Below are positions 1 to 37,295 of a DNA stretch of 37,295 nt, piece after piece. The stretch is from contig JAYEHV010000029.1 in assembly GCA_034716495.1 (NCBI GenBank), forward strand, positions 1 through 37,295, read 5' to 3'. The first letter of the stretch is position 1; each line of letters starts with the position of its first letter. A model generated the notes under the pieces. The model saw only the letters and a program-made list of their open reading frames with translations, was not told where the DNA came from and did not search any database. Both the position numbers and the translations under genes were made by a program. The stretch comes from Nanobdellota archaeon (lineage in GTDB: Archaea; Nanobdellota; Nanobdellia; Pacearchaeales; GW2011-AR1).

Positions 1-83
1 TTTCTTTTACTCGAAAAACCCTAATAGTTCTAAATTCATATTATATCCCTTATTCATATCTTCTCAACTTCTATTGCTTTTTT

Positions 84-90
84 AAAAAAA
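84..90 (-). terminator. Oligo-T tract (T7 on minus strand) after the last gene of the left array
   Basis: This is the first T-run a minus-strand transcript meets after the stop at 174. The plus strand reads TTTTTTAAAAAAA at 78-90. Archaeal termination commonly uses oligo-T. Position-based guess only. Confidence 0.25.
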
Positions 91-173
91 TCTGCGAATT
101 TTATACAAAGATTATGATGACTTTCTTATAGAATTGCTTTTCTTGTCGTTTTGGTACCATTTGTATACCTCTT

Positions 174-614
174 TTATATATAATCAAATATAGTGGGATG
201 TTGCGAAGATTTGGCAGTATTAGCCGCAAAAGACTCTAAATCCTTTAAAAATACGCGCTCTTCAGGGTCCCAAGCGGTTAATAAACTCCAATGCTCTTTA
301 AACTTTAATTTATTTATTTCTAACAATTTCTCAACGAAATCCTCTTTAGTTTCAAACCCATCTTTCTTAGCTTCGGCCAAGGAAACATCACATAGTCGTT
401 TAGGATAATGTTTATTTACAGGAACTAAAAATAAAAGTTCTTTTTCCTCAGTAACCTCTGTAGAAGTTATCGCAATGGTTTCCCGAAGCTGGTAATTCGC
501 AATAAAGCCCGTCCTACAAGTCTGGGTTTTGGTACCATCAAGCAATTTATCTCGAAGATGTGTAAAGTTCAAGCTCTTAAAGTTTTTCCAACTACCATTA
601 ATTTCTATTCTCAT
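174..614 (-). CDS. ASCH-domain-like (PUA-fold) protein
   Basis: 146 aa, with an ATGA start/stop overlap with the upstream gene (611-614). LLDGTKTQTCRT resembles the GxKTxExR motif of ASCH domains (YqfB type). AEAKKDGFETKEDFVEKL resembles the conserved EGF...e.. segment. Confidence 0.5.
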   Translation of the reverse strand: MRIEINGSWKNFKSLNFTHLRDKLLDGTKTQTCRTGFIANYQLRETIAITSTEVTEEKELLFLVPVNKHYPKRLCDVSLAEAKKDGFETKEDFVEKLLEINKLKFKEHWSLLTAWDPEERVFLKDLESFAANTAKSSQHPTIFDYI

Positions 615-1660
615 AGGACCACTCCGAATTTTTGTTTTAAATATTCTATATGATTCATAAAATTTTGATTAAAGTTGATGCCATCTTTATTCAAATACCC
701 TGAAAGAATGATAACCGGAGAACTATCCATCCATTTTTCTTCTTTAAAATGTTGAGGATACTTACACGCGCTCCAATAATATTTACGTAACTCCCCCCAA
801 GATACAGAATCATACGTAAATGTGTCTCGAAGCGTAATTATAATTCTGGTAGGTAATTTATTATGTCTAAATACTAATTCGGAAACGCCATCTAGGATAG
901 GTCGGCCAATTAGTATAAGTTTTTTGCGGTGATGATCCCATTTGAATCCAAAATAGCGTTGTGCGAAAGGACTTAGCTCTCTGAACATAAACTCTCCCGT
1001 CTCCTCTATTTTCGCATGTAGATTTTCGTCCCGATTTATAATCGTACACTTGCGAACAAACAAGCCTCGCGTTGGCTTTTGATAAAGTTTATCTGCTTTT
1101 AAGCTCGCACCTAAGGGAAAATCGCATCGCGCACAAGAACCACACCAAGAGTTTCCTTGATGTTTATCATACATACTTTTGAAGTATGATTTTGAACAAC
1201 ATTCTAAGCATACCCAATTTCCAAAATAGTGAATTGTCGCATGCTTACTATCATCTTGACCAATTATACGAGGACACCAAAATAGCTCTGTTCCTTTTTC
1301 TTTGCTTTGCTTACAGAAAGAGCAAGTTTCCATATTAATCACTTTATTTTTTTGCTTATATTCTCTTAGTTGCTCTTTTTCGGTCTTTATTTGTTCAGGG
1401 TTTTGTATTTTGACTCCGCCAATCGTAAGAACGGAAGGAAAGCTATAACCCTCAATATTCGTAAGCGCTCCTTTCGTATCTGTAATGTAATTATCCGAAA
1501 ACCCTTCTGTTAAGTGAGAGGTCTTAACACAGATTTTATATTCTTTTTTAACTTTTATGGCTTGTATCTTAATCTCTAAATTATCTAAGGGATATGTTAA
1601 GATAATCGTTCTATTATGCTTAATTCCGTCTCTTATCTGGTCTAATACTTCTTTTTTCAT
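611..1660 (-). CDS. Cys-rich zinc-binding protein, function unknown
   Basis: 349 aa. Central cluster CSFCKQ..WCP..CLECC..CGSCARC has several CxxC pairs. ATGA overlaps at both ends indicate operon membership. Confidence 0.6.
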   Translation of the reverse strand: MKKEVLDQIRDGIKHNRTIILTYPLDNLEIKIQAIKVKKEYKICVKTSHLTEGFSDNYITDTKGALTNIEGYSFPSVLTIGGVKIQNPEQIKTEKEQLREYKQKNKVINMETCSFCKQSKEKGTELFWCPRIIGQDDSKHATIHYFGNWVCLECCSKSYFKSMYDKHQGNSWCGSCARCDFPLGASLKADKLYQKPTRGLFVRKCTIINRDENLHAKIEETGEFMFRELSPFAQRYFGFKWDHHRKKLILIGRPILDGVSELVFRHNKLPTRIIITLRDTFTYDSVSWGELRKYYWSACKYPQHFKEEKWMDSSPVIILSGYLNKDGINFNQNFMNHIEYLKQKFGVVL

Positions 1661-1956
1661 AATCTCTCTAAAACCTCAGCACTTCTAATAAAATTCTCAA
1701 TTACTTCAGGGATAAAATAAAATCCCTCTGAATCACTCTTATAGTATCTATTTCTTTTTCTTTTACCTAACCAGATTTTAGTGAACCATTCAAAAATGTG
1801 ACCCTTCTTATCTTTAACAACAATAGTCGTAGGGTATATTCCATGACCGCAACAACATGCAAGAGTTCGATAATTAGGATTTGAGTTGATCTTATTGACA
1901 ATATCAACTAAGCAATCATCAACTTTTCGATTACAGTAGGACTTTTTATCACACAT
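1657..1956 (-). CDS. Small Cys-rich protein (ACCCGHG motif), function unknown
   Basis: 99 aa, coupled to both neighbours (ATGA overlap at 1657-1660, 8-nt overlap at 1949-1956). Cys/His cluster C..C..CCCGHG. Confidence 0.55.
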   Translation of the reverse strand: MCDKKSYCNRKVDDCLVDIVNKINSNPNYRTLACCCGHGIYPTTIVVKDKKGHIFEWFTKIWLGKRKRNRYYKSDSEGFYFIPEVIENFIRSAEVLERL

Positions 1957-2308
1957 TTTCCGTTATTTCTCCACTACTTTCTTTAACAGCTAATTTTTCC
2001 ATACACGATTGGCAATATTTATTCCCATCAATCTCAACTAATTCAGATTTAGGAACATACCAGTCTATATCATGAACCCCATCGCACATTTCATTATTTT
2101 CATAAAACCATTTATGCCATCTCGCATAATTTCCTTTAAATCTGGTTTTAATATCATGTAGGATTTGCTCTACAAAATCATCATCCCAATAATCCGAAAC
2201 ATCTTCATATAAACAATCCTCACATATAGGCCAATTGTTTAAATCTCGAAAGATATCCTTTTTTGATTTAAACATGACTTTACAATAAAAACACTTTAAT
2301 TTAGACAT
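1949..2308 (-). CDS. Zinc-ribbon protein, function unknown
   Basis: 119 aa. CFYC...CEDC and CQSC pairs. C-terminal SGEITENV is encoded by the repeated junction element. Confidence 0.6.
   Translation of the reverse strand: MSKLKCFYCKVMFKSKKDIFRDLNNWPICEDCLYEDVSDYWDDDFVEQILHDIKTRFKGNYARWHKWFYENNEMCDGVHDIDWYVPKSELVEIDGNKYCQSCMEKLAVKESSGEITENV
1953..1976 (-). repeat. 24-nt gene-junction repeat, copy A
   Basis: Plus strand acattttccgttatttctccacta. Identical at 23/24 positions to 2305-2328. The minus strand reads AGTGGAGAAATAACGGAAAATGT, which carries GGAG, the next gene's ATG and the last codons of the upstream gene. Confidence 0.8.
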
Positions 2309-2816
2309 TTTCTGTTATTTCTCCACTATTTTTAATATTTTCAATTGGAACTTTTATTTGGAACTTTTCGATCTCCAGGAATAATTTTTTTACAGGCATT
2401 GCATTAAATTTAGAAACTAATTGTAAATAGCCTCCAATACCTCTTTTATCAAAAACTATAATGAATTTATCAGTATAGAATGGCTCTAAGACTTTTCTAT
2501 AATTTGAACCCATTATTACAATAATTTTATCATAATCTTTAATGACTTGATTTATCTTAACAGAAATCTTTAGGGAAATATCTAAGATTTGTCTTTTTGA
2601 TGTAATCTTCTGATTATAGGGTTCAATGATTGTTGCTGGATCCAATAGGCCATATTTACCTGATAAAATTTTCACATCAAAATTATTTTTAGCAGCTAAT
2701 TTTTTTATGGACCTAAAAAGTTGACCTTGATTTAATTCAATTGCAGGTGCCTTATGGTTCAATTTCTTCTGACTACAACTGGCAATAATGCAAATTCTTT
2801 TATTTATTCCAACCAT
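2301..2816 (-). CDS. DUF6884-like protein (function unknown)
   Basis: 171 aa. IIASCSQKK ... ELNQGQLF ... ILSGKYGLLDPATIIEPYNQKI matches my recollection of the DUF6884 pattern (CSxxK ... ILSAKYGLL ... PY). Recalled from memory, not searched. Confidence 0.4.
   Translation of the reverse strand: MVGINKRICIIASCSQKKLNHKAPAIELNQGQLFRSIKKLAAKNNFDVKILSGKYGLLDPATIIEPYNQKITSKRQILDISLKISVKINQVIKDYDKIIVIMGSNYRKVLEPFYTDKFIIVFDKRGIGGYLQLVSKFNAMPVKKLFLEIEKFQIKVPIENIKNSGEITENV
2305..2328 (-). repeat. 24-nt gene-junction repeat, copy B
   Basis: Plus strand acattttctgttatttctccacta. Lies 352 nt from copy A and has the same role at the 2301/2308 junction. Confidence 0.8.
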
Positions 2817-3037
2817 GCGATAATTTCCCTCCAGTCCTTTATTACTTTTATATTCTTAATAAAACAAGAACTATAATCTCGGAGTATTGAAGTTATTAAA
2901 TCATTATAAAATTCGGTCATTCCTTTAGACTCATTATAACAACAATCAAATGAATAATGCTCTAAAACTCCTTTCTTATTCTTTCTCAAGAACAATAGAT
3001 TAAAGGTTATCTTTTTACTCATTTCTCTATAAACCAC
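2804..3037 (-). CDS. Hypothetical protein
   Basis: 77 aa. Overlaps both neighbours by 13 and 19 nt, in the same orientation as the array. Confidence 0.5.
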   Translation of the reverse strand: MVYREMSKKITFNLLFLRKNKKGVLEHYSFDCCYNESKGMTEFYNDLITSILRDYSSCFIKNIKVIKDWREIIAWLE

Positions 3038-3345
3038 CCATCTTTGACTTTAGAGATTATCCTTTCTTTAGTATCGGAGGCTAAATTTGATATATTTATC
3101 TCGTTCTTGAATTTCTCTATTTTTTCATCCAAACTAAACTTCATATTGATATGTTCTCTGATACAGTTTGAGCAAAATCGTTCTAAACATTTAGGGCATT
3201 GTTCAAGACAATTATCGCATCCATCCTTATAACACTTTTGACATAAGGACATACCTTGACACTCTCTGCAAATCTTATTATTGCAAAACTCACAATCTTT
3301 CGCTTTCTTACCTAATTCATTATTACAATTGGCGCAATTACTCAT
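3019..3345 (-). CDS. Multi-zinc-finger (Cys-rich) protein; start refined to ATG at 3345
   Basis: The track ORF runs to 3462 but would overlap the upstream gene by 125 nt. An internal ATG (3345-3343, MSNCANC...) overlaps the upstream stop by only 8 nt (ATGAGTAA). CANC..CEFC..CREC..CQKC..CDNC..CPKC..CSNC gives seven CxxC pairs in about 70 aa. Confidence 0.6.
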   Translation of the reverse strand: MSNCANCNNELGKKAKDCEFCNNKICRECQGMSLCQKCYKDGCDNCLEQCPKCLERFCSNCIREHINMKFSLDEKIEKFKNEINISNLASDTKERIISKVKDGWFIEK

Positions 3346-3829
3346 TAGATATACCCTCAGCTCTTTCATAGAAATAAGCATATTTTCCTTCAGGATCTTT
3401 TCTTTCCATTTTGATAGTTTTTTCTTCTGCCAAAAAACAGTCTCGACAATACAGCTTTTCACTTAAAGAATTAGTTTCTTTAATTACATTACAATTAGGG
3501 CATTGATATTGAAACTTCTCAATTCCATTATTACTATAAATCTCCTCTACAACCTCAATTAAAGTATGTTGTTCTTTAACCTTCTCAGAAATCTTTATAA
3601 TTCTACACTTTTCATATAAGAGAATCATATTACAAGTTTTGCAGATGTAACCCGGACATACTAGTTTATTATTGATTTTAGCAAATATCTTTCTTAGAAT
3701 TATTTTACATTCAGGACATCTCCCTTTATGAGTTCTCTTCCAACTACCTTTCTTATCCTCTTTTCTCTCAGAAAAGTATTCACGCTTCTCTCCACTCTTA
3801 GTTATATAAACCTGCTTTTTTGTAGCCAT
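3338..3829 (-). CDS. Zinc-ribbon protein, function unknown
   Basis: 163 aa. CPEC...CKTC and CPNC...CRDC pairs, with a basic N-terminus. Confidence 0.6.
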   Translation of the reverse strand: MATKKQVYITKSGEKREYFSERKEDKKGSWKRTHKGRCPECKIILRKIFAKINNKLVCPGYICKTCNMILLYEKCRIIKISEKVKEQHTLIEVVEEIYSNNGIEKFQYQCPNCNVIKETNSLSEKLYCRDCFLAEEKTIKMERKDPEGKYAYFYERAEGISNE

Positions 3830-3831
3830 TT

Positions 3832-4365
3832 TTACAATTCACTCCTAACCTCACTATTTACAAAATTAATTAAGGTATTTTGTTGGTTTACCTTTTCATA
3901 ATGATATCCACATAATTTTAGACCGTTCTTAGTCCCTTTCACGGGTGTTTTATTACATCTTGTTCTTTTTGTTTCTCTAAATTGACAGCGTTCAATTAAG
4001 GGCCTAAAATTTCTTTTCGAGATTTTAATCTTGTTTCTAAGAATCTTGAGGATTTTACCTAATTGTTTCTTGCATTGCTTCTGATTCCCTAAGTCTAAAA
4101 ATGTTTTTGCAGAATCAGTAAGAGCCTCTAATAATGTTAAACTATTCCAGCCTAATGCAGGTGTTCGCTTCGGTTTCCAAGTAATTGTTTGATAATTTTC
4201 AATCCATAATACAAGTTCCTTAGCTTTTATAATCTCCCGATTTTGCTCAATAGGGAATACTAAATCACATTTCCCGCATTTATAATAATAATTCTGAGAT
4301 AAATCGTTTGTAATGAAAATTGAGCTACAGAAAGGACATTTGATTACTTGATAAGATTTTTTTAT
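3832..4365 (-). CDS. Zinc-ribbon protein with apparent non-canonical ATA start (absent from ORF track)
   Basis: The frame is open from 4386 to 3832, checked triplet by triplet. No in-frame ATG/GTG/TTG occurs until 38 codons before the stop. ATA at 4365-4363 lies 7 nt after AGGTGA (4378-4373). Encodes (I)KKSYQVIKCPFCSS...YKCGKC... plus a C-terminal RCQF..RCNK..LCGYH cluster. The stop sits 2 nt before the next ATG (3829). Confidence 0.55.
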   Translation of the reverse strand: MKKSYQVIKCPFCSSIFITNDLSQNYYYKCGKCDLVFPIEQNREIIKAKELVLWIENYQTITWKPKRTPALGWNSLTLLEALTDSAKTFLDLGNQKQCKKQLGKILKILRNKIKISKRNFRPLIERCQFRETKRTRCNKTPVKGTKNGLKLCGYHYEKVNQQNTLINFVNSEVRSEL

Positions 4366-4379
4366 TTTTTTTTCACCTG

Positions 4380-4730
4380 TTAAAAATTATCATCCCAATT
4401 TGGATCTTCGTATTCCCATCCATCATTCCAAGGAACAGGTTTTAATTCTACATAATGTTTGCACTTGCTTTTGCGTCCAAACATATAATCGTACATACTG
4501 GGGTATTTTAGACAAGAACCACCTAAAGGGTCTCCATCTACATAATTATTACATTTAAGACATAGAGCGATTCTTGCACACATTTCTGAAAAATAATCTT
4601 GCTGAGCCCATTCTTCTTCTTCTTGACATTTAGAACAGTACCAATCACCATACCAATGCATTGTATGGTTATGTTTCTTACAGATTTCTGGAATACTATT
4701 CATATCATCAATTATGTTCTCTCTACTCAA
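4380..4730 (-). CDS. Cys-rich protein, function unknown
   Basis: 116 aa. CKKHNH..CSKC..CLKC..C..KCKH clusters. Confidence 0.6.
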   Translation of the reverse strand: MSRENIIDDMNSIPEICKKHNHTMHWYGDWYCSKCQEEEEWAQQDYFSEMCARIALCLKCNNYVDGDPLGGSCLKYPSMYDYMFGRKSKCKHYVELKPVPWNDGWEYEDPNWDDNF

Positions 4731-4765
4731 ATTTTAACTCCTTTTTATTTTCACGATCTGTTATT

Positions 4766-5515
4766 TTACCATTCATCATCAAAATCATCATCAAAATCCG
4801 AGTCTTCCACCCACGGGGCCAACCATTGATGGTATTCAATACCCTTATCTACATATTCTATATGTAAAGGATGATCATTTTTCGTATATAGGGTAAAAGG
4901 TTTTACGAATAGATTTTCTGTGTTCTTTACAACTGATTTAAGAAAGGTCAGATTATATGCACACTGTCCTTGTTTCTCAACCATCCGTTCGGTCTTAGTA
5001 AATTCTCCTATTTGTCCTACGGAATAGTATTGTATTCCTATTGAATCATATTGGATAAAGAGGATGTCAGAATAAATCTTCGCCTTCTCAATGATCTTTT
5101 CTAATTTCCCTCTGTTAATCTCATATTTCTTATCATAATTAATTTTCCGCAAGTTAACGGTTGGAAGATGCTCAAGTTCCAAATCTAAAAGATATAATGT
5201 GTAGGATTCTCCATTTGAAGATAACTTTATGTAATCTTTCTTATCTCTGAGTTTTTTCTCAAGCATTACAGTGGTATCTTCGAGTTTATCTAAGATTTTA
5301 TTTAAATCATCTACATTCAGAGGAAATACTGTATTAATTGGTTCAGTAAGAATATCCTCCAACTTAATGTTTATAGTAGTAACCCTACTTGGATCCATTC
5401 CATCTATTATAATATCGCGCCCCTTGCATTGAATTTCAATCTCATCCATAAAATCCCCTAAAAAAATCATGACTTGTTTGAACAAGGGGTAATTCTTTAT
5501 TTCACTTTTTTCCAT
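4766..5515 (-). CDS. pcn: PCNA-like DNA sliding clamp, divergent paralogue 1
   Basis: 249 aa. IIIDGMDPSRVTTINIKL matches the PCNA ..amDssHvalv.l.L segment. Colinear with the 12988..13818 paralogue: SVGQIGEF/SSGQIGEM, AYNLTFLKSVVK/AYSLLFLKSILK, DHPLHIEY/DHPLKMIF, LAPW/LAPR. Acidic tail DSDFDDDFDDEW. Confidence 0.7.
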   Translation of the reverse strand: MEKSEIKNYPLFKQVMIFLGDFMDEIEIQCKGRDIIIDGMDPSRVTTINIKLEDILTEPINTVFPLNVDDLNKILDKLEDTTVMLEKKLRDKKDYIKLSSNGESYTLYLLDLELEHLPTVNLRKINYDKKYEINRGKLEKIIEKAKIYSDILFIQYDSIGIQYYSVGQIGEFTKTERMVEKQGQCAYNLTFLKSVVKNTENLFVKPFTLYTKNDHPLHIEYVDKGIEYHQWLAPWVEDSDFDDDFDDEW

Positions 5516-5542
5516 TTTATTTTTTCATCTCGTTTTTTTTCT

Positions 5543-7225
5543 TCAATTTTCTTCTTTTTTTAGAATTTCATAAATTATTTTGGCTTCATGGACGGCATCA
5601 TCTAAAGCACGATGGGCTATTTTATATTCTTGGTCTGGAAAGAAGTATTCCCAAGACTCTTGAACAGAGGGAAGCTTTATACCATAATAATCATGAGGGA
5701 TTTTCAAAATATCCCTCGACTTTATCATAGGGTCCCAAAACAGCTCGTAAAACCTAAAGCCCTTATTTTTTAAAAACTTGATATCAAATTCTTGATTATA
5801 TGACGTAGTTGGAAAGGAATGAAATAGTTGTTGTAATTCCTTTCTCAGCTCTTTTAATGTTGGAGAACGATAAGCGACATCAGAATAGGACAAGTCAGAG
5901 TTATCAAAGATCCATGAATTGGGGTTTATTTCCCTACCTTTTTCATGGCACACTTTATTATAAATTTCCTCAATATGACCATCCTTTAAATTAAGCTTGC
6001 ATATTCCAATTTCTATAATACTATCAGTAAATATATCTAAACCTGTTGTTTCTAAATCAATTACTAAAATTTCTTCAAGCGGATCTCTTGGAGTTTCAAA
6101 CCAGAATTTTCTTGCTTCCTCATCAAAAGGAAAAACCTTATTTAAAATCTCTAATTTATGAGGTTGGTCTTCATTTTCTTTCTTATTTAGATGGAAAACC
6201 ATTTTAGCTAAATGTTTATTATAAGTAATTCCATATAATCTATTAACTTCCTCTAATTCCGCATCTATTGCATCTTCACACTCTGCAATTAATTTATCGG
6301 TTAAATCATTAAATAAAGCCTTTCGAAAAATGCGGTCAAACCTATAGGTTATAATCTCATTTCTAACGGTTTCACTATTAAACCATCTTAGAAATGATAA
6401 TTCCTCACTTGCTTTTTTAAAATGCTCTCGTAATGATTCCTCTCCTTTATTGCTAATTAAAATCATCGGATCCTCAGTGTGATTTATCGAATAAAAGATG
6501 ATTCCGGAATCCTTATCAGCCCATATTGGTTCTTCAGGTAATTGAGAATATTTATCATTTAAAAGCTTCAAGAATCTTTCCTTATTCTTTCCTAACACCT
6601 TTGAGAAGTCATAAGCTATGGCCTCTGGATATGTAACAAGAGGTAATTCCAATGAATTAAAGATTGATAATATTTTCTTTCTAAATTCTTTATTTGCTCC
6701 CTTTCTACAGCTCTCTATAGAATTGTAATGAAATTTATTGAATATATTTAGAAATCTTATCTTTGACTTCGTTATAGCGCTTGTTATACTCCTTCGAGAG
6801 AAATGTTCAGATAAATTAGAAGAGTCTCTTAAAAAATCCTTTCTAAATTGTTCTACGATATAATTTAACACGAAAATCTTAGCTTTAATTTTATCTTGCT
6901 CTACTTCTCTGTATTGATGATGAACCTCCCAACCTTTAGGCCAAAAGTCAGTTATTTGATTCTTATTTTTTATAATTTCTAAACTTCTTTTAAGTAATTC
7001 ATATAATTCAGAGAGTAATCCTGGTAAGACACGATCCATAACACCCCAAGATCTACTTAAGATTTGGTCAATCTCATAGTATAATCCTATGAAATCTTGT
7101 CGTGATTGCTCTAATTCTTTGTAATAGCGTGTGCTATTTTGATATTTTATTAATTCTTTCGTCTCTTTTTTGCTGAAATCAAAAGTGAAGTGCTTAAATT
7201 GTTGAACCATTTTTATCTCCTCCAT
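5543..7225 (-). CDS. DEDDh (DnaQ-like) 3'-5' exonuclease fused to a ~370-aa N-terminal region of unknown function
   Basis: 560 aa. The C-terminal ~190 aa carry ExoI VIDLETTGLD, ExoII SYNQEFDIKFL and ExoIII HRALDDAVHEAKI. I recognised no motif in the N-terminal two thirds. Confidence 0.8.
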   Translation of the reverse strand: MEEIKMVQQFKHFTFDFSKKETKELIKYQNSTRYYKELEQSRQDFIGLYYEIDQILSRSWGVMDRVLPGLLSELYELLKRSLEIIKNKNQITDFWPKGWEVHHQYREVEQDKIKAKIFVLNYIVEQFRKDFLRDSSNLSEHFSRRSITSAITKSKIRFLNIFNKFHYNSIESCRKGANKEFRKKILSIFNSLELPLVTYPEAIAYDFSKVLGKNKERFLKLLNDKYSQLPEEPIWADKDSGIIFYSINHTEDPMILISNKGEESLREHFKKASEELSFLRWFNSETVRNEIITYRFDRIFRKALFNDLTDKLIAECEDAIDAELEEVNRLYGITYNKHLAKMVFHLNKKENEDQPHKLEILNKVFPFDEEARKFWFETPRDPLEEILVIDLETTGLDIFTDSIIEIGICKLNLKDGHIEEIYNKVCHEKGREINPNSWIFDNSDLSYSDVAYRSPTLKELRKELQQLFHSFPTTSYNQEFDIKFLKNKGFRFYELFWDPMIKSRDILKIPHDYYGIKLPSVQESWEYFFPDQEYKIAHRALDDAVHEAKIIYEILKKEEN

Positions 7226-7253
7226 ATAATTGTTTTTTCATGTAACTTTACTT

Positions 7254-7550
7254 TCACGAAAATGTCTTTTTTATCTTATCAAGTTTAATCTTATTGCGAT
7301 TTGACGCCCCTACTACTCCAATATCAGCAAAATGATAAAGAAACTCCAATTGCTCATCTTTCTCACGAGTTCTTTTATATTCCAAATATTTTTCAAATAT
7401 CCATTCTAAATCCTTGAAATCAATATATGAATAATTCTTTCTTTTTTCTCCCATATCATCATCAATCTGAGTTATAGAAACACAGCTACCATTTATTGAT
7501 TTTTCAAATTCAACCTTCATATTTTCTTTTTCAAATTTCAATTTAATCAC
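7254..7550 (-). CDS. Hypothetical protein
   Basis: 98 aa, in-array spacing (stop of the upstream gene at 7556). Confidence 0.55.
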   Translation of the reverse strand: MIKLKFEKENMKVEFEKSINGSCVSITQIDDDMGEKRKNYSYIDFKDLEWIFEKYLEYKRTREKDEQLEFLYHFADIGVVGASNRNKIKLDKIKKTFS

Positions 7551-7555
7551 CTATT

Positions 7556-8338
7556 TTAATCTGCTTCAGAAAAGATTAAACCGCAATCCTCACAGTTTCC
7601 TTTCCAGTATATATTCCCTTTTCTTAGGGTGTTAAAATTCCAAATATTTTCGCTTTCCCTTGCTTCATCATCGTTGAATAAGACAATTTGCTGAACACAT
7701 TTAGTACCGCAATCACATCTTCTGCGTTCTGTTCTACCGATAAGAATTTTTAACCGATCAAACTCAGTTCTATAAATCTTATTAAATATCTCTCTATCTA
7801 TAGTATATCCGTTAATCCATCGGTTCTCGTTATTTGTCGAGCCTTCATTAAAGACCAGTCTAAGAGCGGTAAGGCGCTCCAAGAATCGAGGCGCTCCAGA
7901 TTCCCACTTCCCTAAGGTTAGATCGTTATTACTCGTAATAGTAAATCTGAATTGAATTTGATTTTTGAATTTTTGTAATGATAATACTAAAATATGCATA
8001 CACATTAAACTGGGTTTTGTTGTAATGAGAACTTCGTTTCCCGCTCTCAAAAGTTTCTTGAGGACAATTATACAGTTTTTAACCGTCTCTGGAGTAATAT
8101 CATGACTCGTAGGAAACATGATTCGACCGCTGCGCTTTCGATATCCTTTTTGAAACGCTTTTTTATTTAATTCCATCTTTTTCCAAGTTGTTTCAGTCTT
8201 TCTCTTAAATCTAATGGCCATCTTCTTGGCATAGCAATATAAGCAGTTATTTGAGCATCCAGAATATATATTAACATTGGTATCACACCATTCTTTCGTT
8301 CCTGATGTGATTTTATTCTTTTCTTTTGGTTTTAACAT
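7556..8338 (-). CDS. Radical-SAM protein (SplB/COG1533-like N-terminus), substrate unknown
   Basis: 260 aa. NIYSGCSNNCLYCYAK contains the CxxxCxxC 4Fe-4S/SAM motif in the GC..C.YCYA context typical of the DNA-photolyase-like radical-SAM group. Extra C-terminal cysteines CDCGTKC and CEDC. Confidence 0.65.
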   Translation of the reverse strand: MLKPKEKNKITSGTKEWCDTNVNIYSGCSNNCLYCYAKKMAIRFKRKTETTWKKMELNKKAFQKGYRKRSGRIMFPTSHDITPETVKNCIIVLKKLLRAGNEVLITTKPSLMCMHILVLSLQKFKNQIQFRFTITSNNDLTLGKWESGAPRFLERLTALRLVFNEGSTNNENRWINGYTIDREIFNKIYRTEFDRLKILIGRTERRRCDCGTKCVQQIVLFNDDEARESENIWNFNTLRKGNIYWKGNCEDCGLIFSEAD

Positions 8339-8748
8339 TATTTTATCAACCCCTTTTGTCTCATTTTATTTAATATATTAAAAACTCCCTTAATCGCACC
8401 ACTCCACCCGCCACCGCCTCTTTGCTGTCCAAAAGTTTGATTAAACATTTTAGCTGTAGATCCCATCCGAAACATCTGCTCACATTCTAAATCTGTTGCA
8501 GAATGGCTAATACAATACTGCATAAGCATATTATAGTCGGGATTAGGCGTATTCTTTAAGTCTTTATACTTCTTTTTCCACCAATCGTTATTTTCTTTTA
8601 ACTTCTCTAATTCCCCTGAAGTTATTGAGACTAACTCGCTTGAGTCCACTTTTGGAGTAGTTTTTGGAAGATCATACACTTTAGGCTCTATTTTTTTTGC
8701 TAATTCGGGATATAAATCGCCAAAGGTTTTTTGCTTAGTTTTTTCCAT
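8338..8748 (-). CDS. Hypothetical protein with C-terminal GGGGWSGA motif
   Basis: 136 aa. RGGGGWSGAIKGVFNILNK (8368-8424) resembles KTGGGWSGAFQKAFGLIEK in 14804..15730. Confidence 0.6.
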   Translation of the reverse strand: MEKTKQKTFGDLYPELAKKIEPKVYDLPKTTPKVDSSELVSITSGELEKLKENNDWWKKKYKDLKNTPNPDYNMLMQYCISHSATDLECEQMFRMGSTAKMFNQTFGQQRGGGGWSGAIKGVFNILNKMRQKGLIK

Positions 8749-8892
8749 CTAGCTCATCAACTCATTTAAGATTTTATTAAACTTTTTACTTGTAATTTCA
8801 TTAATATTCTCTTTAGTAATTCCAAAATGTTTTGAGATATAATGTCTTTTGAGGAATTTCCTTCTTTGCTTTCTTCTTCTAATCCAATTCAT
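8749..8892 (-). CDS. Possible small basic protein (47 aa)
   Basis: MNWIRRRKQRRKFLKRHYISKHFGITKENINEITSKKFNKILNELMS. Exactly fills the gap between 8748 and 8899, with GAGGT 10 nt upstream. Below the track length cutoff. Confidence 0.3.
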   Translation of the reverse strand: MNWIRRRKQRRKFLKRHYISKHFGITKENINEITSKKFNKILNELMS

Positions 8893-8898
8893 TAAACT

Positions 8899-9081
8899 TC
8901 ATACCTCTTGATTGATTTTTTGAATTGCACTCCTAAAATCTTGAATCCGTTTCATTTCTCTTGAATTACTCGCATCCAGAATCATAAGGTCAAGAAGATT
9001 GAGGACTTTTTCTTTAGGAAAGGAGGCTGGAAATCGAACTGTATTTTTATATAACCGATTCAAAAAAGCAATTATTTTCAT
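8899..9081 (-). CDS. Hypothetical protein
   Basis: 60 aa, in-array position. Confidence 0.45.
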   Translation of the reverse strand: MKIIAFLNRLYKNTVRFPASFPKEKVLNLLDLMILDASNSREMKRIQDFRSAIQKINQEV

Positions 9082-9123
9082 GCAACCTCACCTGAACTAT
9101 ATGTAAATCTTTTCATTTTTTTT

Positions 9124-9444
9124 TTACACCTTTATTAGTTCTATTTTGTGTTGTAAGAGATTGAGATGGTCGTAAATCTCCCTTCCTTTTTCGGTAAGTC
9201 TGATTAATTTCTTTTGTTGATTAGGATGAATATAGATTTCAATCATTCTGTAATCTAAGAGAAATTGTTTTGCTCTGCGGAAAGAATTATAATAACTACC
9301 AGTATTCATGATTTTGTTAAAAGTATGATATTCAATACCCTCTGAAATGCTTGTATATTCACCTAGGATATTCATAGTATCCCAGAATCCCTTATTGCGA
9401 AAGATCTCCCGTAATTTTGCTAATTTCTCAAATATAGCTTTCAT
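9124..9444 (-). CDS. Winged-helix DNA-binding protein; start refined to ATG at 9444
   Basis: The track ORF (to 9534) would overlap the upstream gene by 107 nt. An internal ATG (MKAIFEKL) overlaps it by 17 nt. SFRRAKQFLLDYRMIEIYIHPNQQKKLIRLTEKGREIYDHL is a typical recognition-helix/wing/LTEKG pattern of MarR/PadR-like wHTH proteins. Confidence 0.55.
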   Translation of the reverse strand: MKAIFEKLAKLREIFRNKGFWDTMNILGEYTSISEGIEYHTFNKIMNTGSYYNSFRRAKQFLLDYRMIEIYIHPNQQKKLIRLTEKGREIYDHLNLLQHKIELIKV

Positions 9445-9757
9445 TACTAAGCCACTCCTTTCTTTGTTTCTTTGATTCCTCTTTAAAATTGGACATGACT
9501 TCAGGGTCTCGTACCCATCCTTTTCCATTTCCATTATTAGTCTTTTTCCTTTGGATTTGGCTATAATCTAAAGAATATTCTCCTTTACTTATTCTCAGAT
9601 ATTCGTGAAAGAGGATAAATCGAAAGCCTTCGCCTCGACTTGAAAAAAAACCTAATTCTTTTAGGCCATCAATTAAATCCCGTTGTTCATCGGTAATACT
9701 TATAGAGGCTATTTCAAATCCCGCCTTATCATTCATAATAGCTATAAGTTCAGGCAT
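9428..9757 (-). CDS. RHH-like DNA-binding protein (possible upstream extension to ATA at 9883)
   Basis: 109 aa from the ATG. ASISITDEQRDLIDGLKELGFFSSRGEGFRFIL fits a strand-helix-helix pattern. The frame stays open for 44 more codons upstream, to 9889. Confidence 0.5.
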   Translation of the reverse strand: MPELIAIMNDKAGFEIASISITDEQRDLIDGLKELGFFSSRGEGFRFILFHEYLRISKGEYSLDYSQIQRKKTNNGNGKGWVRDPEVMSNFKEESKKQRKEWLSNESYI

Positions 9758-9879
9758 ATTCTCTTCAAAAAAAATGTTTATTACCGCTCTTAACTGGGCG
9801 GACTTGACATTATTCGCCGCAGCATCCTCAGAGGTTAGCTCTGAGATTATACAACTAGGACTACGATAGGTAAATCTCT

Positions 9880-10134
9880 TTATAGTGGATCAACTCCGTA
9901 ATTTAGTAAAATATCGAAACATTCGCCTAATTGATCTTGAGTTAAGATTTCTAAACTCTTGTAGAGACTGGGAGGAATACCCATAGCAAAAACCTTAATC
10001 CAACTAAGAAGATATCTCTTAAAGGTCTGAAACTCCGCCTCCGATAGCGGTATTCCCTTCAGATACTTCAAGACAATAGGTTTTAAAACCTTGTCTCTCA
10101 TCCAAAAATCAAACTCTCCATCAAACTTTACCAT
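9880..10134 (-). CDS. Hypothetical protein
   Basis: 84 aa, in-array. Confidence 0.55.
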   Translation of the reverse strand: MVKFDGEFDFWMRDKVLKPIVLKYLKGIPLSEAEFQTFKRYLLSWIKVFAMGIPPSLYKSLEILTQDQLGECFDILLNYGVDPL

Positions 10135-10137
10135 TTT

Positions 10138-11133
10138 TTAATTCCCCTCGGGTAGAATCTTAATCAGAGCTTCTCTTATATCTTTCTCTTTTATTAAGAG
10201 CCATTGTTCTCCTCTTTCTGAAAGAGGAACAGTACAATCAGGGAACTCATAACGCCAATAAGTCTCAATCTCTCCATCTTTAATCTTATCGAGAACCCCT
10301 CGTATCTTATCTTTCGGAATACTATCGTTAAAATGTTCGTGTTCTAAATGGTATTGATAATTGGCAGTATATTGAAACTTCTTTAAACAATACGCACATC
10401 TATATATAGGTTCGGGCTGCGGCTCTTTAATAGCGAAATTCTTATTATGCCATTCATAAAATTCCGTAAAGAAATCCTCATTATCTATATCGTATTTACA
10501 ACATAAATCTTCAAATTGGTCAGTATATTCTATATGAGGGTCTCCAGAAGGGTACTGCTTCGGGGCTGCTCTCTCCTTATTGTAATCTTGTTCATTCCAT
10601 ACTTTCAAGTCTATTATCTTCTTTTTCCATTCGTAATGTTTTTGGATAAAATTATAAAACTCCTCGAATTGTTCTTTAGCTTCTTCTATATTATCTGCTT
10701 CAATTACTTCATATGATGCTTTAAAATGGTCTGTCATAATATCTGCCATTATACACCCATGATATGATATTACAAAGTCTAAACTAAACTCAAAACCACC
10801 TTCATCATTTATATCTGGTTTCTGGGCATCCTCTTTGTTAGAGTCCTTCGGGGTTTCGCTCAGAGAGGATAGCATTGTTTTTAAACCATTCCAATCCTTA
10901 ACTCTCTCTATTAAATCATTTGTTTGAGGGTGGTAATCTCCCATTTGTTCAATCATATCTGTATAATGTCTTATCTCCATATCTATCAGCTTCCGCACGA
11001 CCTCCCGATTCTCTCTCCCAGTATTCTTAAATATACGGTGATCCATAGCATTAGCCCATGCTGTATTCTTGAGGCTCTGCTCCGTGGATATTTGTTTCTC
11101 TTTAAGTTTCTTTATTTCTTTTTCAAGATCCAC
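10138..11133 (-). CDS. C2H2 zinc-finger protein with N-terminal coiled-coil region
   Basis: 331 aa. YRCAYCLKKFQYTANYQYHLEHEH is a classical C-x2-C-x12-H-x(2-4)-H finger. Confidence 0.6.
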   Translation of the reverse strand: MDLEKEIKKLKEKQISTEQSLKNTAWANAMDHRIFKNTGRENREVVRKLIDMEIRHYTDMIEQMGDYHPQTNDLIERVKDWNGLKTMLSSLSETPKDSNKEDAQKPDINDEGGFEFSLDFVISYHGCIMADIMTDHFKASYEVIEADNIEEAKEQFEEFYNFIQKHYEWKKKIIDLKVWNEQDYNKERAAPKQYPSGDPHIEYTDQFEDLCCKYDIDNEDFFTEFYEWHNKNFAIKEPQPEPIYRCAYCLKKFQYTANYQYHLEHEHFNDSIPKDKIRGVLDKIKDGEIETYWRYEFPDCTVPLSERGEQWLLIKEKDIREALIKILPEGN

Positions 11134-11385
11134 TTATAACACCTCTACAATTATCGAAAACAGGATGACAACCTTCTGTTTTTTTATTTTGTTCCATTTT
11201 GGTTTATCCTCTAATAATTTTCTATAATTCCTGTAATATTTTGACTCGATACGAACTTTGATAGCACCTGTAAGAAAATCGATTAGATTCCCGGTCCAAG
11301 TCCTATAAAATATTTTAACTCTTTTTTCTGGTAGTAAAAAAAGACCAGAGATATTTATTGGTATAGGGAAATCACTTAGAGTCAT
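11134..11385 (-). CDS. Hypothetical protein
   Basis: 83 aa. Abuts the downstream gene start at 11133. Confidence 0.45.
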   Translation of the reverse strand: MTLSDFPIPINISGLFLLPEKRVKIFYRTWTGNLIDFLTGAIKVRIESKYYRNYRKLLEDKPKWNKIKKQKVVILFSIIVEVL

Positions 11386-11388
11386 CGT

Positions 11389-11775
11389 TTATTCCATCGT
11401 AATTATTCTTTTAAATTCAGCTTCTAATTCTTCAATCTTAGTTCTAGGTGCTTTTGATTGTAACCATTGTTGGAATAGCTTTGTAAATCCTTGAATACAA
11501 AATGCTCTCCCGAAAGGAAGTTCCAACTTAAATTCTGAGACTACAATTAAGAGATCATCCACAATTTTACGATAATCCTTTTTTGGTTTTGTCTTTTGAA
11601 TTACCTTTTTAGGTTCATTCTCTAAAAAGTGAGTATATCCTTTGTCAATTAGAAATCTCTGAAAGGGTTTTGATTGCCTCCCTGCGTATGTGGGATTTCC
11701 ATTGGTTTCTTGTCGATATAAATCCCAAAGACTTGAAAGTGTTTGCAATTCTGACTGCGATAATTTTATTGACAT
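11389..11775 (-). CDS. Hypothetical protein
   Basis: 128 aa, in-array. Confidence 0.55.
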   Translation of the reverse strand: MSIKLSQSELQTLSSLWDLYRQETNGNPTYAGRQSKPFQRFLIDKGYTHFLENEPKKVIQKTKPKKDYRKIVDDLLIVVSEFKLELPFGRAFCIQGFTKLFQQWLQSKAPRTKIEELEAEFKRIITME

Positions 11776-11786
11776 CTAATCCCTCT

Positions 11787-12035
11787 TTATATTTCTGGAA
11801 TAATACCATTAGTAGAACAGTTTTCATGCGGTCGCTTGTAAGCAGTATCCATTTCCTTAATTGCCTTTGTTTTATCTGCTTGATAATCCCGAATGAATTT
11901 AGTTATCGCGCATTTTAACAGATGCTCAGCAGTAGTATCCATCTCTTTTACTATTATCTTAAGCTCTTCATTTCTTTCTGTAGGCAAATTAAAATGCTTT
12001 GAAACTGTTCTTTTTTCTTGGTCTAAATCTAACAT
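11787..12035 (-). CDS. RHH (CopG-like) DNA-binding protein
   Basis: 82 aa. RTVSKHFNLPTERNEELKIIVKEMDTTAEHLLKCAITKFIRDY fits the strand-helix-helix pattern. Third RHH gene in a row. Confidence 0.5.
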   Translation of the reverse strand: MLDLDQEKRTVSKHFNLPTERNEELKIIVKEMDTTAEHLLKCAITKFIRDYQADKTKAIKEMDTAYKRPHENCSTNGIIPEI

Positions 12036-12104
12036 AGTTTTTTTCTCTTTTTTTTTGATTATTTTATTTGTTTTAAAAAAATATATTTGGATAACCCAAA
12101 GACC

Positions 12105-12395
12105 CTACTCCAGTCTCTGGATTATTTTAAAAGTTTTAAAACCCCGCACGGGTTCATTGTTTTCATCGTGTTTCTCAATAGGAACACGCACAAAGTTCTT
12201 ATCATCAAAGACTTCTTCTAGTTCCGGCTCATTGAACTTTTGCAGGTTCTTTGCCATCCTTAGTTCCTTTAAGAGAAATTCGCGTGTTGCCACACGTACA
12301 AGCTCACTTCGACTTGGGAATAGCCCGCCCTCACCTATAAGCTTGTTGATTGCTTCTATGTATGATTCGGGGACATTACAAGTGACTATTTTTAT
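12105..12395 (-). CDS. RHH (CopG-family) protein, paralogue B, apparent ATA start
   Basis: The track ORF starts at GTG 12293, which would remove the beta-strand and helix 1. The open frame upstream reads (I)KIVTCNVPESYIEAINKLIGEGGLFPSRSELVRVATREFLLKEL, colinear with paralogue A. There is no ATG/GTG/TTG between 12294 and 12455. ATA at 12395-12393 lies 7 nt after GAGGTG (12408-12403). Confidence 0.6.
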   Translation of the reverse strand: MKIVTCNVPESYIEAINKLIGEGGLFPSRSELVRVATREFLLKELRMAKNLQKFNEPELEEVFDDKNFVRVPIEKHDENNEPVRGFKTFKIIQRLE

Positions 12396-12426
12396 GCTAA
12401 TACACCTCTTTTTATTTTCCTCATTT

Positions 12427-12639
12427 TTATTTTCTCTCCTTTGTATTGCTTCTTGCTAACATTTTAAAATTGGATTCGTCAAGGTCCTGATAGAATTGAA
12501 GTTCCTTTGAGAGAAAGTCCCTTAAAGCGATCCTAATAGCTTCGCTTCTACTTGGATATATGCCAAGGTCATTGAGGACTTGGATTGCTGCCAAATATTT
12601 TTCAGGTAAATTAATTGTGATGATTTTAATTTTTCCCAC
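12427..12639 (-). CDS. RHH (CopG-family) protein, paralogue A
   Basis: 70 aa. KIKIITINLPEKYLAAIQVLNDLGIYPSRSEAIRIALRDFLSKEL carries the canonical CopG/Arc-type SRSEaIR signature. Confidence 0.75.
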   Translation of the reverse strand: MGKIKIITINLPEKYLAAIQVLNDLGIYPSRSEAIRIALRDFLSKELQFYQDLDESNFKMLARSNTKERK

Positions 12640-12922
12640 CTACATTCTTTTTGCTTTCAAATTCTTTATCGCATTTCATCATTTTTTTATTCGAGCTTTC
12701 TCGCTCGCTCAGAATAATACCTTCTATATTAGTATTACTATATTCTGTCGATATAAGAGAAGTATATTTATCTATTAATTCTTGAAATTCATCTTGATAT
12801 TTCCTATTAATAATTTCATCTACTAACAACTCCATAGATATTAACACTCTATAATCATTTTCGTATTCTTCTATTTTAGGCATTTTCTTTCGCACATATT
12901 CAAAAATATCTTTTATATTCAT
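12626..12922 (-). CDS. Hypothetical protein
   Basis: 98 aa, with GGAGGAGG upstream of the start. Confidence 0.55.
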   Translation of the reverse strand: MNIKDIFEYVRKKMPKIEEYENDYRVLISMELLVDEIINRKYQDEFQELIDKYTSLISTEYSNTNIEGIILSERESSNKKMMKCDKEFESKKNVGGKN

Positions 12923-12987
12923 TCTTGGCTATTCCTCCTCCTTAAAAATTTAATCTTTTTTTCTAATTTATTTTGAAATTTTTACTT

Positions 12988-13818
12988 TTAGAACTCATCT
13001 AACTCCTCATCATTGACGAAATCAGCATCTTCGCATCTGGGCGCCAAAAAGTAGCTTAACTCAGACCCTTCAAGAATACTAAATATCATTTTGAGAGGGT
13101 GGTCTGTTTTGAGAGAGACTTCTAATCTTTCGGTAATGGAGGATATTTTTAGAATTGATTTTAGAAACAAAAGTGAATAAGCTCCATTACTGATTCCTGT
13201 AATTTCGGATTCAATTAAATCCTCTATACTCAAATCATATTCCATCTCCCCTATCTGTCCGGAAGAACTAAAGAAGATTCCATTTTCTTCATCCGCCTTC
13301 ATGTTTAGAATCTCAGAATAGATCTCAGCGTCTTTTAAAGCTTCAGAGATTATATCTGTATCCATATCAAAGGTGCTGGGATATTCTATAGATAGTAAAT
13401 TCTCCATTGGAATATCTTCTTGCTCTGTGTCTATCGTTGCTAAACTAAAGGTTCGCTTTCTGGTTTGACCTTCTTGACAGAACTGCATACGGATTTTAGA
13501 ATCTTTTTTATAGTATCCAAACTCTAAAATATCTTTATTATTACTCCTCTTCAAAATCTTAGTAAGATCGTCTAAGTTAAGGCCTATTTTCTCACTATTT
13601 TTGCATGTATAGACATCGAAATTCTCTTGTTTCATGGTAAGTCGGATTAAACAGATGCGGCTTGGGTCCATCGCATTAATTTGCAATTCATCAGAAGAAA
13701 CGTCAATAATACATTCATCTATGATTGAATTGAGTGTTTCTACAATCACGCTGAAGATCTTGCTATTCTCGAGTTTGAAATAAAATATAGGTTCGACCAT
13801 TATTCTATAATCCTCCAC
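12988..13818 (-). CDS. pcn: PCNA-like DNA sliding clamp, paralogue 2
   Basis: 276 aa. ELQINAMDPSRICLIRLTM, SSGQIGEM, TDHPLKMIF and YFLAPRCEDAD follow the canonical PCNA layout. Acidic tail DADFVNDEELDEF. The internal ATG at 13800 (MVEPIFYFKL, TAATG overlap with the upstream stop) may be the true start. Confidence 0.8.
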   Translation of the reverse strand: MEDYRIMVEPIFYFKLENSKIFSVIVETLNSIIDECIIDVSSDELQINAMDPSRICLIRLTMKQENFDVYTCKNSEKIGLNLDDLTKILKRSNNKDILEFGYYKKDSKIRMQFCQEGQTRKRTFSLATIDTEQEDIPMENLLSIEYPSTFDMDTDIISEALKDAEIYSEILNMKADEENGIFFSSSGQIGEMEYDLSIEDLIESEITGISNGAYSLLFLKSILKISSITERLEVSLKTDHPLKMIFSILEGSELSYFLAPRCEDADFVNDEELDEF

Positions 13819-14138
13819 AGTTTTATAGGTTTGCCGCGCCGACCATTCAATAATGAATATCGTTCCACTAGCTTCTTTTTCTCCAATTTCTCAAGATTAT
13901 CGTAAATGGTTGTTCTGCTTAATCCTAAGATTGCCATCAAAGTAGCTGGATCTACTTTGCCTTCTTGACCTCTCTTCAATGGACCATGCTTTTCTAAAAC
14001 CTTAAGAATATCAATCTGAGTTTCCCTCATCCTCTCTATTGTAATGGATTTAGGGAGCGGGGGATTGATTAATTTCCTTGCTTTTTGAATAAAGTCGCTT
14101 TCTGGTTTATTTTCTTGTTTTGGTTTGTTTTTTATCAA
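13800..14138 (-). CDS. Winged-helix transcription regulator (TrmB/MarR-like)
   Basis: 112 aa. ILKVLEKHGPLKRG...LGLSRTTIYDNLEKLEKKKLVERYSLLNGRRGKPIKLWRI shows the HTH plus beta-wing pattern. Confidence 0.7.
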   Translation of the reverse strand: MIKNKPKQENKPESDFIQKARKLINPPLPKSITIERMRETQIDILKVLEKHGPLKRGQEGKVDPATLMAILGLSRTTIYDNLEKLEKKKLVERYSLLNGRRGKPIKLWRIIE

Positions 14139-14479
14139 AATTTTTTACCTCCATAAATCTTTTTTAAAATGGATTTAAATACAAAGTTGATGGATATGTT
14201 TAAGTCTCTTAGTTCATTCAGAAGAGTAGATAAAGTCTGATCTATGCATCTTTCTATAATTTTTTTTATTCCTGTAGATTGTCCTAAATAGCCTTGAGGG
14301 TTCTTAACAAAATCAGGTAAATGGGTAAATTCAATAGAGAATTTTTTTAGATATAATTCTACTTTTTCTAATACTCTAAAATACGCATACTCAATAAGCG
14401 CAATTCTGGTTTCTAAGAATGTATCATGGTTATTGCCCTTAGCAGACCACGTTAATTTTACAGTTTTATTTTTTGACAT
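14135..14479 (-). CDS. Hypothetical protein
   Basis: 114 aa, with 4-nt and 1-nt overlaps with its neighbours. Confidence 0.55.
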   Translation of the reverse strand: MSKNKTVKLTWSAKGNNHDTFLETRIALIEYAYFRVLEKVELYLKKFSIEFTHLPDFVKNPQGYLGQSTGIKKIIERCIDQTLSTLLNELRDLNISINFVFKSILKKIYGGKKF

Positions 14480-14802
14480 TATATCCCCCTTTTTGAAACG
14501 CCCAATTTAGATAAACTAATAGCGTAATCACATTTAGGACAAACAATAAATAACCACCAATTAATACCGTCCGCTAAATCCCAGCCAGAACCGTGATGAG
14601 GATATCCTTGAATCTTCTCATCCTTGATTGATGCCCCGCAAGTACAATTTCCTTGAGAATACATATAATTATGGGCATCCTTGAATAATTTAGGATATAG
14701 GTGCTCAACTAACTCTTCTTTTAAATAATGCCAGAAGAGTTTTTGAGATGTAGCTTCTTTATTCTGTTCATGGTGCAATAATGCCAATTCTGATTCTTCC
14801 AT
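14479..14802 (-). CDS. Zinc-ribbon-containing protein, function unknown
   Basis: 107 aa. CTCG ... CPKC cysteine pairs. Confidence 0.55.
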   Translation of the reverse strand: MEESELALLHHEQNKEATSQKLFWHYLKEELVEHLYPKLFKDAHNYMYSQGNCTCGASIKDEKIQGYPHHGSGWDLADGINWWLFIVCPKCDYAISLSKLGVSKRGI

Positions 14803-14803
14803 T

Positions 14804-15730
14804 TTAATTCTCCTCGTAGAAATTAGTTAGAACTTTATAGGTTAGGTGATCAAATACTTTATATACCCGATCTTCAAAGATTTCTTTAGCAATTTTATAT
14901 TCTTCAGGATATTTTTCTTTATTAGAGCTATAAAAACCATAATCATCAAAATTTAGCTCTTTTAGATCTCCATTTGTTAGAGTTAAAGCGCGTTTTAACA
15001 CAAAATCTAAAAACTCTCCCAATCCCTCATTAACTTTCTTTTGCTTGGATTGATTGAACGAATGACATTTCTCAATTAAACCAAATGCTTTTTGAAAAGC
15101 GCCACTCCAACCACCACCGGTCTTAAGGCTTCCGCCCCATACAGAAGGTAAATGCTTAAGGATTGCTTGATTCTCTTCTTTTTGTCGATTTTGCGCAAGA
15201 TAAATCATTACCTTTAGCTTTAATAAAAATGCTAAAGGAATATCTGAGGATTGCTTTAAGTAGGCTTTTATTCCGTCTAATTCTGTTATATCTGTTAATG
15301 CTTTTTTTTCTTCAGGAACAAATTTCTTTTTTTGATGAGTGGTCATCAATCTTTTTGATGAGTGGTCATCAATCTGCTTTATTGGTTTTTTTGTTTTAGG
15401 TTTAATTTTCACTGCGCCCTTCTTTATTTCAAGGTTTTCTTGGTTAGGTTGCTCTTGCTTTTTTTGATGAGTCCTCGGTTTTTTTGATGAGTGGTCATCA
15501 ATCTTAGGATTATTTTCTACAAAGGTAGTTAATGCCCTACCCTCGCGCTCTTGAGTTATTATGACTAATTTTAGTTCTTCTAATGGTTTAATATATCTAG
15601 TGCCTAAATTACCTAAACCGATCTTGGTTTCTTTGGATAATTCTGTTAAAGAAAGAGCTTTAGAGTGCTTTTTTAAAGCATCTATTATCTTTTGCTCATT
15701 TTTTTTTAATTTTCGTCCTGAACTATTCAA
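14804..15730 (-). CDS. wHTH protein with lysine-rich repeat linker (hosts the palindromic DNA repeats) and a GGGWSGA-motif C-terminal domain
   Basis: 308 aa. The N-terminal IIDALKKHSKALSLTELSKETKIGLGNLGTRYIKPLEELKLVII is a wHTH. The linker repeats IDDHSSKKPRTHQKK and IDDHSSKRLMTTHQKKK. KTGGGWSGAFQKAFGLIEK lies at 15068-15124. Confidence 0.65.
   Translation of the reverse strand: MNSSGRKLKKNEQKIIDALKKHSKALSLTELSKETKIGLGNLGTRYIKPLEELKLVIITQEREGRALTTFVENNPKIDDHSSKKPRTHQKKQEQPNQENLEIKKGAVKIKPKTKKPIKQIDDHSSKRLMTTHQKKKFVPEEKKALTDITELDGIKAYLKQSSDIPLAFLLKLKVMIYLAQNRQKEENQAILKHLPSVWGGSLKTGGGWSGAFQKAFGLIEKCHSFNQSKQKKVNEGLGEFLDFVLKRALTLTNGDLKELNFDDYGFYSSNKEKYPEEYKIAKEIFEDRVYKVFDHLTYKVLTNFYEEN
15332..15372. 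repeat. Two tandem copies (23-bp period) of the perfect 18-bp palindrome TTGATGAGTGGTCATCAA
   Basis: Copies at 15332-15349 and 15355-15372. Each is a 7-bp inverted repeat (TTGATGA/TCATCAA) around GTGG, with conserved flanks ttt...tct. Confidence 0.9.
15464..15501. repeat. Half-site TTGATGAGT (15464-15472) plus a third full copy of the palindrome (15484-15501)
   Basis: Exact third copy of TTGATGAGTGGTCATCAA, about 130 bp from the tandem pair. The left half-arm recurs 20 bp upstream of it. Confidence 0.85.
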
Positions 15731-15935
15731 CCTTTCTTGTATCCTCTTTTACATTCGCGTTTAATTTGAGTTTCTTGATTTCTTGGTATTTCTCATCTAA
15801 AAGTAATCGAATAACTGATGTACTTGTTCTTTTTTTGTACCAAGATTTCACAACTTCGAGCTTTTCTTGATCTTCGCTTTTTAGATTCAATCTAATTTCT
15901 AAATTTTCACTAGAATCCTTCTTTTCATCAGCCAT
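15723..15935 (-). CDS. RHH-like protein, first gene of the left array
   Basis: 70 aa. LEIRLNLKSEDQEKLEVVKSWYKKRTSTSVIRLLLDEKY fits strand-helix-helix. Preceded by a 250-bp AT-rich non-coding region. Confidence 0.5.
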   Translation of the reverse strand: MADEKKDSSENLEIRLNLKSEDQEKLEVVKSWYKKRTSTSVIRLLLDEKYQEIKKLKLNANVKEDTRKVE

Positions 15936-16120
15936 AGTAAATCCACTTTTTTTCCGTTTTTTTAGGAGTTTTTTTTGTTGTAATTTTAGTTTATTTTTTA
16001 ACTATTTAAACTCTTCCATCGAAACTCCATCCATGCTACAAAAAGTACGGAGGATCAAAGATAAATAAGAAAAAAGACAGTAATATTTTATAAAAACAAA
16101 TCTTAAAAGAAGTATAAGGC

Positions 16121-16147
16121 TTAATTAATTACATATATTAATTAATT
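16121..16147. promoter_or_regulatory. Twin TTAATTAATT boxes (17-bp spacing) flanking a TATA-like ACATATA; candidate operator/promoter of the plus-strand RHH gene
   Basis: TTAATTAATT occurs at 16121-16130 and 16138-16147. Each contains the palindrome TTAATTAA. They lie 38-64 nt upstream of the ATG at 16185. Chance occurrence in AT-rich DNA is not excluded. Confidence 0.3.
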
Positions 16148-16184
16148 CATTAAATCAAATACTCTAATGTAAAAAGGTAATTTC

Positions 16185-16358
16185 ATGCCGGATATTGAAG
16201 ATGAAGAGAAAAAGGAAAGAGAGCTAAGAGTTTTACTAAAGAATAAATATTTTGCTAAACTTGAAATTATTAAGGATTTTTTAGGGATTGAAAATAACGC
16301 TGATATTATTCGATATTTAATTACTAAAGAATCAAGAGATATTGAAAAAACGTCATAA
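16185..16358 (+). CDS. Small RHH-like protein (57 aa); the only credible plus-strand gene
   Basis: MPDIEDEEKKERELRVLLKNKYFAKLEIIKDFLGIENNADIIRYLITKESRDIEKTS. AAGGT lies 6 nt upstream of the ATG. Strand-helix-helix pattern similar to 15723..15935. Below the track cutoff. Confidence 0.45.
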   Translation: MPDIEDEEKKERELRVLLKNKYFAKLEIIKDFLGIENNADIIRYLITKESRDIEKTS

Positions 16359-16501
16359 TTCGATAAATTTCAAAATGGATTATAAAACAAAATTAGGTAT
16401 TTTAAGGTAAGCCGACAATAATGGATCTTAAAAAATTATTACGAGTTGAAACTATTGAAATCTTAAGAAATAAAGATAATTTTGAAAAAAGAAAATCGTA
16501 A

Positions 16502-16696
16502 TTATAGTTGAAGTCCTATTGAGCTATAAAGCTCTTTTTGGTATTCTACTAAATTACGTAAATCTTGAATAATAAGCGCTCCAAGCTCTATATTTCTGTC
16601 TTTAGCAACTCTTTCTAACTTATTATGTAGTGTAATCGGAATATCTAAACATACCGGTTCCGTTTGCTTCTTTTGTACTGACTCGTTTTTGATTAT
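16502..16696 (-). CDS. RHH protein (64 aa) with no canonical start codon anywhere in frame; apparent ATA start
   Basis: The frame is open from the TAA at 16702-16700 to the TAA at 16504-16502 and contains no in-frame ATG/GTG/TTG (checked triplet by triplet). ATA at 16696-16694 lies 6 nt after GGGGA (16707-16703). Encodes (I)IKNESVQKKQTEPVCLDIPITLHNKLERVAKDRNIELGALIIQDLRNLVEYQKELYSSIGLQL, a clear strand-helix-helix pattern. Confidence 0.5.
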   Translation of the reverse strand: MIKNESVQKKQTEPVCLDIPITLHNKLERVAKDRNIELGALIIQDLRNLVEYQKELYSSIGLQL

Positions 16697-16747
16697 TTTT
16701 TATCCCCAATCCCTATTTTTGGTTTTAGATAATTTTGATAAAAATTG

Positions 16748-16759
16748 GTATTATATATA
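16748..16759 (-). promoter_or_regulatory. TATA-like box (GTATATATAATA on minus strand) upstream of the ATA-start RHH gene
   Basis: Lies 52-63 nt upstream of the proposed start. The position is compatible with an archaeal TATA box plus a short SD-containing leader. Sequence-only guess. Confidence 0.25.
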
Positions 16760-16874
16760 CTTTCAGCTTACTTTAGCTTCTGGGGGGCAGAGAGGGGTGA
16801 GTAAAAGTAAAAATAAAACTTTTTTATTCCAAAATTGAGTAGTTTTTGGGCCAGAAACATGAGAGATTTTAATT

Positions 16875-16988
16875 AAAAAAGGAGAGATCGGGAGGAGATT
16901 AGTGGAAAACTTGAGGATGTGAATATATAGTATGGCAGACTATTATGACAGCTCGATTTTATTATTTTGCTCTCCTCCTTGCGATCTC
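16875..16988 (-). terminator. Long-range hairpin (8-bp + 6-bp stems) followed by T6, just downstream of the right array
   Basis: GGAGGAGA (16891-16898) pairs with TCTCCTCC (16971-16978). GAGATC (16884-16889) pairs with GATCTC (16983-16988). On the minus-strand transcript the 3' arm is followed by CTCC and then TTTTTT (16880-16875). This is the only G+C-rich patch in the window. Confidence 0.35.
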
Positions 16989-16995
16989 ATGTCTT

Positions 16996-18711
16996 TTATG
17001 ATAATACTATTAACCTATCTATTACGGAATACAGGAAGAACTCAGTTAATTTACGATAAAATGCATATCCAAACATATTTATTGTCCATGTCTCATATTG
17101 GCTTTTATGATTGATTAAGTCAATTACTCCCGCCTCACGACCGTACCAATATCGAAACCAACGCCATTTATAGATATACACTCTATCCATGTCAAAATGC
17201 CTACATATATCCAGATCTAATTTATATTCTTTATTTTTCACATAGTCGGTATCTCTAAACTCATAATCAAATGTACCGATAAACATAAATCTCTTTGCCC
17301 TTGGTACATTAACCTCTGTGCTTTCTCTTTCAAATTTAACTAAAGAATAAAAATCTTGGATCGGTTGAGTAGGTTGATTAGCGCTATATAATAATTCTGA
17401 CTCATCAGAAATATAGTCATATTCTTGTAGATTACCCAAGAGTAAGGTATAAAGATTTAGAGCAGGGGAGGTTCTATAAACCATTGAAACAGAATAATCC
17501 CAGTTCAAATCGAGCTGATAGATATTTTGAGTTAGGAGATTATAATCTCTATCTCCATCCAATTGATCTTGTATTGAAGGTAATTTTATAATTCCTGCCT
17601 CTTTGCCATCGTCTTGAATGGCTTTGATAAAAAGACTTAAATTGGTTCTTGCAATCTCTATCTCCTCATCTGACGTAAGCGCAGAGAACAAATATAGCCC
17701 AGAGGATGCCTCCTCCTCTAAGTCATTCACTAAATTAATTGGTGTTTCCGCATCTACTTCGATAAAATCGACATAGGACCAAATACCATTCGCAATCCCC
17801 CACGCACGGATCTTTAGATAATATTGGTGAAAATATTGCGCATTATGAATACTGCAATAAAACTCTCCATCGCCTCCAATAGAAATCCCAAAATTAACGG
17901 AGTGATTTATGAGGTAATTCATTCTGTTTAAAAGCTTACTTGTGTAAGAAGAGCTATCAATATTTCTGGCGCGAAATACCATTGAATATGCAATATTATT
18001 TGCAGACCATCTATCCAATGTAGCGTTATCTGTTGGACATATATCAGGGGCCCCCCAAAATACTATTTGTGGATTGTTTTTAGGGGCAATAACAATTACT
18101 CGAATAGGTAAAATCATTAGGAAACTGCTTATAATAATACTTAGAATTAATCCTAATCGAAGATAAGGGTGGAGCTTAATCTTACGCTCGTTTCTTATCC
18201 TAATTAACTTAAATGAAAGAAGAGTTGCGTAAAGCGAGGGAATAAATAGGATGGAGAACTCTATGACTGTGAGGAAAGCGGGTTTTTGATGAAAGATCAA
18301 GCAAAACCCTGCAAATACTAACGCATTAAACAGGAGTAAAATAAGTTTTATCGTGCCTTTACCGTAAAACTTCGCTATAAATATAGAAGATACTATAGTT
18401 GCTACAAATAATCCTAAATATATTAATTCGATTAATGACGTAGGTAATGTTAATAAGAAAAATCCTAATACTACTCCAGATATGCTAATAAAGATTAGAG
18501 AAAGATACACTCTGAAGGAGCGTTTAGTTAATATGAAATAGATAAAAATAATCAATACCCCTCCATAAATAATCTCAACGAGGATTAAATCAATAATAGA
18601 GAACTCAGGAGAAAAAACAAAAAAAAGGGAGAAAATACTAATTTGAACTATTGCGAAGAAATATCCTGTAAGTAATGTTAGAATTATTTTATTCACTAAT
18701 AGTTTATTCAT
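16996..18711 (-). CDS. Polytopic membrane protein with a large C-terminal soluble domain, function unknown
   Basis: 571 aa. The first ~215 aa form about 8 hydrophobic helices (e.g. ILTLLTGYFFAIVQISIFSLFFVF, GGVLIIFIYFIL). The remaining ~350 aa are Trp/Tyr/Asp-rich and non-hydrophobic. Confidence 0.7.
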   Translation of the reverse strand: MNKLLVNKIILTLLTGYFFAIVQISIFSLFFVFSPEFSIIDLILVEIIYGGVLIIFIYFILTKRSFRVYLSLIFISISGVVLGFFLLTLPTSLIELIYLGLFVATIVSSIFIAKFYGKGTIKLILLLFNALVFAGFCLIFHQKPAFLTVIEFSILFIPSLYATLLSFKLIRIRNERKIKLHPYLRLGLILSIIISSFLMILPIRVIVIAPKNNPQIVFWGAPDICPTDNATLDRWSANNIAYSMVFRARNIDSSSYTSKLLNRMNYLINHSVNFGISIGGDGEFYCSIHNAQYFHQYYLKIRAWGIANGIWSYVDFIEVDAETPINLVNDLEEEASSGLYLFSALTSDEEIEIARTNLSLFIKAIQDDGKEAGIIKLPSIQDQLDGDRDYNLLTQNIYQLDLNWDYSVSMVYRTSPALNLYTLLLGNLQEYDYISDESELLYSANQPTQPIQDFYSLVKFERESTEVNVPRAKRFMFIGTFDYEFRDTDYVKNKEYKLDLDICRHFDMDRVYIYKWRWFRYWYGREAGVIDLINHKSQYETWTINMFGYAFYRKLTEFFLYSVIDRLIVLS

Positions 18712-18723
18712 ATTTTATCACCT

Positions 18724-18870
18724 TTATGCTGATTTATTACTAACGATCTTTCGATCTAAATTCTTATTCCGACCTCTGGGCGCGGTTTTCTCAAAAGTTA
18801 GTTTTCTTTTTTTTCCCTTAACTTTTTTAATTTCTGTCCATTGGTCTCCTACTTTTCTTTTCTTTGCCAT
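18724..18870 (-). CDS. Small, highly basic protein (48 aa)
   Basis: MAKKRKVGDQWTEIKKVKGKKRKLTFEKTAPRGRNKNLDRKIVSNKSA. AAGGTG lies 8 nt upstream of the ATG. Fills the gap between 18711 and 18891. Below the track cutoff. Confidence 0.45.
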   Translation of the reverse strand: MAKKRKVGDQWTEIKKVKGKKRKLTFEKTAPRGRNKNLDRKIVSNKSA

Positions 18871-18890
18871 TTCTTTTACACCTTTTTTGT

Positions 18891-20306
18891 TTATTTTGCT
18901 AAAGCAGCCATTTCTTCGGTAATTTTTATTAGTTCTAATTCAAATTCTTCTTTCTTTGGTGATTCAAATTCTATTATATCTTGAATTTCTAATTCTGGTA
19001 AGTCTTCGTATATCTTCTCAAAGTTTCTAGCTGTTTTAAGATCTATAGGATATTCTCCAAGATAATTTTCTTTGAGCCTCTTCTCCTCTTCAATAGAGAG
19101 TTGCCGACCTAATTGATTTTCAATATCTTCTAATATCCACTCATATTGAATTTTAACTCGTTCAATATATTGATCATTATTAGGGCTTGAAACGGTAAAT
19201 ATTTCGGGATTTCCTTTCATCGCATGATGGTGATATTCGGGCGATTCCTCATATATTTCTTTATACTGGTAGTAATTTTCTATTTCAGCAGAGGTATAAC
19301 CTTCTGAAATTAAACCTTTAATTTCATCCTCTTGGTGTTTTATCATTGCTCTTCCATATTTTTCTCCACTCCAAATGGATTGGTCAGGTATTAGTCCTTC
19401 TGCTTGTAAGTGATTTATCTCGTTGAATACTCTTAATCCAATAGGATCTCCGCTAGGAGTAAAATGATAAGCAGTTTCCATCGCTTCTTGCCTGTTCGCG
19501 TTTTTCAATCTTTCGTCTTCACTTTTATAAATTCCCCTAATTATTTTATTAATAGCATTTTTGTATCCGGTACTTTCCCATTGTGCTACTGCTTTAGTGA
19601 AGGTTTTTGCAGGATCTCCATGTGTTCTATTGTAAGCTTCAATTAGGATTTTTTCTTGTTGTTCTCTCGTTAATCCCATCGCATCTAAGTTTTTAAAAAC
19701 TCTTAATTTCGCTTGTAAAGTTGATACTTTTAAACCGTCATTATAAACTAAGTCTTTTGCGGTCTCAGTTATTACAGTTTTCTTATTTAACCATTCGGAA
19801 TACGCCAATGTATATCCATCATCTAATATCGGCATTAAACCCGTTTCTTCTTCATAGCGTTTTTGATTCTTCTTTGACTCAGGTTTTAATTTCTCAATAT
19901 GAGTCATTGAACGAATAAATCTTCCATCAGGATCAGCCTCGTAAATATAACCTTCATACATTACCATTTGATATGGTAATCCTAGTATTGGTGGTTTATC
20001 TACTGCGGGAGGAATATACCCATCTAACCCATACACATCGTAATAATTGGGTTTATCTTTCCAAAACTTATTTGGAATCGCAAACATTAGTCTCGCATTC
20101 TTTTTCCTATCCATCGTAATGGACCGAGAGGATCTGCTTTCAAACAAGTTTTCTGCTTTCCCTCTGATTATTCTCCTTTTCATTTTGCTAATTGCTTCTT
20201 CATTACGCCAATAACCTTGACTATGAGGAGGTACATTAACGGTTTTTCCCTTACGAATATAACTAAAACCTTTTTTCTTTTTTTGCTCTTTTAGTTTTTT
20301 AGGCAT
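18891..20306 (-). CDS. Protein with the shared basic N-terminal module; remainder unknown
   Basis: 471 aa. N-terminus KKKKGFSYIRKGKTVNVPPHSQGYW...RGKAENLF (about 20142-20306) aligns with the N-termini of the next three large upstream genes. Confidence 0.65.
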   Translation of the reverse strand: MPKKLKEQKKKKGFSYIRKGKTVNVPPHSQGYWRNEEAISKMKRRIIRGKAENLFESRSSRSITMDRKKNARLMFAIPNKFWKDKPNYYDVYGLDGYIPPAVDKPPILGLPYQMVMYEGYIYEADPDGRFIRSMTHIEKLKPESKKNQKRYEEETGLMPILDDGYTLAYSEWLNKKTVITETAKDLVYNDGLKVSTLQAKLRVFKNLDAMGLTREQQEKILIEAYNRTHGDPAKTFTKAVAQWESTGYKNAINKIIRGIYKSEDERLKNANRQEAMETAYHFTPSGDPIGLRVFNEINHLQAEGLIPDQSIWSGEKYGRAMIKHQEDEIKGLISEGYTSAEIENYYQYKEIYEESPEYHHHAMKGNPEIFTVSSPNNDQYIERVKIQYEWILEDIENQLGRQLSIEEEKRLKENYLGEYPIDLKTARNFEKIYEDLPELEIQDIIEFESPKKEEFELELIKITEEMAALAK

Positions 20307-20323
20307 TTTAATTTCCTTTTTTT

Positions 20324-20503
20324 TTATAATAATGGTTTTGCTTTGCCCTTTTTTATTTTAGATTTAATTTGTTTTGGTAAATCTGTCTTAATACGGCCCC
20401 CATCTTCTTGAAACCGTTTTTTATAAAAATTATAATCTTGAATGATTTCATTCTGAAGGGCTTGGTTTTTTAGTTTTAATTCTAACTTTTCTGATTCTGA
20501 CAT
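20324..20503 (-). CDS. Small coiled-coil/basic protein (59 aa)
   Basis: MSESEKLELKLKNQALQNEIIQDYNFYKKRFQEDGGRIKTDLPKQIKSKIKKGKAKPLL. GGAG lies 5 nt upstream of the ATG. One residue below the track cutoff. Confidence 0.45.
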   Translation of the reverse strand: MSESEKLELKLKNQALQNEIIQDYNFYKKRFQEDGGRIKTDLPKQIKSKIKKGKAKPLL

Positions 20504-20521
20504 ATTCTCCGCTAAATTTGA

Positions 20522-20923
20522 TTATTTAGATTCAAAAAATAATTCTACTTTTGTGGTTTTAGATAGCTTCTTAAGAGCGCTTGATTCTAAGTTAGAATCC
20601 TCCGCCCCTTCTTCTCTCTTTTCTTGTATTTCTTGAATTTCACTCATTTCTCCTTCCGCTAACTTCTCAATCTCTTCTAAGCCATAACCTTGATCCAATA
20701 ATTTTATTATTTCTGCTTCGGTTTCTAATGATAAAACATCAGGGTTCTGATCAATCAATTGTTTTGCAGCACCACTCATAACTTTTGACTTGGCTTTTTG
20801 CGTTATTCGGGGATTCTTAACATTATATGTTTGAGAATGCTTAGAAACCCATTCCTTTTTGCCATGTCTCGTTCTATAATACCCTTCTTTTTCTTTTTTT
20901 TCTTTTACCATAGCTTTTTTCAC
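20522..20923 (-). CDS. Minimal member of the shared-N-terminal-module family (module plus acidic tail)
   Basis: 133 aa. KKEKEGYYRTRHGKKEWVSKHSQTYNV...SGAAKQLI, followed by an acidic Glu-rich C-terminal half. Confidence 0.6.
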   Translation of the reverse strand: MKKAMVKEKKEKEGYYRTRHGKKEWVSKHSQTYNVKNPRITQKAKSKVMSGAAKQLIDQNPDVLSLETEAEIIKLLDQGYGLEEIEKLAEGEMSEIQEIQEKREEGAEDSNLESSALKKLSKTTKVELFFESK

Positions 20924-20956
20924 TTTTTTCTATTCTTAAAATTTTTTAAAAAAAAA

Positions 20957-23900
20957 TTAAAATTCTACTCGTTTCTTCTTATATTCGGACTCTAAGAGCT
21001 GTAATGCTTGACTAGGATTTAGATTTCTCTCTGTAATGCTAAGTTGCATTGCTTTATTGAAAATGTCTTTTGGCTTTTCATCTGTTCCGGCAATTTTTAA
21101 AGCAATATCCGTGTCTTTGTTGTCCCATGCCCAATTCTGCTGATATTTAAGCGCATTAATTAGCTCTCCCTTTTTCATCCTATGTCGTCCTACGATTTTC
21201 TCTTTCTGTGCTACTTTGTAGATTTGGTTTCTTGTTAGCTCATGTAATTTCTCTGTATGAGGTAATGTTCTAATCGTTGCTTTTGATTCTTTCTGAACGG
21301 CTTTTGGTGCTGATCCTTTAACTAAACCTCGCGCTCTTTTGTGTTGATAAAACTCAGAGGTTTGAAATTTCTCAGCATCTGTGCCTTCGGATCGCTTGAT
21401 AAATTGCTTTACCCAAGCCATTCTATCTTTCTTAGTAGGACATTCACGATCTCCTTGCGCACCATAGAATTGAGGGTATTCGTCTTGAAGTGTAAAATTA
21501 AACGCATTATATTCATTATAGGCTTTTCTTCTCTTTAGAATACGCTCTGCAAATCCTCCAAAATCGTCTTTATATTCAACGATAATAGGTTGTTCTTTTC
21601 CAACGGATACCCTCATAGCACGACCTGCGGTTTGCATAACTGAGATGGGACTATATTCTTGTGATGCCCCAGCACCTAAAATTACATCTAATGCAGGTAG
21701 ATCAAAGCCCTCACTAAGTAAAGACCCTGTGCCAATCGCGATATTTGTTTTTCCCGATTCAAGCATTTTCTTATTAGTTTCAATATCAGATTTCTTCATC
21801 TTTTTAAGTTTTCCGCTCGCATCTCTCTTCTTTCCCGCTAGTAATACTGGTTTAGTGTTTGGATACTCTTTTTCCAATAGTTCTTTTAGATCGTTTGCGT
21901 GATTCAATGATTTAGTGAATATAATGGTCTTTTTCCCTGCTGTATGCATTCTATTTGCGTGATCGATAATCAGATCGTTTCGCGCTTCGTTCTCCTCTAC
22001 TTGCGCTCTTACTTTAGCGGTAAATTTGTTTTTTATTCCATCTCGATCCATGATATAATCTATTTCAGATTCTAAGTCCTTGCGTTTTGGAATAGGAATA
22101 ACAACGACATTAGGTTTCATTAGCATTCCCCTATCTTGCGCTTGTTTGTACGTGATTGGAATCCTTTTATCTCCGATTTTCATAACTCTAAGGATGTCGT
22201 CTTGCGCATCTCTGCTTGGTGTAGCTGTGAGTCCAAATTTATGAATCGTCTTATTTTCGTCATAAACGCTATCAAAGCTTCTAGCTGTAATATGATGCGC
22301 TTCGTCTTGAATGATTATCTCTGATTCTCTGAGTATTTTTAGACAAATTTTATCCTTTTCGCTAAGTGTTTTTCCCTCCTCAATTTTTTTTATTGCACTA
22401 TGCATCCCTTGAATTGTTCCTACATTAATATCTGCTTCATCTGTCCAGCTAGGTGTGAAATTTTCGCTATCTAACAGTCCAATATTTACATCTTCAGGTA
22501 GGAATTTATCAAACGCCTCTTTCGCTTGGTCTCGAAGCGTACCTCGATGAACTAAGAAAAGTGAATCAACATCTACTTTTTTACCCGTTTTCTCTTCGTA
22601 TTTTTCTGCACCTTTTATAAATCCGCTTATAACTCCCGCCGCCATCATGGTTTTTCCCGTACCAGTCGGAGATACAATAAGTCCTTGCCCTTCAATCAAG
22701 CTTTCTAAAACTGCTTGCTTTTGATAGTTATAAAGGTCCACTCCTTTAAGTTCGGGATTGGAGACTGGAGATCGTTCTCTTGTATCTGCTACGGCCACAT
22801 CAAAATTATAGGAACGCTTTAACAACCAATAGGCTTTTGATAATAAGCCAATAGGCATAACATATTCCCCTTTATCGTTAATTTCTACGGCTGCATATAC
22901 CTCATCTTTTTTCCCGCGCTTTGACATCGTTCTTTTATAAGCTGTATTTAGAACATCCATTGCCAATTCTTGATCTTTTCTCTTATCACCTGGATTTTTG
23001 GAACCAGATTTGAGTACGACATTATTTCCATGAACCTCAAAAATAAATGCGTTCGAATCAGAGTGAAGAACAATCTCTTTTTGAATATTTGCTTTCTCTA
23101 ACCATTCTTTTTTAGTGTCGTTTTGACCAACGATAGAATAAAGAAGATCTTCTCTCCCATATCTATCGTTTCTATCTTTAAACTCGTCAATAACGCTTTC
23201 CAGATCGTCAGCATCTATAACAAATTGACTCCCTTGAACCCATCTGCCCCCATGTTTATCTCTAACTACTTGCAAGAAAGTCTCGTAGTTAGCGCCTCTC
23301 ACTTTGTAGTTTCCACCTTCGCCTATGTTATCCCAAGAGAGTAAAATTTTATCTCCGTTTTCGCTAAGTTTAACCATGATTGTAGCGCTTTTAGGGTCTT
23401 CTTTCCCCTTAAAAAATTCTTCGAAAAATGGATTCTCTATTGTTTCTACTGCTCCCTCCTCTTTCTTCAGTTGCTCTAAAGTTTTAAAATTAAACCTGTC
23501 AGCTTCGCTTAATTCCCCGTAAAAATCGTCATGCCAGCCCTCGTTTTCCGCAAGAATTTCATCCTCTACTAAGACTCGGAATATGCTGTATAATCGGTTT
23601 GCTTCTGCTCTTTCGTCTTCGATCTCTTTTTGGATTTTTTCTTTCTCTGAATTATCCTCAGACCACTCATATCTCTTTTGAAGATCGTCTATTGCGCTTA
23701 ATTTCGTGATCCATTGCTTATAGACCTCACTATCTACAAGTTTCTCTTCAATGATAATTCTCTGGATTTCTTTTTGCGAAATTCCAAATAGTTCAGGGTC
23801 TAATACTTCTTCCTGAATCCTCTTTTGAATTTCTTCAATTGAATCCTCTTTTGCCTCCTCGATATCTTCTTTAATAATTTCCTTTACTTCATCTTCGGTG

Positions 23901-24103
23901 ATTAAAGTTTTTGCTTTTCCCTCTTTCACTTGTTTTTTTGCTTTCTCGGAGAGTTCGGGTTTAACATGGACCTTTTTCTTATGGGAGCTTACAGTTTCAA
24001 CCTTACCCCCTTTAACGCGCTTATATTCATCTATCTGGCGCTCTTGGGTAGGATACCATTTAAGAAGGGAAAGTTGAGTTTTTTCTTTGGTTTTTTTTGC
24101 CAC
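20957..24103 (-). CDS. SF2 DEAH-box helicase (ResIII/XPB-UvsW-like core) with long N-terminal extension, shared N-terminal module and C-terminal HeH/Rho_N-like motif
   Basis: 1048 aa, GTG start. Q motif YNYQKQAV. Motif I VSPTGTGKT. Motif II IIQDEAHHI. Motif III GLTATPSR. Motif V LSEGFDLP. Motif VI QTAGRAMR. C-terminal LHELTRNQIYKVAQKEKIVGRHRMKKGELINAL resembles Rho_N/SAP helix-extended-helix. N-terminal YKRVKGGKVETVSSHKKKVHV...EGKAKTLI is the shared module. Confidence 0.85.
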   Translation of the reverse strand: MAKKTKEKTQLSLLKWYPTQERQIDEYKRVKGGKVETVSSHKKKVHVKPELSEKAKKQVKEGKAKTLITEDEVKEIIKEDIEEAKEDSIEEIQKRIQEEVLDPELFGISQKEIQRIIIEEKLVDSEVYKQWITKLSAIDDLQKRYEWSEDNSEKEKIQKEIEDERAEANRLYSIFRVLVEDEILAENEGWHDDFYGELSEADRFNFKTLEQLKKEEGAVETIENPFFEEFFKGKEDPKSATIMVKLSENGDKILLSWDNIGEGGNYKVRGANYETFLQVVRDKHGGRWVQGSQFVIDADDLESVIDEFKDRNDRYGREDLLYSIVGQNDTKKEWLEKANIQKEIVLHSDSNAFIFEVHGNNVVLKSGSKNPGDKRKDQELAMDVLNTAYKRTMSKRGKKDEVYAAVEINDKGEYVMPIGLLSKAYWLLKRSYNFDVAVADTRERSPVSNPELKGVDLYNYQKQAVLESLIEGQGLIVSPTGTGKTMMAAGVISGFIKGAEKYEEKTGKKVDVDSLFLVHRGTLRDQAKEAFDKFLPEDVNIGLLDSENFTPSWTDEADINVGTIQGMHSAIKKIEEGKTLSEKDKICLKILRESEIIIQDEAHHITARSFDSVYDENKTIHKFGLTATPSRDAQDDILRVMKIGDKRIPITYKQAQDRGMLMKPNVVVIPIPKRKDLESEIDYIMDRDGIKNKFTAKVRAQVEENEARNDLIIDHANRMHTAGKKTIIFTKSLNHANDLKELLEKEYPNTKPVLLAGKKRDASGKLKKMKKSDIETNKKMLESGKTNIAIGTGSLLSEGFDLPALDVILGAGASQEYSPISVMQTAGRAMRVSVGKEQPIIVEYKDDFGGFAERILKRRKAYNEYNAFNFTLQDEYPQFYGAQGDRECPTKKDRMAWVKQFIKRSEGTDAEKFQTSEFYQHKRARGLVKGSAPKAVQKESKATIRTLPHTEKLHELTRNQIYKVAQKEKIVGRHRMKKGELINALKYQQNWAWDNKDTDIALKIAGTDEKPKDIFNKAMQLSITERNLNPSQALQLLESEYKKKRVEF

Positions 24104-24150
24104 TTTTTTTTAAACCTCTTTTTTTTTGCTTATTTTCTAGATTTGTTTTT

Positions 24151-24162
24151 TTCTTTATATGT
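24151..24162 (-). promoter_or_regulatory. TATA-like box (ACATATAAAGAA on minus strand) in the 110-nt gap upstream of the helicase gene
   Basis: This is one of the few real intergenic gaps in the right array. The box lies 48-59 nt upstream of the GTG start, with AGAGGT 10 nt before the start. Sequence-only guess. Confidence 0.25.
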
Positions 24163-24213
24163 TTTTAGGTAAATTGTGAAATTCCTTTAAATTTTCTAAT
24201 TTTTCTCATTTTT

Positions 24214-25647
24214 CTATTTAAAATTTGATAGTTTTTTATATTTTGATTGTTCTTTCGCACTTAGGCCTAAATCCATTGCTTTTTCATTTACTCCTGCAAA
24301 TCCTAAGATTCCCTTTTGACTTTGACTTGTCTTAAAGTTCTCTAATGACTTATCTACCACTTTTGACTTATCTACAAAATCTTTAAGTTCAAATGGTTTG
24401 ATTTCTTCTTTTTTACTTTTTTTCATCCCTAAGAACTTATCTAAATCTGTTGTTGGAGATAATTTTAAATGGGATAAGTTATATTCATCGATCCAGGAAT
24501 TATAGACATTAGTTTTCTTTCTGACAAGAGCATCATATTTCTTAATTAATTCTTCGTCTGCGACATCTGAAAGTTCTATTTTGTTGAGTAGTTTCGCCTC
24601 TTGTTCTTTTAATGTAGTATATTGGTGTAGTTTATGAACTGAAAGTTCCCGCCGCCCTCCAATTAGTTTATCGGGATGAGGATCGTCTAATAGTTCTACT
24701 CTAAATTTAGCTTTATCCCAATTTGAAGGGTCTAAGGAATAAGTTCTTACCCCTGTTTCTGCTTCAAATAAAAGCCTACCCGCAGAGTATTTCAATAGTA
24801 ATAGAGGATCTGCAATTAAATTCTTGTATCTTTTATCATTCTTGAAGTAATTATTTATGATCTTTTTGGATAATTGATAGGTAGATATATCAGTTTTAAG
24901 GAATCTTGCTAATTGCTCCGGGTCTTCTATATTCATAATAATTGTTTGAGCGGTCGTTGGAGTTAGGATAAATTCTGGTTTCATTACCTCTAAGTTAGAA
25001 ATATCACCTCTACTAGGTAAGGGAAACATATGATCGGGGTGTGTATGACCAAATAACTCAAAATCATTGAGTTTTAAAGTGTAATCTTTCGCACCTTTCA
25101 TAATGTATAACCGTTCCGGATTGGAATCTTCTCGTTCAAAATCAATAGCAAAACTATATTCATACGGACTAAATCTGGATATCTCCCTAATTCCTTTTAG
25201 CATGTTATAGGGGATCTCCTTTACCATCGTTTGTTGTGGTTTGCTTCTATTCGCAATATTTAGGTCAAATGTGCCCTTTTTTATATAGATTGATTGTTCT
25301 ATAACATCAAGAACCTTTTCTACTTTGTCGTAAGATACACCGTACTCATGATGACCGAGAGGATAATCTTGCATGATGTCTATGATTTTTTTCTCTTGCC
25401 ATACATTAGTCACCACGCCCTCTATACCAGATAGTTTATATTTAACGCGATCTCCATACTCAAACATTTTAGGTTGAATTAATTGTTTGCTGGATCCTGC
25501 TATTCGATTTTTATTTCTTATTTCTCTTGCACTTCTTTCTCGATAACGATAAGTAACCTCATGAGCAGGAACCACCACTACTTTCCCGTTCTTTTTGGTA
25601 TAGGTATATCCTTCTCTTCGCTTCTTTTTATCGTAATAATTAGCCAT
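24214..25647 (-). CDS. JAB/MPN-like metallopeptidase-motif protein with the shared N-terminal module
   Basis: 477 aa. GHTHPDHMFPLPSRGDI (25003-25047) fits the JAMM signature HxH-x(7-8)-S-xx-D, with 8 spacer residues instead of the canonical 7. Candidate upstream Glu in AIDFEREDS. N-terminus KKRREGYTYTKKNGKVVVVPAHEVTYRY...AGSSKQLI. Confidence 0.5.
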   Translation of the reverse strand: MANYYDKKKRREGYTYTKKNGKVVVVPAHEVTYRYRERSAREIRNKNRIAGSSKQLIQPKMFEYGDRVKYKLSGIEGVVTNVWQEKKIIDIMQDYPLGHHEYGVSYDKVEKVLDVIEQSIYIKKGTFDLNIANRSKPQQTMVKEIPYNMLKGIREISRFSPYEYSFAIDFEREDSNPERLYIMKGAKDYTLKLNDFELFGHTHPDHMFPLPSRGDISNLEVMKPEFILTPTTAQTIIMNIEDPEQLARFLKTDISTYQLSKKIINNYFKNDKRYKNLIADPLLLLKYSAGRLLFEAETGVRTYSLDPSNWDKAKFRVELLDDPHPDKLIGGRRELSVHKLHQYTTLKEQEAKLLNKIELSDVADEELIKKYDALVRKKTNVYNSWIDEYNLSHLKLSPTTDLDKFLGMKKSKKEEIKPFELKDFVDKSKVVDKSLENFKTSQSQKGILGFAGVNEKAMDLGLSAKEQSKYKKLSNFK

Positions 25648-25650
25648 TTT

Positions 25651-26871
25651 TTATATCACCAATTTTTTAGGTTTTGGAGGAAGATATTTCCTTACTTCGT
25701 CCTCCGTATAAGTATAATCTTTCAAACACCAAATCCCGCGCTCTATATTTTCAAATAACTCATCCTTATAGCTTGAAAGAGCAGAGCGTATTTTTTTTGC
25801 TTCTAATCCCGTAATTGCCACGATTTTTTGTATATTTACTACACCTTCTTGATGTAAAGCATTAAATATTTTGTCTTTATTCTGTAATGGTTGTAGGCTT
25901 ACTTCCTTTCGAGCAAACTCCCAGTCTAATTGTTCAATCGCTTTTACTAAATCGGTCCGCCTAACTTTTATTGTATAATCTTGCTCTATCTGATTTGCAA
26001 ACGGATATAAGAATCCTTTTAATTGTCCTCTGGTGAAATCACTCACAGAGCATTTTAATCTTTCCAACTCTGTTCGTAATGCATCTTTAAGAAGGCCAAG
26101 TAAAAAGGCTTCATCAATTGACCTATCAATCACTACATCATATTTTACCTGTTCTTTAGAGGAGTAGGGAACTTCAATCGTGGCCGTTTGACCGGTCTTC
26201 GCTTTAGCTAAACAAAATCTTAGAGCGTCAAAATTAAACCCTACTTGACCCTCCCATGTCGCTAATCGTAATAATTCTGATTGTTCTGGAGTGAAAATCT
26301 TATGAAACCAATTTAGATCATAATAACTTGTATAGACTTGTAATATTGAATTTTCTCTAAGAGTCGCATCTAAGCGCGAATATACTTGAACAGCAAAAAT
26401 AAAAAATATTATTCCATTTTTCTCATAAAGATCCTCTAATACATGCCTCGAAACACAGAATTGTTGTGTAATTTCGACATTATCCCCTGACATAGACCTT
26501 CGTGAATCTGTACCTTCACCAATAGCATCATCTACTACAATAACTAATACATGCTTACCCTCAAAATATTCGCTATATCGCTTATCGCCAATCACGCGCG
26601 GATCATTGGTTGCAACTACACTAATTAATCCTTCATAGTCAGGAATAGAGCGGAGTAATTCTACTAAATATCGGATTAAAACAGACTTGCCCGTCCCCTG
26701 CCCTCCTATAAAGGACATTGCTTTTAGAACCCATTCGTGAGGAGTATTCTCACATTTGAGAATATGTAATAATAATTCTTTGGGGTTTAATACCTCGTAA
26801 TCCTTCCCATTAACATTGATATTATGAGTGTTTAAAAATGGATTTTTACCTACTTGAACGAATCCTGGTAT
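25651..26871 (-). CDS. P-loop NTPase with C-terminal wHTH; N-terminus extended to an apparent ATA start
   Basis: Walker A GGQGTGKS and Walker B HVLVIVVDDA. C-terminal NIQKIVAITGLEAKKIRSALSSY is wHTH-like. The track start (26718) lies 5 residues before the P-loop. The frame is open for 52 more codons up to the TAA at 26877-26875, with no ATG/GTG/TTG. ATA at 26871-26869 is the second codon after that stop and lies 6 nt after GAGTGA. Confidence 0.65.
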   Translation of the reverse strand: MPGFVQVGKNPFLNTHNINVNGKDYEVLNPKELLLHILKCENTPHEWVLKAMSFIGGQGTGKSVLIRYLVELLRSIPDYEGLISVVATNDPRVIGDKRYSEYFEGKHVLVIVVDDAIGEGTDSRRSMSGDNVEITQQFCVSRHVLEDLYEKNGIIFFIFAVQVYSRLDATLRENSILQVYTSYYDLNWFHKIFTPEQSELLRLATWEGQVGFNFDALRFCLAKAKTGQTATIEVPYSSKEQVKYDVVIDRSIDEAFLLGLLKDALRTELERLKCSVSDFTRGQLKGFLYPFANQIEQDYTIKVRRTDLVKAIEQLDWEFARKEVSLQPLQNKDKIFNALHQEGVVNIQKIVAITGLEAKKIRSALSSYKDELFENIERGIWCLKDYTYTEDEVRKYLPPKPKKLVI

Positions 26872-26877
26872 TTTTTA

Positions 26878-27495
26878 TCACTCTCTAACTTTTTGTTTTT
26901 TTTTATCAAAAATACCATGTTTCTTTTTTAATAGAGGATCATTTGGCATAAGCGTATCTTCGTCAAGTTTGCTCATTGCATCTGCATCTGCACCAACTTG
27001 TGCGTTATAAGGGATTCCATATTTTCCACAGTTCTTAAGAAATGTATTTCTTCTTTTCTCAGCTTTATTTATGAGATCTTGCTTTCCAATATTAACCGAA
27101 TGTAATTGATATATTAATTTTTTTAGCTCGATTAGTTGGTCCTTTAACGGTTCAAAACCTTCCTTTCTAAATTGGATGAATTTTGGAGAATTTTCACCAA
27201 GTTTTTCTTTTGCTTGTGTAATATTTGTATAATCTATATCATCTAGTTTTCTTTCTAATTGTGAGATTGGTTTGAAAACTTCACATGTAGTATTATGGCA
27301 AATCTTTAAATCAACAATAGACCTTTTCAGTAATTTGAATCTATTTAATATATCTCGATCTTCATACCATTTATCTTCTATCTCGTTCCAAATATCACCT
27401 CGCGGAATTAATTCCTCGATCGTTTCTGATAATTCTTCAATCTTTTCCAATGCTTGTTTGAGTTGTTTTGCTAATACTTCAGGATCTTCTTCCAT
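26878..27495 (-). CDS. Coiled-coil protein, function unknown
   Basis: 205 aa. Heptad-like Glu/Lys/Leu-rich sequence. Confidence 0.6.
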   Translation of the reverse strand: MEEDPEVLAKQLKQALEKIEELSETIEELIPRGDIWNEIEDKWYEDRDILNRFKLLKRSIVDLKICHNTTCEVFKPISQLERKLDDIDYTNITQAKEKLGENSPKFIQFRKEGFEPLKDQLIELKKLIYQLHSVNIGKQDLINKAEKRRNTFLKNCGKYGIPYNAQVGADADAMSKLDEDTLMPNDPLLKKKHGIFDKKKQKVRE

Positions 27496-27496
27496 T

Positions 27497-28723
27497 CTAA
27501 CCCCCCTCTAATTCGTCTCTGATTACAATTTGGTTGAGTTTTTTAGCGTCTCCATTACCGCCGAGCTTTTCTTTGAGTATATTATTCTCAGCCATTAGAT
27601 AGTTCATCTGATTCCTTAATTCTTGTGTGTCTTCGCTATTTTGAGCTAAAACTTCACTTATTATTGTCTTGATTTCTTTGTCCTCTCGTTTTCCCTTAAA
27701 CGCGGTTGAAAGTATTTCTGCGTAAGTATCGGGATGCATCACACTAGCTTGATTTACTTTTACTGCCATATCTCCTAATTTCGAATTGAAATTTCTAAAC
27801 ATTTCGGCAATTTGGTCTCTAGCTTGGTTATATTTCTTATCCAATTCGATGTATTGCTTGGTTATTTTAGCAACTTTTAGGTCCATTAAACTTTTGAGAT
27901 TGTCAATGTGCGGTTGTTTTAGGATTGCTTCGTTAAGGTTTCTGGTTTTTATAATCTTGTGTTTAAAATGAGTTGCTTTAATGCTTCCCGTCTTTACATT
28001 TTTGTCTCGCTTTAGATCTTCTATTTCAAATAGAGTTAGGTTTTTTGCTTTTCTTTCTTTAACAATCATACCCTGTTTCTCGTCTATAATTTTCTTTCTG
28101 TAGGTCACCTTTTGAGCAACCGTTCTAATCCGATCAAATAATAATTGATGTTGTAGAGTGTGGATTTTGTTTATTAAAATGGGATTTCCATCATTATCCA
28201 ATTTATCTTGAAATTCTATCGTAAGATATAGCTTTCTGGAAATGCTCGTACTTGGAAGAATTGCGCTTAATATCCTATAAATTACGTATTTAGCTGTATT
28301 AGATTTGGATTTAACTCGTTCTTGTTCTGGGAATTTTAGAGAATCATCTAATTTTGTTTCACGATAAATTATATCGGAGAAATACTTCAAGATTCCAAAC
28401 GAGAGATATGTATGATCTCTAACTTCAGTAAAAGAATATTTACACCTGACAATATTTATTTGATTATGTTTAAACATCAATTTCCAATAATTTGGGAAAT
28501 CTGGATCTTTTTCTTGGGATACAAAACGACCTAAATATATACTTTCTCCATTCTCATCTTTGAAATAACAATAAGGCGATAATGCAACTCTCCAAATTCT
28601 TATAATCATTAAGGATGTAAAAGCCGAGAATAACCAAATAAAAATAGGATTAGCGTTAAACCAATCGAAGATTTGTAATACAAAATCTATTGGTGCGAAT
28701 GTAGGATCATCACTAAATATCAT
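27497..28723 (-). CDS. N-terminally membrane-anchored coiled-coil protein
   Basis: 408 aa. One hydrophobic helix near the N-terminus (PIFIWLFSAFTSLMIIRIW), with long helical Lys/Glu-rich C-terminal stretches. Confidence 0.65.
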   Translation of the reverse strand: MIFSDDPTFAPIDFVLQIFDWFNANPIFIWLFSAFTSLMIIRIWRVALSPYCYFKDENGESIYLGRFVSQEKDPDFPNYWKLMFKHNQINIVRCKYSFTEVRDHTYLSFGILKYFSDIIYRETKLDDSLKFPEQERVKSKSNTAKYVIYRILSAILPSTSISRKLYLTIEFQDKLDNDGNPILINKIHTLQHQLLFDRIRTVAQKVTYRKKIIDEKQGMIVKERKAKNLTLFEIEDLKRDKNVKTGSIKATHFKHKIIKTRNLNEAILKQPHIDNLKSLMDLKVAKITKQYIELDKKYNQARDQIAEMFRNFNSKLGDMAVKVNQASVMHPDTYAEILSTAFKGKREDKEIKTIISEVLAQNSEDTQELRNQMNYLMAENNILKEKLGGNGDAKKLNQIVIRDELEGG

Positions 28724-28727
28724 TGAT

Positions 28728-29042
28728 TTAAGCCCCTCCGATTAATTGAAAAAGTAATGCTAAAAGATCTTCCCAGTCTCCCAGAATCCATGAAAACCAG
28801 AATATAAACAATCGTTTATTCATTTTATCTATTCTAAAAATGCTTACGGGGATTGTTTCGTAATCCACAATATAGAAGAATGCAAATAATGTAGAGAATA
28901 TTAATCCTATCCCCCAGTTTTGAATAATAGTTTCGGGATTCAAGACAAATAATACCTGTGTTATAAACGAAAACATTATTGCATACAATACCGCATAGAC
29001 AACATACCTAACCTTTTCATTAAACTCTTCTCTTCTTGACAT
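28728..29042 (-). CDS. Small membrane protein (about 3 TM)
   Basis: 104 aa. YVVYAVLYAIMFSFITQVLFVL, GIGLIFSTLFAFFYIV and LFIFWFSWILG. Confidence 0.6.
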   Translation of the reverse strand: MSRREEFNEKVRYVVYAVLYAIMFSFITQVLFVLNPETIIQNWGIGLIFSTLFAFFYIVDYETIPVSIFRIDKMNKRLFIFWFSWILGDWEDLLALLFQLIGGA

Positions 29043-29069
29043 ATTTTTTTCATACCTCTTTTCTTTTTT

Positions 29070-29597
29070 TTATTTTCCTTTATTTAGATTTATATAATAT
29101 ATTTGAACAATCATACTCACTATGAAAAATAAGAATAGAAACTCCATAATGATATTTTCTGGATAGATTAACCACCATAACAGCAATATTAAGAAATAGA
29201 TTAACCATAAGATTGTATAGTTAAATATCTTATACCCTTTAATTTTGATTGATGCGAGTTTCTTTCCTACAATCATCATACAAACCGGAGCTACAATTCC
29301 AAAAATTATTGTTGTGTAGTCTAAAGCATCAAGATCAGACAAATTCACGAATCCTTCAAATATACCTAATGACCATAGAGAATATAGGAAGAATAGGATA
29401 TAAATAATGTATTTTAAGATCTTTCGTGTTCTTTTCTCTCGAGAATCTAATATTGAACCTAATGTGAGTGTCAGCATTGAGAAACTATAGGTTCTAATCA
29501 GCGAGAATGACGAGACATAGACTATCCAAATTATTAATAAAAGCATTAATGATAAAAATACATACCTAAGCATCTTTGCTGAATGTTGTGGGTTCAT
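29070..29597 (-). CDS. Multi-pass membrane protein (about 5-6 TM)
   Basis: 175 aa, almost entirely hydrophobic segments separated by short basic loops. 4-nt overlap with the upstream gene. Confidence 0.65.
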   Translation of the reverse strand: MNPQHSAKMLRYVFLSLMLLLIIWIVYVSSFSLIRTYSFSMLTLTLGSILDSREKRTRKILKYIIYILFFLYSLWSLGIFEGFVNLSDLDALDYTTIIFGIVAPVCMMIVGKKLASIKIKGYKIFNYTILWLIYFLILLLWWLIYPENIIMEFLFLFFIVSMIVQIYYINLNKGK

Positions 29598-30196
29598 TTT
29601 TTCTCACCTATTACTTTTATCCTTATAAATTCTATTACTAATTCTGATATTAAAATGAAACTATAGAAAAACACGAAAAAGTTTATATTACTATCGAGCC
29701 CTATACTTGACGACAGATTTAAAATTATTATATTAAAGTAAGATAGCGTGAGGAGAACTAAGTAGAAAACTAAATATTGAATTATAGAGATTATAAAAGA
29801 GCGAACGATTAAGGTCCTTACAGGTAGGATTTTCATTACAAAGTAGCGAATAATCTCTACTACAAAATCTAATATTAATATAATAATAAAAAAGACCATA
29901 GCTAATTCTCCTGTAGTAAACACTTCTTGGTTAAAACGAGTAACATAAAGCATGGCAATCCCTAATCTCTCTACCATAAATAATAAGCTTAAAAATAATA
30001 GCGTCTGAAGAAATGCAAAGAATAATATTCTCATTGTAGTATTAATCGTTTTTTTACTCGCAAATTTGAAGAATAGAAATAGCCCTACGATAACTAACAC
30101 TCCGATTATTGCCCAGATCACATAAAAACTCCAGAATAACACACTTAAAATCGGTTCTACAAAAGCCCTAAATATATCCGTTAAAATGTTTGACAT
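29594..30196 (-). CDS. Multi-pass membrane protein (about 6 TM)
   Basis: 200 aa. Repeated 20-25-aa hydrophobic stretches. Starts 5 nt after the stop of the giant gene. Confidence 0.65.
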   Translation of the reverse strand: MSNILTDIFRAFVEPILSVLFWSFYVIWAIIGVLVIVGLFLFFKFASKKTINTTMRILFFAFLQTLLFLSLLFMVERLGIAMLYVTRFNQEVFTTGELAMVFFIIILILDFVVEIIRYFVMKILPVRTLIVRSFIISIIQYLVFYLVLLTLSYFNIIILNLSSSIGLDSNINFFVFFYSFILISELVIEFIRIKVIGEKK

Positions 30197-30201
30197 TTTT
30201 T

Positions 30202-33200
30202 CTATTTCCTCTTTCTCTTTTTATCTTTTTTTTTCCAAAATTGTAATTTCTTTAGGGATTCGGGTTTCGTTATCCCATAATAAATGATAACAAAGCCAAG
30301 TAAGGCCGCACCGGCGGGAATTAATAACCAAGCCGCATCCCAAATAACTAGTTTCTCAAATTCTATCCTTATTACATTAGTACCTTGTGCTAAATTGAAA
30401 TCAATTACTTGATAATAATGAACCCCATCAAGATCGTAAAGTTTTATATGAGTTAGAAATTCGCTAGGTGTTGAAATAGCGTTTAACTTGATATTTTCTT
30501 CGCTCTGAATGTAAAATTCAAGATTAACATCGTAAGCAGGATAATTACAAACGATTGTATATTCTACATATCCAGAGCCTTGTACTCTTTCAATTGAACT
30601 GATAGGATTTGTTTTAACTCTTAAATACGAGCTAGTGATTGACGAATCAAATCCAGAACATACAAAATAACCCTCACCTACACCATAATAATTCGTTCCG
30701 TAATGAACACCATCTAATTCCCAGCCCTCATCAGTAGGGACGATCCACGATTCAGAATATCTTTCATACTCTAAATACACATTATAATATTCGCTTAAAG
30801 TCTGGTAATTGCTTTCCGTAATAGTGAATGCGCCCTCGTTAATATATTGACTGATATTAGCGGTAGGGATTGAACTATTACCGTTTATGGTGAAGGATTG
30901 TACGGACGTGCTAAAAGAAATATTAGGAATTTCGAGATTATAAGTTTGAGAGGATTGAATAGCACTTAAACTCCAATTGTCCATATATACGCCATCGGAT
31001 CTAAGGGGAATTACGATGGTGACATTCTCTAATATTATATCTGACATGTAATTCACCCGAACTTCCGAGTATGTACCGTTATTTTCCAAAACTTCGTATG
31101 TAAGATTATAGTTTGGATTCACATCAAGTATGGCCTCGAAAAGATCGTTTATTTCTGTTTTTTGAGATAAATCAAACTTGTACTTGTCATTCTCAATAGT
31201 GAAATCATTACCAGAATAAATCGTTCCTGTTCGTAAATGTTCCATTTGATTGACCTCATTAATATCAAGATCTCCAACAAAATACCAATACTTATAATCC
31301 AATTCTGCTAGGAATAACTCACTAACTAAAACACTTGCCGTATCTGTTCTTGGTGTATTTGTAATTTGGGTTCTTGTTCTTAAATTATCTAAATACCTTA
31401 GTTGAACAGAGAAAGTATCCAAATTAACATAGGTAGAACCAATAAGAGATAAGATTTCGAGAGAATCTGAGTTAATATCATAATTGTAATTTGTACTTTG
31501 AGTTCCATCAAAATAATAATATGTGAAATTGTCAGGTATGTTTGTTAAATTTGCGCTATTAAAAGTTATAAATGTGAATGGAGAGCTTTTCTGAGTGAAA
31601 CTAAAATCGTAATTAACATAGTCAGAATAATCTACTGTCTTATTGATGTATAAAGAGGCATTCTCGATAAGTAAGTCAAATGTTAGCGAGCCCGCATGAT
31701 CTATAAGTAAGTCAAACGAATTTGCCTCAGTCTTATTTATTGTGAGGAGATTATTACTTACATTTACACCATTTACAGTTAAATTTACCAGACTTGAGTT
31801 AGTCACCACTTGAATAATTGGTAGAACCTCAAAACTCATAAGTTTCCAAGCGCCCATGTAACTCTCTGCTGTATCGTTAAACGAACAATTTATATGGTAA
31901 AATCCTTCGGTCCAGGTGATATTCATCAAAATATCAATATCGATCTCTCCTAATGCATCTGTAGTTGAAGATGTATTTACGAAAGTAATATTGTTGTGGT
32001 CGTAGATCGTGTAATTAATCGGTTTACCTTGGATTGGTTGATTATAAAGGTCTCTAAGCGAAATAGTTAAGTTTAGACTGGCATCTTGATCATAACTACT
32101 TTTTAGATTAATAATGTCCATGATTGTAGTCCTCTGAATATGGCATAAGTTAGTTATATTCATCCAATACGTATCGTTATACTCGTCTATCACTTTTATA
32201 CTTACATTATAGACCGTTTGAACGGGATAATTAATTGTAAAATTAAACTCGTATTGATAAAGAGGATATGTATCATTGTTGTATTCTTGAATGTAATCTG
32301 TGGAATTGTCGTAATATATCTCGATAATAGGTGCTGAGGACAGAACATTAAAATTTACAGTATTATTTGTATTTATGAATACAGGATTTTCATAACCAGC
32401 GGCTAGAGAAATACTTGGAATAACTGTATAATTTACGGCCCATAGTTCCCAATTTCCATGCGTATCAAAGAATTGTAATGTGAGATTATACAATCCAGAG
32501 GTTGTATTCCAGAAAGAAACGCTCTGAAGTGTATTGTTAATTAACGTTTCGTTGAAGATTACATTGGTTTGAGAATTTAGAGTCTGGTTTATTTCTACAT
32601 TGGAGATATATCGATCAGTCGCATTCCAGTAGATTGTTAAATTTTGATGCGAACCTAACAATGTATCGTCAATATAACAGTCATTTACATTATAGAAATC
32701 GCTATCAAAATCCCATAAAACCATATCATCGAAACTGACTTCACTTGGATTGCCGGCTAAATAAACCTCAAAATAATAGTCTAAAAATGTAGTTTTTGAA
32801 TTATTATTGAGGAAATCTGTTATGTTAAATGTGAGATCGCTACTAAATGACGTATTAGTAGTAAAATTATATATTAGCCATCCATCCTCACACTCCACCC
32901 CGATCCTATATAAAAACAATGAGGAATTAATAGAATTAGTAAAATTGTAAATTAGATAATCCGAGCTTTCTGTAAAGTTCATACTCCAATTCAAGATCCA
33001 ATTGCCTCTTGTTTTCTGCAAATAATCAATACTAAATACAGGATCAATTTTGAAATATTGATAAATTTCATTCCCCCCATAAAGATTTAAGCACTCAAAC
33101 GTAATAGTATAGTTCATATCTCTGATCTCTATAAGCCCATTAGTTATATTAAATATTAGATCAAAATCATCTACATCTGTGCTATTAAACTGAAAATTGT

Positions 33201-36200
33201 AATGACATTCAGCCCAATCATCCTCCCAGCTATAATCAATCGCATCCATATAGAAATGATATTCCTCCGCAACATCAGACATAATATAGAACTGATCAAT
33301 TCCATCAACGCTGGAATCATCAAACCCCAGATCTTCACCCTTCAGATCGCCATCAATCCAGAGATCAAATGTGTCTGTTGCAGTTGTAAAGTTGATTTTT
33401 ATATAATACCATTGGTTTGCAGAATAACTCTCAATCTCATGGTCTGAAGACCCGTCATCATAATAGAGCTTGCCATCATCTTGCCACTCCAAGCGCGGTC
33501 CATAGTTGGAATCATCAAGCAAAGAGACGGTAGTATCCTCGGTTACACTCTCAAAATAGATATAGAATGAGACGATCCCTGACGATGTATCGAGAAAATT
33601 GCTAAACCAAATCCCCTGCCCTGCGTTATTATTATCATTAAAGTCTAATACATAATCATGATTGTCCTGCTCTCTAATAACACTTACCTCACAATCTCCA
33701 TCGCCATCATTTCCCGTGATAAAAGAAATGTCACCTTCAGTTAGTCCTAATTCATTGAAAAAACTATAATCTGCAAAATAACTATTATTAAATCGGGCCA
33801 TTGATGATGTAAAATTCAGATATTCCTCGAATAAGTATTGAAATTCGATAGAAATATTATACAATTTCTGATAGTCGTCAAATCCCGTATCATAATGATT
33901 GAGGAATGAGAAATCCAATGTTTTATTAAGTGTAGTGTAAATATTTACTGAGCTAGTCCAATTAAGCGTAATATTAAATAAATCCAAATAAATATTAAAG
34001 AGAGATGTAGAATTAACAGCCTCAAACCTAAATAGCATATCGGATGTAGAATTGTAATGAGAGCTATTGAAAACAAACACACTTTCGTAAAAGCTTTGAT
34101 TATTATAGCTCGAATTAATTAAATCCCATCTAAGCTCATTAAAATTATATACACTCATATTTACTTCTTGATATATATCAGTTTTTGATGAGTAGTTTAA
34201 TTGATAATTATGCATATTAAAATCATTTCCTAAATTAATTGTAGTTGTAAAGTTGACCTCAACCGAGTTATTTAATAGATTATCTCCTATATCGTAATTA
34301 GGATCCCAAGAAAATCCAAAAGCATCATAATAATGATGATAATTTAAATGTCCAGTAGCGCCTGTCAGAATAATCTCTTGAAACTGAGTCCAATCATTTG
34401 AGTTAGCAATATCACTATCAATCAAAACACCATCAACATAAAAATCGTATGTATCTGCTGTATAATCAAACACTATTTTACAATGATACCAAGTATTATC
34501 CACAACATCAATGGCTTTAGTCCAACCACCACTATGCTCATAATCCATCTGTTCTGATTCTATTCTAATTCTCATACCTAACGTTGTATGAGAACCATCA
34601 TCATAAAATCTTATTCCTGAATAGAATGTAGCATCATCAGTTCTCATCCACCACTCAATTGTATCTCCATCCGTATTATGAGTTGAAGCATCAACATAAA
34701 AAGCTGCTGGTTTTCCAGCATTAGATGTATCATGAATATCTAAAATTTTATTATGTCCTCCTAAATCAGCAATTATTTGAATTGAACCATGAGTCTCATC
34801 TACAGTCCATCCCGCAGGATCACTATTATCAATATCAGTTGTAAAACTATATGTACCCTTATATGTACCAAACGCAAATGTAGAAGCATTATTGCCTCCT
34901 ATATCGTAATTTTCATCCCAATTCTCACCCCAAGCGTCAAACCATTGGCTTTCTGTAGTATCTCCCCAAGTACCATATCTTATTTTATTGATTCCAGTAA
35001 CCTGATTACTTTCCATGCTATACCCATCTACTTCTAGGACATTATCCAACCATATATCAAAGGTATTATCAGAATACCACTCAACTTTAATGTGATACCA
35101 TTGATCGTTATTAAATGTAGCAAAATCATCCCACCCTGCTGGTGGATTTACAGTACCAATTTTATTAGCATTTGTAAGCCTTATTCTAAAACACATTGTT
35201 GCATCCTCATACCAATGTATTGTCGGATATGGATTATTAGCTAAATTTTCAGCTCTCCACCAATATTCTGTAATTCCACGGTTATGATTTGTATCAAAAT
35301 TATGAGACCAATCTGGATCTTCTCCAGCAGTAGCATCATCTGTGTGTTGTAAAACTTCACTATGACCGTCTAACTCTGCAATTACTTCACTACCACCATC
35401 ATAGGACGTTTCCGAATCAATAAAATCAATGTCCGTTCCCGTCTCTCCAGTTTCTCCAGTAAAAGAATAGGTTGCGTTATAGAGTCCTTCAACCTCAGAA
35501 ACATTAAAAGTAGAATAATCATCGTCTAACATTCCTAATGTGCCATTATCTACTTGGGTGCCATTGGTCATTACAAAACTCGAATTTGAAGGGATTAATG
35601 ACTTAGTAAAATTGTTTAGTTCTGATGTTAGAGTTATATTATCTTTCGATGCTAAATATTTATTATCTCCAATTTCATAATAAGGGTCCCAACTGAATGC
35701 CAGAGCATCTACATAATAATCCATAATATTTTGAACAGTATTAGTTGTGATGTGTATCTGAGAGACATCATTATTATTTTCTAATGCATAATTTCCATGT
35801 TCTACATCATCTATAAAGATTCTAAATTCATTTTGGGATAGACTCATATATCCATTTGACGTTCTTTCAAAGTCTATTCTGATATGATACCACACATTAT
35901 CCGTAATTGCTTGTACCGAATGCCACGCTCCTCCTGAACGTATATATATGTGATCAAGGGATACCTTAATTTGAAATGCGTTATTTCCAAGAGAATCCTC
36001 AAAAAAATAATTATGCCAAGAAGCAGTATTTGTACCTCTTAACCAAAATTCAATAGTTCCAGATTGTTTGTTATCATTTAAATGATGTATAATATCACAA
36101 GCACCCGGATTACCCCGATCATAAAAATGAAGCACTTTTTTATGTCCATCAATTGATTCTACAAGTCCTACGTAAGTTCCACTCCCAGAATCATCTATAT

Positions 36201-37281
36201 CTATAAAACCTATATCTGTTCCAGTTTCTCCTATTATATCATTCATAAAATTATTTGTCGCTGGATAATACCCAGATACATTATATTTAGTAGTTGAAAA
36301 AGTTGAGTTAGAATTAATACTCCAATTATACCAATCCTCTTCATGATACTCATTTGGAAACTCATTAACCATTGTGAGATTATCTCCAAAATCGTAAGTG
36401 TTATTATAATAGCTTGGATAGGAGTCTAAGGTCATCTCTCCCGTAAGAGAGTCAAACCCCTCCGAATAAACATCTTCATACCCCGACCCGCCATGCTCAT
36501 CCATTTTATACGCTAATCCATTCTGTTGATACCAATATTGACTCCATGATACATCTTCATTGGAAATATCTGGCCCATAAAAACCGTAATCACTAATATC
36601 GTGAGAGCCGTTTGACGTATAGTCAGGAAGGTAATTTAGGTCAGAAAATTGTAAGTCCATCCAAGCTAGATAAAAATCGCTTGGTAATTGAATAAAAAAG
36701 TTATAATCTTTTGTTTTGTCATCAAAAAACGGATCTGAGGTCGTTCCCGATAAATATAAATCGAAAGCACCAGAACCTAAGCTATTATAGTAATATTCCA
36801 ATTGTTTGTAAATGTCCTCAGCTAAATAAACCTCTAAAATAAAAGTCTCCCCAATGTTCATAGTAATATCAGGATTGATTGAATGATTTGTACCCGAAAA
36901 AGAATATTGAATGGAATTTAGCCAAACACTCTGAGGTACAATGTCCTCAGCGAACGTAATGTGACCAATAAAGATCGCACGGTCAGACTCTAAAGTGAAT
37001 GAGCTACGCAAAACCCTTCTACTAATTATCTCCAATTCTTTAGCAAACGTGAAACTCGTTTCTGTTTCCATTTGAAACCTTAAGTCTTGGTCTGCGGTAA
37101 AGCTTAATGAACTTGGAAACGAACTTAAAATATCTAAATACCCACTTTTAGGCCCAAGCGGTAATATATCATCGCCATTTAGTTGAAGGTTATATTCTGT
37201 AGGAGAACACCATTGAATACCGCTATAATCCACTCGGAATGAGATGTTTGTAAATGTAATATTAAACGGAATCTCAAACAT
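30202..37281 (-). CDS. Giant sequon-rich surface/spike-like protein with four LamG/ConA-like domains and a C-terminal TM anchor (possibly 5'-incomplete)
   Basis: 2359 aa from the first ATG. The frame is still open from 37282 to the window edge, there is no SD in the 14 nt available, and the N-terminus does not look like a signal peptide. Four repeats of the LamG_3-type pattern W-Y-H/Y-x-K/R-I...F-x-[IL]-[WFY]-[ILV]-D-[DGN]. Very many N-x-S/T sequons. Asn/Tyr/Ser/Thr/Asp-rich beta-type sequence. C-terminus AAWLLIPAGAALLGFVIIYYGI followed by a Lys/Arg tail. Confidence 0.85.
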   Translation of the reverse strand: MFEIPFNITFTNISFRVDYSGIQWCSPTEYNLQLNGDDILPLGPKSGYLDILSSFPSSLSFTADQDLRFQMETETSFTFAKELEIISRRVLRSSFTLESDRAIFIGHITFAEDIVPQSVWLNSIQYSFSGTNHSINPDITMNIGETFILEVYLAEDIYKQLEYYYNSLGSGAFDLYLSGTTSDPFFDDKTKDYNFFIQLPSDFYLAWMDLQFSDLNYLPDYTSNGSHDISDYGFYGPDISNEDVSWSQYWYQQNGLAYKMDEHGGSGYEDVYSEGFDSLTGEMTLDSYPSYYNNTYDFGDNLTMVNEFPNEYHEEDWYNWSINSNSTFSTTKYNVSGYYPATNNFMNDIIGETGTDIGFIDIDDSGSGTYVGLVESIDGHKKVLHFYDRGNPGACDIIHHLNDNKQSGTIEFWLRGTNTASWHNYFFEDSLGNNAFQIKVSLDHIYIRSGGAWHSVQAITDNVWYHIRIDFERTSNGYMSLSQNEFRIFIDDVEHGNYALENNNDVSQIHITTNTVQNIMDYYVDALAFSWDPYYEIGDNKYLASKDNITLTSELNNFTKSLIPSNSSFVMTNGTQVDNGTLGMLDDDYSTFNVSEVEGLYNATYSFTGETGETGTDIDFIDSETSYDGGSEVIAELDGHSEVLQHTDDATAGEDPDWSHNFDTNHNRGITEYWWRAENLANNPYPTIHWYEDATMCFRIRLTNANKIGTVNPPAGWDDFATFNNDQWYHIKVEWYSDNTFDIWLDNVLEVDGYSMESNQVTGINKIRYGTWGDTTESQWFDAWGENWDENYDIGGNNASTFAFGTYKGTYSFTTDIDNSDPAGWTVDETHGSIQIIADLGGHNKILDIHDTSNAGKPAAFYVDASTHNTDGDTIEWWMRTDDATFYSGIRFYDDGSHTTLGMRIRIESEQMDYEHSGGWTKAIDVVDNTWYHCKIVFDYTADTYDFYVDGVLIDSDIANSNDWTQFQEIILTGATGHLNYHHYYDAFGFSWDPNYDIGDNLLNNSVEVNFTTTINLGNDFNMHNYQLNYSSKTDIYQEVNMSVYNFNELRWDLINSSYNNQSFYESVFVFNSSHYNSTSDMLFRFEAVNSTSLFNIYLDLFNITLNWTSSVNIYTTLNKTLDFSFLNHYDTGFDDYQKLYNISIEFQYLFEEYLNFTSSMARFNNSYFADYSFFNELGLTEGDISFITGNDGDGDCEVSVIREQDNHDYVLDFNDNNNAGQGIWFSNFLDTSSGIVSFYIYFESVTEDTTVSLLDDSNYGPRLEWQDDGKLYYDDGSSDHEIESYSANQWYYIKINFTTATDTFDLWIDGDLKGEDLGFDDSSVDGIDQFYIMSDVAEEYHFYMDAIDYSWEDDWAECHYNFQFNSTDVDDFDLIFNITNGLIEIRDMNYTITFECLNLYGGNEIYQYFKIDPVFSIDYLQKTRGNWILNWSMNFTESSDYLIYNFTNSINSSLFLYRIGVECEDGWLIYNFTTNTSFSSDLTFNITDFLNNNSKTTFLDYYFEVYLAGNPSEVSFDDMVLWDFDSDFYNVNDCYIDDTLLGSHQNLTIYWNATDRYISNVEINQTLNSQTNVIFNETLINNTLQSVSFWNTTSGLYNLTLQFFDTHGNWELWAVNYTVIPSISLAAGYENPVFINTNNTVNFNVLSSAPIIEIYYDNSTDYIQEYNNDTYPLYQYEFNFTINYPVQTVYNVSIKVIDEYNDTYWMNITNLCHIQRTTIMDIINLKSSYDQDASLNLTISLRDLYNQPIQGKPINYTIYDHNNITFVNTSSTTDALGEIDIDILMNITWTEGFYHINCSFNDTAESYMGAWKLMSFEVLPIIQVVTNSSLVNLTVNGVNVSNNLLTINKTEANSFDLLIDHAGSLTFDLLIENASLYINKTVDYSDYVNYDFSFTQKSSPFTFITFNSANLTNIPDNFTYYYFDGTQSTNYNYDINSDSLEILSLIGSTYVNLDTFSVQLRYLDNLRTRTQITNTPRTDTASVLVSELFLAELDYKYWYFVGDLDINEVNQMEHLRTGTIYSGNDFTIENDKYKFDLSQKTEINDLFEAILDVNPNYNLTYEVLENNGTYSEVRVNYMSDIILENVTIVIPLRSDGVYMDNWSLSAIQSSQTYNLEIPNISFSTSVQSFTINGNSSIPTANISQYINEGAFTITESNYQTLSEYYNVYLEYERYSESWIVPTDEGWELDGVHYGTNYYGVGEGYFVCSGFDSSITSSYLRVKTNPISSIERVQGSGYVEYTIVCNYPAYDVNLEFYIQSEENIKLNAISTPSEFLTHIKLYDLDGVHYYQVIDFNLAQGTNVIRIEFEKLVIWDAAWLLIPAGAALLGFVIIYYGITKPESLKKLQFWKKKDKKRKRK
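30271..30336 (-). other. C-terminal transmembrane anchor of the giant protein (followed by a 22-aa basic tail)
   Basis: aa 2316-2337 AAWLLIPAGAALLGFVIIYYGI, then TKPESLKKLQFWKKKDKKRKRK. Tripartite layout: small-residue motif PAG, hydrophobic helix, basic tail. Confidence 0.7.
33217..33759 (-). other. LamG/ConA-like domain 4 of the giant protein
   Basis: aa ~1175-1355: GDCEVSVIREQDNHDYVLDFNDNNNAGQG...VSFYIYF...WYYIKINFTTATDTFDLWIDGDL...MDAIDYSWEDDW. Confidence 0.6.
34282..34869 (-). other. LamG/ConA-like domain 3 of the giant protein
   Basis: aa ~805-1000: HGSIQIIADLGGHNKILDIHDTSNAGKPA...IEWWMR...WYHCKIVFDYTADTYDFYVDGVL...YDAFGFSWDPNYDIGDN. Confidence 0.65.
34897..35484 (-). other. LamG/ConA-like domain 2 of the giant protein
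   Basis: aa ~600-795: GETGETGTDIDFIDSE...VIAELDGHSEVLQHTDDATAGE...TEYWWRA...WYHIKVEWYSDNTFDIWLDNVL...FDAWGENWDENYDIGGN. Confidence 0.65.
35662..36264 (-). other. LamG/ConA-like domain 1 of the giant protein
   Basis: aa ~340-540: GETGTDIGFIDIDD...LVESIDGHKKVLHFYDRGNPGA...IEFWLRG...WYHIRIDFERTS...FRIFIDDVE...VDALAFSWDPYYEIGDN. Confidence 0.65.
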
Positions 37282-37295
37282 TAGCGAAATATTCT

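Follow-up and report, generated by a model that had tools for sequence, protein, structure and literature searches.

The minus-strand interval 3832-4365 of the window (the whole 37,295-nt stretch of DNA analysed, a contig from a metagenome assembly) quite probably holds a functional, unannotated zinc-ribbon gene with a near-cognate AUA start, a property that it would share with at least three other genes of the contig and with genes of its relatives. As in the original prediction, the frame was found open from 4386 to 3832, with 184 sense codons followed by a TAA stop (3834-3832); it is closed upstream by in-frame TGA TAA at 4392-4387. Between 3829 and 4380 the list of ORFs beginning with a canonical start (ATG, GTG or TTG) is empty. 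Counted from the proposed ATA initiation codon (4363..4365, minus strand), the coding sequence extends over 3835..4365 and specifies 177 residues, IKKSYQVIKCPFC...YKCGKC...RCQF...RCNK...LCGYH. The upstream neighbour, a gene for a 116-aa Cys-rich protein (4730..4380), ends in a TAA (4380..4382, minus strand) 14 nt 5′ of the ATA, and the TAA of the zinc-ribbon ORF lies 2 nt ahead of the ATG of the next gene (3829-3827), as had been claimed. When the window was shuffled 300 times, a frame open for 184 codons or more appeared in three cases, and the probability of finding no ATG, GTG or TTG in 148 codons is ~0.012 at the codon usage of this genome. Such ORF statistics are by themselves only suggestive; the gene is regarded as real because it has homologues, not because of these numbers.

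A protein database search identified 18 homologues of the zinc-ribbon protein, with E-values down to 4.9e-65, and their alignments contain 30 invariant columns. By this comparison the ORF is a real gene under constraint, in agreement with the earlier reading of the frame as a sensible zinc-ribbon protein. An N-terminal CxxC...CxxC zinc ribbon, spaced CxxC-x(19)-CxxC, is followed by a helical hairpin carrying the invariant core RTPALGW..LTLLEA..DS and by a C-terminal C..C..C..H cluster. The ribbon (CPFC...CGKC) starts nine codons past the ATA, and every full-length homologue has retained it; it can be translated only from a start located 5′ of it. No self-match was found among 5.8 billion proteins and, since no protein database has a self-hit, the gene is unannotated everywhere. 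In Pfam, the closest profiles were Zn_Ribbon_TF (PF08271, the TFIIB zinc ribbon; 19 bits, E 0.001, under the 29-bit gathering cutoff) and Zn_ribbon_RPB9 (a weak match at E 0.008, also under its cutoff). The likeness to the TFIIB and RPB9 (RNA polymerase M) ribbons is confined to the N-terminal four-Cys ribbon and holds at the level of fold only, whereas the central RTPALGW..LTLLEA hairpin and the C-terminal CCCH cluster are without named relatives. With an AF2 model of the protein (pLDDT 76.8), Foldseek detected a weak likeness to the ribbons of RNA polymerase I subunits and found no PDB fold match with E < 0.1. The protein is probably nucleic-acid-binding.

The start codon was examined in the genome's own context and in the homologues. 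Sixteen codons separate the closing stops from the first Cys, and the leader reads TTT TTA ACA GGT GAA AAA AAA ATA AAA AAA TCT TAT CAA GTA ATC AAA TGT, with no ATG, GTG or TTG before the Cys codon. The first canonical start in the frame is a GTG at 3942-3940 (codon 149 of the frame); its position near the end had been noted correctly, but 36 codons remain from there rather than 38. The region ahead of this GTG includes MKKSYQVIKCPFCSSIFITNDLSQNYYYK, in the N-terminal part of the protein. A Shine-Dalgarno-like (SD) AGGTGA lies at 4373..4378 on the minus strand, separated from the ATA by the 7-nt spacer AAAAAAA (4372-4366), so that both the motif and the gap reproduce those first described. The same AGGTGA or GGTGA motif occurs 6-8 nt 5′ of the ATG or GTG of the genes at 29597, 18711, 9081, 25647 and 11133, and the spacing in front of the ATA falls within the range of these canonical genes.

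Among the related loci, GAGGTG followed by 7 nt and ATA was found in L007, where a TAA stands immediately 5′ of the ATA, and in L016; L009 has GGAGAGG, 5 nt and an ATA overlapping the upstream TAA (ATAA), and L002, L003 and L011 have AAGGTG, 7 nt and ATT. L007, L009 and L002 contain no canonical start at all ahead of the ribbon. L001 also carries an SD and ATA, but in-frame GTG and TTG codons make it ambiguous. The remaining homologues have TTG (L008, L017, L004) or ATG (L018, L010), so that this copy is not a lone ATA among orthologues that all carry ATG. Whichever codon is present, it stands 4-11 codons before the first Cys. The GGTG element is kept in front of the start also in homologues in which the GTG within it is not in frame. 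The alignment of orthologues proposed with the original prediction thus places ATA or ATT 5-7 nt after an SD in several homologues; at this SD-defined position these codons are kept in several diverged lineages (55-65% protein identity), and the genes 5′ of the homologues vary (PAPS reductase, TGT and others). When leader codons with an SD 4-9 nt upstream were counted over the window and the related loci, nine ATA were observed against 1.8 expected, a 5-fold excess. Judged from these sequence comparisons, the zinc-ribbon gene most likely initiates at ATA 4365-4363, behind a normal ribosome-binding site.

Three other genes of the contig, all on the minus strand, have the layout of an SD, 6-7 nt and ATA that had been reported at 12395, 16696 and 26871, and each of the three ATA codons aligned with Met1 of homologues. 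The first (12108..12395) encodes a 96-aa ribbon-helix-helix (RHH) protein of the CopG/Arc type and has GAGGTG (12408-12403) 7 nt upstream of its ATA (12395-12393). The protein matches Pfam RHH_1 at residues 8-41 (22.1 bits, over the 20.5 gathering cutoff) and has 95 homologues, mostly of 96 aa, with the Met1 of those aligned (MKIVTVN) coinciding with ATA 12395. The first canonical codon is a GTG at 12293, and starting there would cost most of the domain. Across 80 mostly Asgard genomes the start of this gene is ATG in 69, TTG in 7, GTG in 3, ATT in 1 and ATA in none. In the deposit of this RHH gene (P0032), the NCBI pipeline itself placed the start at an ATA.

The second gene (16505..16696) encodes a protein of 64 aa, with GGGGA (16707-16703) 6 nt upstream of ATA 16696 and no ATG, GTG or TTG anywhere in its 64 codons. 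It has two homologues, P0129 and P0128, the latter of 68 aa and matched at E 3e-5 in a search of 1.8 billion proteins. The C-terminal ELYxSIGLxL is conserved in both, and in a MAFFT alignment the ATA sits in the Met1 column of P0128. Two other minus-strand open frames in this part of the contig, 16939->16763 and 16369->16142, were considered and are unlikely to be genes, the second lying antisense to an ORF of the plus strand. The third gene (25654..26871) encodes a 406-aa Walker-A ATPase, with GAGTGA 6 nt upstream of ATA 26871-26869. Its orthologues begin with MPGY where the window reads ATA CCA GGA TTC, and conservation extends over the 52 N-terminal residues. The NCBI deposit (self-hit P0019) begins instead at ATG 26718 and is 355 aa long. 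The nearest relative, L012, has ATG CCA TCG TTC at the position of ATA 26871, and L100 has an independent ATT at the Met1 position. The SDs at 16696 and 26871 are weaker than the one at 4365. The original prediction took the recurrence of this layout to mean deliberate AUA initiation, and we infer the same.

Since the closest ATPase and RHH relatives carry ATG, the ATA codons of the window are derived and might conceivably reflect recent damage. They would then be G-to-A changes of former ATG codons in a defective or inactive copy, whose genes would be untranslated but would not yet have accumulated other lesions. The ATG, TTG or GTG found at the RHH Met1 in 79 of 80 genomes agrees with such decay, as does the fact that one and the same transition accounts for all four changes. 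However, 4 of ~55 start codons would have changed against no nonsense or frameshift lesion in ~12,000 codons. All ORFs are intact, including those of 2,359 and 1,048 codons, and neutral decay at that rate would be expected to leave many broken genes. Protein-level conservation moreover persists in the N-termini 5′ of the first canonical codon, and neither the retention of ATA or ATT at the SD position in diverged zinc-ribbon lineages nor the independent ATT of L100 fits a copy that has only just failed. Recent decay is thus unlikely. Global C-to-T damage was rejected, since many TGG-to-stop changes would be expected and none were seen.

If the zinc-ribbon protein is made, its start might lie elsewhere than at the ATA, either through loose re-initiation after the TAA at 4382-4380 or at a different near-cognate codon, for instance ATC 4347-4345. 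The upstream stop is just 14 nt off, and ATAA overlaps of stop and start, typical of coupling, occur in L009 and at a further ATA candidate of the window (9883), which opens a 151-aa ORF. The ATC, however, is 25 nt from the SD. What recurs among the homologues is not just an open frame but an ATA at SD + 5-7 nt, despite differing upstream genes, and ATA 16696 is preceded by ~300 nt without any obvious gene. A start at a site other than the ATA is accordingly quite improbable.

A GTG start at 4376-4374 was weighed against initiation at the ATA because that codon is followed by a run of nine A (4373-4365; the two together span 4365..4376, minus strand). It leads into GTG AAA AAA AAA TAA, one base off the zinc-ribbon frame, and one added A gives MKKKIKKSYQVIKCPFC, so that the frame could be restored by an assembly error hiding a tenth A, by RNA polymerase slippage or by a ribosomal -1 shift on A AAA AAA. 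Slippage is known to occur at runs of nine or more A, and frame restoration at poly-A through transcriptional slippage or -1 frameshifting is familiar from dnaX, IS elements and endosymbiont genes. The likeness to those cases is the A9 run that separates the ORF from an out-of-frame GTG; in L001 the GGTG-embedded GTG is indeed in frame. This GTG nevertheless has no SD of its own, being preceded by TTTTTAACAG, and is part of the AGGTGA that acts as SD elsewhere in the genome. Nor is the run conserved: L007, L016, L008 and L002 have an out-of-frame GTG and no A-run between SD and ribbon, yet the ribbon is conserved. Frame restoration is also superfluous for the other three ATA genes of the window, none of which has a comparable run where one would be needed. 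We regard a GTG start as very unlikely.

That 4363 was miscalled or misassembled, the real codon being ATG, is conceivable for a contig assembled from a metagenome, but this would need the same third-base fault at four starts as well as in homologue starts from unrelated samples, and is extremely unlikely. A frameshift fusion to the upstream gene was discarded, as the homologues have differing upstream neighbours and TGA TAA ends the frame on that side.

Internal ATA is matched mainly by Ile, Val and Leu, the matches to Met coming essentially from the start columns; in the RHH protein an internal ATA is aligned with an invariant Ile column. A reassignment of ATA to Met was ruled out by these alignments. 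Since internal ATA matches Ile, Val or Leu in homologues, the code is standard and only initiation is near-cognate. No tRNA genes were found in the contig, which argues against a special initiator encoded by the element. Initiation at the zinc-ribbon gene would then begin with AGGUGA positioning the small ribosomal subunit 7 nt upstream, as at the canonical genes of the element. The initiator Met-tRNA (anticodon CAU) would pair with the first two bases of AUA, the third-base mismatch being tolerated, and as a consequence of this pairing the protein would start with Met (MKKSYQV...). In E. coli, AUA initiates at ~1-2% of the AUG level (10.1101/063800), and the apparatus used by this element is probably archaeal, given that the element encodes a PCNA of archaeal/eukaryal type. 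Output of the zinc-ribbon protein would probably be low. From the sequences we infer that ribosomes initiate at the ATA, insert Met and express the gene at a low level. The same AUA device would also serve at least three other genes of the contig, two for small proteins of DNA-binding type and one for an ATPase, and ATA or ATT would act likewise in related members of these gene families found on independent contigs from metagenomes.

Bacteria are known to use near-cognate starts (AUU, AUA, AUC, CUG), as with the AUU that opens infC and pcnB in E. coli, and translation table 11 gives these codons as rare initiators. By analogy, the starts described here may be of the infC/pcnB type, being SD-positioned, one base off AUG, presumably read by the initiator tRNA and probably of low output. 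They differ from the bacterial examples in that the codon is AUA, the rarest annotated start, and in that it would be used by at least 4 of ~55 genes of one 37-kb element, with conservation or recurrence in relatives. infC has an autoregulatory logic, and the likeness of the contig genes to it is limited to the type of start codon. In mitochondria (genetic codes 2, 3 and 5) AUA initiates and also means Met in elongation; the present case resembles these in the use of AUA for initiation and differs from them in that internal ATA corresponds to Ile, Val or Leu. Near-cognate codons are occasionally annotated as starts (10.1101/063800), and a literature search on archaea, DPANN and archaeal viruses found no relevant report of ATA/AUA starts.

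The contig is probably an archaeal virus or plasmid. The 50,697 phage records searched gave no match to 3300-5000 by megablast or to the ATPase by tblastn, and scans of IMG/VR and of GTDB genomes with the zinc-ribbon alignment were likewise negative. PHROGs searches with ten large proteins gave nothing beyond one DNA-polymerase-exonuclease match, and neither Rfam families nor terminal repeats were found. Taken together, the sequence comparisons lead us to conclude that near-cognate AUA/AUU initiation is probably used with unusual frequency by these elements, a group that encodes PCNA. It looks like a weak-start strategy of PCNA-encoding mobile elements of archaeal type, tolerated and possibly selected. 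A more general proposal, which we put forward tentatively and consider doubtful at present, is that archaeal mobile elements with Asgard or DPANN hosts use AUA/AUU regularly, in ~5-10% of genes and mostly for small regulators or genes whose products are needed in low amounts, the cause being a permissive aIF1 or initiator tRNA, a translational throttle or a sensor of host fidelity.

Because their starts are most likely ATA, standard gene callers miss these genes or cut them short, as had been foreseen for callers restricted to ATG, GTG and TTG. In the annotation of the contig the zinc-ribbon gene is absent, the ATPase is shortened and the RHH protein was deposited wrongly extended (113 instead of 96 aa). 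Most genes in the "dark matter" of archaeal virus genomes are without known function, and losing those led by ATA or ATT skews both catalogues and the building of protein families. The four probable natural AUA starts, with the AUA/AUU starts of relatives, each have an orthologous AUG or UUG counterpart and form a ready comparative set for start-codon stringency in archaea and for asking whether weak starts keep regulators scarce. If the host is an Asgard archaeon, they would also offer a view of start-codon strictness on the archaeal side of the eukaryotic lineage. Two further ATA candidates, at 6366 and 12178 of L012, have a TTG directly after them at proper SD spacing and were counted as canonical.

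The minus-strand frame with codon low coordinates at 3832+3n is open for 184 sense codons, from 4386 to a TAA at 3834-3832, and is closed upstream by an in-frame TGA TAA (4392-4387). The TAA of the gene upstream (4382-4380, minus strand) is followed by a Shine-Dalgarno-like (SD) AGGTGA (4378-4373), a spacer of seven A (4372-4366) and the proposed start, ATA (4365-4363), after which the frame reads AAA AAA TCT TAT CAA GTA ATC AAA TGT CCT TTC TGT and onward. The open frame, the AGGTGA and the ATA had been placed correctly by the original prediction, as had the TAA 2 nt before the ATG (3829) of the next gene and the absence of any entry between 3829 and 4380 in the canonical-start (ATG, GTG or TTG) ORF list. 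The first in-frame canonical start is a GTG near the end of the ORF (3942-3940), where 36 codons remain rather than the 38 it had counted. Just 16 codons separate the closing stops from the first Cys codon, and no ATG, GTG or TTG occurs among those 16. The SD element and spacing of the ATA are those of the genome's canonical genes, five examples being AGGTGAgaaaaaATG (29597), AGGTGAtaaaatATG (18711), AGGTGAggttgcATG (9081), GGTGAtataaaaaATG (25647) and GAGGTGttataaGTG (11133). ORF statistics by themselves make a weak case for the gene: 3 of 300 shuffles gave a frame open for 184 codons or more, and at the codon usage of the genome a run of 148 codons lacking any canonical-start triplet has a probability of ∼0.012.

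A search of 5.8 billion proteins identified 18 homologues of the predicted product (E 4.9e-65 to 2.9e-23). The alignments contain 30 invariant columns, with a central invariant core (RTPALGW..LTLLEA..DS), a conserved C-terminal pattern (C..E T..T R C N..P...C..H) and, in all full-length members of the family, an N-terminal CxxC...CxxC zinc ribbon. Judged by this conservation, the ORF is a genuine gene under constraint, as had been proposed. Zinc-ribbon matches in Pfam were below threshold (Zn_Ribbon_TF scored 19 bits, the cutoff being 29). The AF2 model (pLDDT 76.8, pTM 0.37) combines a ribbon rich in beta structure with a long helical hairpin and, at the C-terminus, a small zinc knuckle and a helix, and Foldseek returned no match to it in the PDB at E < 0.1; that the protein binds nucleic acids or acts in regulation is no more than a guess. 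The protein had no self-match among the 5.8 billion, so none of the contributing sources annotates the gene; NCBI does have entries for two further genes of the contig (P0019 and P0032). The expectation that gene callers restricted to ATG, GTG and TTG would miss this gene was thus borne out, and four homologues (from loci L007, L009, L002 and L008) had been cut back by gene callers to internal starts (protein entries P0004-P0007).

The start regions of eleven distinct homologous loci from unrelated samples were compared. Conservation among orthologues had been suggested as a check on the ATA, and an SD followed by ATA was found in L007 (GAGGTG tatataa ATA ACA GAG ATT..., with a TAA abutting the ATA), L016 (GAGGTG tagacaa ATA ACA GAG ATT...) and L009 (GGAGAGG ttttt ATA ACG..., where the ATA and the TAA of the gene before it share bases as ATAA), and an SD followed by ATT in L002/L003/L011 (AAGGTG taaaaac ATT TAT...). 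No canonical start precedes the ribbon in L007, L009 or L002/L003/L011; in L016 an ATG without an SD, nine codons upstream and within the preceding gene, is a possible canonical start. L001 (GGGTGA ttaaa ATA) also has an in-frame GTG and TTG and is ambiguous. Canonical starts are present in L008, L017 and L004 (SD and TTG) and in L018/L019 and L010 (ATG). Weak starts (ATA, ATT, TTG) are in the majority in this family. In L007, L016, L008 and L002 the GTG contained in GGTG is not in the reading frame, which identifies this element as the SD and not the start. The upstream neighbours vary by locus (PAPS reductase in L008, TGT in L018, and others), and the zinc-ribbon protein is therefore an independent cistron; an origin of the ORF as a frameshift extension of its upstream neighbour was ruled out for the same reason. 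Downstream genes at L007 1189 and L002 1324 also open with a stop and then directly an ATA, preceded by GAGGTG + 7 nt and GGGTG + 6 nt, respectively. The former encodes a radical-SAM-like protein with a conserved KIGLFDIDS motif upstream of its called start.

The SD and ATA layout recurs, as the original prediction held, at 12395, 16696 and 26871 (all minus strand), and at all three the ATA aligns with Met1 of one or more homologues. The ATPase frame opens one codon before its ATA (26871-26869) and its first ATG (26718) lies 52 codons in; these N-terminal 52 residues include near-invariant positions. Among 12 aligned homologues most start MPGY, corresponding to ATA CCA GGA TTC in the window; L012/L013, the closest relative at 57% identity, reads GGAGGGAttagattaat ATG CCA TCG TTC at its start, and the NCBI entry (P0019) is shortened to 355 aa. 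In the relative L100 (NCBI GCA_004196275.1) the Met1 position is ATT, with GAGGT + 8 nt upstream and no canonical alternative; this ATT start, at L100 ∼935-1030 in the ATPase of an NCBI metagenome contig, leads into (M)PAYITIDKRYTNW. Independently of L100, the RHH gene of a Promethearchaeia MAG (L077, ∼1522) has ATT at its orthologous Met1.

The ribbon-helix-helix (RHH) start, ATA 12395-12393, follows GAGGTG + 7 nt, and the first canonical GTG (12293) is codon 35. The product matches Pfam RHH_1 above threshold (residues 8-41) and has 95 homologues, mostly of 96 aa; with 15 of them aligned, Met1 of the start MKIVTVNVPESY falls in the column of ATA 12395. The NCBI annotation (P0032, 113 aa) is likewise ATA-started, at 12446, 17 codons too far upstream. 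A paralogous RHH gene of 70 aa lies directly upstream (12427-12639, minus), its GTG start immediately after a TAG and with no visible SD. At 16696-16694 the ATA follows GGGGA + 6 nt and leads a 64-codon ORF with no canonical start anywhere. A 68-aa homologue of its product, P0128 (E 3e-5 among 1.8 billion representatives), shares ELYxSIGLxL near the C-terminus, and its opening MIKM lines up with (ATA)-I-K-N of the window. The 4,007-aa P0127 contains 21 stretches resembling the 64-aa product (E 6e-31) and is apparently a giant protein in which this small domain is repeated in tandem. The 64-aa gene lies in the only sizeable stretch of the window without a large minus-strand ORF (15935-16996), within which the AT skew changes sign and a divergent 57-aa ORF of RHH-like sequence is found (16185-16358, plus strand); this stretch may be a regulatory switch region. 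A 153-codon open frame at 9428-9889 (minus) has its first ATG (9757) 44 codons in, and its ATA (9883-9881) overlaps the upstream TAA (9882-9880) as ATAA, an overlap also present in the L009 homologue; ATA 9883 may be a fifth ATA start.

Internal ATA codons of three aligned genes correspond to I, V or L in homologues, including an invariant Ile of the RHH protein, and therefore ATA is Ile in elongation. Leader codons, those preceding the first canonical start by 8 codons or more in ORFs of 60 codons or longer, were collected from the window and non-redundant related loci. With an SD pentamer 4-9 nt upstream there were 44, of which ATA made up 9 against 1.8 expected from leader composition, a count not fully independent of locus choice because three of the nine are in the zinc-ribbon family; no other codon stands out. 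Candidate ATA starts in L012 were dismissed, as a properly spaced TTG comes directly after. For the RHH gene, the 80 best-matching genomic relatives, almost entirely from Asgard MAGs, start with ATG (69), TTG (7), GTG (3) or ATT (1) and never with ATA; ATA is thus derived in the window's element and not generally habitual at this gene in those genomes.

Taking these comparisons as a whole, SD-led initiation of the zinc-ribbon gene at ATA is supported as a prediction. That the ATAs are decayed starts is very unlikely: 4 of about 55 starts are altered, no lesion occurs in ∼12,000 codons (ORFs of 2,359 and 1,048 codons included), and the N-termini are conserved, a pattern unlike neutral decay. 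Loose re-initiation or use of another near-cognate codon is quite improbable; ATA 4365-4363 is the sole near-cognate codon at a sensible SD distance. Because the GTG at 4376-4374 is one base out of frame, a start there with the frame restored within the A9 run would need one extra A, giving MKKKIKKSYQV, but no SD precedes this GTG, homologues have not kept the run, those without any A-run likewise lack canonical starts and the other three ATA sites are left unexplained, making such a route very improbable. A base-call error at the ATA is hardly credible. With ATA initiation as the preferred reading, the zinc-ribbon gene should be annotated at 3835-4365 with a predicted ATA start, and the 64-aa gene added at 16505-16696. 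The starts of the ATPase and RHH genes should be moved to 26871 and 12395, respectively, which lengthens the ATPase.

The AUU start of infC is the classic near-cognate case. In bacteria, initiation at AUU, AUA, AUC and CUG is established; in E. coli it reaches ∼1-2% of the AUG level, and codons of this kind are occasionally annotated as starts (10.1101/063800); the proposed mechanism is therefore of a known kind. Archaea are generally described with AUG, GUG and UUG starts (PMC4705826), and a literature search brought up no AUA start for any archaeon or archaeal virus. The element is unusual in the codon itself (AUA), in the density of ATA starts within one small genome and in their recurrence at orthologous starts in relatives.

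The large ORFs of the window all run on the minus strand, and its GC content is about 32%. A 249-aa protein immediately upstream of the Cys-rich genes (4766-5515, minus) is a PCNA-type clamp that slightly exceeds the Pfam PCNA_N cutoff (21.0 bits, cutoff 20.3); a sliding clamp of this archaeal/eukaryal type suggests that the host is archaeal. Also encoded are an RNase_T/DnaQ-like exonuclease domain (5543-7225, minus), a ResIII/DEAD helicase (20957-24103, minus) and a radical-SAM protein. Neither the DNA of 3300-5000 (megablast) nor the ATPase (tblastn) matched a known phage among 50,697 phage records. The contig was deposited within a 'Nanoarchaeota archaeon' MAG, but many Asgard MAGs have a gene with 60-72% identity to its RHH protein, and a related contig of 37,251 nt (L085) is in a 'Patescibacteria' bin; these bin assignments look unreliable. 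An assignment of the element to Archaea is reasonably supported by the PCNA match and the RHH distribution. The 2,359-aa ORF (30202-37281, minus), whose product carries a sialidase-like carbohydrate-binding module, begins 14 nt from the contig end and has relatives of >2,500 aa (L014) and >1,100 aa (L012). Its product may be a giant adhesin or resemble a tail fibre.

Follow-up and report, generated by a model that had tools for sequence, protein, structure and literature searches.

Dyad-symmetric sites within the linker-coding DNA of an archaeal winged-helix gene as candidate intragenic autoregulatory operators

The gene for a 308-aa winged-helix protein on a contig from a mobile element of uncultivated Nanoarchaeota carries, within the DNA that encodes its disordered linker, three exact copies and one half-site of an 18-bp dyad-symmetric element, and this repeat is kept at the DNA level and not at the peptide level, since identical DNA is translated in two reading frames. 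We tentatively favour the reading that the sites are cognate to the protein's own winged helix (wHTH) and act as intragenic autoregulatory operators, to which we assign a probability of roughly 40%. The window, here and below, is the whole stretch of DNA that was analysed, an open contig of 37,295 nucleotides (37 kb), in which the features that bear on the argument are arranged as follows.

14804-15730, minus strand: gene of the 308-aa protein, with a TTG start and an 8-nt overlap with the upstream ORF
15512-15709, minus strand: winged-helix domain coding (aa 8-73; AlphaFold pLDDT 93-97), the candidate site binder
15239-15505, minus strand: disordered basic linker coding (about aa 76-164), which carries all four sites
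14807-15238, minus strand: coding for modules A (about aa 165-224) and B (about aa 231-308)
15484-15501 (23-nt unit 15482-15504), no strand: site A, exact 18-mer, first met in the gene direction, read as IDDHSSK
15464-15472, no strand: half-site, one arm plus two core bases with the other arm degenerate, read in the other frame (THQ)
15355-15372 (23-nt unit 15353-15375), no strand: site B, exact 18-mer, read as IDDHSSK
15332-15349 (23-nt unit 15330-15352), no strand: site C, exact 18-mer 23 bp from B, in the other frame (LMTTHQ)
15723-15935, minus strand: 70-aa ORF, first gene of the leftward operon, ribbon-helix-helix-like (RHH-like) by eye
15936-16184, no strand: intergenic promoter hub with a (TTAA)n palindrome and no copy of the 18-mer
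13800-14138, minus strand: a second wHTH protein of this operon (112 aa; HTH_24/MarR/Lrs14-like), which could bind the sites instead
12988-13818, minus strand: PCNA homologue of 276 aa, further downstream in this gene train
8338-8748, minus strand: paralogue of module A, 136 aa, without HTH

A string search of the 37-kb contig finds TTGATGAGTGGTCATCAA exactly at A, B and C, in the same orientation each time, and nowhere else with up to three mismatches; none of 100 dinucleotide shuffles reached three or more matches (mean 0.04). A looser scan, which admitted up to five mismatches or up to three across the 14 arm positions, gave nothing over the shuffle background. The half-site, TTGATGAGT, begins at a distance of 20 bp from site A, and the identical unit extends to 23 nt, TTTTGATGAGTGGTCATCAATCT, found exactly three times and scoring 94 in TRF, the contig maximum (runner-up 57). 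Symmetry is confined to the 7-bp arms TTGATGA/TCATCAA, that is to 14 of the 18 positions, while the GTGG core is asymmetric and has the same direction in all copies. Arms of 7 bp around a core of 4 bp place the half-site centres 11 bp apart; B and C are spaced by 23 bp, A and the half-site by 20 bp, and the two doublets by 129 bp. A/T tracts lie on the flanks of each site, and there is no second iteron-like cluster in the 37 kb. The original prediction, made from the letters by eye, is thus upheld in its three exact copies and half-site, in the absence of further copies from the window (now also with mismatches) and in its view that a chance origin is very unlikely. Its 'perfect 18-bp palindrome', a 7-bp inverted repeat around a 4-nt core, holds for the arms and fails for the core, and its 18-mer, exact as far as it goes, is shorter than the full identical unit.

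The reading frames point to a constraint at the DNA level. Sites A and B encode IDDHSSK and site C and the half-site (LMT)THQ, and the third frame of the motif would give T-TGA-TGA. With copies spaced by 23 and 20 nt, both 2 mod 3, the motif shifts between its only two open frames. Across the linker the annotated frame contains no stop and the other two contain 5 and 9. As a peptide tandem repeat the array fails, with periods of 23 and 20 nt that are not multiples of three and two different peptides, in contrast to another locus, L128, where a true peptide repeat (KRIE, three times) has an in-frame period of 12 nt. The two doublets are mutually in frame (129 nt), which yields a 16-aa peptide repeat, IDDHSSK..THQKK. 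A spacing limited to two stop-free frames is a neat case of overlapping DNA and protein codes.

The gene encodes, in order, the wHTH, the disordered linker, a 'GGGWSGA' module (A) and module B, and its product has exactly the sequence deposited as U9Q73_01885 from a Nanoarchaeota MAG. AlphaFold gives the linker a pLDDT of 30-40 (aa 82-164) and the sites fall at aa 77-134, which bears out the location in the linker that had first been proposed. The wHTH call is likewise borne out, by the confident AlphaFold model of the N-terminal domain and by Foldseek matches to MarR/ArsR/TFE-type wHTH folds, which are weak (best E-value 1.2e-2, none at E ≤ 0.001). Confidence in AF2 is low over the C-terminal modules, of which A has the motif LPxxWGGxLxxGGGWSGA and B the motif YPEEYK..IFE.. 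and a PIP-box-like tail (YKVLTNFYEEN); in relatives the two are separate small ORFs. Neither Pfam nor NCBIfam places the protein in a family (MarR, ArsR and PadR-type TF families included), PHROGs returned one weak match to a family of unknown function (E = 0.0073), and a PDB profile search returned only weak, unrelated matches.

Close relatives were sought among about 15 billion proteins with word-indexed and exhaustive HMMER searches, and none was found; the protein searches returned the query itself and distant, domain-level matches only, and DNA pattern scans likewise found no close relative. The 308-aa protein belongs to an uncharacterised modular family with a swappable HTH, a linker and the 'GGGWSGA' module, which occurs on elements of roughly 30-37 kb, at least one of them circular. 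A degenerate DNA scan of genome contigs for WGG..GGGWSG was swamped by GC-rich chance matches, and its sole true match was an Asgard (Wukongarchaeum) contig. Several candidates were set aside. The exact 18-mer has four single-copy matches in viral contigs, which differ in GC and share no proteins with the window and are attributed to chance; a tandem-site match in the JGI metagenomes comes from a single unrelated contig of satellite-like character, whose 23-nt tandem is coincidental; and a high-GC phage from the related-locus search was a false positive. A further locus, L137, has the block from giant protein to helicase in common with the window and lacks both the hub/wHTH/PCNA module and any comparable repeat cluster.

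The distant relatives carry three to six short repeats over the TATA-like promoter of their own gene, and promoter-overlapping sites of this kind are present at L125, L127, L131, L132, L134 and L135. L125, L131, L132 and L134 have the same wHTH type (37-44% identity), and each has three to five CCTACGACCC-type sites, whose full form, TCCTACG-ACC-CGTAGGA, consists of 7-bp arms and a 3-nt core. These sites follow a 22-23-bp period from -120 to -30 around the TATA-like box, as direct copies with one inverted copy, and they are present whatever the C-terminal variant of the protein; at L125 the unit of promoter, sites and wHTH even occurs twice, joined to two different C-terminal modules. L135 and L127 share the C-terminal variant with relatives of this wHTH type and have another HTH, and their repeats are of other kinds, namely ACTATC/GATAGT at least six times in L135 and TGGCAAC four to five times around CTTTATATAG in L127. 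The comparison shows that the sequence of the putative sites follows the HTH type and not the C-terminal module. Nor are linker-embedded sites unique to the window, because the linker-coding DNA of L127 holds three copies of GTTGCC (P = 0.002), of which two are read in different frames at a distance of 13 nt. The likeness of GATGACC in the window to TACGACC in the relatives was dropped as evidence, since the half-site geometry differs.

Taken together, the two frames, the dyad and the covariation with the HTH sustain the general reading that had been offered at the outset, dimeric-regulator operators or iterons, although they do not decide between the four roles that had been listed there without a choice. 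In the mechanism we propose, the four sites would dock dimers of a DNA-binding protein in a sequence-specific manner, and the most probable binder is the protein's own winged-helix domain, whose coding DNA lies about 10-270 nt upstream within this gene. The sites would then have been written into the disordered linker as the sole part of the coding sequence able to tolerate them. The distance of about one helical turn between half-site centres (11 bp) is that of wHTH operators and suggests one dimer per 7-4-7 site; neighbouring dimers on B and C and on A and the half-site would be separated by about two helical turns and share approximately one face of the helix, and the doublets could be bridged by the C-terminal modules on 80-residue flexible tethers. 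Accumulated protein would then coat the body of its own gene and block or loop the template before RNA polymerase, thereby damping its own expression and that of the replication genes behind it (107-aa and 114-aa ORFs, the second wHTH and PCNA), while the first gene of the operon would stay expressible.

Outside 15332-15501 no copy of the site, nor any credible degenerate copy, was found in a promoter of the window; a scan for sigma-70 promoters and terminators, a model not applicable to archaea, showed no enrichment. Because the relatives have promoter copies and the window has none, the looping partner would be missing here and the output would have to be a pure roadblock. We know of no established precedent in archaea for a gene that is autoregulated by a roadblock on four sites within its own coding DNA. 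From this arrangement we infer which protein binds, that binding is cooperative and what the regulatory output is; the second wHTH (13800-14138) and several small RHH-like ORFs are equally close to the sites, and the three identical 23-mers could instead stem from a recent duplication.

The foremost alternative, which we consider possible though doubtful, is an embedded origin of the lambda O type, in which the four sites would serve as iterons and the 308-aa protein as the initiator that binds this origin. Phage lambda has its ori inside the O gene, with dyad-symmetric sites between the DNA-binding and effector domains (PMC7466680), and the window reproduces this layout, with 3.5 dyad-symmetric sites (three exact and the half-site) in an inter-domain linker about 58 aa longer than that of a relative, P0009. 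Placement in the linker would co-inherit site specificity with the binding domain and give the protein a preference for action in cis; once on their sites, the dimers would form an O-some-like complex by bending or wrapping the DNA, and the C-terminal modules would recruit the SF2 helicase of the element and/or, via the PIP-like tail that ends module B, its PCNA. In favour count the uniform direction of the core, as in iterons, the flanking A/T tracts and the status of the cluster as the only iteron-like one within 37 kb, and 22-23 bp, the relatives' spacing, is the classic iteron period. A PCNA gene three genes downstream agrees with the replication context first proposed, and the homologue marks the locus as a replication module. 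The gene is moreover the second of its operon, behind the RHH-like ORF (for which no family match gives support) and ahead of PCNA, an order comparable to that of pRN1 orf56/orf904 (PMC4234260), and no other initiator (Orc1/Cdc6, MCM, PrimPol or HUH) is recognised among 38 scanned ORFs, 12 small ORFs being outside the scan.

The origin reading is weakened above all by the lack of an AT-rich unwinding element beside the sites: in windows of 60 bp the DNA from 15250 to 15550 has 58-75% AT, with 62-70% over the repeat region, and average stability, and the least stable 60-bp duplex of the contig (16081-16140, 87% AT) lies about 580 bp off, inside the hub. Searches of Pfam and NCBIfam and a phage/plasmid tblastn did not link the protein by homology to an established initiator (lambda O, Rep_3, Orc1/Cdc6, PrimPol, HUH), and in the relatives the sites straddle the TATA-like box, which is more simply explained by autorepression. 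On an open contig with nearly all of its genes on a single strand, GC skew cannot place an origin. A bolder form of the same idea, which we hold to be rather unlikely, is that the protein founds a new family of archaeal origin-binding initiators, with the origin in its own linker DNA, after the manner of lambda O, and a C-terminal tail that would load the PCNA or helicase of the element. The marks of such a family would be the swappable HTH, the disordered linker, the 'GGGWSGA' module and the PIP-like tail, and the newly made winged helix, encoded up to nt 225 of the gene, would find the first of its sites at nt 230, in cis.

It is improbable, in our estimate, that the sites are genuine protein sites with some other role, whether in centromere-like partition, in packaging or recognition, or as operators of another protein of the locus, such as the RHH-like one of 70 aa or the wHTH of MarR-like type (13800-14138). 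Arrays of short heptad-type repeats, inverted or direct, are typical of RHH-bound centromeres and operators, and in B. subtilis the gene of the parS-binding protein, spo0J, itself contains the parS centromere. Within 1.5 kb of the sites there are several small RHH-like ORFs as well as the second wHTH. However, the covariation in the relatives ties the repeats to the HTH of the same gene and not to its neighbours, and the partition role in particular, one of those originally listed, loses ground since Pfam finds no partition ATPase, ParB/ParR adaptor or terminase-type partner in the 38 ORFs scanned.

Still less probable is the absence of any function, with a recent 23-nt or 46-nt duplication in a mutation-tolerant, low-complexity linker and a dyad that arose by chance. 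The copies are 100% identical, as young duplicates would be, the doublets are in frame and form a 16-aa peptide repeat, and no relatives are at hand to display conservation. Yet the repeated DNA is the 23-mers alone, the stretch between the doublets not being repeated; a unit symmetric at 14 of 18 positions that is duplicated out of frame and always lands in a stop-free frame would be an unlikely accident; and unrelated site clusters stand beside family genes at no fewer than six other loci.

Least likely of all, and to be given very little weight, are RNA or ssDNA hairpins (7-bp stem, 4-nt loop) serving as a nuclease target, rolling-circle Rep nick site or ribosome pause: the unit folds at -5.9 kcal/mol in the sense RNA and -6.8 kcal/mol in the antisense (z about -3 to -4), the 196-nt region has a z-score of -3.2 and archaeal rolling-circle origins with hairpins exist, e.g., Rep-Arvir (PMC13107129), but these short, AU-rich stems are weak, none of them persists in the region's centroid structure, Rfam gave no match, none of the 38 Pfam-scanned ORFs encodes an HUH or Rep_trans nuclease, and three identical tandem units plus a half-site suit duplex-binding dimers better than a single nick site, so that the nuclease or Rep role once envisaged is weakened as well.

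Mobile elements of DPANN/Nanoarchaeota are known almost solely from metagenomes, and their origins, initiators and regulatory circuits are uncharted; the locus offers a concrete candidate pair of protein and DNA, namely a winged helix of 80 residues with a site of 18 bp. If the sites are operators, a cognate operator would have moved from the promoter into the coding sequence of its regulator, with the disordered linker as writable space. If they are an origin, the lambda design of an origin inside the initiator gene would extend to archaea and provide a replicon for vector building, and, were the initiator reading true, DPANN-associated mobile elements would gain their first described self-embedded iteron origin.

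Comparison to known systems shows individual features of several. With MarR/ArsR/Lrs14-type wHTH autorepressors the protein shares the wHTH fold and a dyad site with half-sites one turn apart, and the sites of its relatives flank their own TATA-like box; unlike these repressors, it has a long disordered linker and novel C-terminal modules in place of a dimerisation domain, no membership of a Pfam or NCBIfam family and no site on a promoter of the window. Intragenic auxiliary or roadblock operators are exemplified by lac O2 in lacZ, gal OI in galE and purR O2 in purR, the last of which is an operator copy inside the regulator's own gene. The likeness lies in high-affinity operator copies within coding DNA downstream of the promoter, although those systems pair one intragenic site with a promoter-proximal partner, whereas the window has all four of its sites inside the gene and none on a promoter. 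The pSC101/pPS10/F-type iteron plasmids, with their iterons of about 22 bp and promoter-overlapping inverted repeats, resemble the family in the winged-helix binder, in the 22-23-bp period and in the direct and inverted copies on the gene's own promoter in L125, L131, L132 and L134; they differ in that the protein here is a single small wHTH with no Rep_3/WH1-WH2 homology, no DUE was found, and the sites of the window are intragenic and each itself dyad-symmetric.

The pRN1 pair, orf56 (a CopG-like repressor) and orf904, is matched by a small RHH-type first gene followed in one operon by a putative replication-control protein (PMC4234260). ORF904 is a primase-polymerase/helicase, in contrast to a protein without an enzymatic domain, and the pRN1 origin lies downstream of the gene and not inside it. 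An architectural parallel is lambda O, in which several dyad sites of about 18-19 bp likewise lie in linker-coding DNA between the DNA-binding domain at the N-terminus and the effector domain at the C-terminus, linker length varies with the number of sites and the gene heads a replication module (PMC7466680). The window departs from lambda in its archaeal host, in a protein that is not homologous to O, in the lack of an adjacent AT-rich region and in the placement of its sites as two doublets 129 bp apart, where lambda has one evenly spaced row.

The 18-mer TTGATGAGTGGTCATCAA occurs in three exact copies, at 15332 (site C), 15355 (site B) and 15484 (site A), all in a single orientation, together with a half-site, TTGATGAGT, that starts at 15464, 20 bp away from site A. 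No further match with at most three mismatches was found in the 37,295-bp window, which is the entire contig, looser scans of it (at most five mismatches, or arms only) gave nothing exceeding background, and at least three matches were reached in none of 100 dinucleotide shuffles. The original prediction of three identical copies unlikely to arise by chance, with an additional half-site and no other copies in the window, is thus borne out. Its description of a perfect 18-bp palindrome was, however, overstated, as only the two 7-bp arms form an inverted repeat and the GTGG core is asymmetric. Half-site centres within each dyad are 11 bp apart. Identity extends over 23 nt (TTTTGATGAGTGGTCATCAATCT), and this 18-mer/23-nt array is the strongest short-range repeat of the contig. 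From these positions, the array therefore comprises two doublets 129 bp apart, one of site A with the half-site and one of sites B and C.

Sites A and B encode IDDHSSK, and in another frame site C gives LMTTHQ and the half-site THQ. On the coding strand the motif is open in two frames only, the third being interrupted by stops (T-TGA-TGA), and the intra-doublet spacings, 23 nt and 20 nt, each 2 mod 3, shift the motif between these two. This is unlike the genuine peptide repeat of the relative L128, where KRIE occurs three times with a 12-nt period. The RNA hairpin of the site is weak (-5.9 kcal/mol) and is not present in the centroid fold of the region. Two-frame reading, weak hairpin and dyad symmetry together point to recognition of duplex DNA by a dimeric protein. 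Close relatives of the 308-aa gene or of the 18-mer were found in none of the collections searched, and the two-frame argument is the best available stand-in for a comparison of DNA with peptide conservation. A DNA pattern scan also returned a satellite-rich metagenome contig (L136, 1432-1500) with a 23-nt tandem, TTGATGAGTACTCATCAACAGAC, of the same arms and period; this was judged a coincidence, because the contig is unrelated, with no common genes, and the tandem sits in microsatellite DNA.

The host gene is the second in a leftward train.

Genes of the leftward train
15723-15935, leftward: 70-aa ORF, no family hit
14804-15730, minus strand: ORF of the 308-aa protein
14479-14802, leftward: 107-aa ORF
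14135-14479, leftward: 114-aa ORF
13800-14138, leftward: MarR/Lrs14-like wHTH, by domain-family match
12988-13818, leftward: PCNA (Pfam, 1.5e-18)

The 308-aa product is identical to the deposited U9Q73_01885 (Nanoarchaeota MAG). AlphaFold2 predicts a winged helix of three helices and a beta-hairpin (aa 8-73, pLDDT 93-97), a disordered stretch (aa 82-164, pLDDT 30-40) and a helical C terminus of low confidence, and Foldseek returned weak matches only to generic MarR/ArsR/TFE-type winged helices. The linker-coding DNA contains all four sites, as had been proposed. The annotated frame is the only one free of stops in this stretch (0 versus 5 and 9), and the HTH-linker-module fusion is seen again in distant relatives, so the linker is really translated. 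A PIP-box-like tail, YKVLTNFYEEN (14807-14850, minus strand), closes module B at the C terminus of the protein, and similar tails (NEIIEGFY, KEILDGVW, NDIIEGVF) occur in relatives P0002, P0004, P0006 and P0014; tethering to PCNA would be possible, and two PCNA homologues are encoded (12988-13818 and 4766-5515).

An exhaustive search of 1.84 billion representatives gave, apart from the query, only 14 weak matches, which together with a profile search define the family, a modular one. Its N-terminal HTH is of several unrelated types, followed by a Pro/Lys/Glu-rich linker and then module A, which reads either LPxxWGGxLxxGGGWSGA or EIRKGGGHSGATK. Relatives encode module B (YPDEFK..IFE..) as a small ORF by itself, and only in the window is it fused; none of the libraries searched has a name for any of these modules. 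At 8338-8748 (minus strand) lies a 136-aa HTH-less paralogue of module A (…QQRGGGGWSGAIKGVFNILNKMRQKG), so on this element the domain exists fused as well as free.

The most informative comparative result is the covariation of sites with HTH type. Four loci (L125, L131, L132 and L134) carry the wHTH type of the window (37-44% identity), each with three to five copies of a CCTACGACCC-type site, whose full form, TCCTACG-ACC-CGTAGGA, shares the design of the window's sites, with 7-bp arms around a 3-nt core. These copies occur in both orientations with a 22-23-bp period, lie to either side of a TATA-like box at -120 to -30 of the gene they accompany, and are present regardless of the module A variant that follows. 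L135 has a C terminus nearly identical to that of L125 and a different HTH, and its repeats are ACTATC/GATAGT instead; L127, with yet another HTH, has TGGCAAC copies around CTTTATATAG. The sites therefore go with the DNA-binding domain that the neighbouring gene encodes, which is the hallmark of a protein paired with its cognate sites, and their position on the promoter argues for autoregulation in the relatives. In L125 the unit of promoter, sites and wHTH is present twice (5851-6206 and 7954-8378, ~2.1 kb apart), each copy fused to a different variant of the C-terminal module, a sign that domains were shuffled through duplication. Linker-embedded sites are not a one-off, since the linker-coding DNA of L127 holds three GTTGCC copies (P = 0.002), of which two, spaced by 13 nt, are read in different frames. 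Ahead of its family gene, L125 also has a long intergenic region with a GC-rich, visibly self-complementary stretch (5480-5830) that may be a non-coding RNA or att region; a conserved inverted repeat, CTCTCAGGGCTGAGAAAAACCCTT…, is seen in both L129 and L131.

Family members sit on ~30-36-kb elements with a 497-aa tyrosine integrase; L129/L130 (JGI 3300032118, ENA ERZ27247687), L125 and L131 combine the integrase, a CBM-bearing large protein and an HTH-GGGWSG-family gene. Two assemblies of one such element differ in permutation, so it is circular. As a group, these look like integrative archaeal elements that have not been described. Other products of the present contig are a second PCNA-like protein, a 1048-aa SF2 helicase, a 2359-aa surface protein, a DEDD exonuclease and a radical-SAM protein. 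No tRNA or Rfam family was matched on it, and no Orc1/Cdc6, MCM, PrimPol, HUH Rep, ParA/ParB, integrase, capsid or terminase was recognisable among its scanned ORFs. By this content it looks like a plasmid- or virus-like element and not core chromosome. L137 (JGI Ga0117908_1005072, 23.9 kb), the one related element found through the helicase, has the block from giant surface protein to SF2 helicase in common with 20957-37281 (44-70% aa identity), has entirely different genes downstream of the helicase and lacks the wHTH/PCNA module; the core is conserved and the regulatory/replication module swapped. Elsewhere on our contig, a 40-nt direct repeat (1941-1980 and 2293-2332, 83% identity) at the starts of adjacent small ORFs (1657-1956 and 1949-2308) suggests tandem gene duplication.

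The array is genuine and not a product of chance; almost certainly it is a set of protein-binding sites placed within coding DNA. With the constraint at the DNA level, the fold and the covariation across the family established, we infer that dimers of the winged helix encoded by this same gene dock at the sites. Our leading reading, to which we give a probability of roughly 40%, is intragenic autoregulation, an extension of what the relatives show. Since it shares an 8-nt overlap with the upstream ORF, the gene lacks its own promoter, and the autoregulatory sites of the family would therefore have moved into the sole tolerant coding segment, the linker. Occupied sites would block or loop the template, damping the 308-aa protein and the downstream replication genes. 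A promoter-proximal partner site is, however, absent from the window.

Somewhat more doubtful is an origin of the lambda O type, in which the sites would serve as iterons inside the initiator gene. The anatomy is strikingly similar: lambda O iterons are imperfect inverted repeats of 19 bp, and in Stx phages O is 13 residues longer through extra iterons (PMC7466680). No other initiator is recognisable among the scanned ORFs, and the operon layout recalls pRN1 orf56/orf904 (PMC4234260). Yet the 308-aa protein has no initiator homology, the sites of relatives are on promoters, and no AT-rich element adjoins the array. In the intergenic hub at 15936-16184 the contig has its least stable 60-bp duplex (16081-16140, 87% AT), and the repeat region is of average stability. 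The stretch at 16081-16153, which includes a (TTAA)n / TAATTAATTACATATATTAATTAA palindrome, lies between divergent small ORFs and may be either a promoter hub or a candidate element for unwinding. The 70-aa (15723-15935) and 57-aa (16185-16358) ORFs are ribbon-helix-helix-like by eye, with no library support; an open frame at 16503-16697 (minus strand) has a clear sequence of this type, CLDIPITLHNKLERVAKDRNIELGALIIQDLRNLVEY, with no ATG, GTG or TTG start, and has either a non-canonical start or is a decaying gene.

A different binder or a centromere-like role is unlikely beside the covariation of sites with HTH, a functionless duplication is less likely again, and recognition as a hairpin, given its weak fold, is the least probable. 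The array is a variant of a known design in which a gene carries its own cognate sites, of which lambda O/ori and intragenic operators are examples, here in an uncharacterised archaeal protein family.

Follow-up and report, generated by a model that had tools for sequence, protein, structure and literature searches.

A previously undescribed, lineage-restricted domain of 50 to 60 aa is found in mobile elements associated with Nanoarchaeota (DPANN), where it forms the N termini of proteins that otherwise have little in common. In the window, i.e., the whole 37,295-nucleotide stretch of archaeal DNA analyzed here, four neighboring and otherwise unrelated proteins (A to D) begin with this basic module. 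An exhaustive search of 1.84 billion (1.84e9) representative proteins finds 46 carriers, all of which have it at the N terminus (residues 1 to 12), as does every copy in the related loci. Tentatively, the module might serve as an address tag for its diverse cargo.

Shared N-terminal module

The ORFs of the four proteins proposed by a sequence-only reading of this DNA are all present on the minus strand: A (MEA3248439.1, 471 aa) at positions 18891-20306, B (MEA3248441.1) at 20522-20923 with a GTG start (or with an ATG at 20911, as in NCBI), C (MEA3248442.1) at 20957-24103, and D (MEA3248443.1) at 24214-25647. We trained an HMM on 55 module sequences from outside the window and searched the full set of 456 six-frame ORFs of the window with it. 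The profile matches the N-terminal modules of C (core residues 15 to 72, 23888..24103, minus strand; E = 3.3e-22), B (20741..20923, minus strand; 6.7e-19; P0006, 85.5 bits), A (residues 1 to 59, 20130..20306, minus strand; 5.8e-13; P0008, 81.6 bits), and D (residues 1 to 62, 25462..25647, minus strand; 5.4e-4; P0007, 83.9 bits). A small ORF with a half-module also matches (7.2e-4), and whatever follows, from 0.11 on, is noise. Compared pairwise against 2000 composition-preserving shuffles each, the N termini give z = 4.7 to 10.3 in five of the six pairs, the observed score being reached by 0 to 2 shuffles, whereas the C-D pair is weak (z = 1.8). These z scores and the window-free HMM confirm that the four proteins share the module and, for the same five pairs, that their similarity exceeds what lysine-rich composition would produce.

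The region is AT-rich and lysine-rich, and the C-D pair alone is not significant, as might be expected from a chance likeness of lysine-rich N termini or from a regulatory RNA or DNA element that is conserved as nucleotide sequence and read through as protein. Shuffle scores reaching z = 10 and E values down to 3e-22 reject the compositional artifact. The module copies in the window are only 35 to 49% identical in nucleotide sequence and use different codons for identical residues, and no DNA repeats are found. This low identity marks the copies as old paralogues conserved as protein rather than recent repeats. With an invariant His and a nearly invariant Gly over 47 aligned family sequences and a confidently predicted fold, both forms of the artifact are refuted, and the chance that either is correct is negligible.

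Several details of the sequence-only reading require correction. The spacers given there as 13, 15, 16, and 12 residues actually count 14, 15, 15, and 13. The module begins further upstream than the lysine run that comes first in the reported pattern and includes an extra first strand, as in 'PTxQIxIDxY'. The helicase copy (C), described as the more divergent one, is the most canonical in the family context, and it is D that diverges most. The four copies stand, but the tally misses a fifth, partial one in a 58-aa ORF between B and A (20324..20503, minus strand), which matches the helix half of the module (E = 0.006, 0.0013, and 7.2e-4). This half comprises its last ~22 residues, 'LPKQIKSKIKKGKAKPLL', which end exactly in GKAKPLL. 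The small ORF has no Pfam match and would be either what remains of a rearranged module gene or a variant reduced to the helix.

AlphaFold2 (AF2) predicts that the module consists of a four-stranded β-meander (pLDDT 90 to 97) followed by a helix that ends in GKAKxL[IF]; both parts are basic. In the model of C, the four strands lie at residues 19 to 46 and the helix at residues 53 to 72; in that of B, pLDDT is 90 to 97 across all four strands. The best-conserved stretches are the His-containing strand and GKAKxL[IF], which marks the boundary between module and cargo and is followed by variable residues. The modules carry a mean net charge of +9.3, and the cargoes are neutral to acidic. As the sequence-only reading had surmised, this is not a named domain: the module has no Pfam match in any of ~60 proteins scanned (Bro-N and KilA-N models included), no significant match in PHROGs, and no Foldseek match at E < 0.1 in PDB or BFVD. 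The recurrent, non-significant Foldseek neighbors are exclusively nucleic acid-binding β-ribbons, namely, the arms of HU/IHF and uL23. Being a predicted folded domain of 55 aa and not a short signal peptide, the module is more readily understood as an adaptor or handle than as a simple leader.

Cargo proteins and gene neighborhoods

The cargo of C contains an SF2 helicase core (residues 456 to 832; 21608..22738, minus strand), and its earlier labeling as such is correct: both the ResIII/DEAD N-lobe (Pfam E values of 1.7e-25 for ResIII and 1.3e-9 for DEAD) and the Helicase_C C-lobe (2.9e-7) are recognized, and in PHROGs the protein matches phrog_16 (1.1e-56). The ~410-aa cargo of A (18891..20129, minus strand) matches no Pfam or PHROGs family; its orthologues in L005 (541 aa), L013 (482 aa), and L018 (365 aa) likewise bear the module. 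The cargo of B is an acidic tail of ~72 aa with a net charge of -11 (20522..20740, minus strand). For A and B, the previous descriptions, "unknown 420-aa domain" and "acidic tail," hold.

The conserved cargo core of D (24664..25236, minus strand) displays a JAMM/JAB-like signature, E163 ... H201-T-H203-P-x7-S212-R-G-D215 (motif at 25003-25047), that is invariant in three orthologues. Since Pro and x7 make up 8 residues between H203 and S212, compared to 7 in the classical motif (E ... H-x-H-x7-S-x-x-D), the D spacer is one residue longer. An hhalign comparison with a hand-entered AfJAMM sequence yields P = 0.003; the 70 aligned columns are collinear and contain every residue of the motif. The cargo has no Pfam match and no PDB sequence match. 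The proposed JAB/MPN assignment thus finds its signature but stays at the level of a motif and a weak profile similarity, and D is a probable, putative JAMM/JAB peptidase. At its C terminus, D has a second, ~60-aa tail module (24217..24399, minus strand), which is shared with P0039 (L001, 9167-9901) and with P0038, a protein that consists of the N-terminal module and a D-type tail and nothing else. L018 encodes the D-type cargo and the D-type tail in two separate genes, each with its own module, which fits a requirement for one tag per polypeptide. The module-bearing probable metallopeptidase is a core member that adjoins the ATPase gene in the window, L003, L016, and L018.

This ATPase, a P-loop protein with a C-terminal wHTH-like region (25651..26871, minus strand), is encoded directly upstream of the leading module gene in all loci that extend far enough to tell (the window, L001, L003, L016, and L018). 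It may be replication initiator-like or a motor; its sequence weakly suggests an AAA+/Orc-RFC-type protein with a wHTH more than a packaging motor. The genes for the ATPase and for TM proteins are invariably linked to the module array. Related metagenomic contigs contain 12, 6, 5, and 3 tandem module genes beside the same ATPase and membrane-protein core genes; in the syntenic relatives, the co-oriented arrays comprise 4 genes in the window, 12 in L001, 6 in L005, and 5 in L016. Such variation in array size between syntenic relatives is typical of an accessory gene set that turns over fast beside a conserved core.

Across the family, at least 26 unrelated cargo clusters can be distinguished, including the SF2 helicase, the probable JAMM/JAB peptidase, PRTase-CE, DUF6908, wHTH, zinc ribbons, Rho_N/HeH, and acidic tails. 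Some copies stand alone or nearly so, as in P0040 (49 aa) and in B with its acidic tail. With 46 N-terminal carriers, this range of cargo clusters, and tandem arrays of 3 to 12 genes, the idea of a portable tag on unrelated cargo is strongly supported.

Possible functions of the module

Since up to 12 tandem genes per element are headed by the module, and the module belongs to no known family, we propose a common address tag. The module might be an N-terminal, nucleic acid-binding adaptor that brings varied cargo to the DNA or the particle of the element for co-transfer, an explanation that we consider quite possible, if short of probable. Its basic β-ribbon would bind the nucleic acid or nucleoprotein of the element, and a variable set of enzymes and DNA binders (SF2 helicase, JAMM-like peptidase, PRTase-CE, DUF6908, wHTH, zinc-ribbon, and acidic-tail proteins) would thus be tethered to the element's DNA, with which it would move into a particle, a vesicle, or a new cell. 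Each separately encoded cargo protein carries its own copy of the module. We infer nucleic acid binding from the charge of the module and its non-significant fold neighbors; co-transfer, too, is a conjectural part of this proposal. Several points count against this explanation: a folded module of 55 aa is unlike the known short packaging leaders, IMG/VR and the GenBank phages yield no relatives, the resemblance of the adjacent ATPase, weak as it is, points away from a packaging motor, and a generic DNA handle would be partly redundant in the several cargoes with DNA-binding domains of their own (wHTH and Rho_N/HeH).

The same basic charge and predicted β-ribbon fold would also suit a domain that binds DNA inside the producing cell, in replication, transcription, or defense, and has spread by domain shuffling to regulators and DNA enzymes, with no packaging or delivery. 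There is a precedent in Bro-N and KilA-N of DNA viruses, which form multigene families with a conserved, strictly N-terminal DNA-binding domain and variable C termini. Many of the cargoes are DNA related (helicase, wHTH, zinc ribbons, and Rho_N/HeH), and replication genes for two PCNA homologues, an exonuclease, and the Orc/RFC-like ATPase lie in the neighborhood. However, neither Bro-N nor KilA-N nor any other Pfam family of DNA-binding domains matches the module in sequence; some cargoes (the JAMM-like peptidase, PRTase-CE, and bare acidic tails) have no obvious link to DNA; and the wHTH cargoes would need no second, non-specific handle. On balance, this alternative is doubtful, although it has to be taken seriously. 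We regard as fairly unlikely the proposal that the module is a packaging and delivery signal of a DPANN Nanoarchaeota element, be it a virus, a vesicle-forming plasmid, or another particle. Every tagged protein would then enter the particle together with the DNA and reach the next cell by ejection, all of them forming a "distributed polyvalent protein," a modular, rapidly exchangeable anti-defense and take-over arsenal whose cargo the module-bearing JAMM peptidase may release. If true, the T4 capsid targeting sequence (CTS) and P1 Dar systems would have their first counterpart in archaea, and a ready-made tag would be available to load foreign proteins into archaeal particles. Archaeal virion proteins often escape sequence recognition; Pfam and PHROGs recognize no capsid, portal, terminase, scaffold, or prohead protease in the window or the related loci, so that a particle stays hypothetical for this proposal and for the adaptor tag alike.

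Alternatively, the module could be a docking handle that recruits the cargoes to a single hub, either element-encoded or of the host. This could be the PCNA-like clamps of the element acting as a "tool-belt," the ATPase encoded next to the array, or a complex of the neighboring TM proteins in the membrane, and the β-meander could dock via edge-strand augmentation. The two PCNA homologues of the window and the constant linkage of the ATPase and TM-protein genes to the array are in line with this option, as are the PIP-box-like sequences QTGLDLFA and QTSLETFL that end the positionally equivalent N termini of the helicase and the D-like protein in the divergent relative L003, and QKGILGFA in the tail module of D. 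It nevertheless appears distinctly unlikely: neither the four window modules nor the 47-sequence family consensus contains the pattern Qxx[LIM]xx[FYW][FYW], the homology between the main-family and L003-type N termini is not significant (hhalign E = 0.066), and L005 has no PCNA gene at the syntenic position. Still less can be said for a cleavable propeptide, cut at or after G-K-A-K-x-L-[IF] in maturation, possibly by the JAMM-like D, which would be compatible with packaging but is very unlikely. It would explain the strong conservation of this motif at the boundary with the cargo and the presence of a module-bearing probable metallopeptidase beside the ATPase in four loci, and the T4 CTS leaders are indeed cut by the prohead protease. 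However, cleavage by JAB/JAMM enzymes is typically directed at isopeptide or C-terminal Gly-Gly bonds rather than at K-x-L sites. The predicted helix ends in the motif, which is perhaps conserved for folding, and the G-x-[AS]-K "cleavage site" of the sequence-only reading may be just the terminus of this helix. Nor do the stand-alone P0040 and the small ORF ending in GKAKPLL suggest a mere disposable leader.

Comparison with known systems

An address tag of this kind may be likened to the CTS of the T4 internal proteins and to the polyvalent proteins of phages and plasmids. What is new is the domain itself; the strategy is already known, and the tag would be a new variant of it. The T4 internal proteins form a diverse set with only the conserved CTS in common (PMC3012670). 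In the T-even proteins IPI, IPII, IPIII, and Alt, as here, a conserved N-terminal element is the sole common part of diverse, fast-evolving proteins of one element, the genes are clustered and differ in number between relatives, and the cargoes are plausibly directed against the host or its defenses. However, the CTS is an unstructured leader of ~10 residues that the scaffold core recognizes and the prohead protease removes by cutting at L/I-x-E, whereas the module has ~55 aa, is very basic and predicted to fold, and ends in GKAKxL[IF]. The two share no sequence similarity, the host lineage here is archaeal, and no genes for a capsid, scaffold, or protease are recognized.

Polyvalent proteins of phages and conjugative elements, which are proposed to be packaged or transferred with the DNA, combine 2 to 15 domains in one giant polypeptide (Iyer et al. 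2017, PMC5512222). SF2/SNF2 helicase, MTase, PRTase, RadC/JAB, MuF, ArdC-N, and MPTase domains are characteristic of them. Their repertoire partly overlaps with that of the module carriers (SF2 helicase, PRTase, JAB-type, and DNA-binding modules), and the presumed role, delivery with the invading DNA, would be similar. In contrast, the present elements have one gene per domain, each with its own N-terminal tag, in a "distributed" architecture; only helicase C exceeds 1000 aa, and it has a single catalytic core. The polyvalent hallmark domains MuF, ArdC-N, MPTase, and DdrB-ParB were not detected by Pfam in the module proteins scanned.

Bro-N and KilA-N proteins of DNA viruses and phages resemble the module carriers in combining a conserved N-terminal domain with many unrelated C-terminal domains and in having several paralogues per genome. 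The module, however, is half the size of these domains, lacks a match to their Pfam models, and has a different predicted fold (a β-meander and one helix). In the cargo-loading peptides of encapsulins and bacterial microcompartments and in the N-terminal trafficking domains of polymorphic toxins, one short terminal element likewise sends unrelated cargo to one destination, but these are short helices or peptides or recognized secretion system domains with no similarity to the module in sequence or fold; no shell or secretion system genes are recognized here. The clamp-binding PIP-box motifs of archaeal replication proteins, too, are terminal tags on diverse DNA enzymes, and the element encodes PCNA homologues. 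The conserved unit of the module family is a 55-aa domain, compared to the 8-residue PIP box, and the Q-x-x-[LIM]-x-x-[FYW]-[FYWL]-type motif is seen solely in the L003-type N termini and in the tail of D.

Conservation and predicted fold of the N-terminal module

The four ORFs, A (18891-20306), B (20522-20923), the helicase C (20957-24103) and D (24214-25647), all on the minus strand, coincide exactly with those named in the sequence-only reading. Each starts with a basic module of about 55 residues, and the N-terminal similarity goes beyond lysine-rich composition: in local alignments compared with 2,000 residue shuffles, 5 of the 6 pairs gave z values of 4.7 to 10.3, with all shuffles, or all but two, scoring below the observed alignment. 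C-D is the sole weak pair (z = 1.8). A profile HMM made with 55 module sequences from outside the window was run on the 456 window ORFs of 30 residues or more in six frames. It matches C (3.3e-22), B (6.7e-19), A (5.8e-13) and D (5.4e-4), as well as a half-module (7.2e-4) at the C terminus of a small ORF that separates A from B; the next-best match in the window is at 0.11. The divergent copy is D and not, as had been proposed, the helicase. That the similarity is an artefact is hardly credible.

At the DNA level, the four window modules share only 35 to 49% identity, residues that agree are often encoded by different codons, and no DNA repeats were found under the four copies. They are therefore old paralogues maintained by protein-level selection. 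The low DNA identity and the lack of an underlying repeat exclude recent duplication of the modules, and nucleotide identity likewise excludes a nucleotide element or a regulatory explanation at the DNA level. The small ORF (58 residues; 20324-20503, minus strand) lies between B and A, ends in LPKQIKSKIKKGKAKPLL* and holds, at its C terminus, no more of the module than its helix half; the complete module of A begins about 20 nt downstream. A gap in the numbering of NCBI accessions and locus tags makes it probable that this ORF is annotated as a gene (the module proteins of the window are MEA3248439, MEA3248441, MEA3248442 and MEA3248443); it could be a helix-only variant or a scar left by recombination.

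The module consensus is (K/R-rich)-[LP]PTxQIxIDxY-xRxKGGK-xExVSxH-xKxVxVKP-xLSKxxKxxIxxGKAKxL[IF]. Among 47 aligned sequences, the His is invariant and the Gly nearly so; the His is lost in a few divergent A-like copies on the related metagenomic contigs L001 and L004. AlphaFold2 models of two different paralogues, obtained with different alignments (the helicase N terminus with 7 sequences, mean pLDDT 76.5, and B with 47 sequences, mean pLDDT 81.2), both show a four-stranded antiparallel β-meander, with pLDDT of 90 to 97 in the deeper run; beyond the meander, a short basic helix is predicted, and after it comes the GKAKxL[IF] segment. Foldseek searches of PDB and BFVD with two independent models return nothing at E < 0.1 (best, 0.7, 0.12 and 0.8), the recurrent low-scoring neighbors being HU/IHF β-arms and ribosomal protein uL23, and neither Pfam nor PHROGs has a model for the module. 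This agrees with the initial impression that it is not a named domain; judged by sequence and predicted fold, it belongs to no known family. Its mean net charge is +9.3, and about half of the cargoes, i.e., the remainders of the module-bearing proteins, are net negative.

Cargo domains and a second portable module

The helicase C is, as first described, a bona fide SF2 member (ResIII, 1.7e-25; phrog_16, 1e-56). At its C terminus (20957-21300, minus strand), a Rho_N/HeH (SAP-like) DNA-binding motif, LTRNQIYKVAQKEKIVGRHRMKKGELINAL, can be seen by eye; Pfam detects Rho_N/HeH in family members. B consists of the module and an acidic tail, and the cargo of A is an unknown domain of about 410 residues with orthologs in the related contigs L005, L013 and L018, both as originally claimed. 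In the A family, the motif RS.RS..MD....A..MFA.PN..W....N..DV.G.DG directly follows the module (18891-20129, minus strand, in the window, and L004 3994-4332), and PN..W..NPNRYDV.GID recurs in an L018 protein (5768-6103) that has no canonical module.

The cargo core of D is conserved in L003, L016 and L018, three of the related contigs, with the invariant signature E163...H201-x-H203-P-x7-S212-x-x-D215. The spacer between H203 and S212 comprises 8 residues (P plus x7), compared with 7 at the equivalent place in the classical JAMM motif, and is therefore one residue longer. A pairwise profile alignment with AfJAMM places all motif residues collinearly (P = 0.003) and is no more than a lead. Sequence and profile searches of PDB, and Pfam, gave no match to this cargo. 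The assignment of D as JAB/MPN-like stands on its invariant motif and the collinear alignment and finds no support in the database searches; the cargo is a probable JAMM-like peptidase.

The single protein D corresponds to two genes in L018, each with its own module. The gene order there is ATPase, module plus JAMM-like core, module plus tail only (P0038, 115 residues) and module plus A-like domain. The C-terminal tail of D, about 60 residues long (24217-24399, minus strand), is itself a second portable module, also found at L001 9167-9901 and L018 4240-4587. It is common to D and the comparison proteins P0039 and P0038, has the pattern F.DKSK.KD.S...FKTG..Q.GIL.F.GV.EKA...G...K.Q.K.KKL..F and holds a PIP-box-like QKGILGFA; P0038 contains the N-terminal module and this tail and nothing else. 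L003, a more divergent relative (2037-5078, 5281-6561 and 6617-7126), has another kind of basic N terminus in the equivalent place on the helicase ortholog and the D-like protein, with repeated G(S/T)K..VK.H.R hairpin motifs followed by a PIP-box-like QTGLDLFA or QTSLETFL. These N termini align with the main module at Y-x-R...G...V..H, at an hhalign E value (0.066) that does not establish homology.

Module arrays, their distribution and possible function

An exhaustive HMMER search of 1.84 billion representative proteins with a 7-sequence module profile finds only 46 proteins with E ≤ 1e-3, 13 of them with E ≤ 1e-10. The module starts at residue 1 to 12 in all 46. Once it is removed, the cargoes of the 44 proteins with 100 or more residues fall into at least 26 clusters without detectable mutual similarity. 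They include SF2 helicase, PRTase-CE, DUF6908/DUF1249, wHTH, Rho_N/HeH, zinc ribbons and acidic tails and are otherwise unknown; P0040 (49 residues) is the module alone. P0028 is not assigned as a DNA methyltransferase, since the HPTQKP motif was noticed by eye and Pfam does not back the assignment. In related loci, module-headed genes form tandem, co-oriented arrays, with 12 genes in L001, 6 in L005, 5 in L016, 4 in the window, 3 each in L018, L013 and L004, and 2 in L011. These data bear out the description of the module as a portable tag: it is basic, predicted to be folded, strictly N-terminal and attached to very many unrelated cargoes.

The helicase has three homologs (47 to 54% identity), and synteny with the window extends to their contigs and to others reached via module-bearing proteins. 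Common to the window and L001 are the giant protein, the 408- and 205-residue genes, four genes for TM proteins, the ATPase and the helicase; common to the window and L005 are the A-like gene and the 571-residue TM protein. Arrays of variable size adjoin a conserved core of the ATPase and TM proteins. Word-indexed homology searches with 4- and 19-sequence module profiles gave nothing or one match, and no relatives were found in IMG/VR (scans with the helicase, D and the module profile) or GenBank phages (blastn of the region; tblastn of the module and the L003-type N terminus). Nucleotide scans with the strict back-translated pattern YxRxKGGKxExVxxHxK matched two short JGI metagenome contigs and, among GTDB species-representative genomes, gave one chance match only, antisense within a bacterial gene for a membrane protein. 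No description of the module was found in the literature on DUF6908, DUF5661, PRTase-CE or DPANN viruses.

The window (37,295 bp) is a complete NCBI contig of a metagenome-assembled genome, with a GC content of 29 to 38% and nearly all ORFs on the minus strand. It encodes an RNase-T-type exonuclease fusion, wHTH proteins, a P-loop ATPase and several multi-TM proteins; TM proteins are encoded at 16996-18711 and 27497-28723. No tRNAs, terminal repeats or end overlap were found in it, nor were housekeeping genes or, by Pfam and PHROGs, recognizable capsid, portal or terminase genes. Because of this gene content, without housekeeping genes, it looks like an archaeal mobile element, virus or plasmid, binned with a DPANN genome. 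To our knowledge, almost nothing is known about the workings of such elements in DPANN archaea.

The best explanation, which we hold tentatively, is that the module is an adaptor that would take its cargo to one destination. Because of its charge and β-ribbon, the most economical choice would be nucleic acid or nucleoprotein of the element itself, with putative DNA binding by the module, and the arsenal would then accompany the DNA during transfer. Separate modules on the two halves of D in L018 are what would be expected if every polypeptide needs individual addressing. A precedent for co-transfer comes from polyvalent proteins in phages and plasmids: packaging or transfer together with DNA has been proposed for them, and their SF2 helicase, PRTase and JAB/RadC domains overlap the module cargoes (PMC5512222). 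Counting against the adaptor tag are the lack of recognized particle genes in the window and the ATPase, which has only weak P-loop matches in PDB (RFC, ORC and VirB11, by phmmer and profile searches) and weakly resembles a wHTH-bearing AAA+ protein of the Orc/RFC type more than a packaging motor. The boldest reading, in which the module would be the signal by which an archaeal element packages and delivers a modular arsenal against its host, is doubtful. A domain that binds DNA solely inside the cell and is shuffled like Bro-N and KilA-N is somewhat doubtful. Docking of the module onto PCNA, the ATPase or a membrane complex is unlikely: two PCNA genes in the window and PIP-like motifs in the L003-type N termini and the tail of D speak for it, whereas the window modules contain no PIP box and the L003-type N termini have no significant homology to the main module. 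A cleavable propeptide, which would be compatible with packaging, is quite improbable.

While the domain itself is new, the strategy of one terminal tag on many cargoes is already known from the T4 CTS, Bro-N and KilA-N, encapsulin and microcompartment targeting peptides, and polymorphic-toxin trafficking domains. The present family differs in that its tag is a predicted folded domain of 55 residues, its architecture is distributed rather than fused, and its setting is a DPANN-associated archaeal element. One small domain defines a class of accessory proteins that makes up as many as half of a contig's genes, provides a handle for finding such elements and cataloguing their variable arsenal, and yields a single biochemical hypothesis, the binding target of the tag. 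If it is a co-transfer tag, the phage internal-protein and polyvalent-protein strategy would extend to archaea and the module might be used for cargo loading; if it binds PCNA or DNA inside the cell, it would be a new adaptor domain of archaeal replication-associated proteins. Under either reading, it is a new protein family that deserves a Pfam entry.

Other genes of the contig

The two PCNA homologs on this single mobile-element contig are a clear one (12988-13818, minus strand; PCNA_N, 1.5e-18, and PCNA_C) and a divergent one (4766-5515, minus strand; PCNA_N, 2.9e-4); L005 has no PCNA gene at the position syntenic to the first. A radical-SAM/DUF5131-like protein (7556-8338), a DUF6884 protein (2301-2816; 2e-19, also phrog_5935) and a weak ASCH match (174-614), all on the minus strand, may have a role in nucleic acid modification or metabolism. 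The giant ORF of 2,359 residues (30202-37281, minus strand), whose start is 14 nt away from the end of the contig, contains a sialidase-like CBM (4.8e-10) and, as a weak match, a Big_1 Ig-like domain. Over the C-terminal 384 residues it is 63% identical to the first ORF of L001, and it could serve the element as a giant adhesin or for receptor binding. Between A and the 571-residue TM gene lies a very basic ORF of 48 residues, MAKKRKVGDQWTEIKKVKGKKRKLTFEKTAPRGRNKNLDRKIVSNKSA (18724-18870, minus strand), which matches a 54-residue ORF upstream of the L003 helicase (blastp E = 2e-6).

The 205-residue gene ends in two in-frame stops, TGA TAA, and the ATPase frame follows directly (26700-26900, minus strand). 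This frame opens with K-I-P-G-F..., its homologs with M-P-G-[FY]...; since they have Met there, ATA replaces ATG in the window ATPase (25651-26871, minus strand), which probably starts at 26871 by a noncanonical or mutated start codon. The first ATG (26718) would cut off about 50 conserved residues.

Follow-up and report, generated by a model that had tools for sequence, protein, structure and literature searches.

Probable AUA starts of a P-loop NTPase gene and three further genes in a virus-like element binned with Nanoarchaeota

Introduction

Initiation at near-cognate AUH codons is known for a handful of genes per bacterial genome, namely 1–4 in genomes of 2,500–4,500 genes; examples are Escherichia coli infC and pcnB (AUU) and Staphylococcus aureus infC, ccpN and citZ (AUA) and cvfC1 (AUU). 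The AUH codon in these genes stands at the true N-terminus behind a strong, well-spaced Shine–Dalgarno (SD) sequence and is conserved among species, and automatic annotation misses or truncates the genes. The four S. aureus starts all follow extended SDs, and in reporter assays the AUA or AUU starts of ccpN, citZ and cvfC1 yielded ~10–30% of the output obtained with AUG; bacterial AUH-start genes mostly encode regulators of low abundance, among them transcription factors and a zinc-finger protein (PMC13009471).

Near-cognate codons have also been encountered in archaea. Homology-guided annotation of the fusellovirus SSV10, an archaeal virus, needed CUG (C34), AUU (A49) and AUA (D60) starts (PMC6080066); these were short ORFs annotated by judgement, with no stated alignment of orthologue N-termini, in a crenarchaeal setting where mRNAs are often leaderless. 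Ribosome profiling of Haloferax volcanii assigned ~30% of putative alternative start sites to near-cognate codons (PMC7261190). Archaeal ribosomes were thus found at such codons, although the study put these sites aside as potential false positives; they are, moreover, alternative starts and do not represent the only start of a conserved protein.

The window analysed here is a 37,295-nt contig from a binned metagenome assembly. It represents a virus-like element with PCNA genes, binned with a Nanoarchaeota (DPANN) genome, and its genes are tightly packed in a single-strand array. Four of its ~45 genes, or ~9%, appear to start with ATA. They share with the bacterial cases the AUH codon at the true N-terminus, the well-spaced SD and the fate in automatic annotation. 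They differ from the bacterial cases in their frequency and in their archaeal setting (initiation with aIF1, aIF1A and aIF2); moreover, the start codon of one of them, a P-loop NTPase gene, varies among orthologues (ATG, GTG, ATT, ATA). In contrast to the SSV10 cases, each has an SD, and an orthologue Met is found at the same codon.

Results

The reading frame of the NTPase extends well upstream of the annotated start. On the minus strand, the sequence GAGTGA (26883–26878) contains the TGA stop of an upstream 205-aa gene (26880–26878) and is followed by TAA in the NTPase frame (26877–26875), AAA (26874–26872) and ATA (26871–26869). The ATA is the second codon past this TGA–TAA double stop and lies 5 nt past the SD core GTGAT (Table 1). 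Between that in-frame stop and the conserved residues there is no other near-cognate codon. The first ATG, GTG or TTG of the frame is the annotated ATG at 26718, 52 codons past TAA and 51 past ATA; the probability that 52 random codons with the base composition of this strand contain no stop is 0.0105. The first-pass annotation had reported the same stop, ATA and GAGTGA positions and the same 52 open codons devoid of ATG, GTG and TTG, and all were reproduced by direct reading and by script. It had also anticipated a truncated ATPase preceded by a 159-nt annotation gap. The NCBI entry is indeed a short form of 355 aa (MEA3248444.1, 'hypothetical protein U9Q73_01935 [Nanoarchaeota archaeon]') beginning MSFIGGQGTGKS, with a gap from 26877 to 26719. 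Its count of five residues before the first Walker A glycine needs correction to four, as the short form has the first G of GxxxxGKS at residue 5.

Table 1. Coordinates of the NTPase gene, its surroundings and the other three genes with putative ATA starts.
Feature	Position	Strand	Remarks
Full-length P-loop NTPase CDS	25651..26871	-	406 aa + stop, begins ATA; frame open from 26874; homologues align from ATA onward
Putative initiation codon ATA	26869..26871	-	Aligned exactly with Met of 9/11 database homologues and with ATG, GTG or ATT of further loci
SD-like GAGTGAT	26877..26883	-	5-nt core GTGAT complementary to 16S 3' end, flanks mismatched; overlaps TGA stop of upstream gene; then 5-nt spacer AAAAA
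Conserved N-terminal segment left out of annotation	26719..26868	-	Residues 2–51: beta-hairpin, helix alpha-0, first half of strand beta-1
Annotated ATG (internal Met52)	26716..26718	-	No SD match upstream; inside predicted strand beta-1; homologue column I, L, V or F, no conserved Met
Walker A GGQGTGKS	26683..26706	-	Residues 56–63; G56, Q58, G61, K62 invariant
Walker B VLVIVVDD	26527..26550	-	Residues 108–115; V108, D114, D115 invariant
Upstream 205-aa gene	26878..27495	-	Same frame as NTPase; ends in double stop TGA TAA
96-aa ribbon-helix-helix (RHH) gene	12105..12395	-	GAGGTG-tattagc-ATA; Pfam RHH_1 22.1 bits
151-aa gene	9428..9883	-	GGAGtTGAT-ccact-ATA; ATA overlaps TAA stop of upstream 84-aa gene (ATAA)
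177-aa zinc-ribbon gene	3832..4365	-	AGGTGA-aaaaaaa-ATA; seemingly unannotated in public record

Homologues of the NTPase begin at the ATA column. Nine of the 11 database homologues start M-P/T/A-G-Y, residue for residue against I-P-G-F of the window (I-P-G-F-V versus M-P-G-Y-I). Lengths were 401–485 aa in nine of the 11, the exceptions being P0011 (334 aa) and P0012 (362 aa), and none was 355 aa long. Two apparently short homologues turned out to be gene-caller artefacts, with frames opening at ATG 9170 in locus L001 (MPSFLNVGK) and at ATT 937 in L016 (IPAYITIDK). Inspection of the DNA confirmed a start at this column, ATG in L001, L004, L005, L006, L013, L014 and L020 and GTG in L017. Overall, the orthologues start with ATG in at least 12 cases, GTG in one and ATT in one (L016), with ATA found solely in the window; the non-canonical codon itself is not conserved across the family.

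The stretch upstream of the annotated Met is conserved as protein. Among 12 aligned sequences, E46 and K50 are invariant within these 51 residues, and conservation reaches at least 90% at L28, P30, L35, K39, P44, W47 and D48. The AlphaFold model placed strands at residues 15–20 and 23–28, a helix at 30–38 and strand beta-1 at 48–55 (VLKAMSFI), with the annotated Met52 inside this strand; the P-loop and a helix at 62–75 complete the beginning of the core. Homologue alignment, conservation and model thus agree with the first-pass proposal that the N-terminus lies upstream of the annotated Met and that the added stretch ends in a strand leading into the P-loop. The opposite outcome that it had considered, homologues starting just before the P-loop and 26719–26871 unconserved at the protein level, is not what we found: the ~50 extra residues are present in the homologues and conserved. 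We conclude that the NTPase is probably a protein of 406 residues translated from AUA 26871, because the homologues' Met sits exactly at the ATA column with the following 50 residues conserved, and because a start at Met52 would fall inside beta-1.

The motifs GGQGTGKS and VLVIVVDD on a beta1–P-loop–alpha1 core identify the protein as a P-loop NTPase of the ASCE division. Profile searches against Pfam and PHROGs gave only matches below threshold, Pfam AAA for instance reaching 15 bits where 21.2 are required. Foldseek returned human ORC4 (E 1.2e-5) and the STIV/STIV2 B204 packaging NTPases (probability 1.00, target TM-score ~0.5), with low query TM-scores of 0.17–0.28. Walker A and Walker B are common to the ORC/Cdc6-type AAA+ proteins, the B204-type NTPases and the window NTPase, whereas the N-terminal hairpin and helix before beta-1 are particular to the family of the latter. 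The C-terminus of the model comprises a helical region and then a small helix–strand domain resembling a winged helix. Searching the NTPase alignment against GTDB genome contigs and IMG/VR returned no matches, nor did tblastn against INPHARED phages.

Since the NTPase is in frame with the upstream gene, its N-terminus could in principle arise by readthrough from the 205-aa gene; alternatively, ATA might encode Met in this organism, as it does in several mitochondrial codes, where it also serves as a start codon. We consider either extremely improbable. Readthrough or fusion is not supported, given the two stops in succession and the relatives, where the NTPase is a protein by itself that starts at a Met and, in L001, L003 and L004, follows a different gene; in L001, the homologue of the 205-aa gene is a separate gene apart from the NTPase. 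Reassignment is contradicted by codon-by-codon comparison: the 162 aligned internal ATA codons corresponded in relatives to I in 51%, V in 18.5%, L in 8% and M in 4.9%, a count of M that includes the start-codon column, and this pattern is like that of ATT and ATC. Internal ATA still behaves as Ile, and therefore the code is not reassigned. A search of the contig for tRNA genes found none, which also speaks against both explanations. Searches of the contig against Rfam and for terminal repeats gave no matches, and no translation-factor domains were detected in the element's proteins.

A scan of the window for open frames lacking a canonical start yielded exactly four. In each of them an ATA (26871, 12395, 9883 and 4365) is preceded, at an aligned spacer of 5–6 nt, by an SD that matches GGAGGTGATC over 5 nt or more (5, 6, 5 and 6 nt), in agreement with the first-pass description of the NTPase gene as the fourth instance of an SD–spacer–ATA arrangement. 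The element's canonical starts have spacers of mostly 5–7 nt, and comparable layouts precede the ATG of a 477-aa gene (GGTGAT-7 nt-ATG) and of a 571-aa gene (AGGTGAT-5 nt-ATG). The internal ATGs annotated as starts at 26718 and 9757 have no SD.

Homologue N-termini support all four putative starts. RHH homologues of ~96 aa start MKIVTVNVPESY where the window reads IKIVTCNVPESY, and the Met position matches exactly; NCBI carries a 113-aa form starting at a different ATA (12446). The 151-aa gene is annotated from ATG 9757 (MEA3248422.1), and the 42 residues upstream of that ATG are conserved in homologues, whose Met lies within one codon of the ATA. The zinc-ribbon gene has 148 codons without a canonical start, and in its 24 homologues Met is again within one codon of the ATA; starts in this family are mixed (ATG, TTG, ATA, ATT), and the homologue search returned no 100% match. 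Three of the four ATA genes encode small proteins whose folds are of DNA-binding type (RHH, zinc ribbon, RHH-like).

Three other candidates in the window were set aside. ATA 15742 abuts AGAGG without a spacer and is followed four codons on by TTG 15730, and ATA 8341 is merely the codon preceding ATG 8338. A plus-strand ORF of 188 aa opposite the RHH gene (11893..12459) is probably spurious, having no Pfam match and being absent from the protein collection.

Non-canonical starts were also present in relatives: ATT in L016 (937, the NTPase orthologue), L005 (11729) and L009 (932), and ATA in L007 (672) and L012. These five contigs were assembled independently and come from JGI, ENA and NCBI. Mis-called starts were seen in L001, L007, L009, L012 and L016. 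This recurrence bears on the possibility that the true sequence is ATG and the ATA a sequencing, assembly or consensus error. The contig does belong to a metagenome-assembled genome, but an error would need to have hit the third base of a start codon four times with no other visible damage; a 2359-codon ORF is intact, and beyond A-richness the four sites have no common sequence context. With the same ATA and ATT starts in the five independent contigs, we regard such an error as very improbable.

The element might also be a decaying or defective copy in which a change from ATG to ATA inactivated the NTPase gene or restricted its output to a truncated protein begun at ATG 26718. ATG is kept in most orthologues, and the gene order around the NTPase is unlike that of the relatives, as would suit a loss of this kind. 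Against it, the 406-codon frame is intact with all invariant family residues kept, and ATG 26718 lacks an SD and lies within beta-1. Start loss would need to have struck four separate genes, yet not one ORF in the 37 kb has gained a stop or a frameshift, and ATT or ATA stands at orthologous starts in the independent relatives. We therefore consider start-codon loss improbable, somewhat less so than a sequence error.

Discussion

The reading that we favor, with good though not full confidence, is SD-directed near-cognate initiation at AUA, probably with attenuated expression. Besides the position of the homologues' Met and of Met52, we base it on the spaced SDs at the four ATA sites, which the internal ATGs lack, on the recurrence of the layout in every start-less frame of the window and of ATA or ATT starts in independent relatives, on the unchanged code and on the bacterial precedents. 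The small ribosomal subunit would be placed by base pairing between GUGAU of the mRNA and the 16S rRNA 3' end, probably arriving from the upstream cistron with its UGA stop 6 nt before AUA. Initiator Met-tRNA would then pair with AUA despite a third-position mismatch; the product would begin with Met and would probably be made at a fraction of the AUG rate. The ancestral start was presumably ATG, and ATA would represent a single G-to-A change tolerated or exploited by this lineage.

A mechanistic variant, compatible with SD-directed initiation, makes termination–reinitiation essential: ribosomes that finish the upstream ORF would not leave the mRNA but initiate again at AUA, with the tolerance for a non-AUG codon coming from this coupling and not from an SD on free mRNA. 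All four ATA codons are 0–14 nt from the stop of an upstream ORF. Apart from the NTPase ATA just described and the ATAA overlap at 9883, ATA 12395 likewise forms ATAA with the TAA stop of a uORF that begins with ATG and has 10 codons, and ATA 4365 lies 14 nt past a TAA. However, almost all genes of the packed array are that near to an upstream stop, so this feature does not discriminate, and every ATA has its own well-spaced SD, which is sufficient in the bacterial precedents. An essential role of reinitiation thus appears rather unlikely to us.

Several observations weigh on the other side of SD-directed AUA initiation. Most orthologues of the NTPase have ATG, so that the ATA, instead of being under selection, may have arisen recently as a mildly deleterious substitution. 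At this gene the SD core spans no more than 5 nt, with mismatches on either side. We know of no experimentally verified AUA start in archaea. Sulfolobus work, as cited in PMC8211752, reports that archaeal aIF1 discriminates against non-canonical starts.

Four putative AUA starts in ~45 genes, together with ATT or ATA starts in five independent relatives, are far above the number per genome known in bacteria. Our tentative suggestion, which we hold at less than even confidence, is that start selection is relaxed either in this family of DPANN-linked mobile elements or viruses or in the translation machinery of Nanoarchaeota-type hosts. AUA and AUU would then be regular SD-dependent starts for ~5–10% of genes, 1–2 orders of magnitude above any characterised bacterium or archaeon, and may provide a built-in way to hold regulators and a core NTPase at a low level.

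The public record currently contains an NTPase of 355 instead of 406 aa that starts in the middle of the first core strand, a truncated 109-aa protein and an RHH protein whose start is placed at the wrong ATA; the zinc-ribbon gene seems to be missing from it altogether. Gene callers restricted to ATG, GTG and TTG will repeat such errors across the family. Start prediction for metagenomic viromes should take homology into account. If the non-canonical starts are due to the host initiation machinery, these reduced DPANN genomes would offer a natural system for the role of aIF1, aIF2 and initiator tRNA in start-codon stringency.

The NTPase reading frame opens upstream of its annotated start

Read directly on the minus strand, the start region of the NTPase gene is ...AGTTAGAGAG TGA TAA AAA ATA CCA GGA TTC GTT.... 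The TGA (26880-26878) is the stop codon of the upstream 205-aa gene and is followed directly by TAA (26877-26875). Both lie in the NTPase frame, which has no stop between 26874 and its terminator at 25651. Only AAA separates the TAA from the ATA (26871-26869), which lies 6 nt past GAGTGA and 5 nt past the GTGAT core; the earliest ATG, GTG or TTG appears 52 codons into the frame, as ATG 26718. At the composition of the strand (A 0.375, T 0.297, G 0.188, C 0.139), 52 random codons would be stop-free with a probability of 0.0105. The coordinates in the first-pass annotation all proved correct on re-reading, including the GAGTGA spacing, the absence of a canonical codon before ATG 26718 and the 159 nt that annotation leaves uncovered before the short NTPase. 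Its claim that annotation shortens the ATPase agrees with the public record, in which the 37,295-bp contig is binned as 'Nanoarchaeota archaeon' (NCBI) and the deposited protein has 355 aa (MEA3248444.1).

A search of a large protein collection with the 406-aa long form, read from the ATA, returned 11 homologues, nine of 401-485 aa and two shorter (P0011, 334 aa; P0012, 362 aa). Nine homologues open M-P/T/A-G-Y-I/V-x-I-G, which aligns column for column with I-P-G-F-V-Q-V-G of the window. Upstream of the annotated Met, E46 and K50 (numbered from the ATA codon) are invariant in the alignment of the window with its homologues, and L28, P30, L35, K39, P44, W47 and D48 are kept in at least 90% of the aligned sequences. 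In L001, the contig of the closest relative, an ATG at 9170 begins MPSFLNVGKEH and the gene caller took a later ATG; in L016, the contig of P0012, the frame opens with ATT CCT GCT TAC (I-P-A-Y) and runs for 35 codons without a canonical start. Gene-calling errors thus account for the apparent shortness of both homologues. In further loci from the metagenome scan, the start position holds ATG (L013, L014, L020) or GTG (L017).

In an AlphaFold2 model built from the homologue alignment (mean pLDDT 75.8), residues 1-13 form a disordered tip, 15-28 a hairpin, 30-38 a helix and 48-55 (VLKAMSFI) strand beta-1 leading into the P-loop, which puts the annotated Met52 at position five of the first core strand. 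Homologues extend upstream of the P-loop instead of beginning a few residues before it, and the upstream stretch is conserved. Homologue N-termini, conservation and model all support the earlier proposal that the protein begins before the annotated Met, and the real NTPase is the long form.

ATA codons behind Shine-Dalgarno sequences

Genes of the element carry Shine-Dalgarno (SD) matches to GGAGGTGATC, which is complementary to the 3' end of 16S rRNA, mostly with an aligned spacer of 5-7 nt. Such a match also precedes the NTPase ATA (Table), and a scan against GGAGGTGATC found none upstream of ATG 26718. AAA and ATA are the sole codons separating the in-frame stop from conserved sequence, leaving no alternative start. 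We infer that the ATA is an SD-led near-cognate AUA initiation codon that descends from an ancestral ATG by a single transition. Reassignment of ATA to Met is unsupported: at the 162 internal ATA codons with an aligned position in relatives, the relatives have I (51%), V (18.5%), L (8%) or M (4.9%), a profile indistinguishable from that of ATT and ATC, so ATA is still an isoleucine codon.

We scanned all stop-to-stop frames for conserved coding sequence extending more than 20 codons ahead of the first canonical start. This recovered four start-less frames, matching the first-pass count of the NTPase as a fourth SD-spacer-ATA case, and in all four an SD match of 5 nt or longer is followed, after an aligned spacer of 5-6 nt, by an ATA. 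At 3% of sense codons, ATA is too rare for its presence at the SD-defined site in 4/4 frames to be a chance pattern. With ~45 genes in the window, ~9% start with ATA.

Features of the window and start sites in related contigs
Feature	Coordinates	Strand	Start context or note
NTPase, 406 aa	26871..25651	minus	GTGAT-aaaaa-ATA
RHH protein, 96 aa	12395..12105	minus	GAGGTG-tattagc-ATA; Pfam RHH_1 22.1 bits
151-aa protein	9883..9428	minus	GGAGtTGAT-ccact-ATA
Zinc-ribbon protein, 177 aa	4365..3832	minus	AGGTGA-aaaaaaa-ATA
477-aa gene	24214-25647	minus	GGTGAT-atataaaaa... ATG (canonical)
571-aa gene, membrane protein	16996-18711	minus	AGGTGAT-aaaat-ATG (canonical)
175-aa gene			AGGTGA-gaaaaa-ATG (canonical)
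205-aa gene	27495..26878	minus	upstream of NTPase
10-codon uORF	12392-12424	minus	ATG 12424; ATAA overlap with RHH gene
84-aa gene	10134..9880	minus	ATAA overlap (9880-9883) with 151-aa gene
Helicase gene	starts 24103	minus	basic N-terminal motif
471-aa gene	starts 20306	minus	basic N-terminal motif
PCNA-like gene	12988-13818	minus	clear PCNA_N + PCNA_C
PCNA-like gene	4766-5515	minus	barely above PCNA_N threshold
Region without long ORF	16000-16996		
RHH-like ORF	16185..16358	plus	
23-nt repeats	15307-15504		
188-aa ATG ORF	11893-12459	plus	
L016, NTPase orthologue	937		GAGGT-tataaaaaa-ATT
L005, 467-codon gene	11729		GGTG-ttattaa-ATT
L007, zinc-ribbon orthologue	672		GAGGTG-tatataa-ATA
L009, zinc-ribbon orthologue	932		AAGGTG-taaaaac-ATT
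L012, zinc-ribbon orthologue	~114		GGAGAGGT-tttt-ATA

The ribbon-helix-helix (RHH) protein has ~90 homologues (mostly 95-101 aa, some longer; identity up to 81%), which open MKIVTVNVPESY at the window's IKIVTCNVPESY. NCBI gives it 113 aa from another ATA (12446), which has no SD and lies beyond the point where homologues stop. The TAA of a 10-codon uORF (MRKIKRGVLA) overlaps the RHH ATA as ATAA, and the 84-aa gene is joined in the same way to the 151-aa gene; by analogy with ATGA overlaps, these junctions may allow translational coupling. Directly antisense to the RHH gene, on a plus strand otherwise almost empty, lies a 188-aa ORF that is probably spurious, as it has zero Pfam matches and is absent from the protein collection.

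The 151-aa gene was deposited from ATG 9757 (MEA3248422.1, 109 aa). Upstream of that codon, P-x-C-L-I...S..LR..I..FF..N is kept in homologues, and the ATA falls within one codon of the Met of the homologue P0038. The zinc-ribbon gene runs for 148 codons without a canonical start and has 24 homologues; its ATA is within one codon of Met in P0015, P0017 and P0022. The search returned no 100% match, so the gene is apparently unannotated.

Pseudogenisation by start loss is unlikely, as it requires four such losses yet no stop or frameshift is found anywhere, and every family-invariant NTPase residue is still present. Sequencing error, likewise unlikely, would have struck four start codons and spared every frame from stops and frameshifts, and independent contigs show the same starts.

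Such starts recur in relatives. Zinc-ribbon orthologues in L007, L009 and L012 have no canonical start ahead of the first CPxC knuckle, and those in L008 and L010 start with TTG. In the L005 467-codon gene, the called GTG start would remove a conserved basic N-terminal motif. All five cases (L016, L005, L007, L009, L012) have a GGTG-type SD 4-9 nt before the apparent ATT or ATA, and gene callers picked downstream canonical codons, cutting conserved motifs. The contigs concerned stem from separate JGI, ENA and NCBI assemblies, which speaks against an artefact of assembly and in favour of a genuine trait of this lineage or of its hosts. In the longer relatives (L001, L004, L006), the coding strand has zero start-less frames of at least 25 codons, so ATA/ATT usage is patchy.

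SD-directed AUA initiation is the best-supported mechanism. The initiator tRNA would pair with a third-position mismatch, yielding a 406-aa Met-initiated NTPase at a lower level. Termination-reinitiation would be a variant of this mechanism with reinitiation as its working step: each of the four ATA codons has an upstream stop at a distance of 0-14 nt, which in two cases overlaps it as ATAA, but most genes of the element are equally close to one. Free-standing NTPase orthologues contradict a readthrough of TGA-TAA out of the upstream gene, which shares the frame.

The element and its neighbourhood

The contig is a nearly one-strand gene array, mostly without database match, and has no tRNA, Rfam match or terminal repeat. 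Its products include a 2359-aa protein bearing a sialidase-like carbohydrate-binding domain, a ResIII/DEAD helicase, an RNase T-type exonuclease, a radical-SAM-like protein, several wHTH and RHH regulators and two PCNA-like proteins; PCNA points to an archaeal host. Gene order is common to the window, L001 and L003-L006. We infer a virus-like or plasmid-like unit of a DPANN-type archaeon.

For the NTPase family, Pfam and PHROG matches were all under threshold. Foldseek matches included AAA+ proteins of the ORC4/Cdc6/RuvB/RFC type (best E 1.2e-5) and, at probability 1.00 and a target TM of ~0.5, the STIV B204 packaging NTPase; query TM was low throughout. The 571-aa membrane protein homologue adjoins the NTPase upstream in L003 and L004, is separated from it by a 707-aa gene in L001 and lies ~8 kb off in the window, so the junction bearing the ATA start is rearranged.

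A basic N-terminal motif of ~50 residues (~K-K-G-F/Y-x3-R/K-x-G-K-x-V-x-V-x2-H) is common to otherwise unrelated proteins: the helicase, 477-aa and 471-aa (gene starts 24103, 25647 and 20306) proteins here, at least five L001 proteins, and proteins of L005. It may serve them as a shared tag for targeting, packaging or the binding of nucleic acid. By eye, the 477-aa protein also has a JAMM/MPN+-like metalloprotease motif (GHTHPDHMFPLPSRGD, HxHx7Sx2D); its Pfam/PHROG search gave nothing significant. The ~1 kb without a long ORF, between two minus-strand gene blocks, contains a small RHH-like ORF and a local AT/GC skew shift; it may serve in regulation or as a replication origin. Within a 308-aa wHTH gene, a 23-nt unit (TTTTGATGAGTGGTCATCAATCT) occurs in three adjacent copies and another ~110 nt away, encoding the recurring peptide DDHSSK(K/R)...THQKK.

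Relation to known non-canonical starts

Starts at AUA, AUU or AUC (AUH) behind strong SDs are already known, and the NTPase gene would add one more. In S. aureus, infC, ccpN and citZ start with AUA and cvfC1 with AUU, all behind an extended SD, and ccpN, citZ and cvfC1 reporters reached ~10-30% of the AUG level (PMC13009471); AUU starts of E. coli infC and pcnB are among those cited there. Archaeal evidence is thinner. Haloferax profiling found ~30% near-cognate codons among putative alternative sites, which the authors set aside (PMC7261190), annotation of SSV10 resorted to CUG, AUU and AUA (PMC6080066), and in Sulfolobus extracts aIF1 reportedly selects against non-canonical starts (cited in PMC8211752). 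The NTPase shares with classic AUH-start genes a putative non-canonical start behind an SD. In those genes, however, the start codon is conserved, whereas it varies among NTPase orthologues, so for the NTPase the codon gives no evidence that weak initiation was selected. The density of such starts (4/~45 genes here and five further cases among relatives) is unusual, as is their archaeal setting. It is possible, if somewhat doubtful, that start-codon selection is relaxed in this lineage or in its hosts.

Follow-up and report, generated by a model that had tools for sequence, protein, structure and literature searches.

Which kind of membrane-associated system is encoded by a block of seven tightly packed genes in a stretch of archaeal DNA of 37,295 nucleotides (the window), and does it belong to a virus, a plasmid or the cell itself? 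A first-pass annotation had seen in this block a candidate envelope, vesicle or DNA-transfer module, headed by a giant spike-like protein and closed by an NTPase. Here each of its genes is considered in turn, together with its relatives in other contigs and the known systems that it resembles.

The gene block and its surroundings

All seven ORFs are encoded on the minus strand with the ends first assigned to them (Table 1) and form a tight co-directional cluster. Counted from the giant ORF, the first pair is 5 nt apart, the second overlaps by 4 nt and the remaining gaps are 27, 4, 1 and 6 nt, in agreement with the separation of 0-27 nt or overlap first described. The module extends past 25651, the next gene beginning 3 nt downstream, and the genes of the window as a whole are nearly all on one strand with small gaps between them.

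Table 1. Features of the module and its downstream genes, with the basis or main character of each
Feature	Position	Strand	Basis or character
Giant type-I membrane glycoprotein, candidate receptor-binding adhesin or spike	30202..37295	-	ORF, domains, TM
200-aa polytopic membrane protein	29594..30196	-	~5 TM (Kyte-Doolittle)
175-aa polytopic membrane protein, conserved core member	29070..29597	-	~4 TM (Kyte-Doolittle)
104-aa hydrophobic protein, conserved core member	28728..29042	-	Helices, homologues
408-aa protein, conserved core member	27497..28723	-	N-terminal TM anchor 25-46; helical C-terminal half
205-aa soluble charged protein	26878..27495	-	Conserved Trp and CxxxxC motif
P-loop NTPase with winged helix	25651..26871	-	Motifs, AF2 model, profile comparison
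Four co-directional genes directly downstream of NTPase	18891..25647	-	477, 1,048, 133, 471 aa
571-aa protein	16996..18711	-	Multi-pass N-terminal membrane domain and soluble C-terminal domain of ~360 aa

The four genes that follow the NTPase are likely to be functionally linked to the module, and a basic N-terminal domain of ~50 aa is common to all four of their products, of which the 477-aa protein has a JAMM-like motif and the 1,048-aa protein is an SF2 helicase. The 571-aa protein lies outside the coordinates first given for the block, yet it is a member of the module in relatives, where its type is found between the 205-aa type and the NTPase (L001) or shortly after the NTPase (L053, L054); it has no sequence match in Pfam, NCBIfam or PDB. 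Besides this helicase the window has two PCNA genes, an exonuclease gene and Zn-finger or wHTH genes, which place the block in the setting of a mobile element. Capsid, portal, terminase and tail families had no match in searches of Pfam, PHROGs and NCBIfam, as the first reading of the motifs had already suggested.

The giant surface protein

The giant ORF is open to the end of the window, with no in-frame stop upstream of ATG 37281, and the visible part of its product, 2,359 residues, is without a signal peptide. Full-length homologues (P0160-P0163) are 2,404-2,695 aa long and have signal peptides at their start, and it is therefore apparent that the contig end has cut off the N-terminus of the protein in the window. 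Thus, of the huge extracellular protein first described, the C-terminal anchor stands, a Kyte-Doolittle scan giving one TM segment at residues 2310-2338 with a basic tail after it, whereas the start at 37281 does not.

The N-terminal 1,360 residues contain 3-5 ConA/LamG-like lectin domains, after which comes a beta-sandwich stalk, and the Pfam matches are to Laminin_G_3, a Sialidase-like CBM and, weakly, Big_1. A WD(P/E)xY(D/E)IGxN motif is repeated within the protein, a DNA element is also repeated, and NxS/T sequons number 81 against 38.8 +/- 5.4 in shuffled sequences. By Foldseek comparison of the AF2 model, the stalk is similar to ribophorin I, to the legs of integrins and to an S-layer protein. 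Homology to VP4 or to the adhesins of spindle-shaped viruses was not detected, nor did the fold match that of any viral fusion protein.

The smaller membrane, anchored and soluble proteins

Three multi-pass membrane proteins had been proposed to follow the giant protein, a description that fits the 200-aa and 175-aa proteins, whilst the 104-aa protein consists of two hydrophobic helices linked by an invariant NWGxGLI turn and a third, amphipathic helix at the C-terminus. The 200-aa protein has no family match in Pfam, PHROGs or NCBIfam and is conserved in the closest relative only (L004). In L001-L004, L009 and L053-L056 the giant gene is immediately followed by a homologue of the 175-aa protein, and the 104-aa protein has homologues in L001-L004, L009, L056 and L053, in the last of which it is fused to the 175-aa type. 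Similarity of the 104-aa protein to His1 VP21 or SSV1 VP3 was not found. It may be the main protein of the particle or of its membrane, which we put forward by inference.

The next two proteins had both been read as coiled coils. For the 408-aa protein the N-terminal anchor is clear and the coiled coil is marginal, a crude heptad test giving 0.64 for residues 278-327 against a shuffle maximum of 0.54 +/- 0.07; its position and topology parallel those of HRPV-1 ORF7. The 205-aa protein is soluble as proposed, with no TM segment in the Kyte-Doolittle scan, but it has no heptad signal in the same crude test. Its type is found immediately upstream of the NTPase in most relatives and has no family match in Pfam, PHROGs or NCBIfam. 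The Kyte-Doolittle scan otherwise agrees with the topology first assigned to the membrane proteins, and it finds no TM segment in the NTPase.

A remote relative of spindle-shaped virus ATPases

The 5' end of the NTPase ORF lacks ATG, GTG and TTG, with the first canonical start being ATG 26718, which would give a protein of 355 aa. Homologues begin MPGY..., aligned to IPGF of the window at the ATA codon 26868-26870, and there are conserved residues upstream of M52; from this alignment the long form is probably real and would begin at the non-canonical start ATA 26868-26870. Both Walker motifs are present, A as GGQGTGKS and B as VVDDA, within an ASCE core that is preceded by a beta-hairpin at the N-terminus. 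A lid of three helices comes next, and towards the C-terminus there is a winged helix at residues 331-394 (pLDDT 85-89 in the AF2 model), and so the initial description as a P-loop NTPase with a winged helix is well founded.

When the profile of the NTPase family was compared with the ATPases of archaeal viruses it matched SSV1 B251 with an hhalign probability of 94.9% (E 4.6e-8) and His1 ORF16 with 90.2%. The match to HRPV-1 VP8 reached 69.9% with a 91-sequence profile but 4-7% with two other profiles, and it thus varies with the profile chosen. The controls all stayed below 10%, being 4.8% for M13 pI, 9.6% for PRD1 P9 and 4.7% for an SF2 helicase. A motif that follows Walker B is common to the family (DSRRSMSxxNVxxSQ) and His1 (DKRRHMTNENVKFSQ), and amongst the best BFVD fold matches rank 2 is taken by an uncultured archaeal virus protein and rank 3 by a protein of a Nitrosopumilus spindle-shaped virus (A0A514K377, Thaspiviridae; E 3.7e-6). 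Judged from these profiles, the NTPase belongs, as a distant member, with the ATPases of the B251 and His1 ORF16 type that spindle-shaped and pleomorphic archaeal viruses encode. The likeness to pleolipoviruses had been held to be one of gene order and topology only and not of sequence, which has to be revised, as the ATPases are remotely homologous (B251, ORF16 and VP8 profiles).

The homology to the ATPases of SSV1 (Fuselloviridae) and His1 (Halspiviridae) concerns the P-loop core and is remote but specific, and a C-terminal DNA-binding domain is also common to both sides. Sequence identity is below 20%. The NTPases of the window family are 400-535 aa long rather than 250-310 aa and differ from the known spindle-shaped virus ATPases also by an additional beta-hairpin at the N-terminus and by the signature DSRRSMSxxNVxxTQxxxxxRH. 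They form a large group of their own, with 149 clusters at 50% identity.

The same protein could be read as a replication initiator of the Orc1/Cdc6 or DnaA kind that heads a set of replication genes, with the genes upstream of it being an unrelated cluster for a surface adhesin, so that the block would be two adjoining units. In the PDB its fold is matched best by archaeal Orc1/Cdc6, RuvB, ORC subunits and RFC (E ~1e-5), core, lid and winged helix follow one another as they do in initiators, SSV1 B251 and His1 ORF16 are themselves annotated as DnaA-like, and an SF2 helicase is amongst the downstream genes. However, the TM-scores to Orc1/Cdc6 are only ~0.25 and no ORC, Cdc6 or DnaA Pfam model matched the NTPase of the window. 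Furthermore, in divergent relatives the NTPase stays at the end of the adhesin and membrane protein cluster beside the 205-aa type, whilst their replication genes vary (a helicase, an MCM-like one or none nearby), and the counterpart ATPase of HRPV-1 is annotated as the virion protein VP8. We therefore regard an initiator with an unrelated neighbour as unlikely, though worth keeping in mind.

A DNA-transfer or secretion apparatus of the Ced or conjugation type with its own adhesin had been offered as the alternative to a particle, and one operon does combine polytopic membrane proteins with an ATPase. The ATPase is not of the HerA, VirB4 or FtsK type, however: the window protein has no such Pfam match, weak FtsK matches occur in 2 of 91 family members and DUF87 in 1 of 91, the PRD1 P9 control stays low as given above, and the protein groups specifically with virus ATPases. 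With no VirB4, VirD4, relaxase or pilin family within the window, such an apparatus is very improbable.

Relatives and host

A search for the same block in other contigs was successful, the core order of giant gene, 175-aa and 104-aa membrane proteins, N-anchored protein, small soluble protein and NTPase recurring in ~12 metagenomic contigs, across which the NTPases have only 30-58% identity. These contigs are 2-80 kb long and carry small genes without known function together with mobile-element genes (integrase, MCM-like helicase, PCNA, methyltransferase and Fic), the integrase being a tyrosine integrase on two of them. Upstream of the giant gene the relatives have beta-helix proteins (Beta_helix/NosD matches), which may be tailspike-like.

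The element is associated with Asgard archaea, which are the closest known archaeal relatives of eukaryotes. The PCNA of the window has 60-65% identity to PCNAs of Promethearchaeota (Asgard), and homologues of the giant protein are present in Hodarchaeota MAGs, one relative lying on a 79-kb contig of such a MAG. This annotation, along with the resemblance of the stalk to ribophorin I and S-layer folds, might suggest an ordinary chromosomal cluster of cell-surface (S-layer or adhesin) genes in an Asgard archaeon, a case that the first-pass annotation had itself considered together with that of a housekeeping NTPase. Yet a pattern scan combined with tblastn across 185,579 species genomes turned up no relative of the NTPase, and the mobile-element genes of the relatives' contigs, amongst them the integrase and MCM-like helicase, and the tight one-strand packing of the window also argue against it, making an ordinary chromosomal cluster highly unlikely. 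Pattern-based scans of IMG/VR found no relatives of the NTPase, so the group has no independent viral classification.

Comparison with known viruses and plasmids

From the spike onwards the order and topology of the module match those of HRPV-1 (VP4 with a C-terminal anchor, ORF5 with a TM, ORF6 with 2 TM, ORF7 with an N-terminal anchor and soluble VP8), and with the weak profile similarity of the ATPases the pleolipovirus-like outline first proposed gains in strength. The giant protein is ~5 times larger than the HRPV-1 spike, as the initial estimate of several-fold had it, and is built from lectin domains; the window is >37 kb compared with 7 kb for HRPV-1. The proposed comparison with VP3 and VP4 gave a negative answer, with no VP3 homologue in the module and no homology detected for the spike or membrane proteins. 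The membrane proteins have no detectable homology to spindle-virus capsid proteins, and for no protein of the module was relatedness detected to the known capsid, matrix or spike proteins of spindle-shaped or pleomorphic viruses.

The wyrdviruses have a host superphylum (Asgard) in common with the element and, compared by description, a similar layout of an adhesin, five conserved genes without known function and a soluble AAA+ ATPase without TM. The many Zn-finger genes are a further likeness, and PCNA has been reported in other Asgard elements. Wyrdviruses differ in having His1-like hairpin capsid proteins of ~80 aa, none of which is detectable in the window, and in an ATPase reported to be most similar to the filamentous-phage pI; for the NTPase of the window M13 pI is one of the low-scoring controls given above, and a Zot domain is no more than a weak fold match.

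In haloarchaea there are plasmid-vesicle systems in which vesicles carry a plasmid from cell to cell, and the module could in the same manner make specialised membrane vesicles for a plasmid that is not a virus. The absence of a recognisable capsid protein and the dominance of membrane proteins in the module would fit, and B251-type ATPases, of putative function, are also found on pL6-family plasmids and on satellites. At the level of sequence such a plasmid is indistinguishable from an enveloped or pleomorphic virus, but the layout equals that of the bona fide viruses HRPV-1 and the wyrdviruses, and the relatives have the beta-helix proteins upstream of the giant gene. A vesicle-borne plasmid is thus rather unlikely.

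A very large adhesin is found again in DNSV-1 and DNSV-2, spindle-shaped viruses of Nanohaloarchaeota, whose adhesin gene exceeds 1,900 codons and has carbohydrate-active domains, and which also have an AAA+ ATPase and a tyrosine integrase (bioRxiv 10.1101/2025.02.15.638363). In these features they are like the element described here and its relatives. The DNSVs differ in that both of their hairpin capsid proteins can be recognised and their adhesin includes a glycoside-hydrolase domain, where the window has lectin domains and no recognisable capsid protein, and the hosts are unrelated.

A probable module for particle formation

The reading that we favour, with somewhat better than even confidence, is that the block is the morphogenetic module of an uncultivated Asgard mobile element, most likely a non-lytic virus with a membrane-built particle. 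The giant protein would be secreted by way of a signal peptide, seen in the full-length homologues only, would carry many N-linked glycans and would stay in the membrane by means of its C-terminal helix, with the ConA/LamG lectin array directed outwards on the beta-sandwich stalk as a host-recognition adhesin. The conserved hydrophobic proteins of 175 and 104 aa, joined in this genome by the 200-aa protein, may be membrane or coat constituents of the particle, whilst the 408-aa protein with its N-terminal anchor and the 205-aa soluble one would connect the membrane with the genome-handling machinery. The winged helix of the NTPase may bind the DNA of the element, with ATP driving the loading or extrusion of the genome into the nascent particle, as has been suggested for its homologues, the B251-type ATPases that spindle-shaped and pleomorphic viruses have. 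If so, the element is a previously undescribed one and represents a new family of Asgard mobile elements, probably viruses.

Layout and topology of the module

The window (37.3 kb, G+C about 32%) carries nearly all of its ORFs on the minus strand; neither terminal repeats nor a circular overlap were found in it, and nothing informative came of scanning it for bacterial promoters and terminators, for tRNAs or for Rfam families. The seven ORFs that the first-pass annotation had grouped into one block, encoding a giant protein, proteins of 200, 175, 104, 408 and 205 residues and an NTPase, are all present with the ends it gave, and their tight packing is confirmed, with measured gaps of 1-27 nt or a 4-nt overlap. 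The membrane topology claimed for them agrees with a hydropathy scan, which gives about five TM segments for the 200-aa protein and about four for the 175-aa protein, a single N-terminal anchor for the 408-aa protein, and no TM segment for either the 205-aa protein or the NTPase. The 104-aa protein has two hydrophobic helices and a third helix, with no sequons. It is apparent that the earlier observation was largely correct given four corrections, which concern a truncation of the giant protein, the start of the NTPase, the coiled coils and the end of the operon. Of the two coiled-coil proteins proposed, the 408-aa protein gives a marginal signal in a simple heptad test and the 205-aa protein gives none, and the operon, which had been thought to end at 25651, runs on past that point. 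Scans of all block proteins with Pfam, PHROGs and NCBIfam returned next to no matches, and, just as no capsid motif had been recognised by eye, Pfam/PHROGs-type family scans of the window found no capsid family.

Features of the window discussed in the text
Feature	Coordinates	Strand	Remark
Giant protein	30202..37281	-	
AF2 model ma6d54ec9e5c8	30205..32031	-	last 609 residues of the giant protein; poor overall
NTPase	25651..26871	-	
Four proteins with a common basic N-terminal domain of ~50 aa	18891..25647	-	directly downstream of the NTPase
477-aa protein	24214..25647	-	~50-aa domain N-terminal
SF2 helicase	20957..24103	-	~50-aa domain N-terminal
133-aa protein	20522..20923	-	~50-aa domain N-terminal
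471-aa protein	18891..20306	-	~50-aa domain N-terminal
571-aa membrane protein	16996..18711	-	7 kb downstream of the module; inside or directly after it in relatives
PCNA homologue 1	12988..13818	-	
PCNA homologue 2	4766..5515	-	far more divergent; PCNA_N match alone, E 3e-4

The NTPase

Whilst the NTPase ORF is present as described, its long form does not have a canonical start, the codon at 26868-26870 being ATA. Homologues begin MPGY, the aligned residues in the window are IPGF, and the first ATG, at 26718, comes only after residues that are conserved. The ATA could be a non-canonical start, a site of reinitiation after termination, or the result of an ATG-to-ATA change in the window copy. 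The NTPase and the upstream 205-aa ORF are in one frame with TGA TAA between them (26868..26880, minus strand), and a readthrough product or fusion of the two was rejected because these two different stops intervene.

Among 5.8 billion proteins the NTPase has 13 close relatives with 38-58% identity, none of them named, and a profile search of 1.84 billion cluster representatives recovered 149 clusters, with nothing found when PDB sequences were searched with the profile. The winged helix proposed at first is recovered in an AF2 model (pLDDT 77), which predicts an N-terminal beta-hairpin, a P-loop core, a three-helix lid and a winged helix. The fold matches of this model in the PDB are Orc1/Cdc6, RuvB and RFC (E about 1e-5, TM about 0.25), with 2qby_B and 1w5s_A at the top (E about 2e-5, TM about 0.25), and the architecture of core, lid and C-terminal winged helix would be common to it and the Orc1/Cdc6 initiators. 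The main rival to the reading developed below is drawn from this likeness, namely that the ATPase is a replication initiator that merely adjoins surface genes. The window NTPase has no Cdc6/ORC match in Pfam, an ORC-CDC6-like match at 1e-4 is found in two of 91 family members, and the position of the NTPase beside the 205-aa type is fixed across relatives with differing replication genes, which argues against an initiator, an unlikely role here.

Among viral models (BFVD) the best fold match (E 9e-10) is to an unnamed protein, followed by proteins from an uncultured archaeal virus and from a Nitrosopumilus spindle-shaped virus, with A32-like ATPases appearing just at lower ranks. When the 91-sequence family profile was aligned by hhalign with ATPases of spindle-shaped viruses it gave 94.9% (E 4.6e-8) with B251 of SSV1 and 90.2% (E 1.6e-6) with ORF16 of His1, a remote homology that spans about 115 core residues, and the controls M13 pI, PRD1 P9 and the core of the SF2 helicase of the window gave 4.8%, 9.6% and 4.7%. 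The family signature DSRRSMSxxNVxxSQ lines up with DKRRHMTNENVKFSQ of His1. The match to VP8 of the pleomorphic virus HRPV-1 appears to depend on the profile, with 69.9% for the broad 91-sequence profile, 3.7% for a 13-sequence profile and 7.4% for a profile of distant members, and is not robust. We conclude that the kinship of the NTPase with the B251/ORF16-type ATPase is distant yet specific. The literature regards this type of ATPase as one of two genes that are the signature of spindle-shaped viruses, and as belonging to the module of pleomorphic viruses.

An alternative offered in the first-pass annotation, a DNA-transfer apparatus of the Ced or conjugation kind, is disfavoured because the ATPase is of the wrong type. 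A weak FtsK match occurs in two of the 91 family members and a DUF87 match in one, but the window NTPase itself has no Pfam match of the HerA/VirB4/FtsK type, its fold resembles AAA+ initiators and clamp loaders as well as virus ATPases, and no VirB4, VirD4 or relaxase is found in the window.

The giant protein

The stop-side end of the giant ORF is where it had been placed, although the ORF is not complete and remains open to the contig end. As it is open and has no signal peptide, whereas the full-length homologues (2,404-2,695 aa) start with one, the protein in the window is taken to be truncated. The hydropathy scan finds one C-terminal TM helix (2310-2338) followed by a basic tail. Pfam identifies ConA/LamG-type lectin modules (Laminin_G_3, Sialidase-like CBM) and, weakly, Big_1, and a WD(P/E)xY(D/E)IGxN motif closes three of the domains, with the corresponding repeat visible in the DNA. 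Its N-x-S/T sequons number 81, where shuffled sequence gives 38.8 +/- 5.4, and the cytoplasmic proteins of the window are not enriched in them. We read the giant protein as an adhesin, a secreted, glycosylated and membrane-anchored lectin array.

In the AF2 model of its C-terminal part, about 260 membrane-proximal residues (pLDDT 80-90) are predicted to form beta-sandwich domains leading into the TM helix. The Foldseek matches in the PDB include ribophorin I/Ost1, integrin alpha legs, complement MG domains and a haloarchaeal S-layer protein, which would be generic resemblances to beta-sandwich stalks and arrays, and no viral spike or fusion protein is among the PDB matches of this model, for which pLDDT is 59 overall. 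The best match of the membrane-proximal part is ribophorin I/Ost1 of the eukaryotic oligosaccharyltransferase (E 8.5e-6, TM about 0.15, from a low-confidence model). Ribophorin-like proteins are encoded by Asgard archaea, and it is therefore conceivable that the stalk is of host origin.

Relatives, hosts and genomic context

Contigs with relatives of the NTPase or the giant protein were drawn from JGI, ENA, Logan and NCBI assemblies, a scan of JGI metagenomes for NTPase relatives giving 7 loci, several of which had already been found by other searches. The search for the same block in other contigs, proposed at the outset, shows by BLAST and HMM comparison that its order recurs, as giant protein, 175-aa type, 104-aa type, N-anchored 408-aa type, 205-aa type and NTPase. 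The 104-aa type is fused to the 175-aa type in one relative, and a homologue of the 200-aa protein is found in the closest relative only. A 571-aa protein that accompanies the module in relatives joins a multi-pass membrane domain to a soluble one, which is conserved and has the invariant motifs DAETP, GIIKLP, DGDxDY and WD(Y/F)S. Pfam, NCBIfam and PDB sequences give no match to it, and one may speculate that it is an enzyme whose substrate is glycans or the cell envelope.

A tyrosine integrase lies near the module in two relatives and an MCM-like helicase in one. Upstream of the giant gene, four related loci (L053, L054, L055 and L056) have between them a beta-helix protein (Beta_helix/NosD matches), proteins of 560-670 aa and of about 175 aa, and the tyrosine integrase and MCM-like helicase, a region whose counterpart in the window is removed by the contig end. 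L053 also has two additional, weak paralogues of the NTPase family.

That the genes form an ordinary chromosomal surface cluster is disfavoured, since every context seen is mobile-element-like. The first-pass annotation had asked whether the block might turn up as ordinary chromosomal genes, and it was not seen to do so in 185,579 species genomes (GTDB), where a pattern scan and tblastn found no relative of the NTPase. Pattern scans of IMG/VR with the NTPase and its alignment also gave no relatives, tblastn against GenBank phage and archaeal-virus records gave no matches, and in the literature searched no paper names the related contigs. No Asgard virus group described so far matches the element, since in the verdandi-, skuld-, wyrd- and fylgjaviruses and NMV1-3 either the capsid proteins are recognisable or the description differs.

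Elsewhere in the window are genes for two PCNA homologues, a DEDD exonuclease, a radical-SAM protein and Zn-finger and wHTH proteins. PCNA homologue 1 is 60-65% identical to PCNAs in 35 of the 35 loci or genomes found, essentially all of them Asgard and mostly Promethearchaeota, and this level of identity suggests that the gene may have been captured recently from the host. Two homologues of the giant protein are annotated in Hodarchaeota MAGs. Taken as a whole, the element is an Asgard-associated mobile element and probably a virus.

Between the module side and the small-gene side of the window there is about 1 kb of AT-rich, non-coding DNA (15936..16995), where GC and AT skew both switch sign and just short imperfect repeats and palindromes are seen; it is a possible origin or regulatory region. 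The ORF 14804..15730 has tandem copies of a ~23-nt unit, TTTTTGATGAGTGGTCATCAATCT, at 23-nt spacing (15307..15504) with an extra copy about 106 nt off, and its product has a repeated DDHSSK(K/R) peptide, a wHTH-like N-terminus and no family match.

Comparison with known archaeal viruses

Spindle-shaped viruses have a hydrophobic, alpha-helical hairpin major capsid protein of about 70-100 aa (SSV1 VP1/VP3, His1 VP21 type). The 104-aa protein, with its two hydrophobic helices and a third helix, is conserved and, from its size and hydrophobicity only, a candidate coat protein. An AAA+ ATPase of B251/His1 ORF16 type is common to these viruses and the window, by remote homology. These viruses further have a large terminal adhesin with a signal peptide and C-terminal anchor, which the giant protein fits by topology only, there being no sequence similarity by phmmer to SSV1 VP4 or His1 VP27. 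The size of the giant spike has precedent, since adhesin genes of more than 1,900 codons are carried by nanohaloarchaeal spindle viruses (bioRxiv 10.1101/2025.02.15.638363).

The pleolipovirus-like reading made at first holds for topology and order, as HRPV-1 has the same topology series from spike through to ATPase, and the VP8-like NTPase that closes its structural cluster is matched in position by the window NTPase. It does not extend to VP3 and VP4, nor securely to VP8. The giant protein and VP4 have type-I topology in common but no VP4-like spike is detected by phmmer, and VP3 is found neither by phmmer nor by hhalign, its place upstream of the giant gene falling outside the window.

Membership of the spindle-shaped viruses or pleolipoviruses is argued against in that neither the window nor 15 related loci have an ORF resembling the structural proteins tested. 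Phmmer searches of these ORFs with His1 VP21, VP27 and ORF26, SSV1 VP3 and VP4 and HRPV-1 VP3 and VP4 gave no matches (for His1 VP21 and SSV1 VP3, among ORFs of at least 40 aa at E<=1), and when the 200-, 175-, 104-, 408-, 205- and 571-aa families were aligned by hhalign with structural proteins of the three viruses (SSV1 without VP1) they gave at most 4.3%. Packaging of the Varidnaviria type, with an A32/FtsK-HerA ATPase and a jelly-roll capsid, is unlike the window in both respects, PRD1 P9 giving 9.6% and no capsid family being found. The wyrdviruses have an adhesin gene, five conserved genes of no known function and a soluble AAA+ ATPase, and compared by published description the module equals theirs in gene count and order.

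The module follows the design of adhesin, membrane proteins and B251-type ATPase, with all remaining components novel. On balance we lean towards the block being the morphogenetic module of the element. The adhesin and small membrane proteins would populate the host membrane, the N-anchored and soluble proteins would connect these membrane constituents to the DNA, and the ATPase would recognise DNA via its winged helix and drive it into the particle, which could then be released without lysis. A plasmid-vesicle element is a quite improbable alternative, although from sequence alone it is not separable from a virus.

Proteins with a common N-terminal domain

The domain common to the four proteins downstream of the NTPase has the consensus Y.R.K.GK.E.VS.H.....VK...l......I..GKAK.L. 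With an iterated HMM, L004 is seen to have 9 proteins with the domain and L012 and L002 to have 5 each, the position being N-terminal in every case, and it is also N-terminal in L001 and L005, all of these being related loci; in Pfam and PDB sequences it has no matches. It may mark proteins for binding to DNA or for uptake into particles. At residues about 170-215 the 477-aa protein has a JAMM/MPN+-like metalloprotease motif, DFERE...FGHTHPDHMFPLPSRGD (E...HxHx8Sx2D), missed by Pfam and kept in the L012 homologue as FGHTHPARKEPNPSKAD.

A joint reading can be put forward tentatively, its chances being modest, in which the element is the founding member of an undescribed Asgard virus family or higher taxon with a novel particle and delivery of tagged proteins. 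The particle would not be recognisable as a spindle, nor would it be that of a pleolipovirus; it would be built from novel small membrane proteins and carry a lectin-array glycoprotein of 2,400-2,700 aa. In each genome 4-9 otherwise unrelated proteins, including the SF2 helicase and the JAMM-like protease, would be marked with the ~50-aa N-terminal domain, which would send them to the genome or into the particle and on to the next host cell.

Implications

Very few viruses of Asgard archaea are known, and this host group is central to ideas on the origin of eukaryotes. With the module, another group of Asgard mobile elements is defined, one that the literature searched does not mention and whose links are to Promethearchaeota and Hodarchaeota. 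The module also carries the design of adhesin, membrane proteins and B251-type ATPase, thought to be ancient in archaeal viruses, over to far larger genomes and adhesins. The NTPase family, with its 149 clusters at 50% identity, is a marker by which further such elements may be found, and the common N-terminal tag is a lead on how these elements target proteins. The giant protein, rich in lectin modules and sequons, points to recognition of glycans at the poorly understood cell surface of Asgard archaea.
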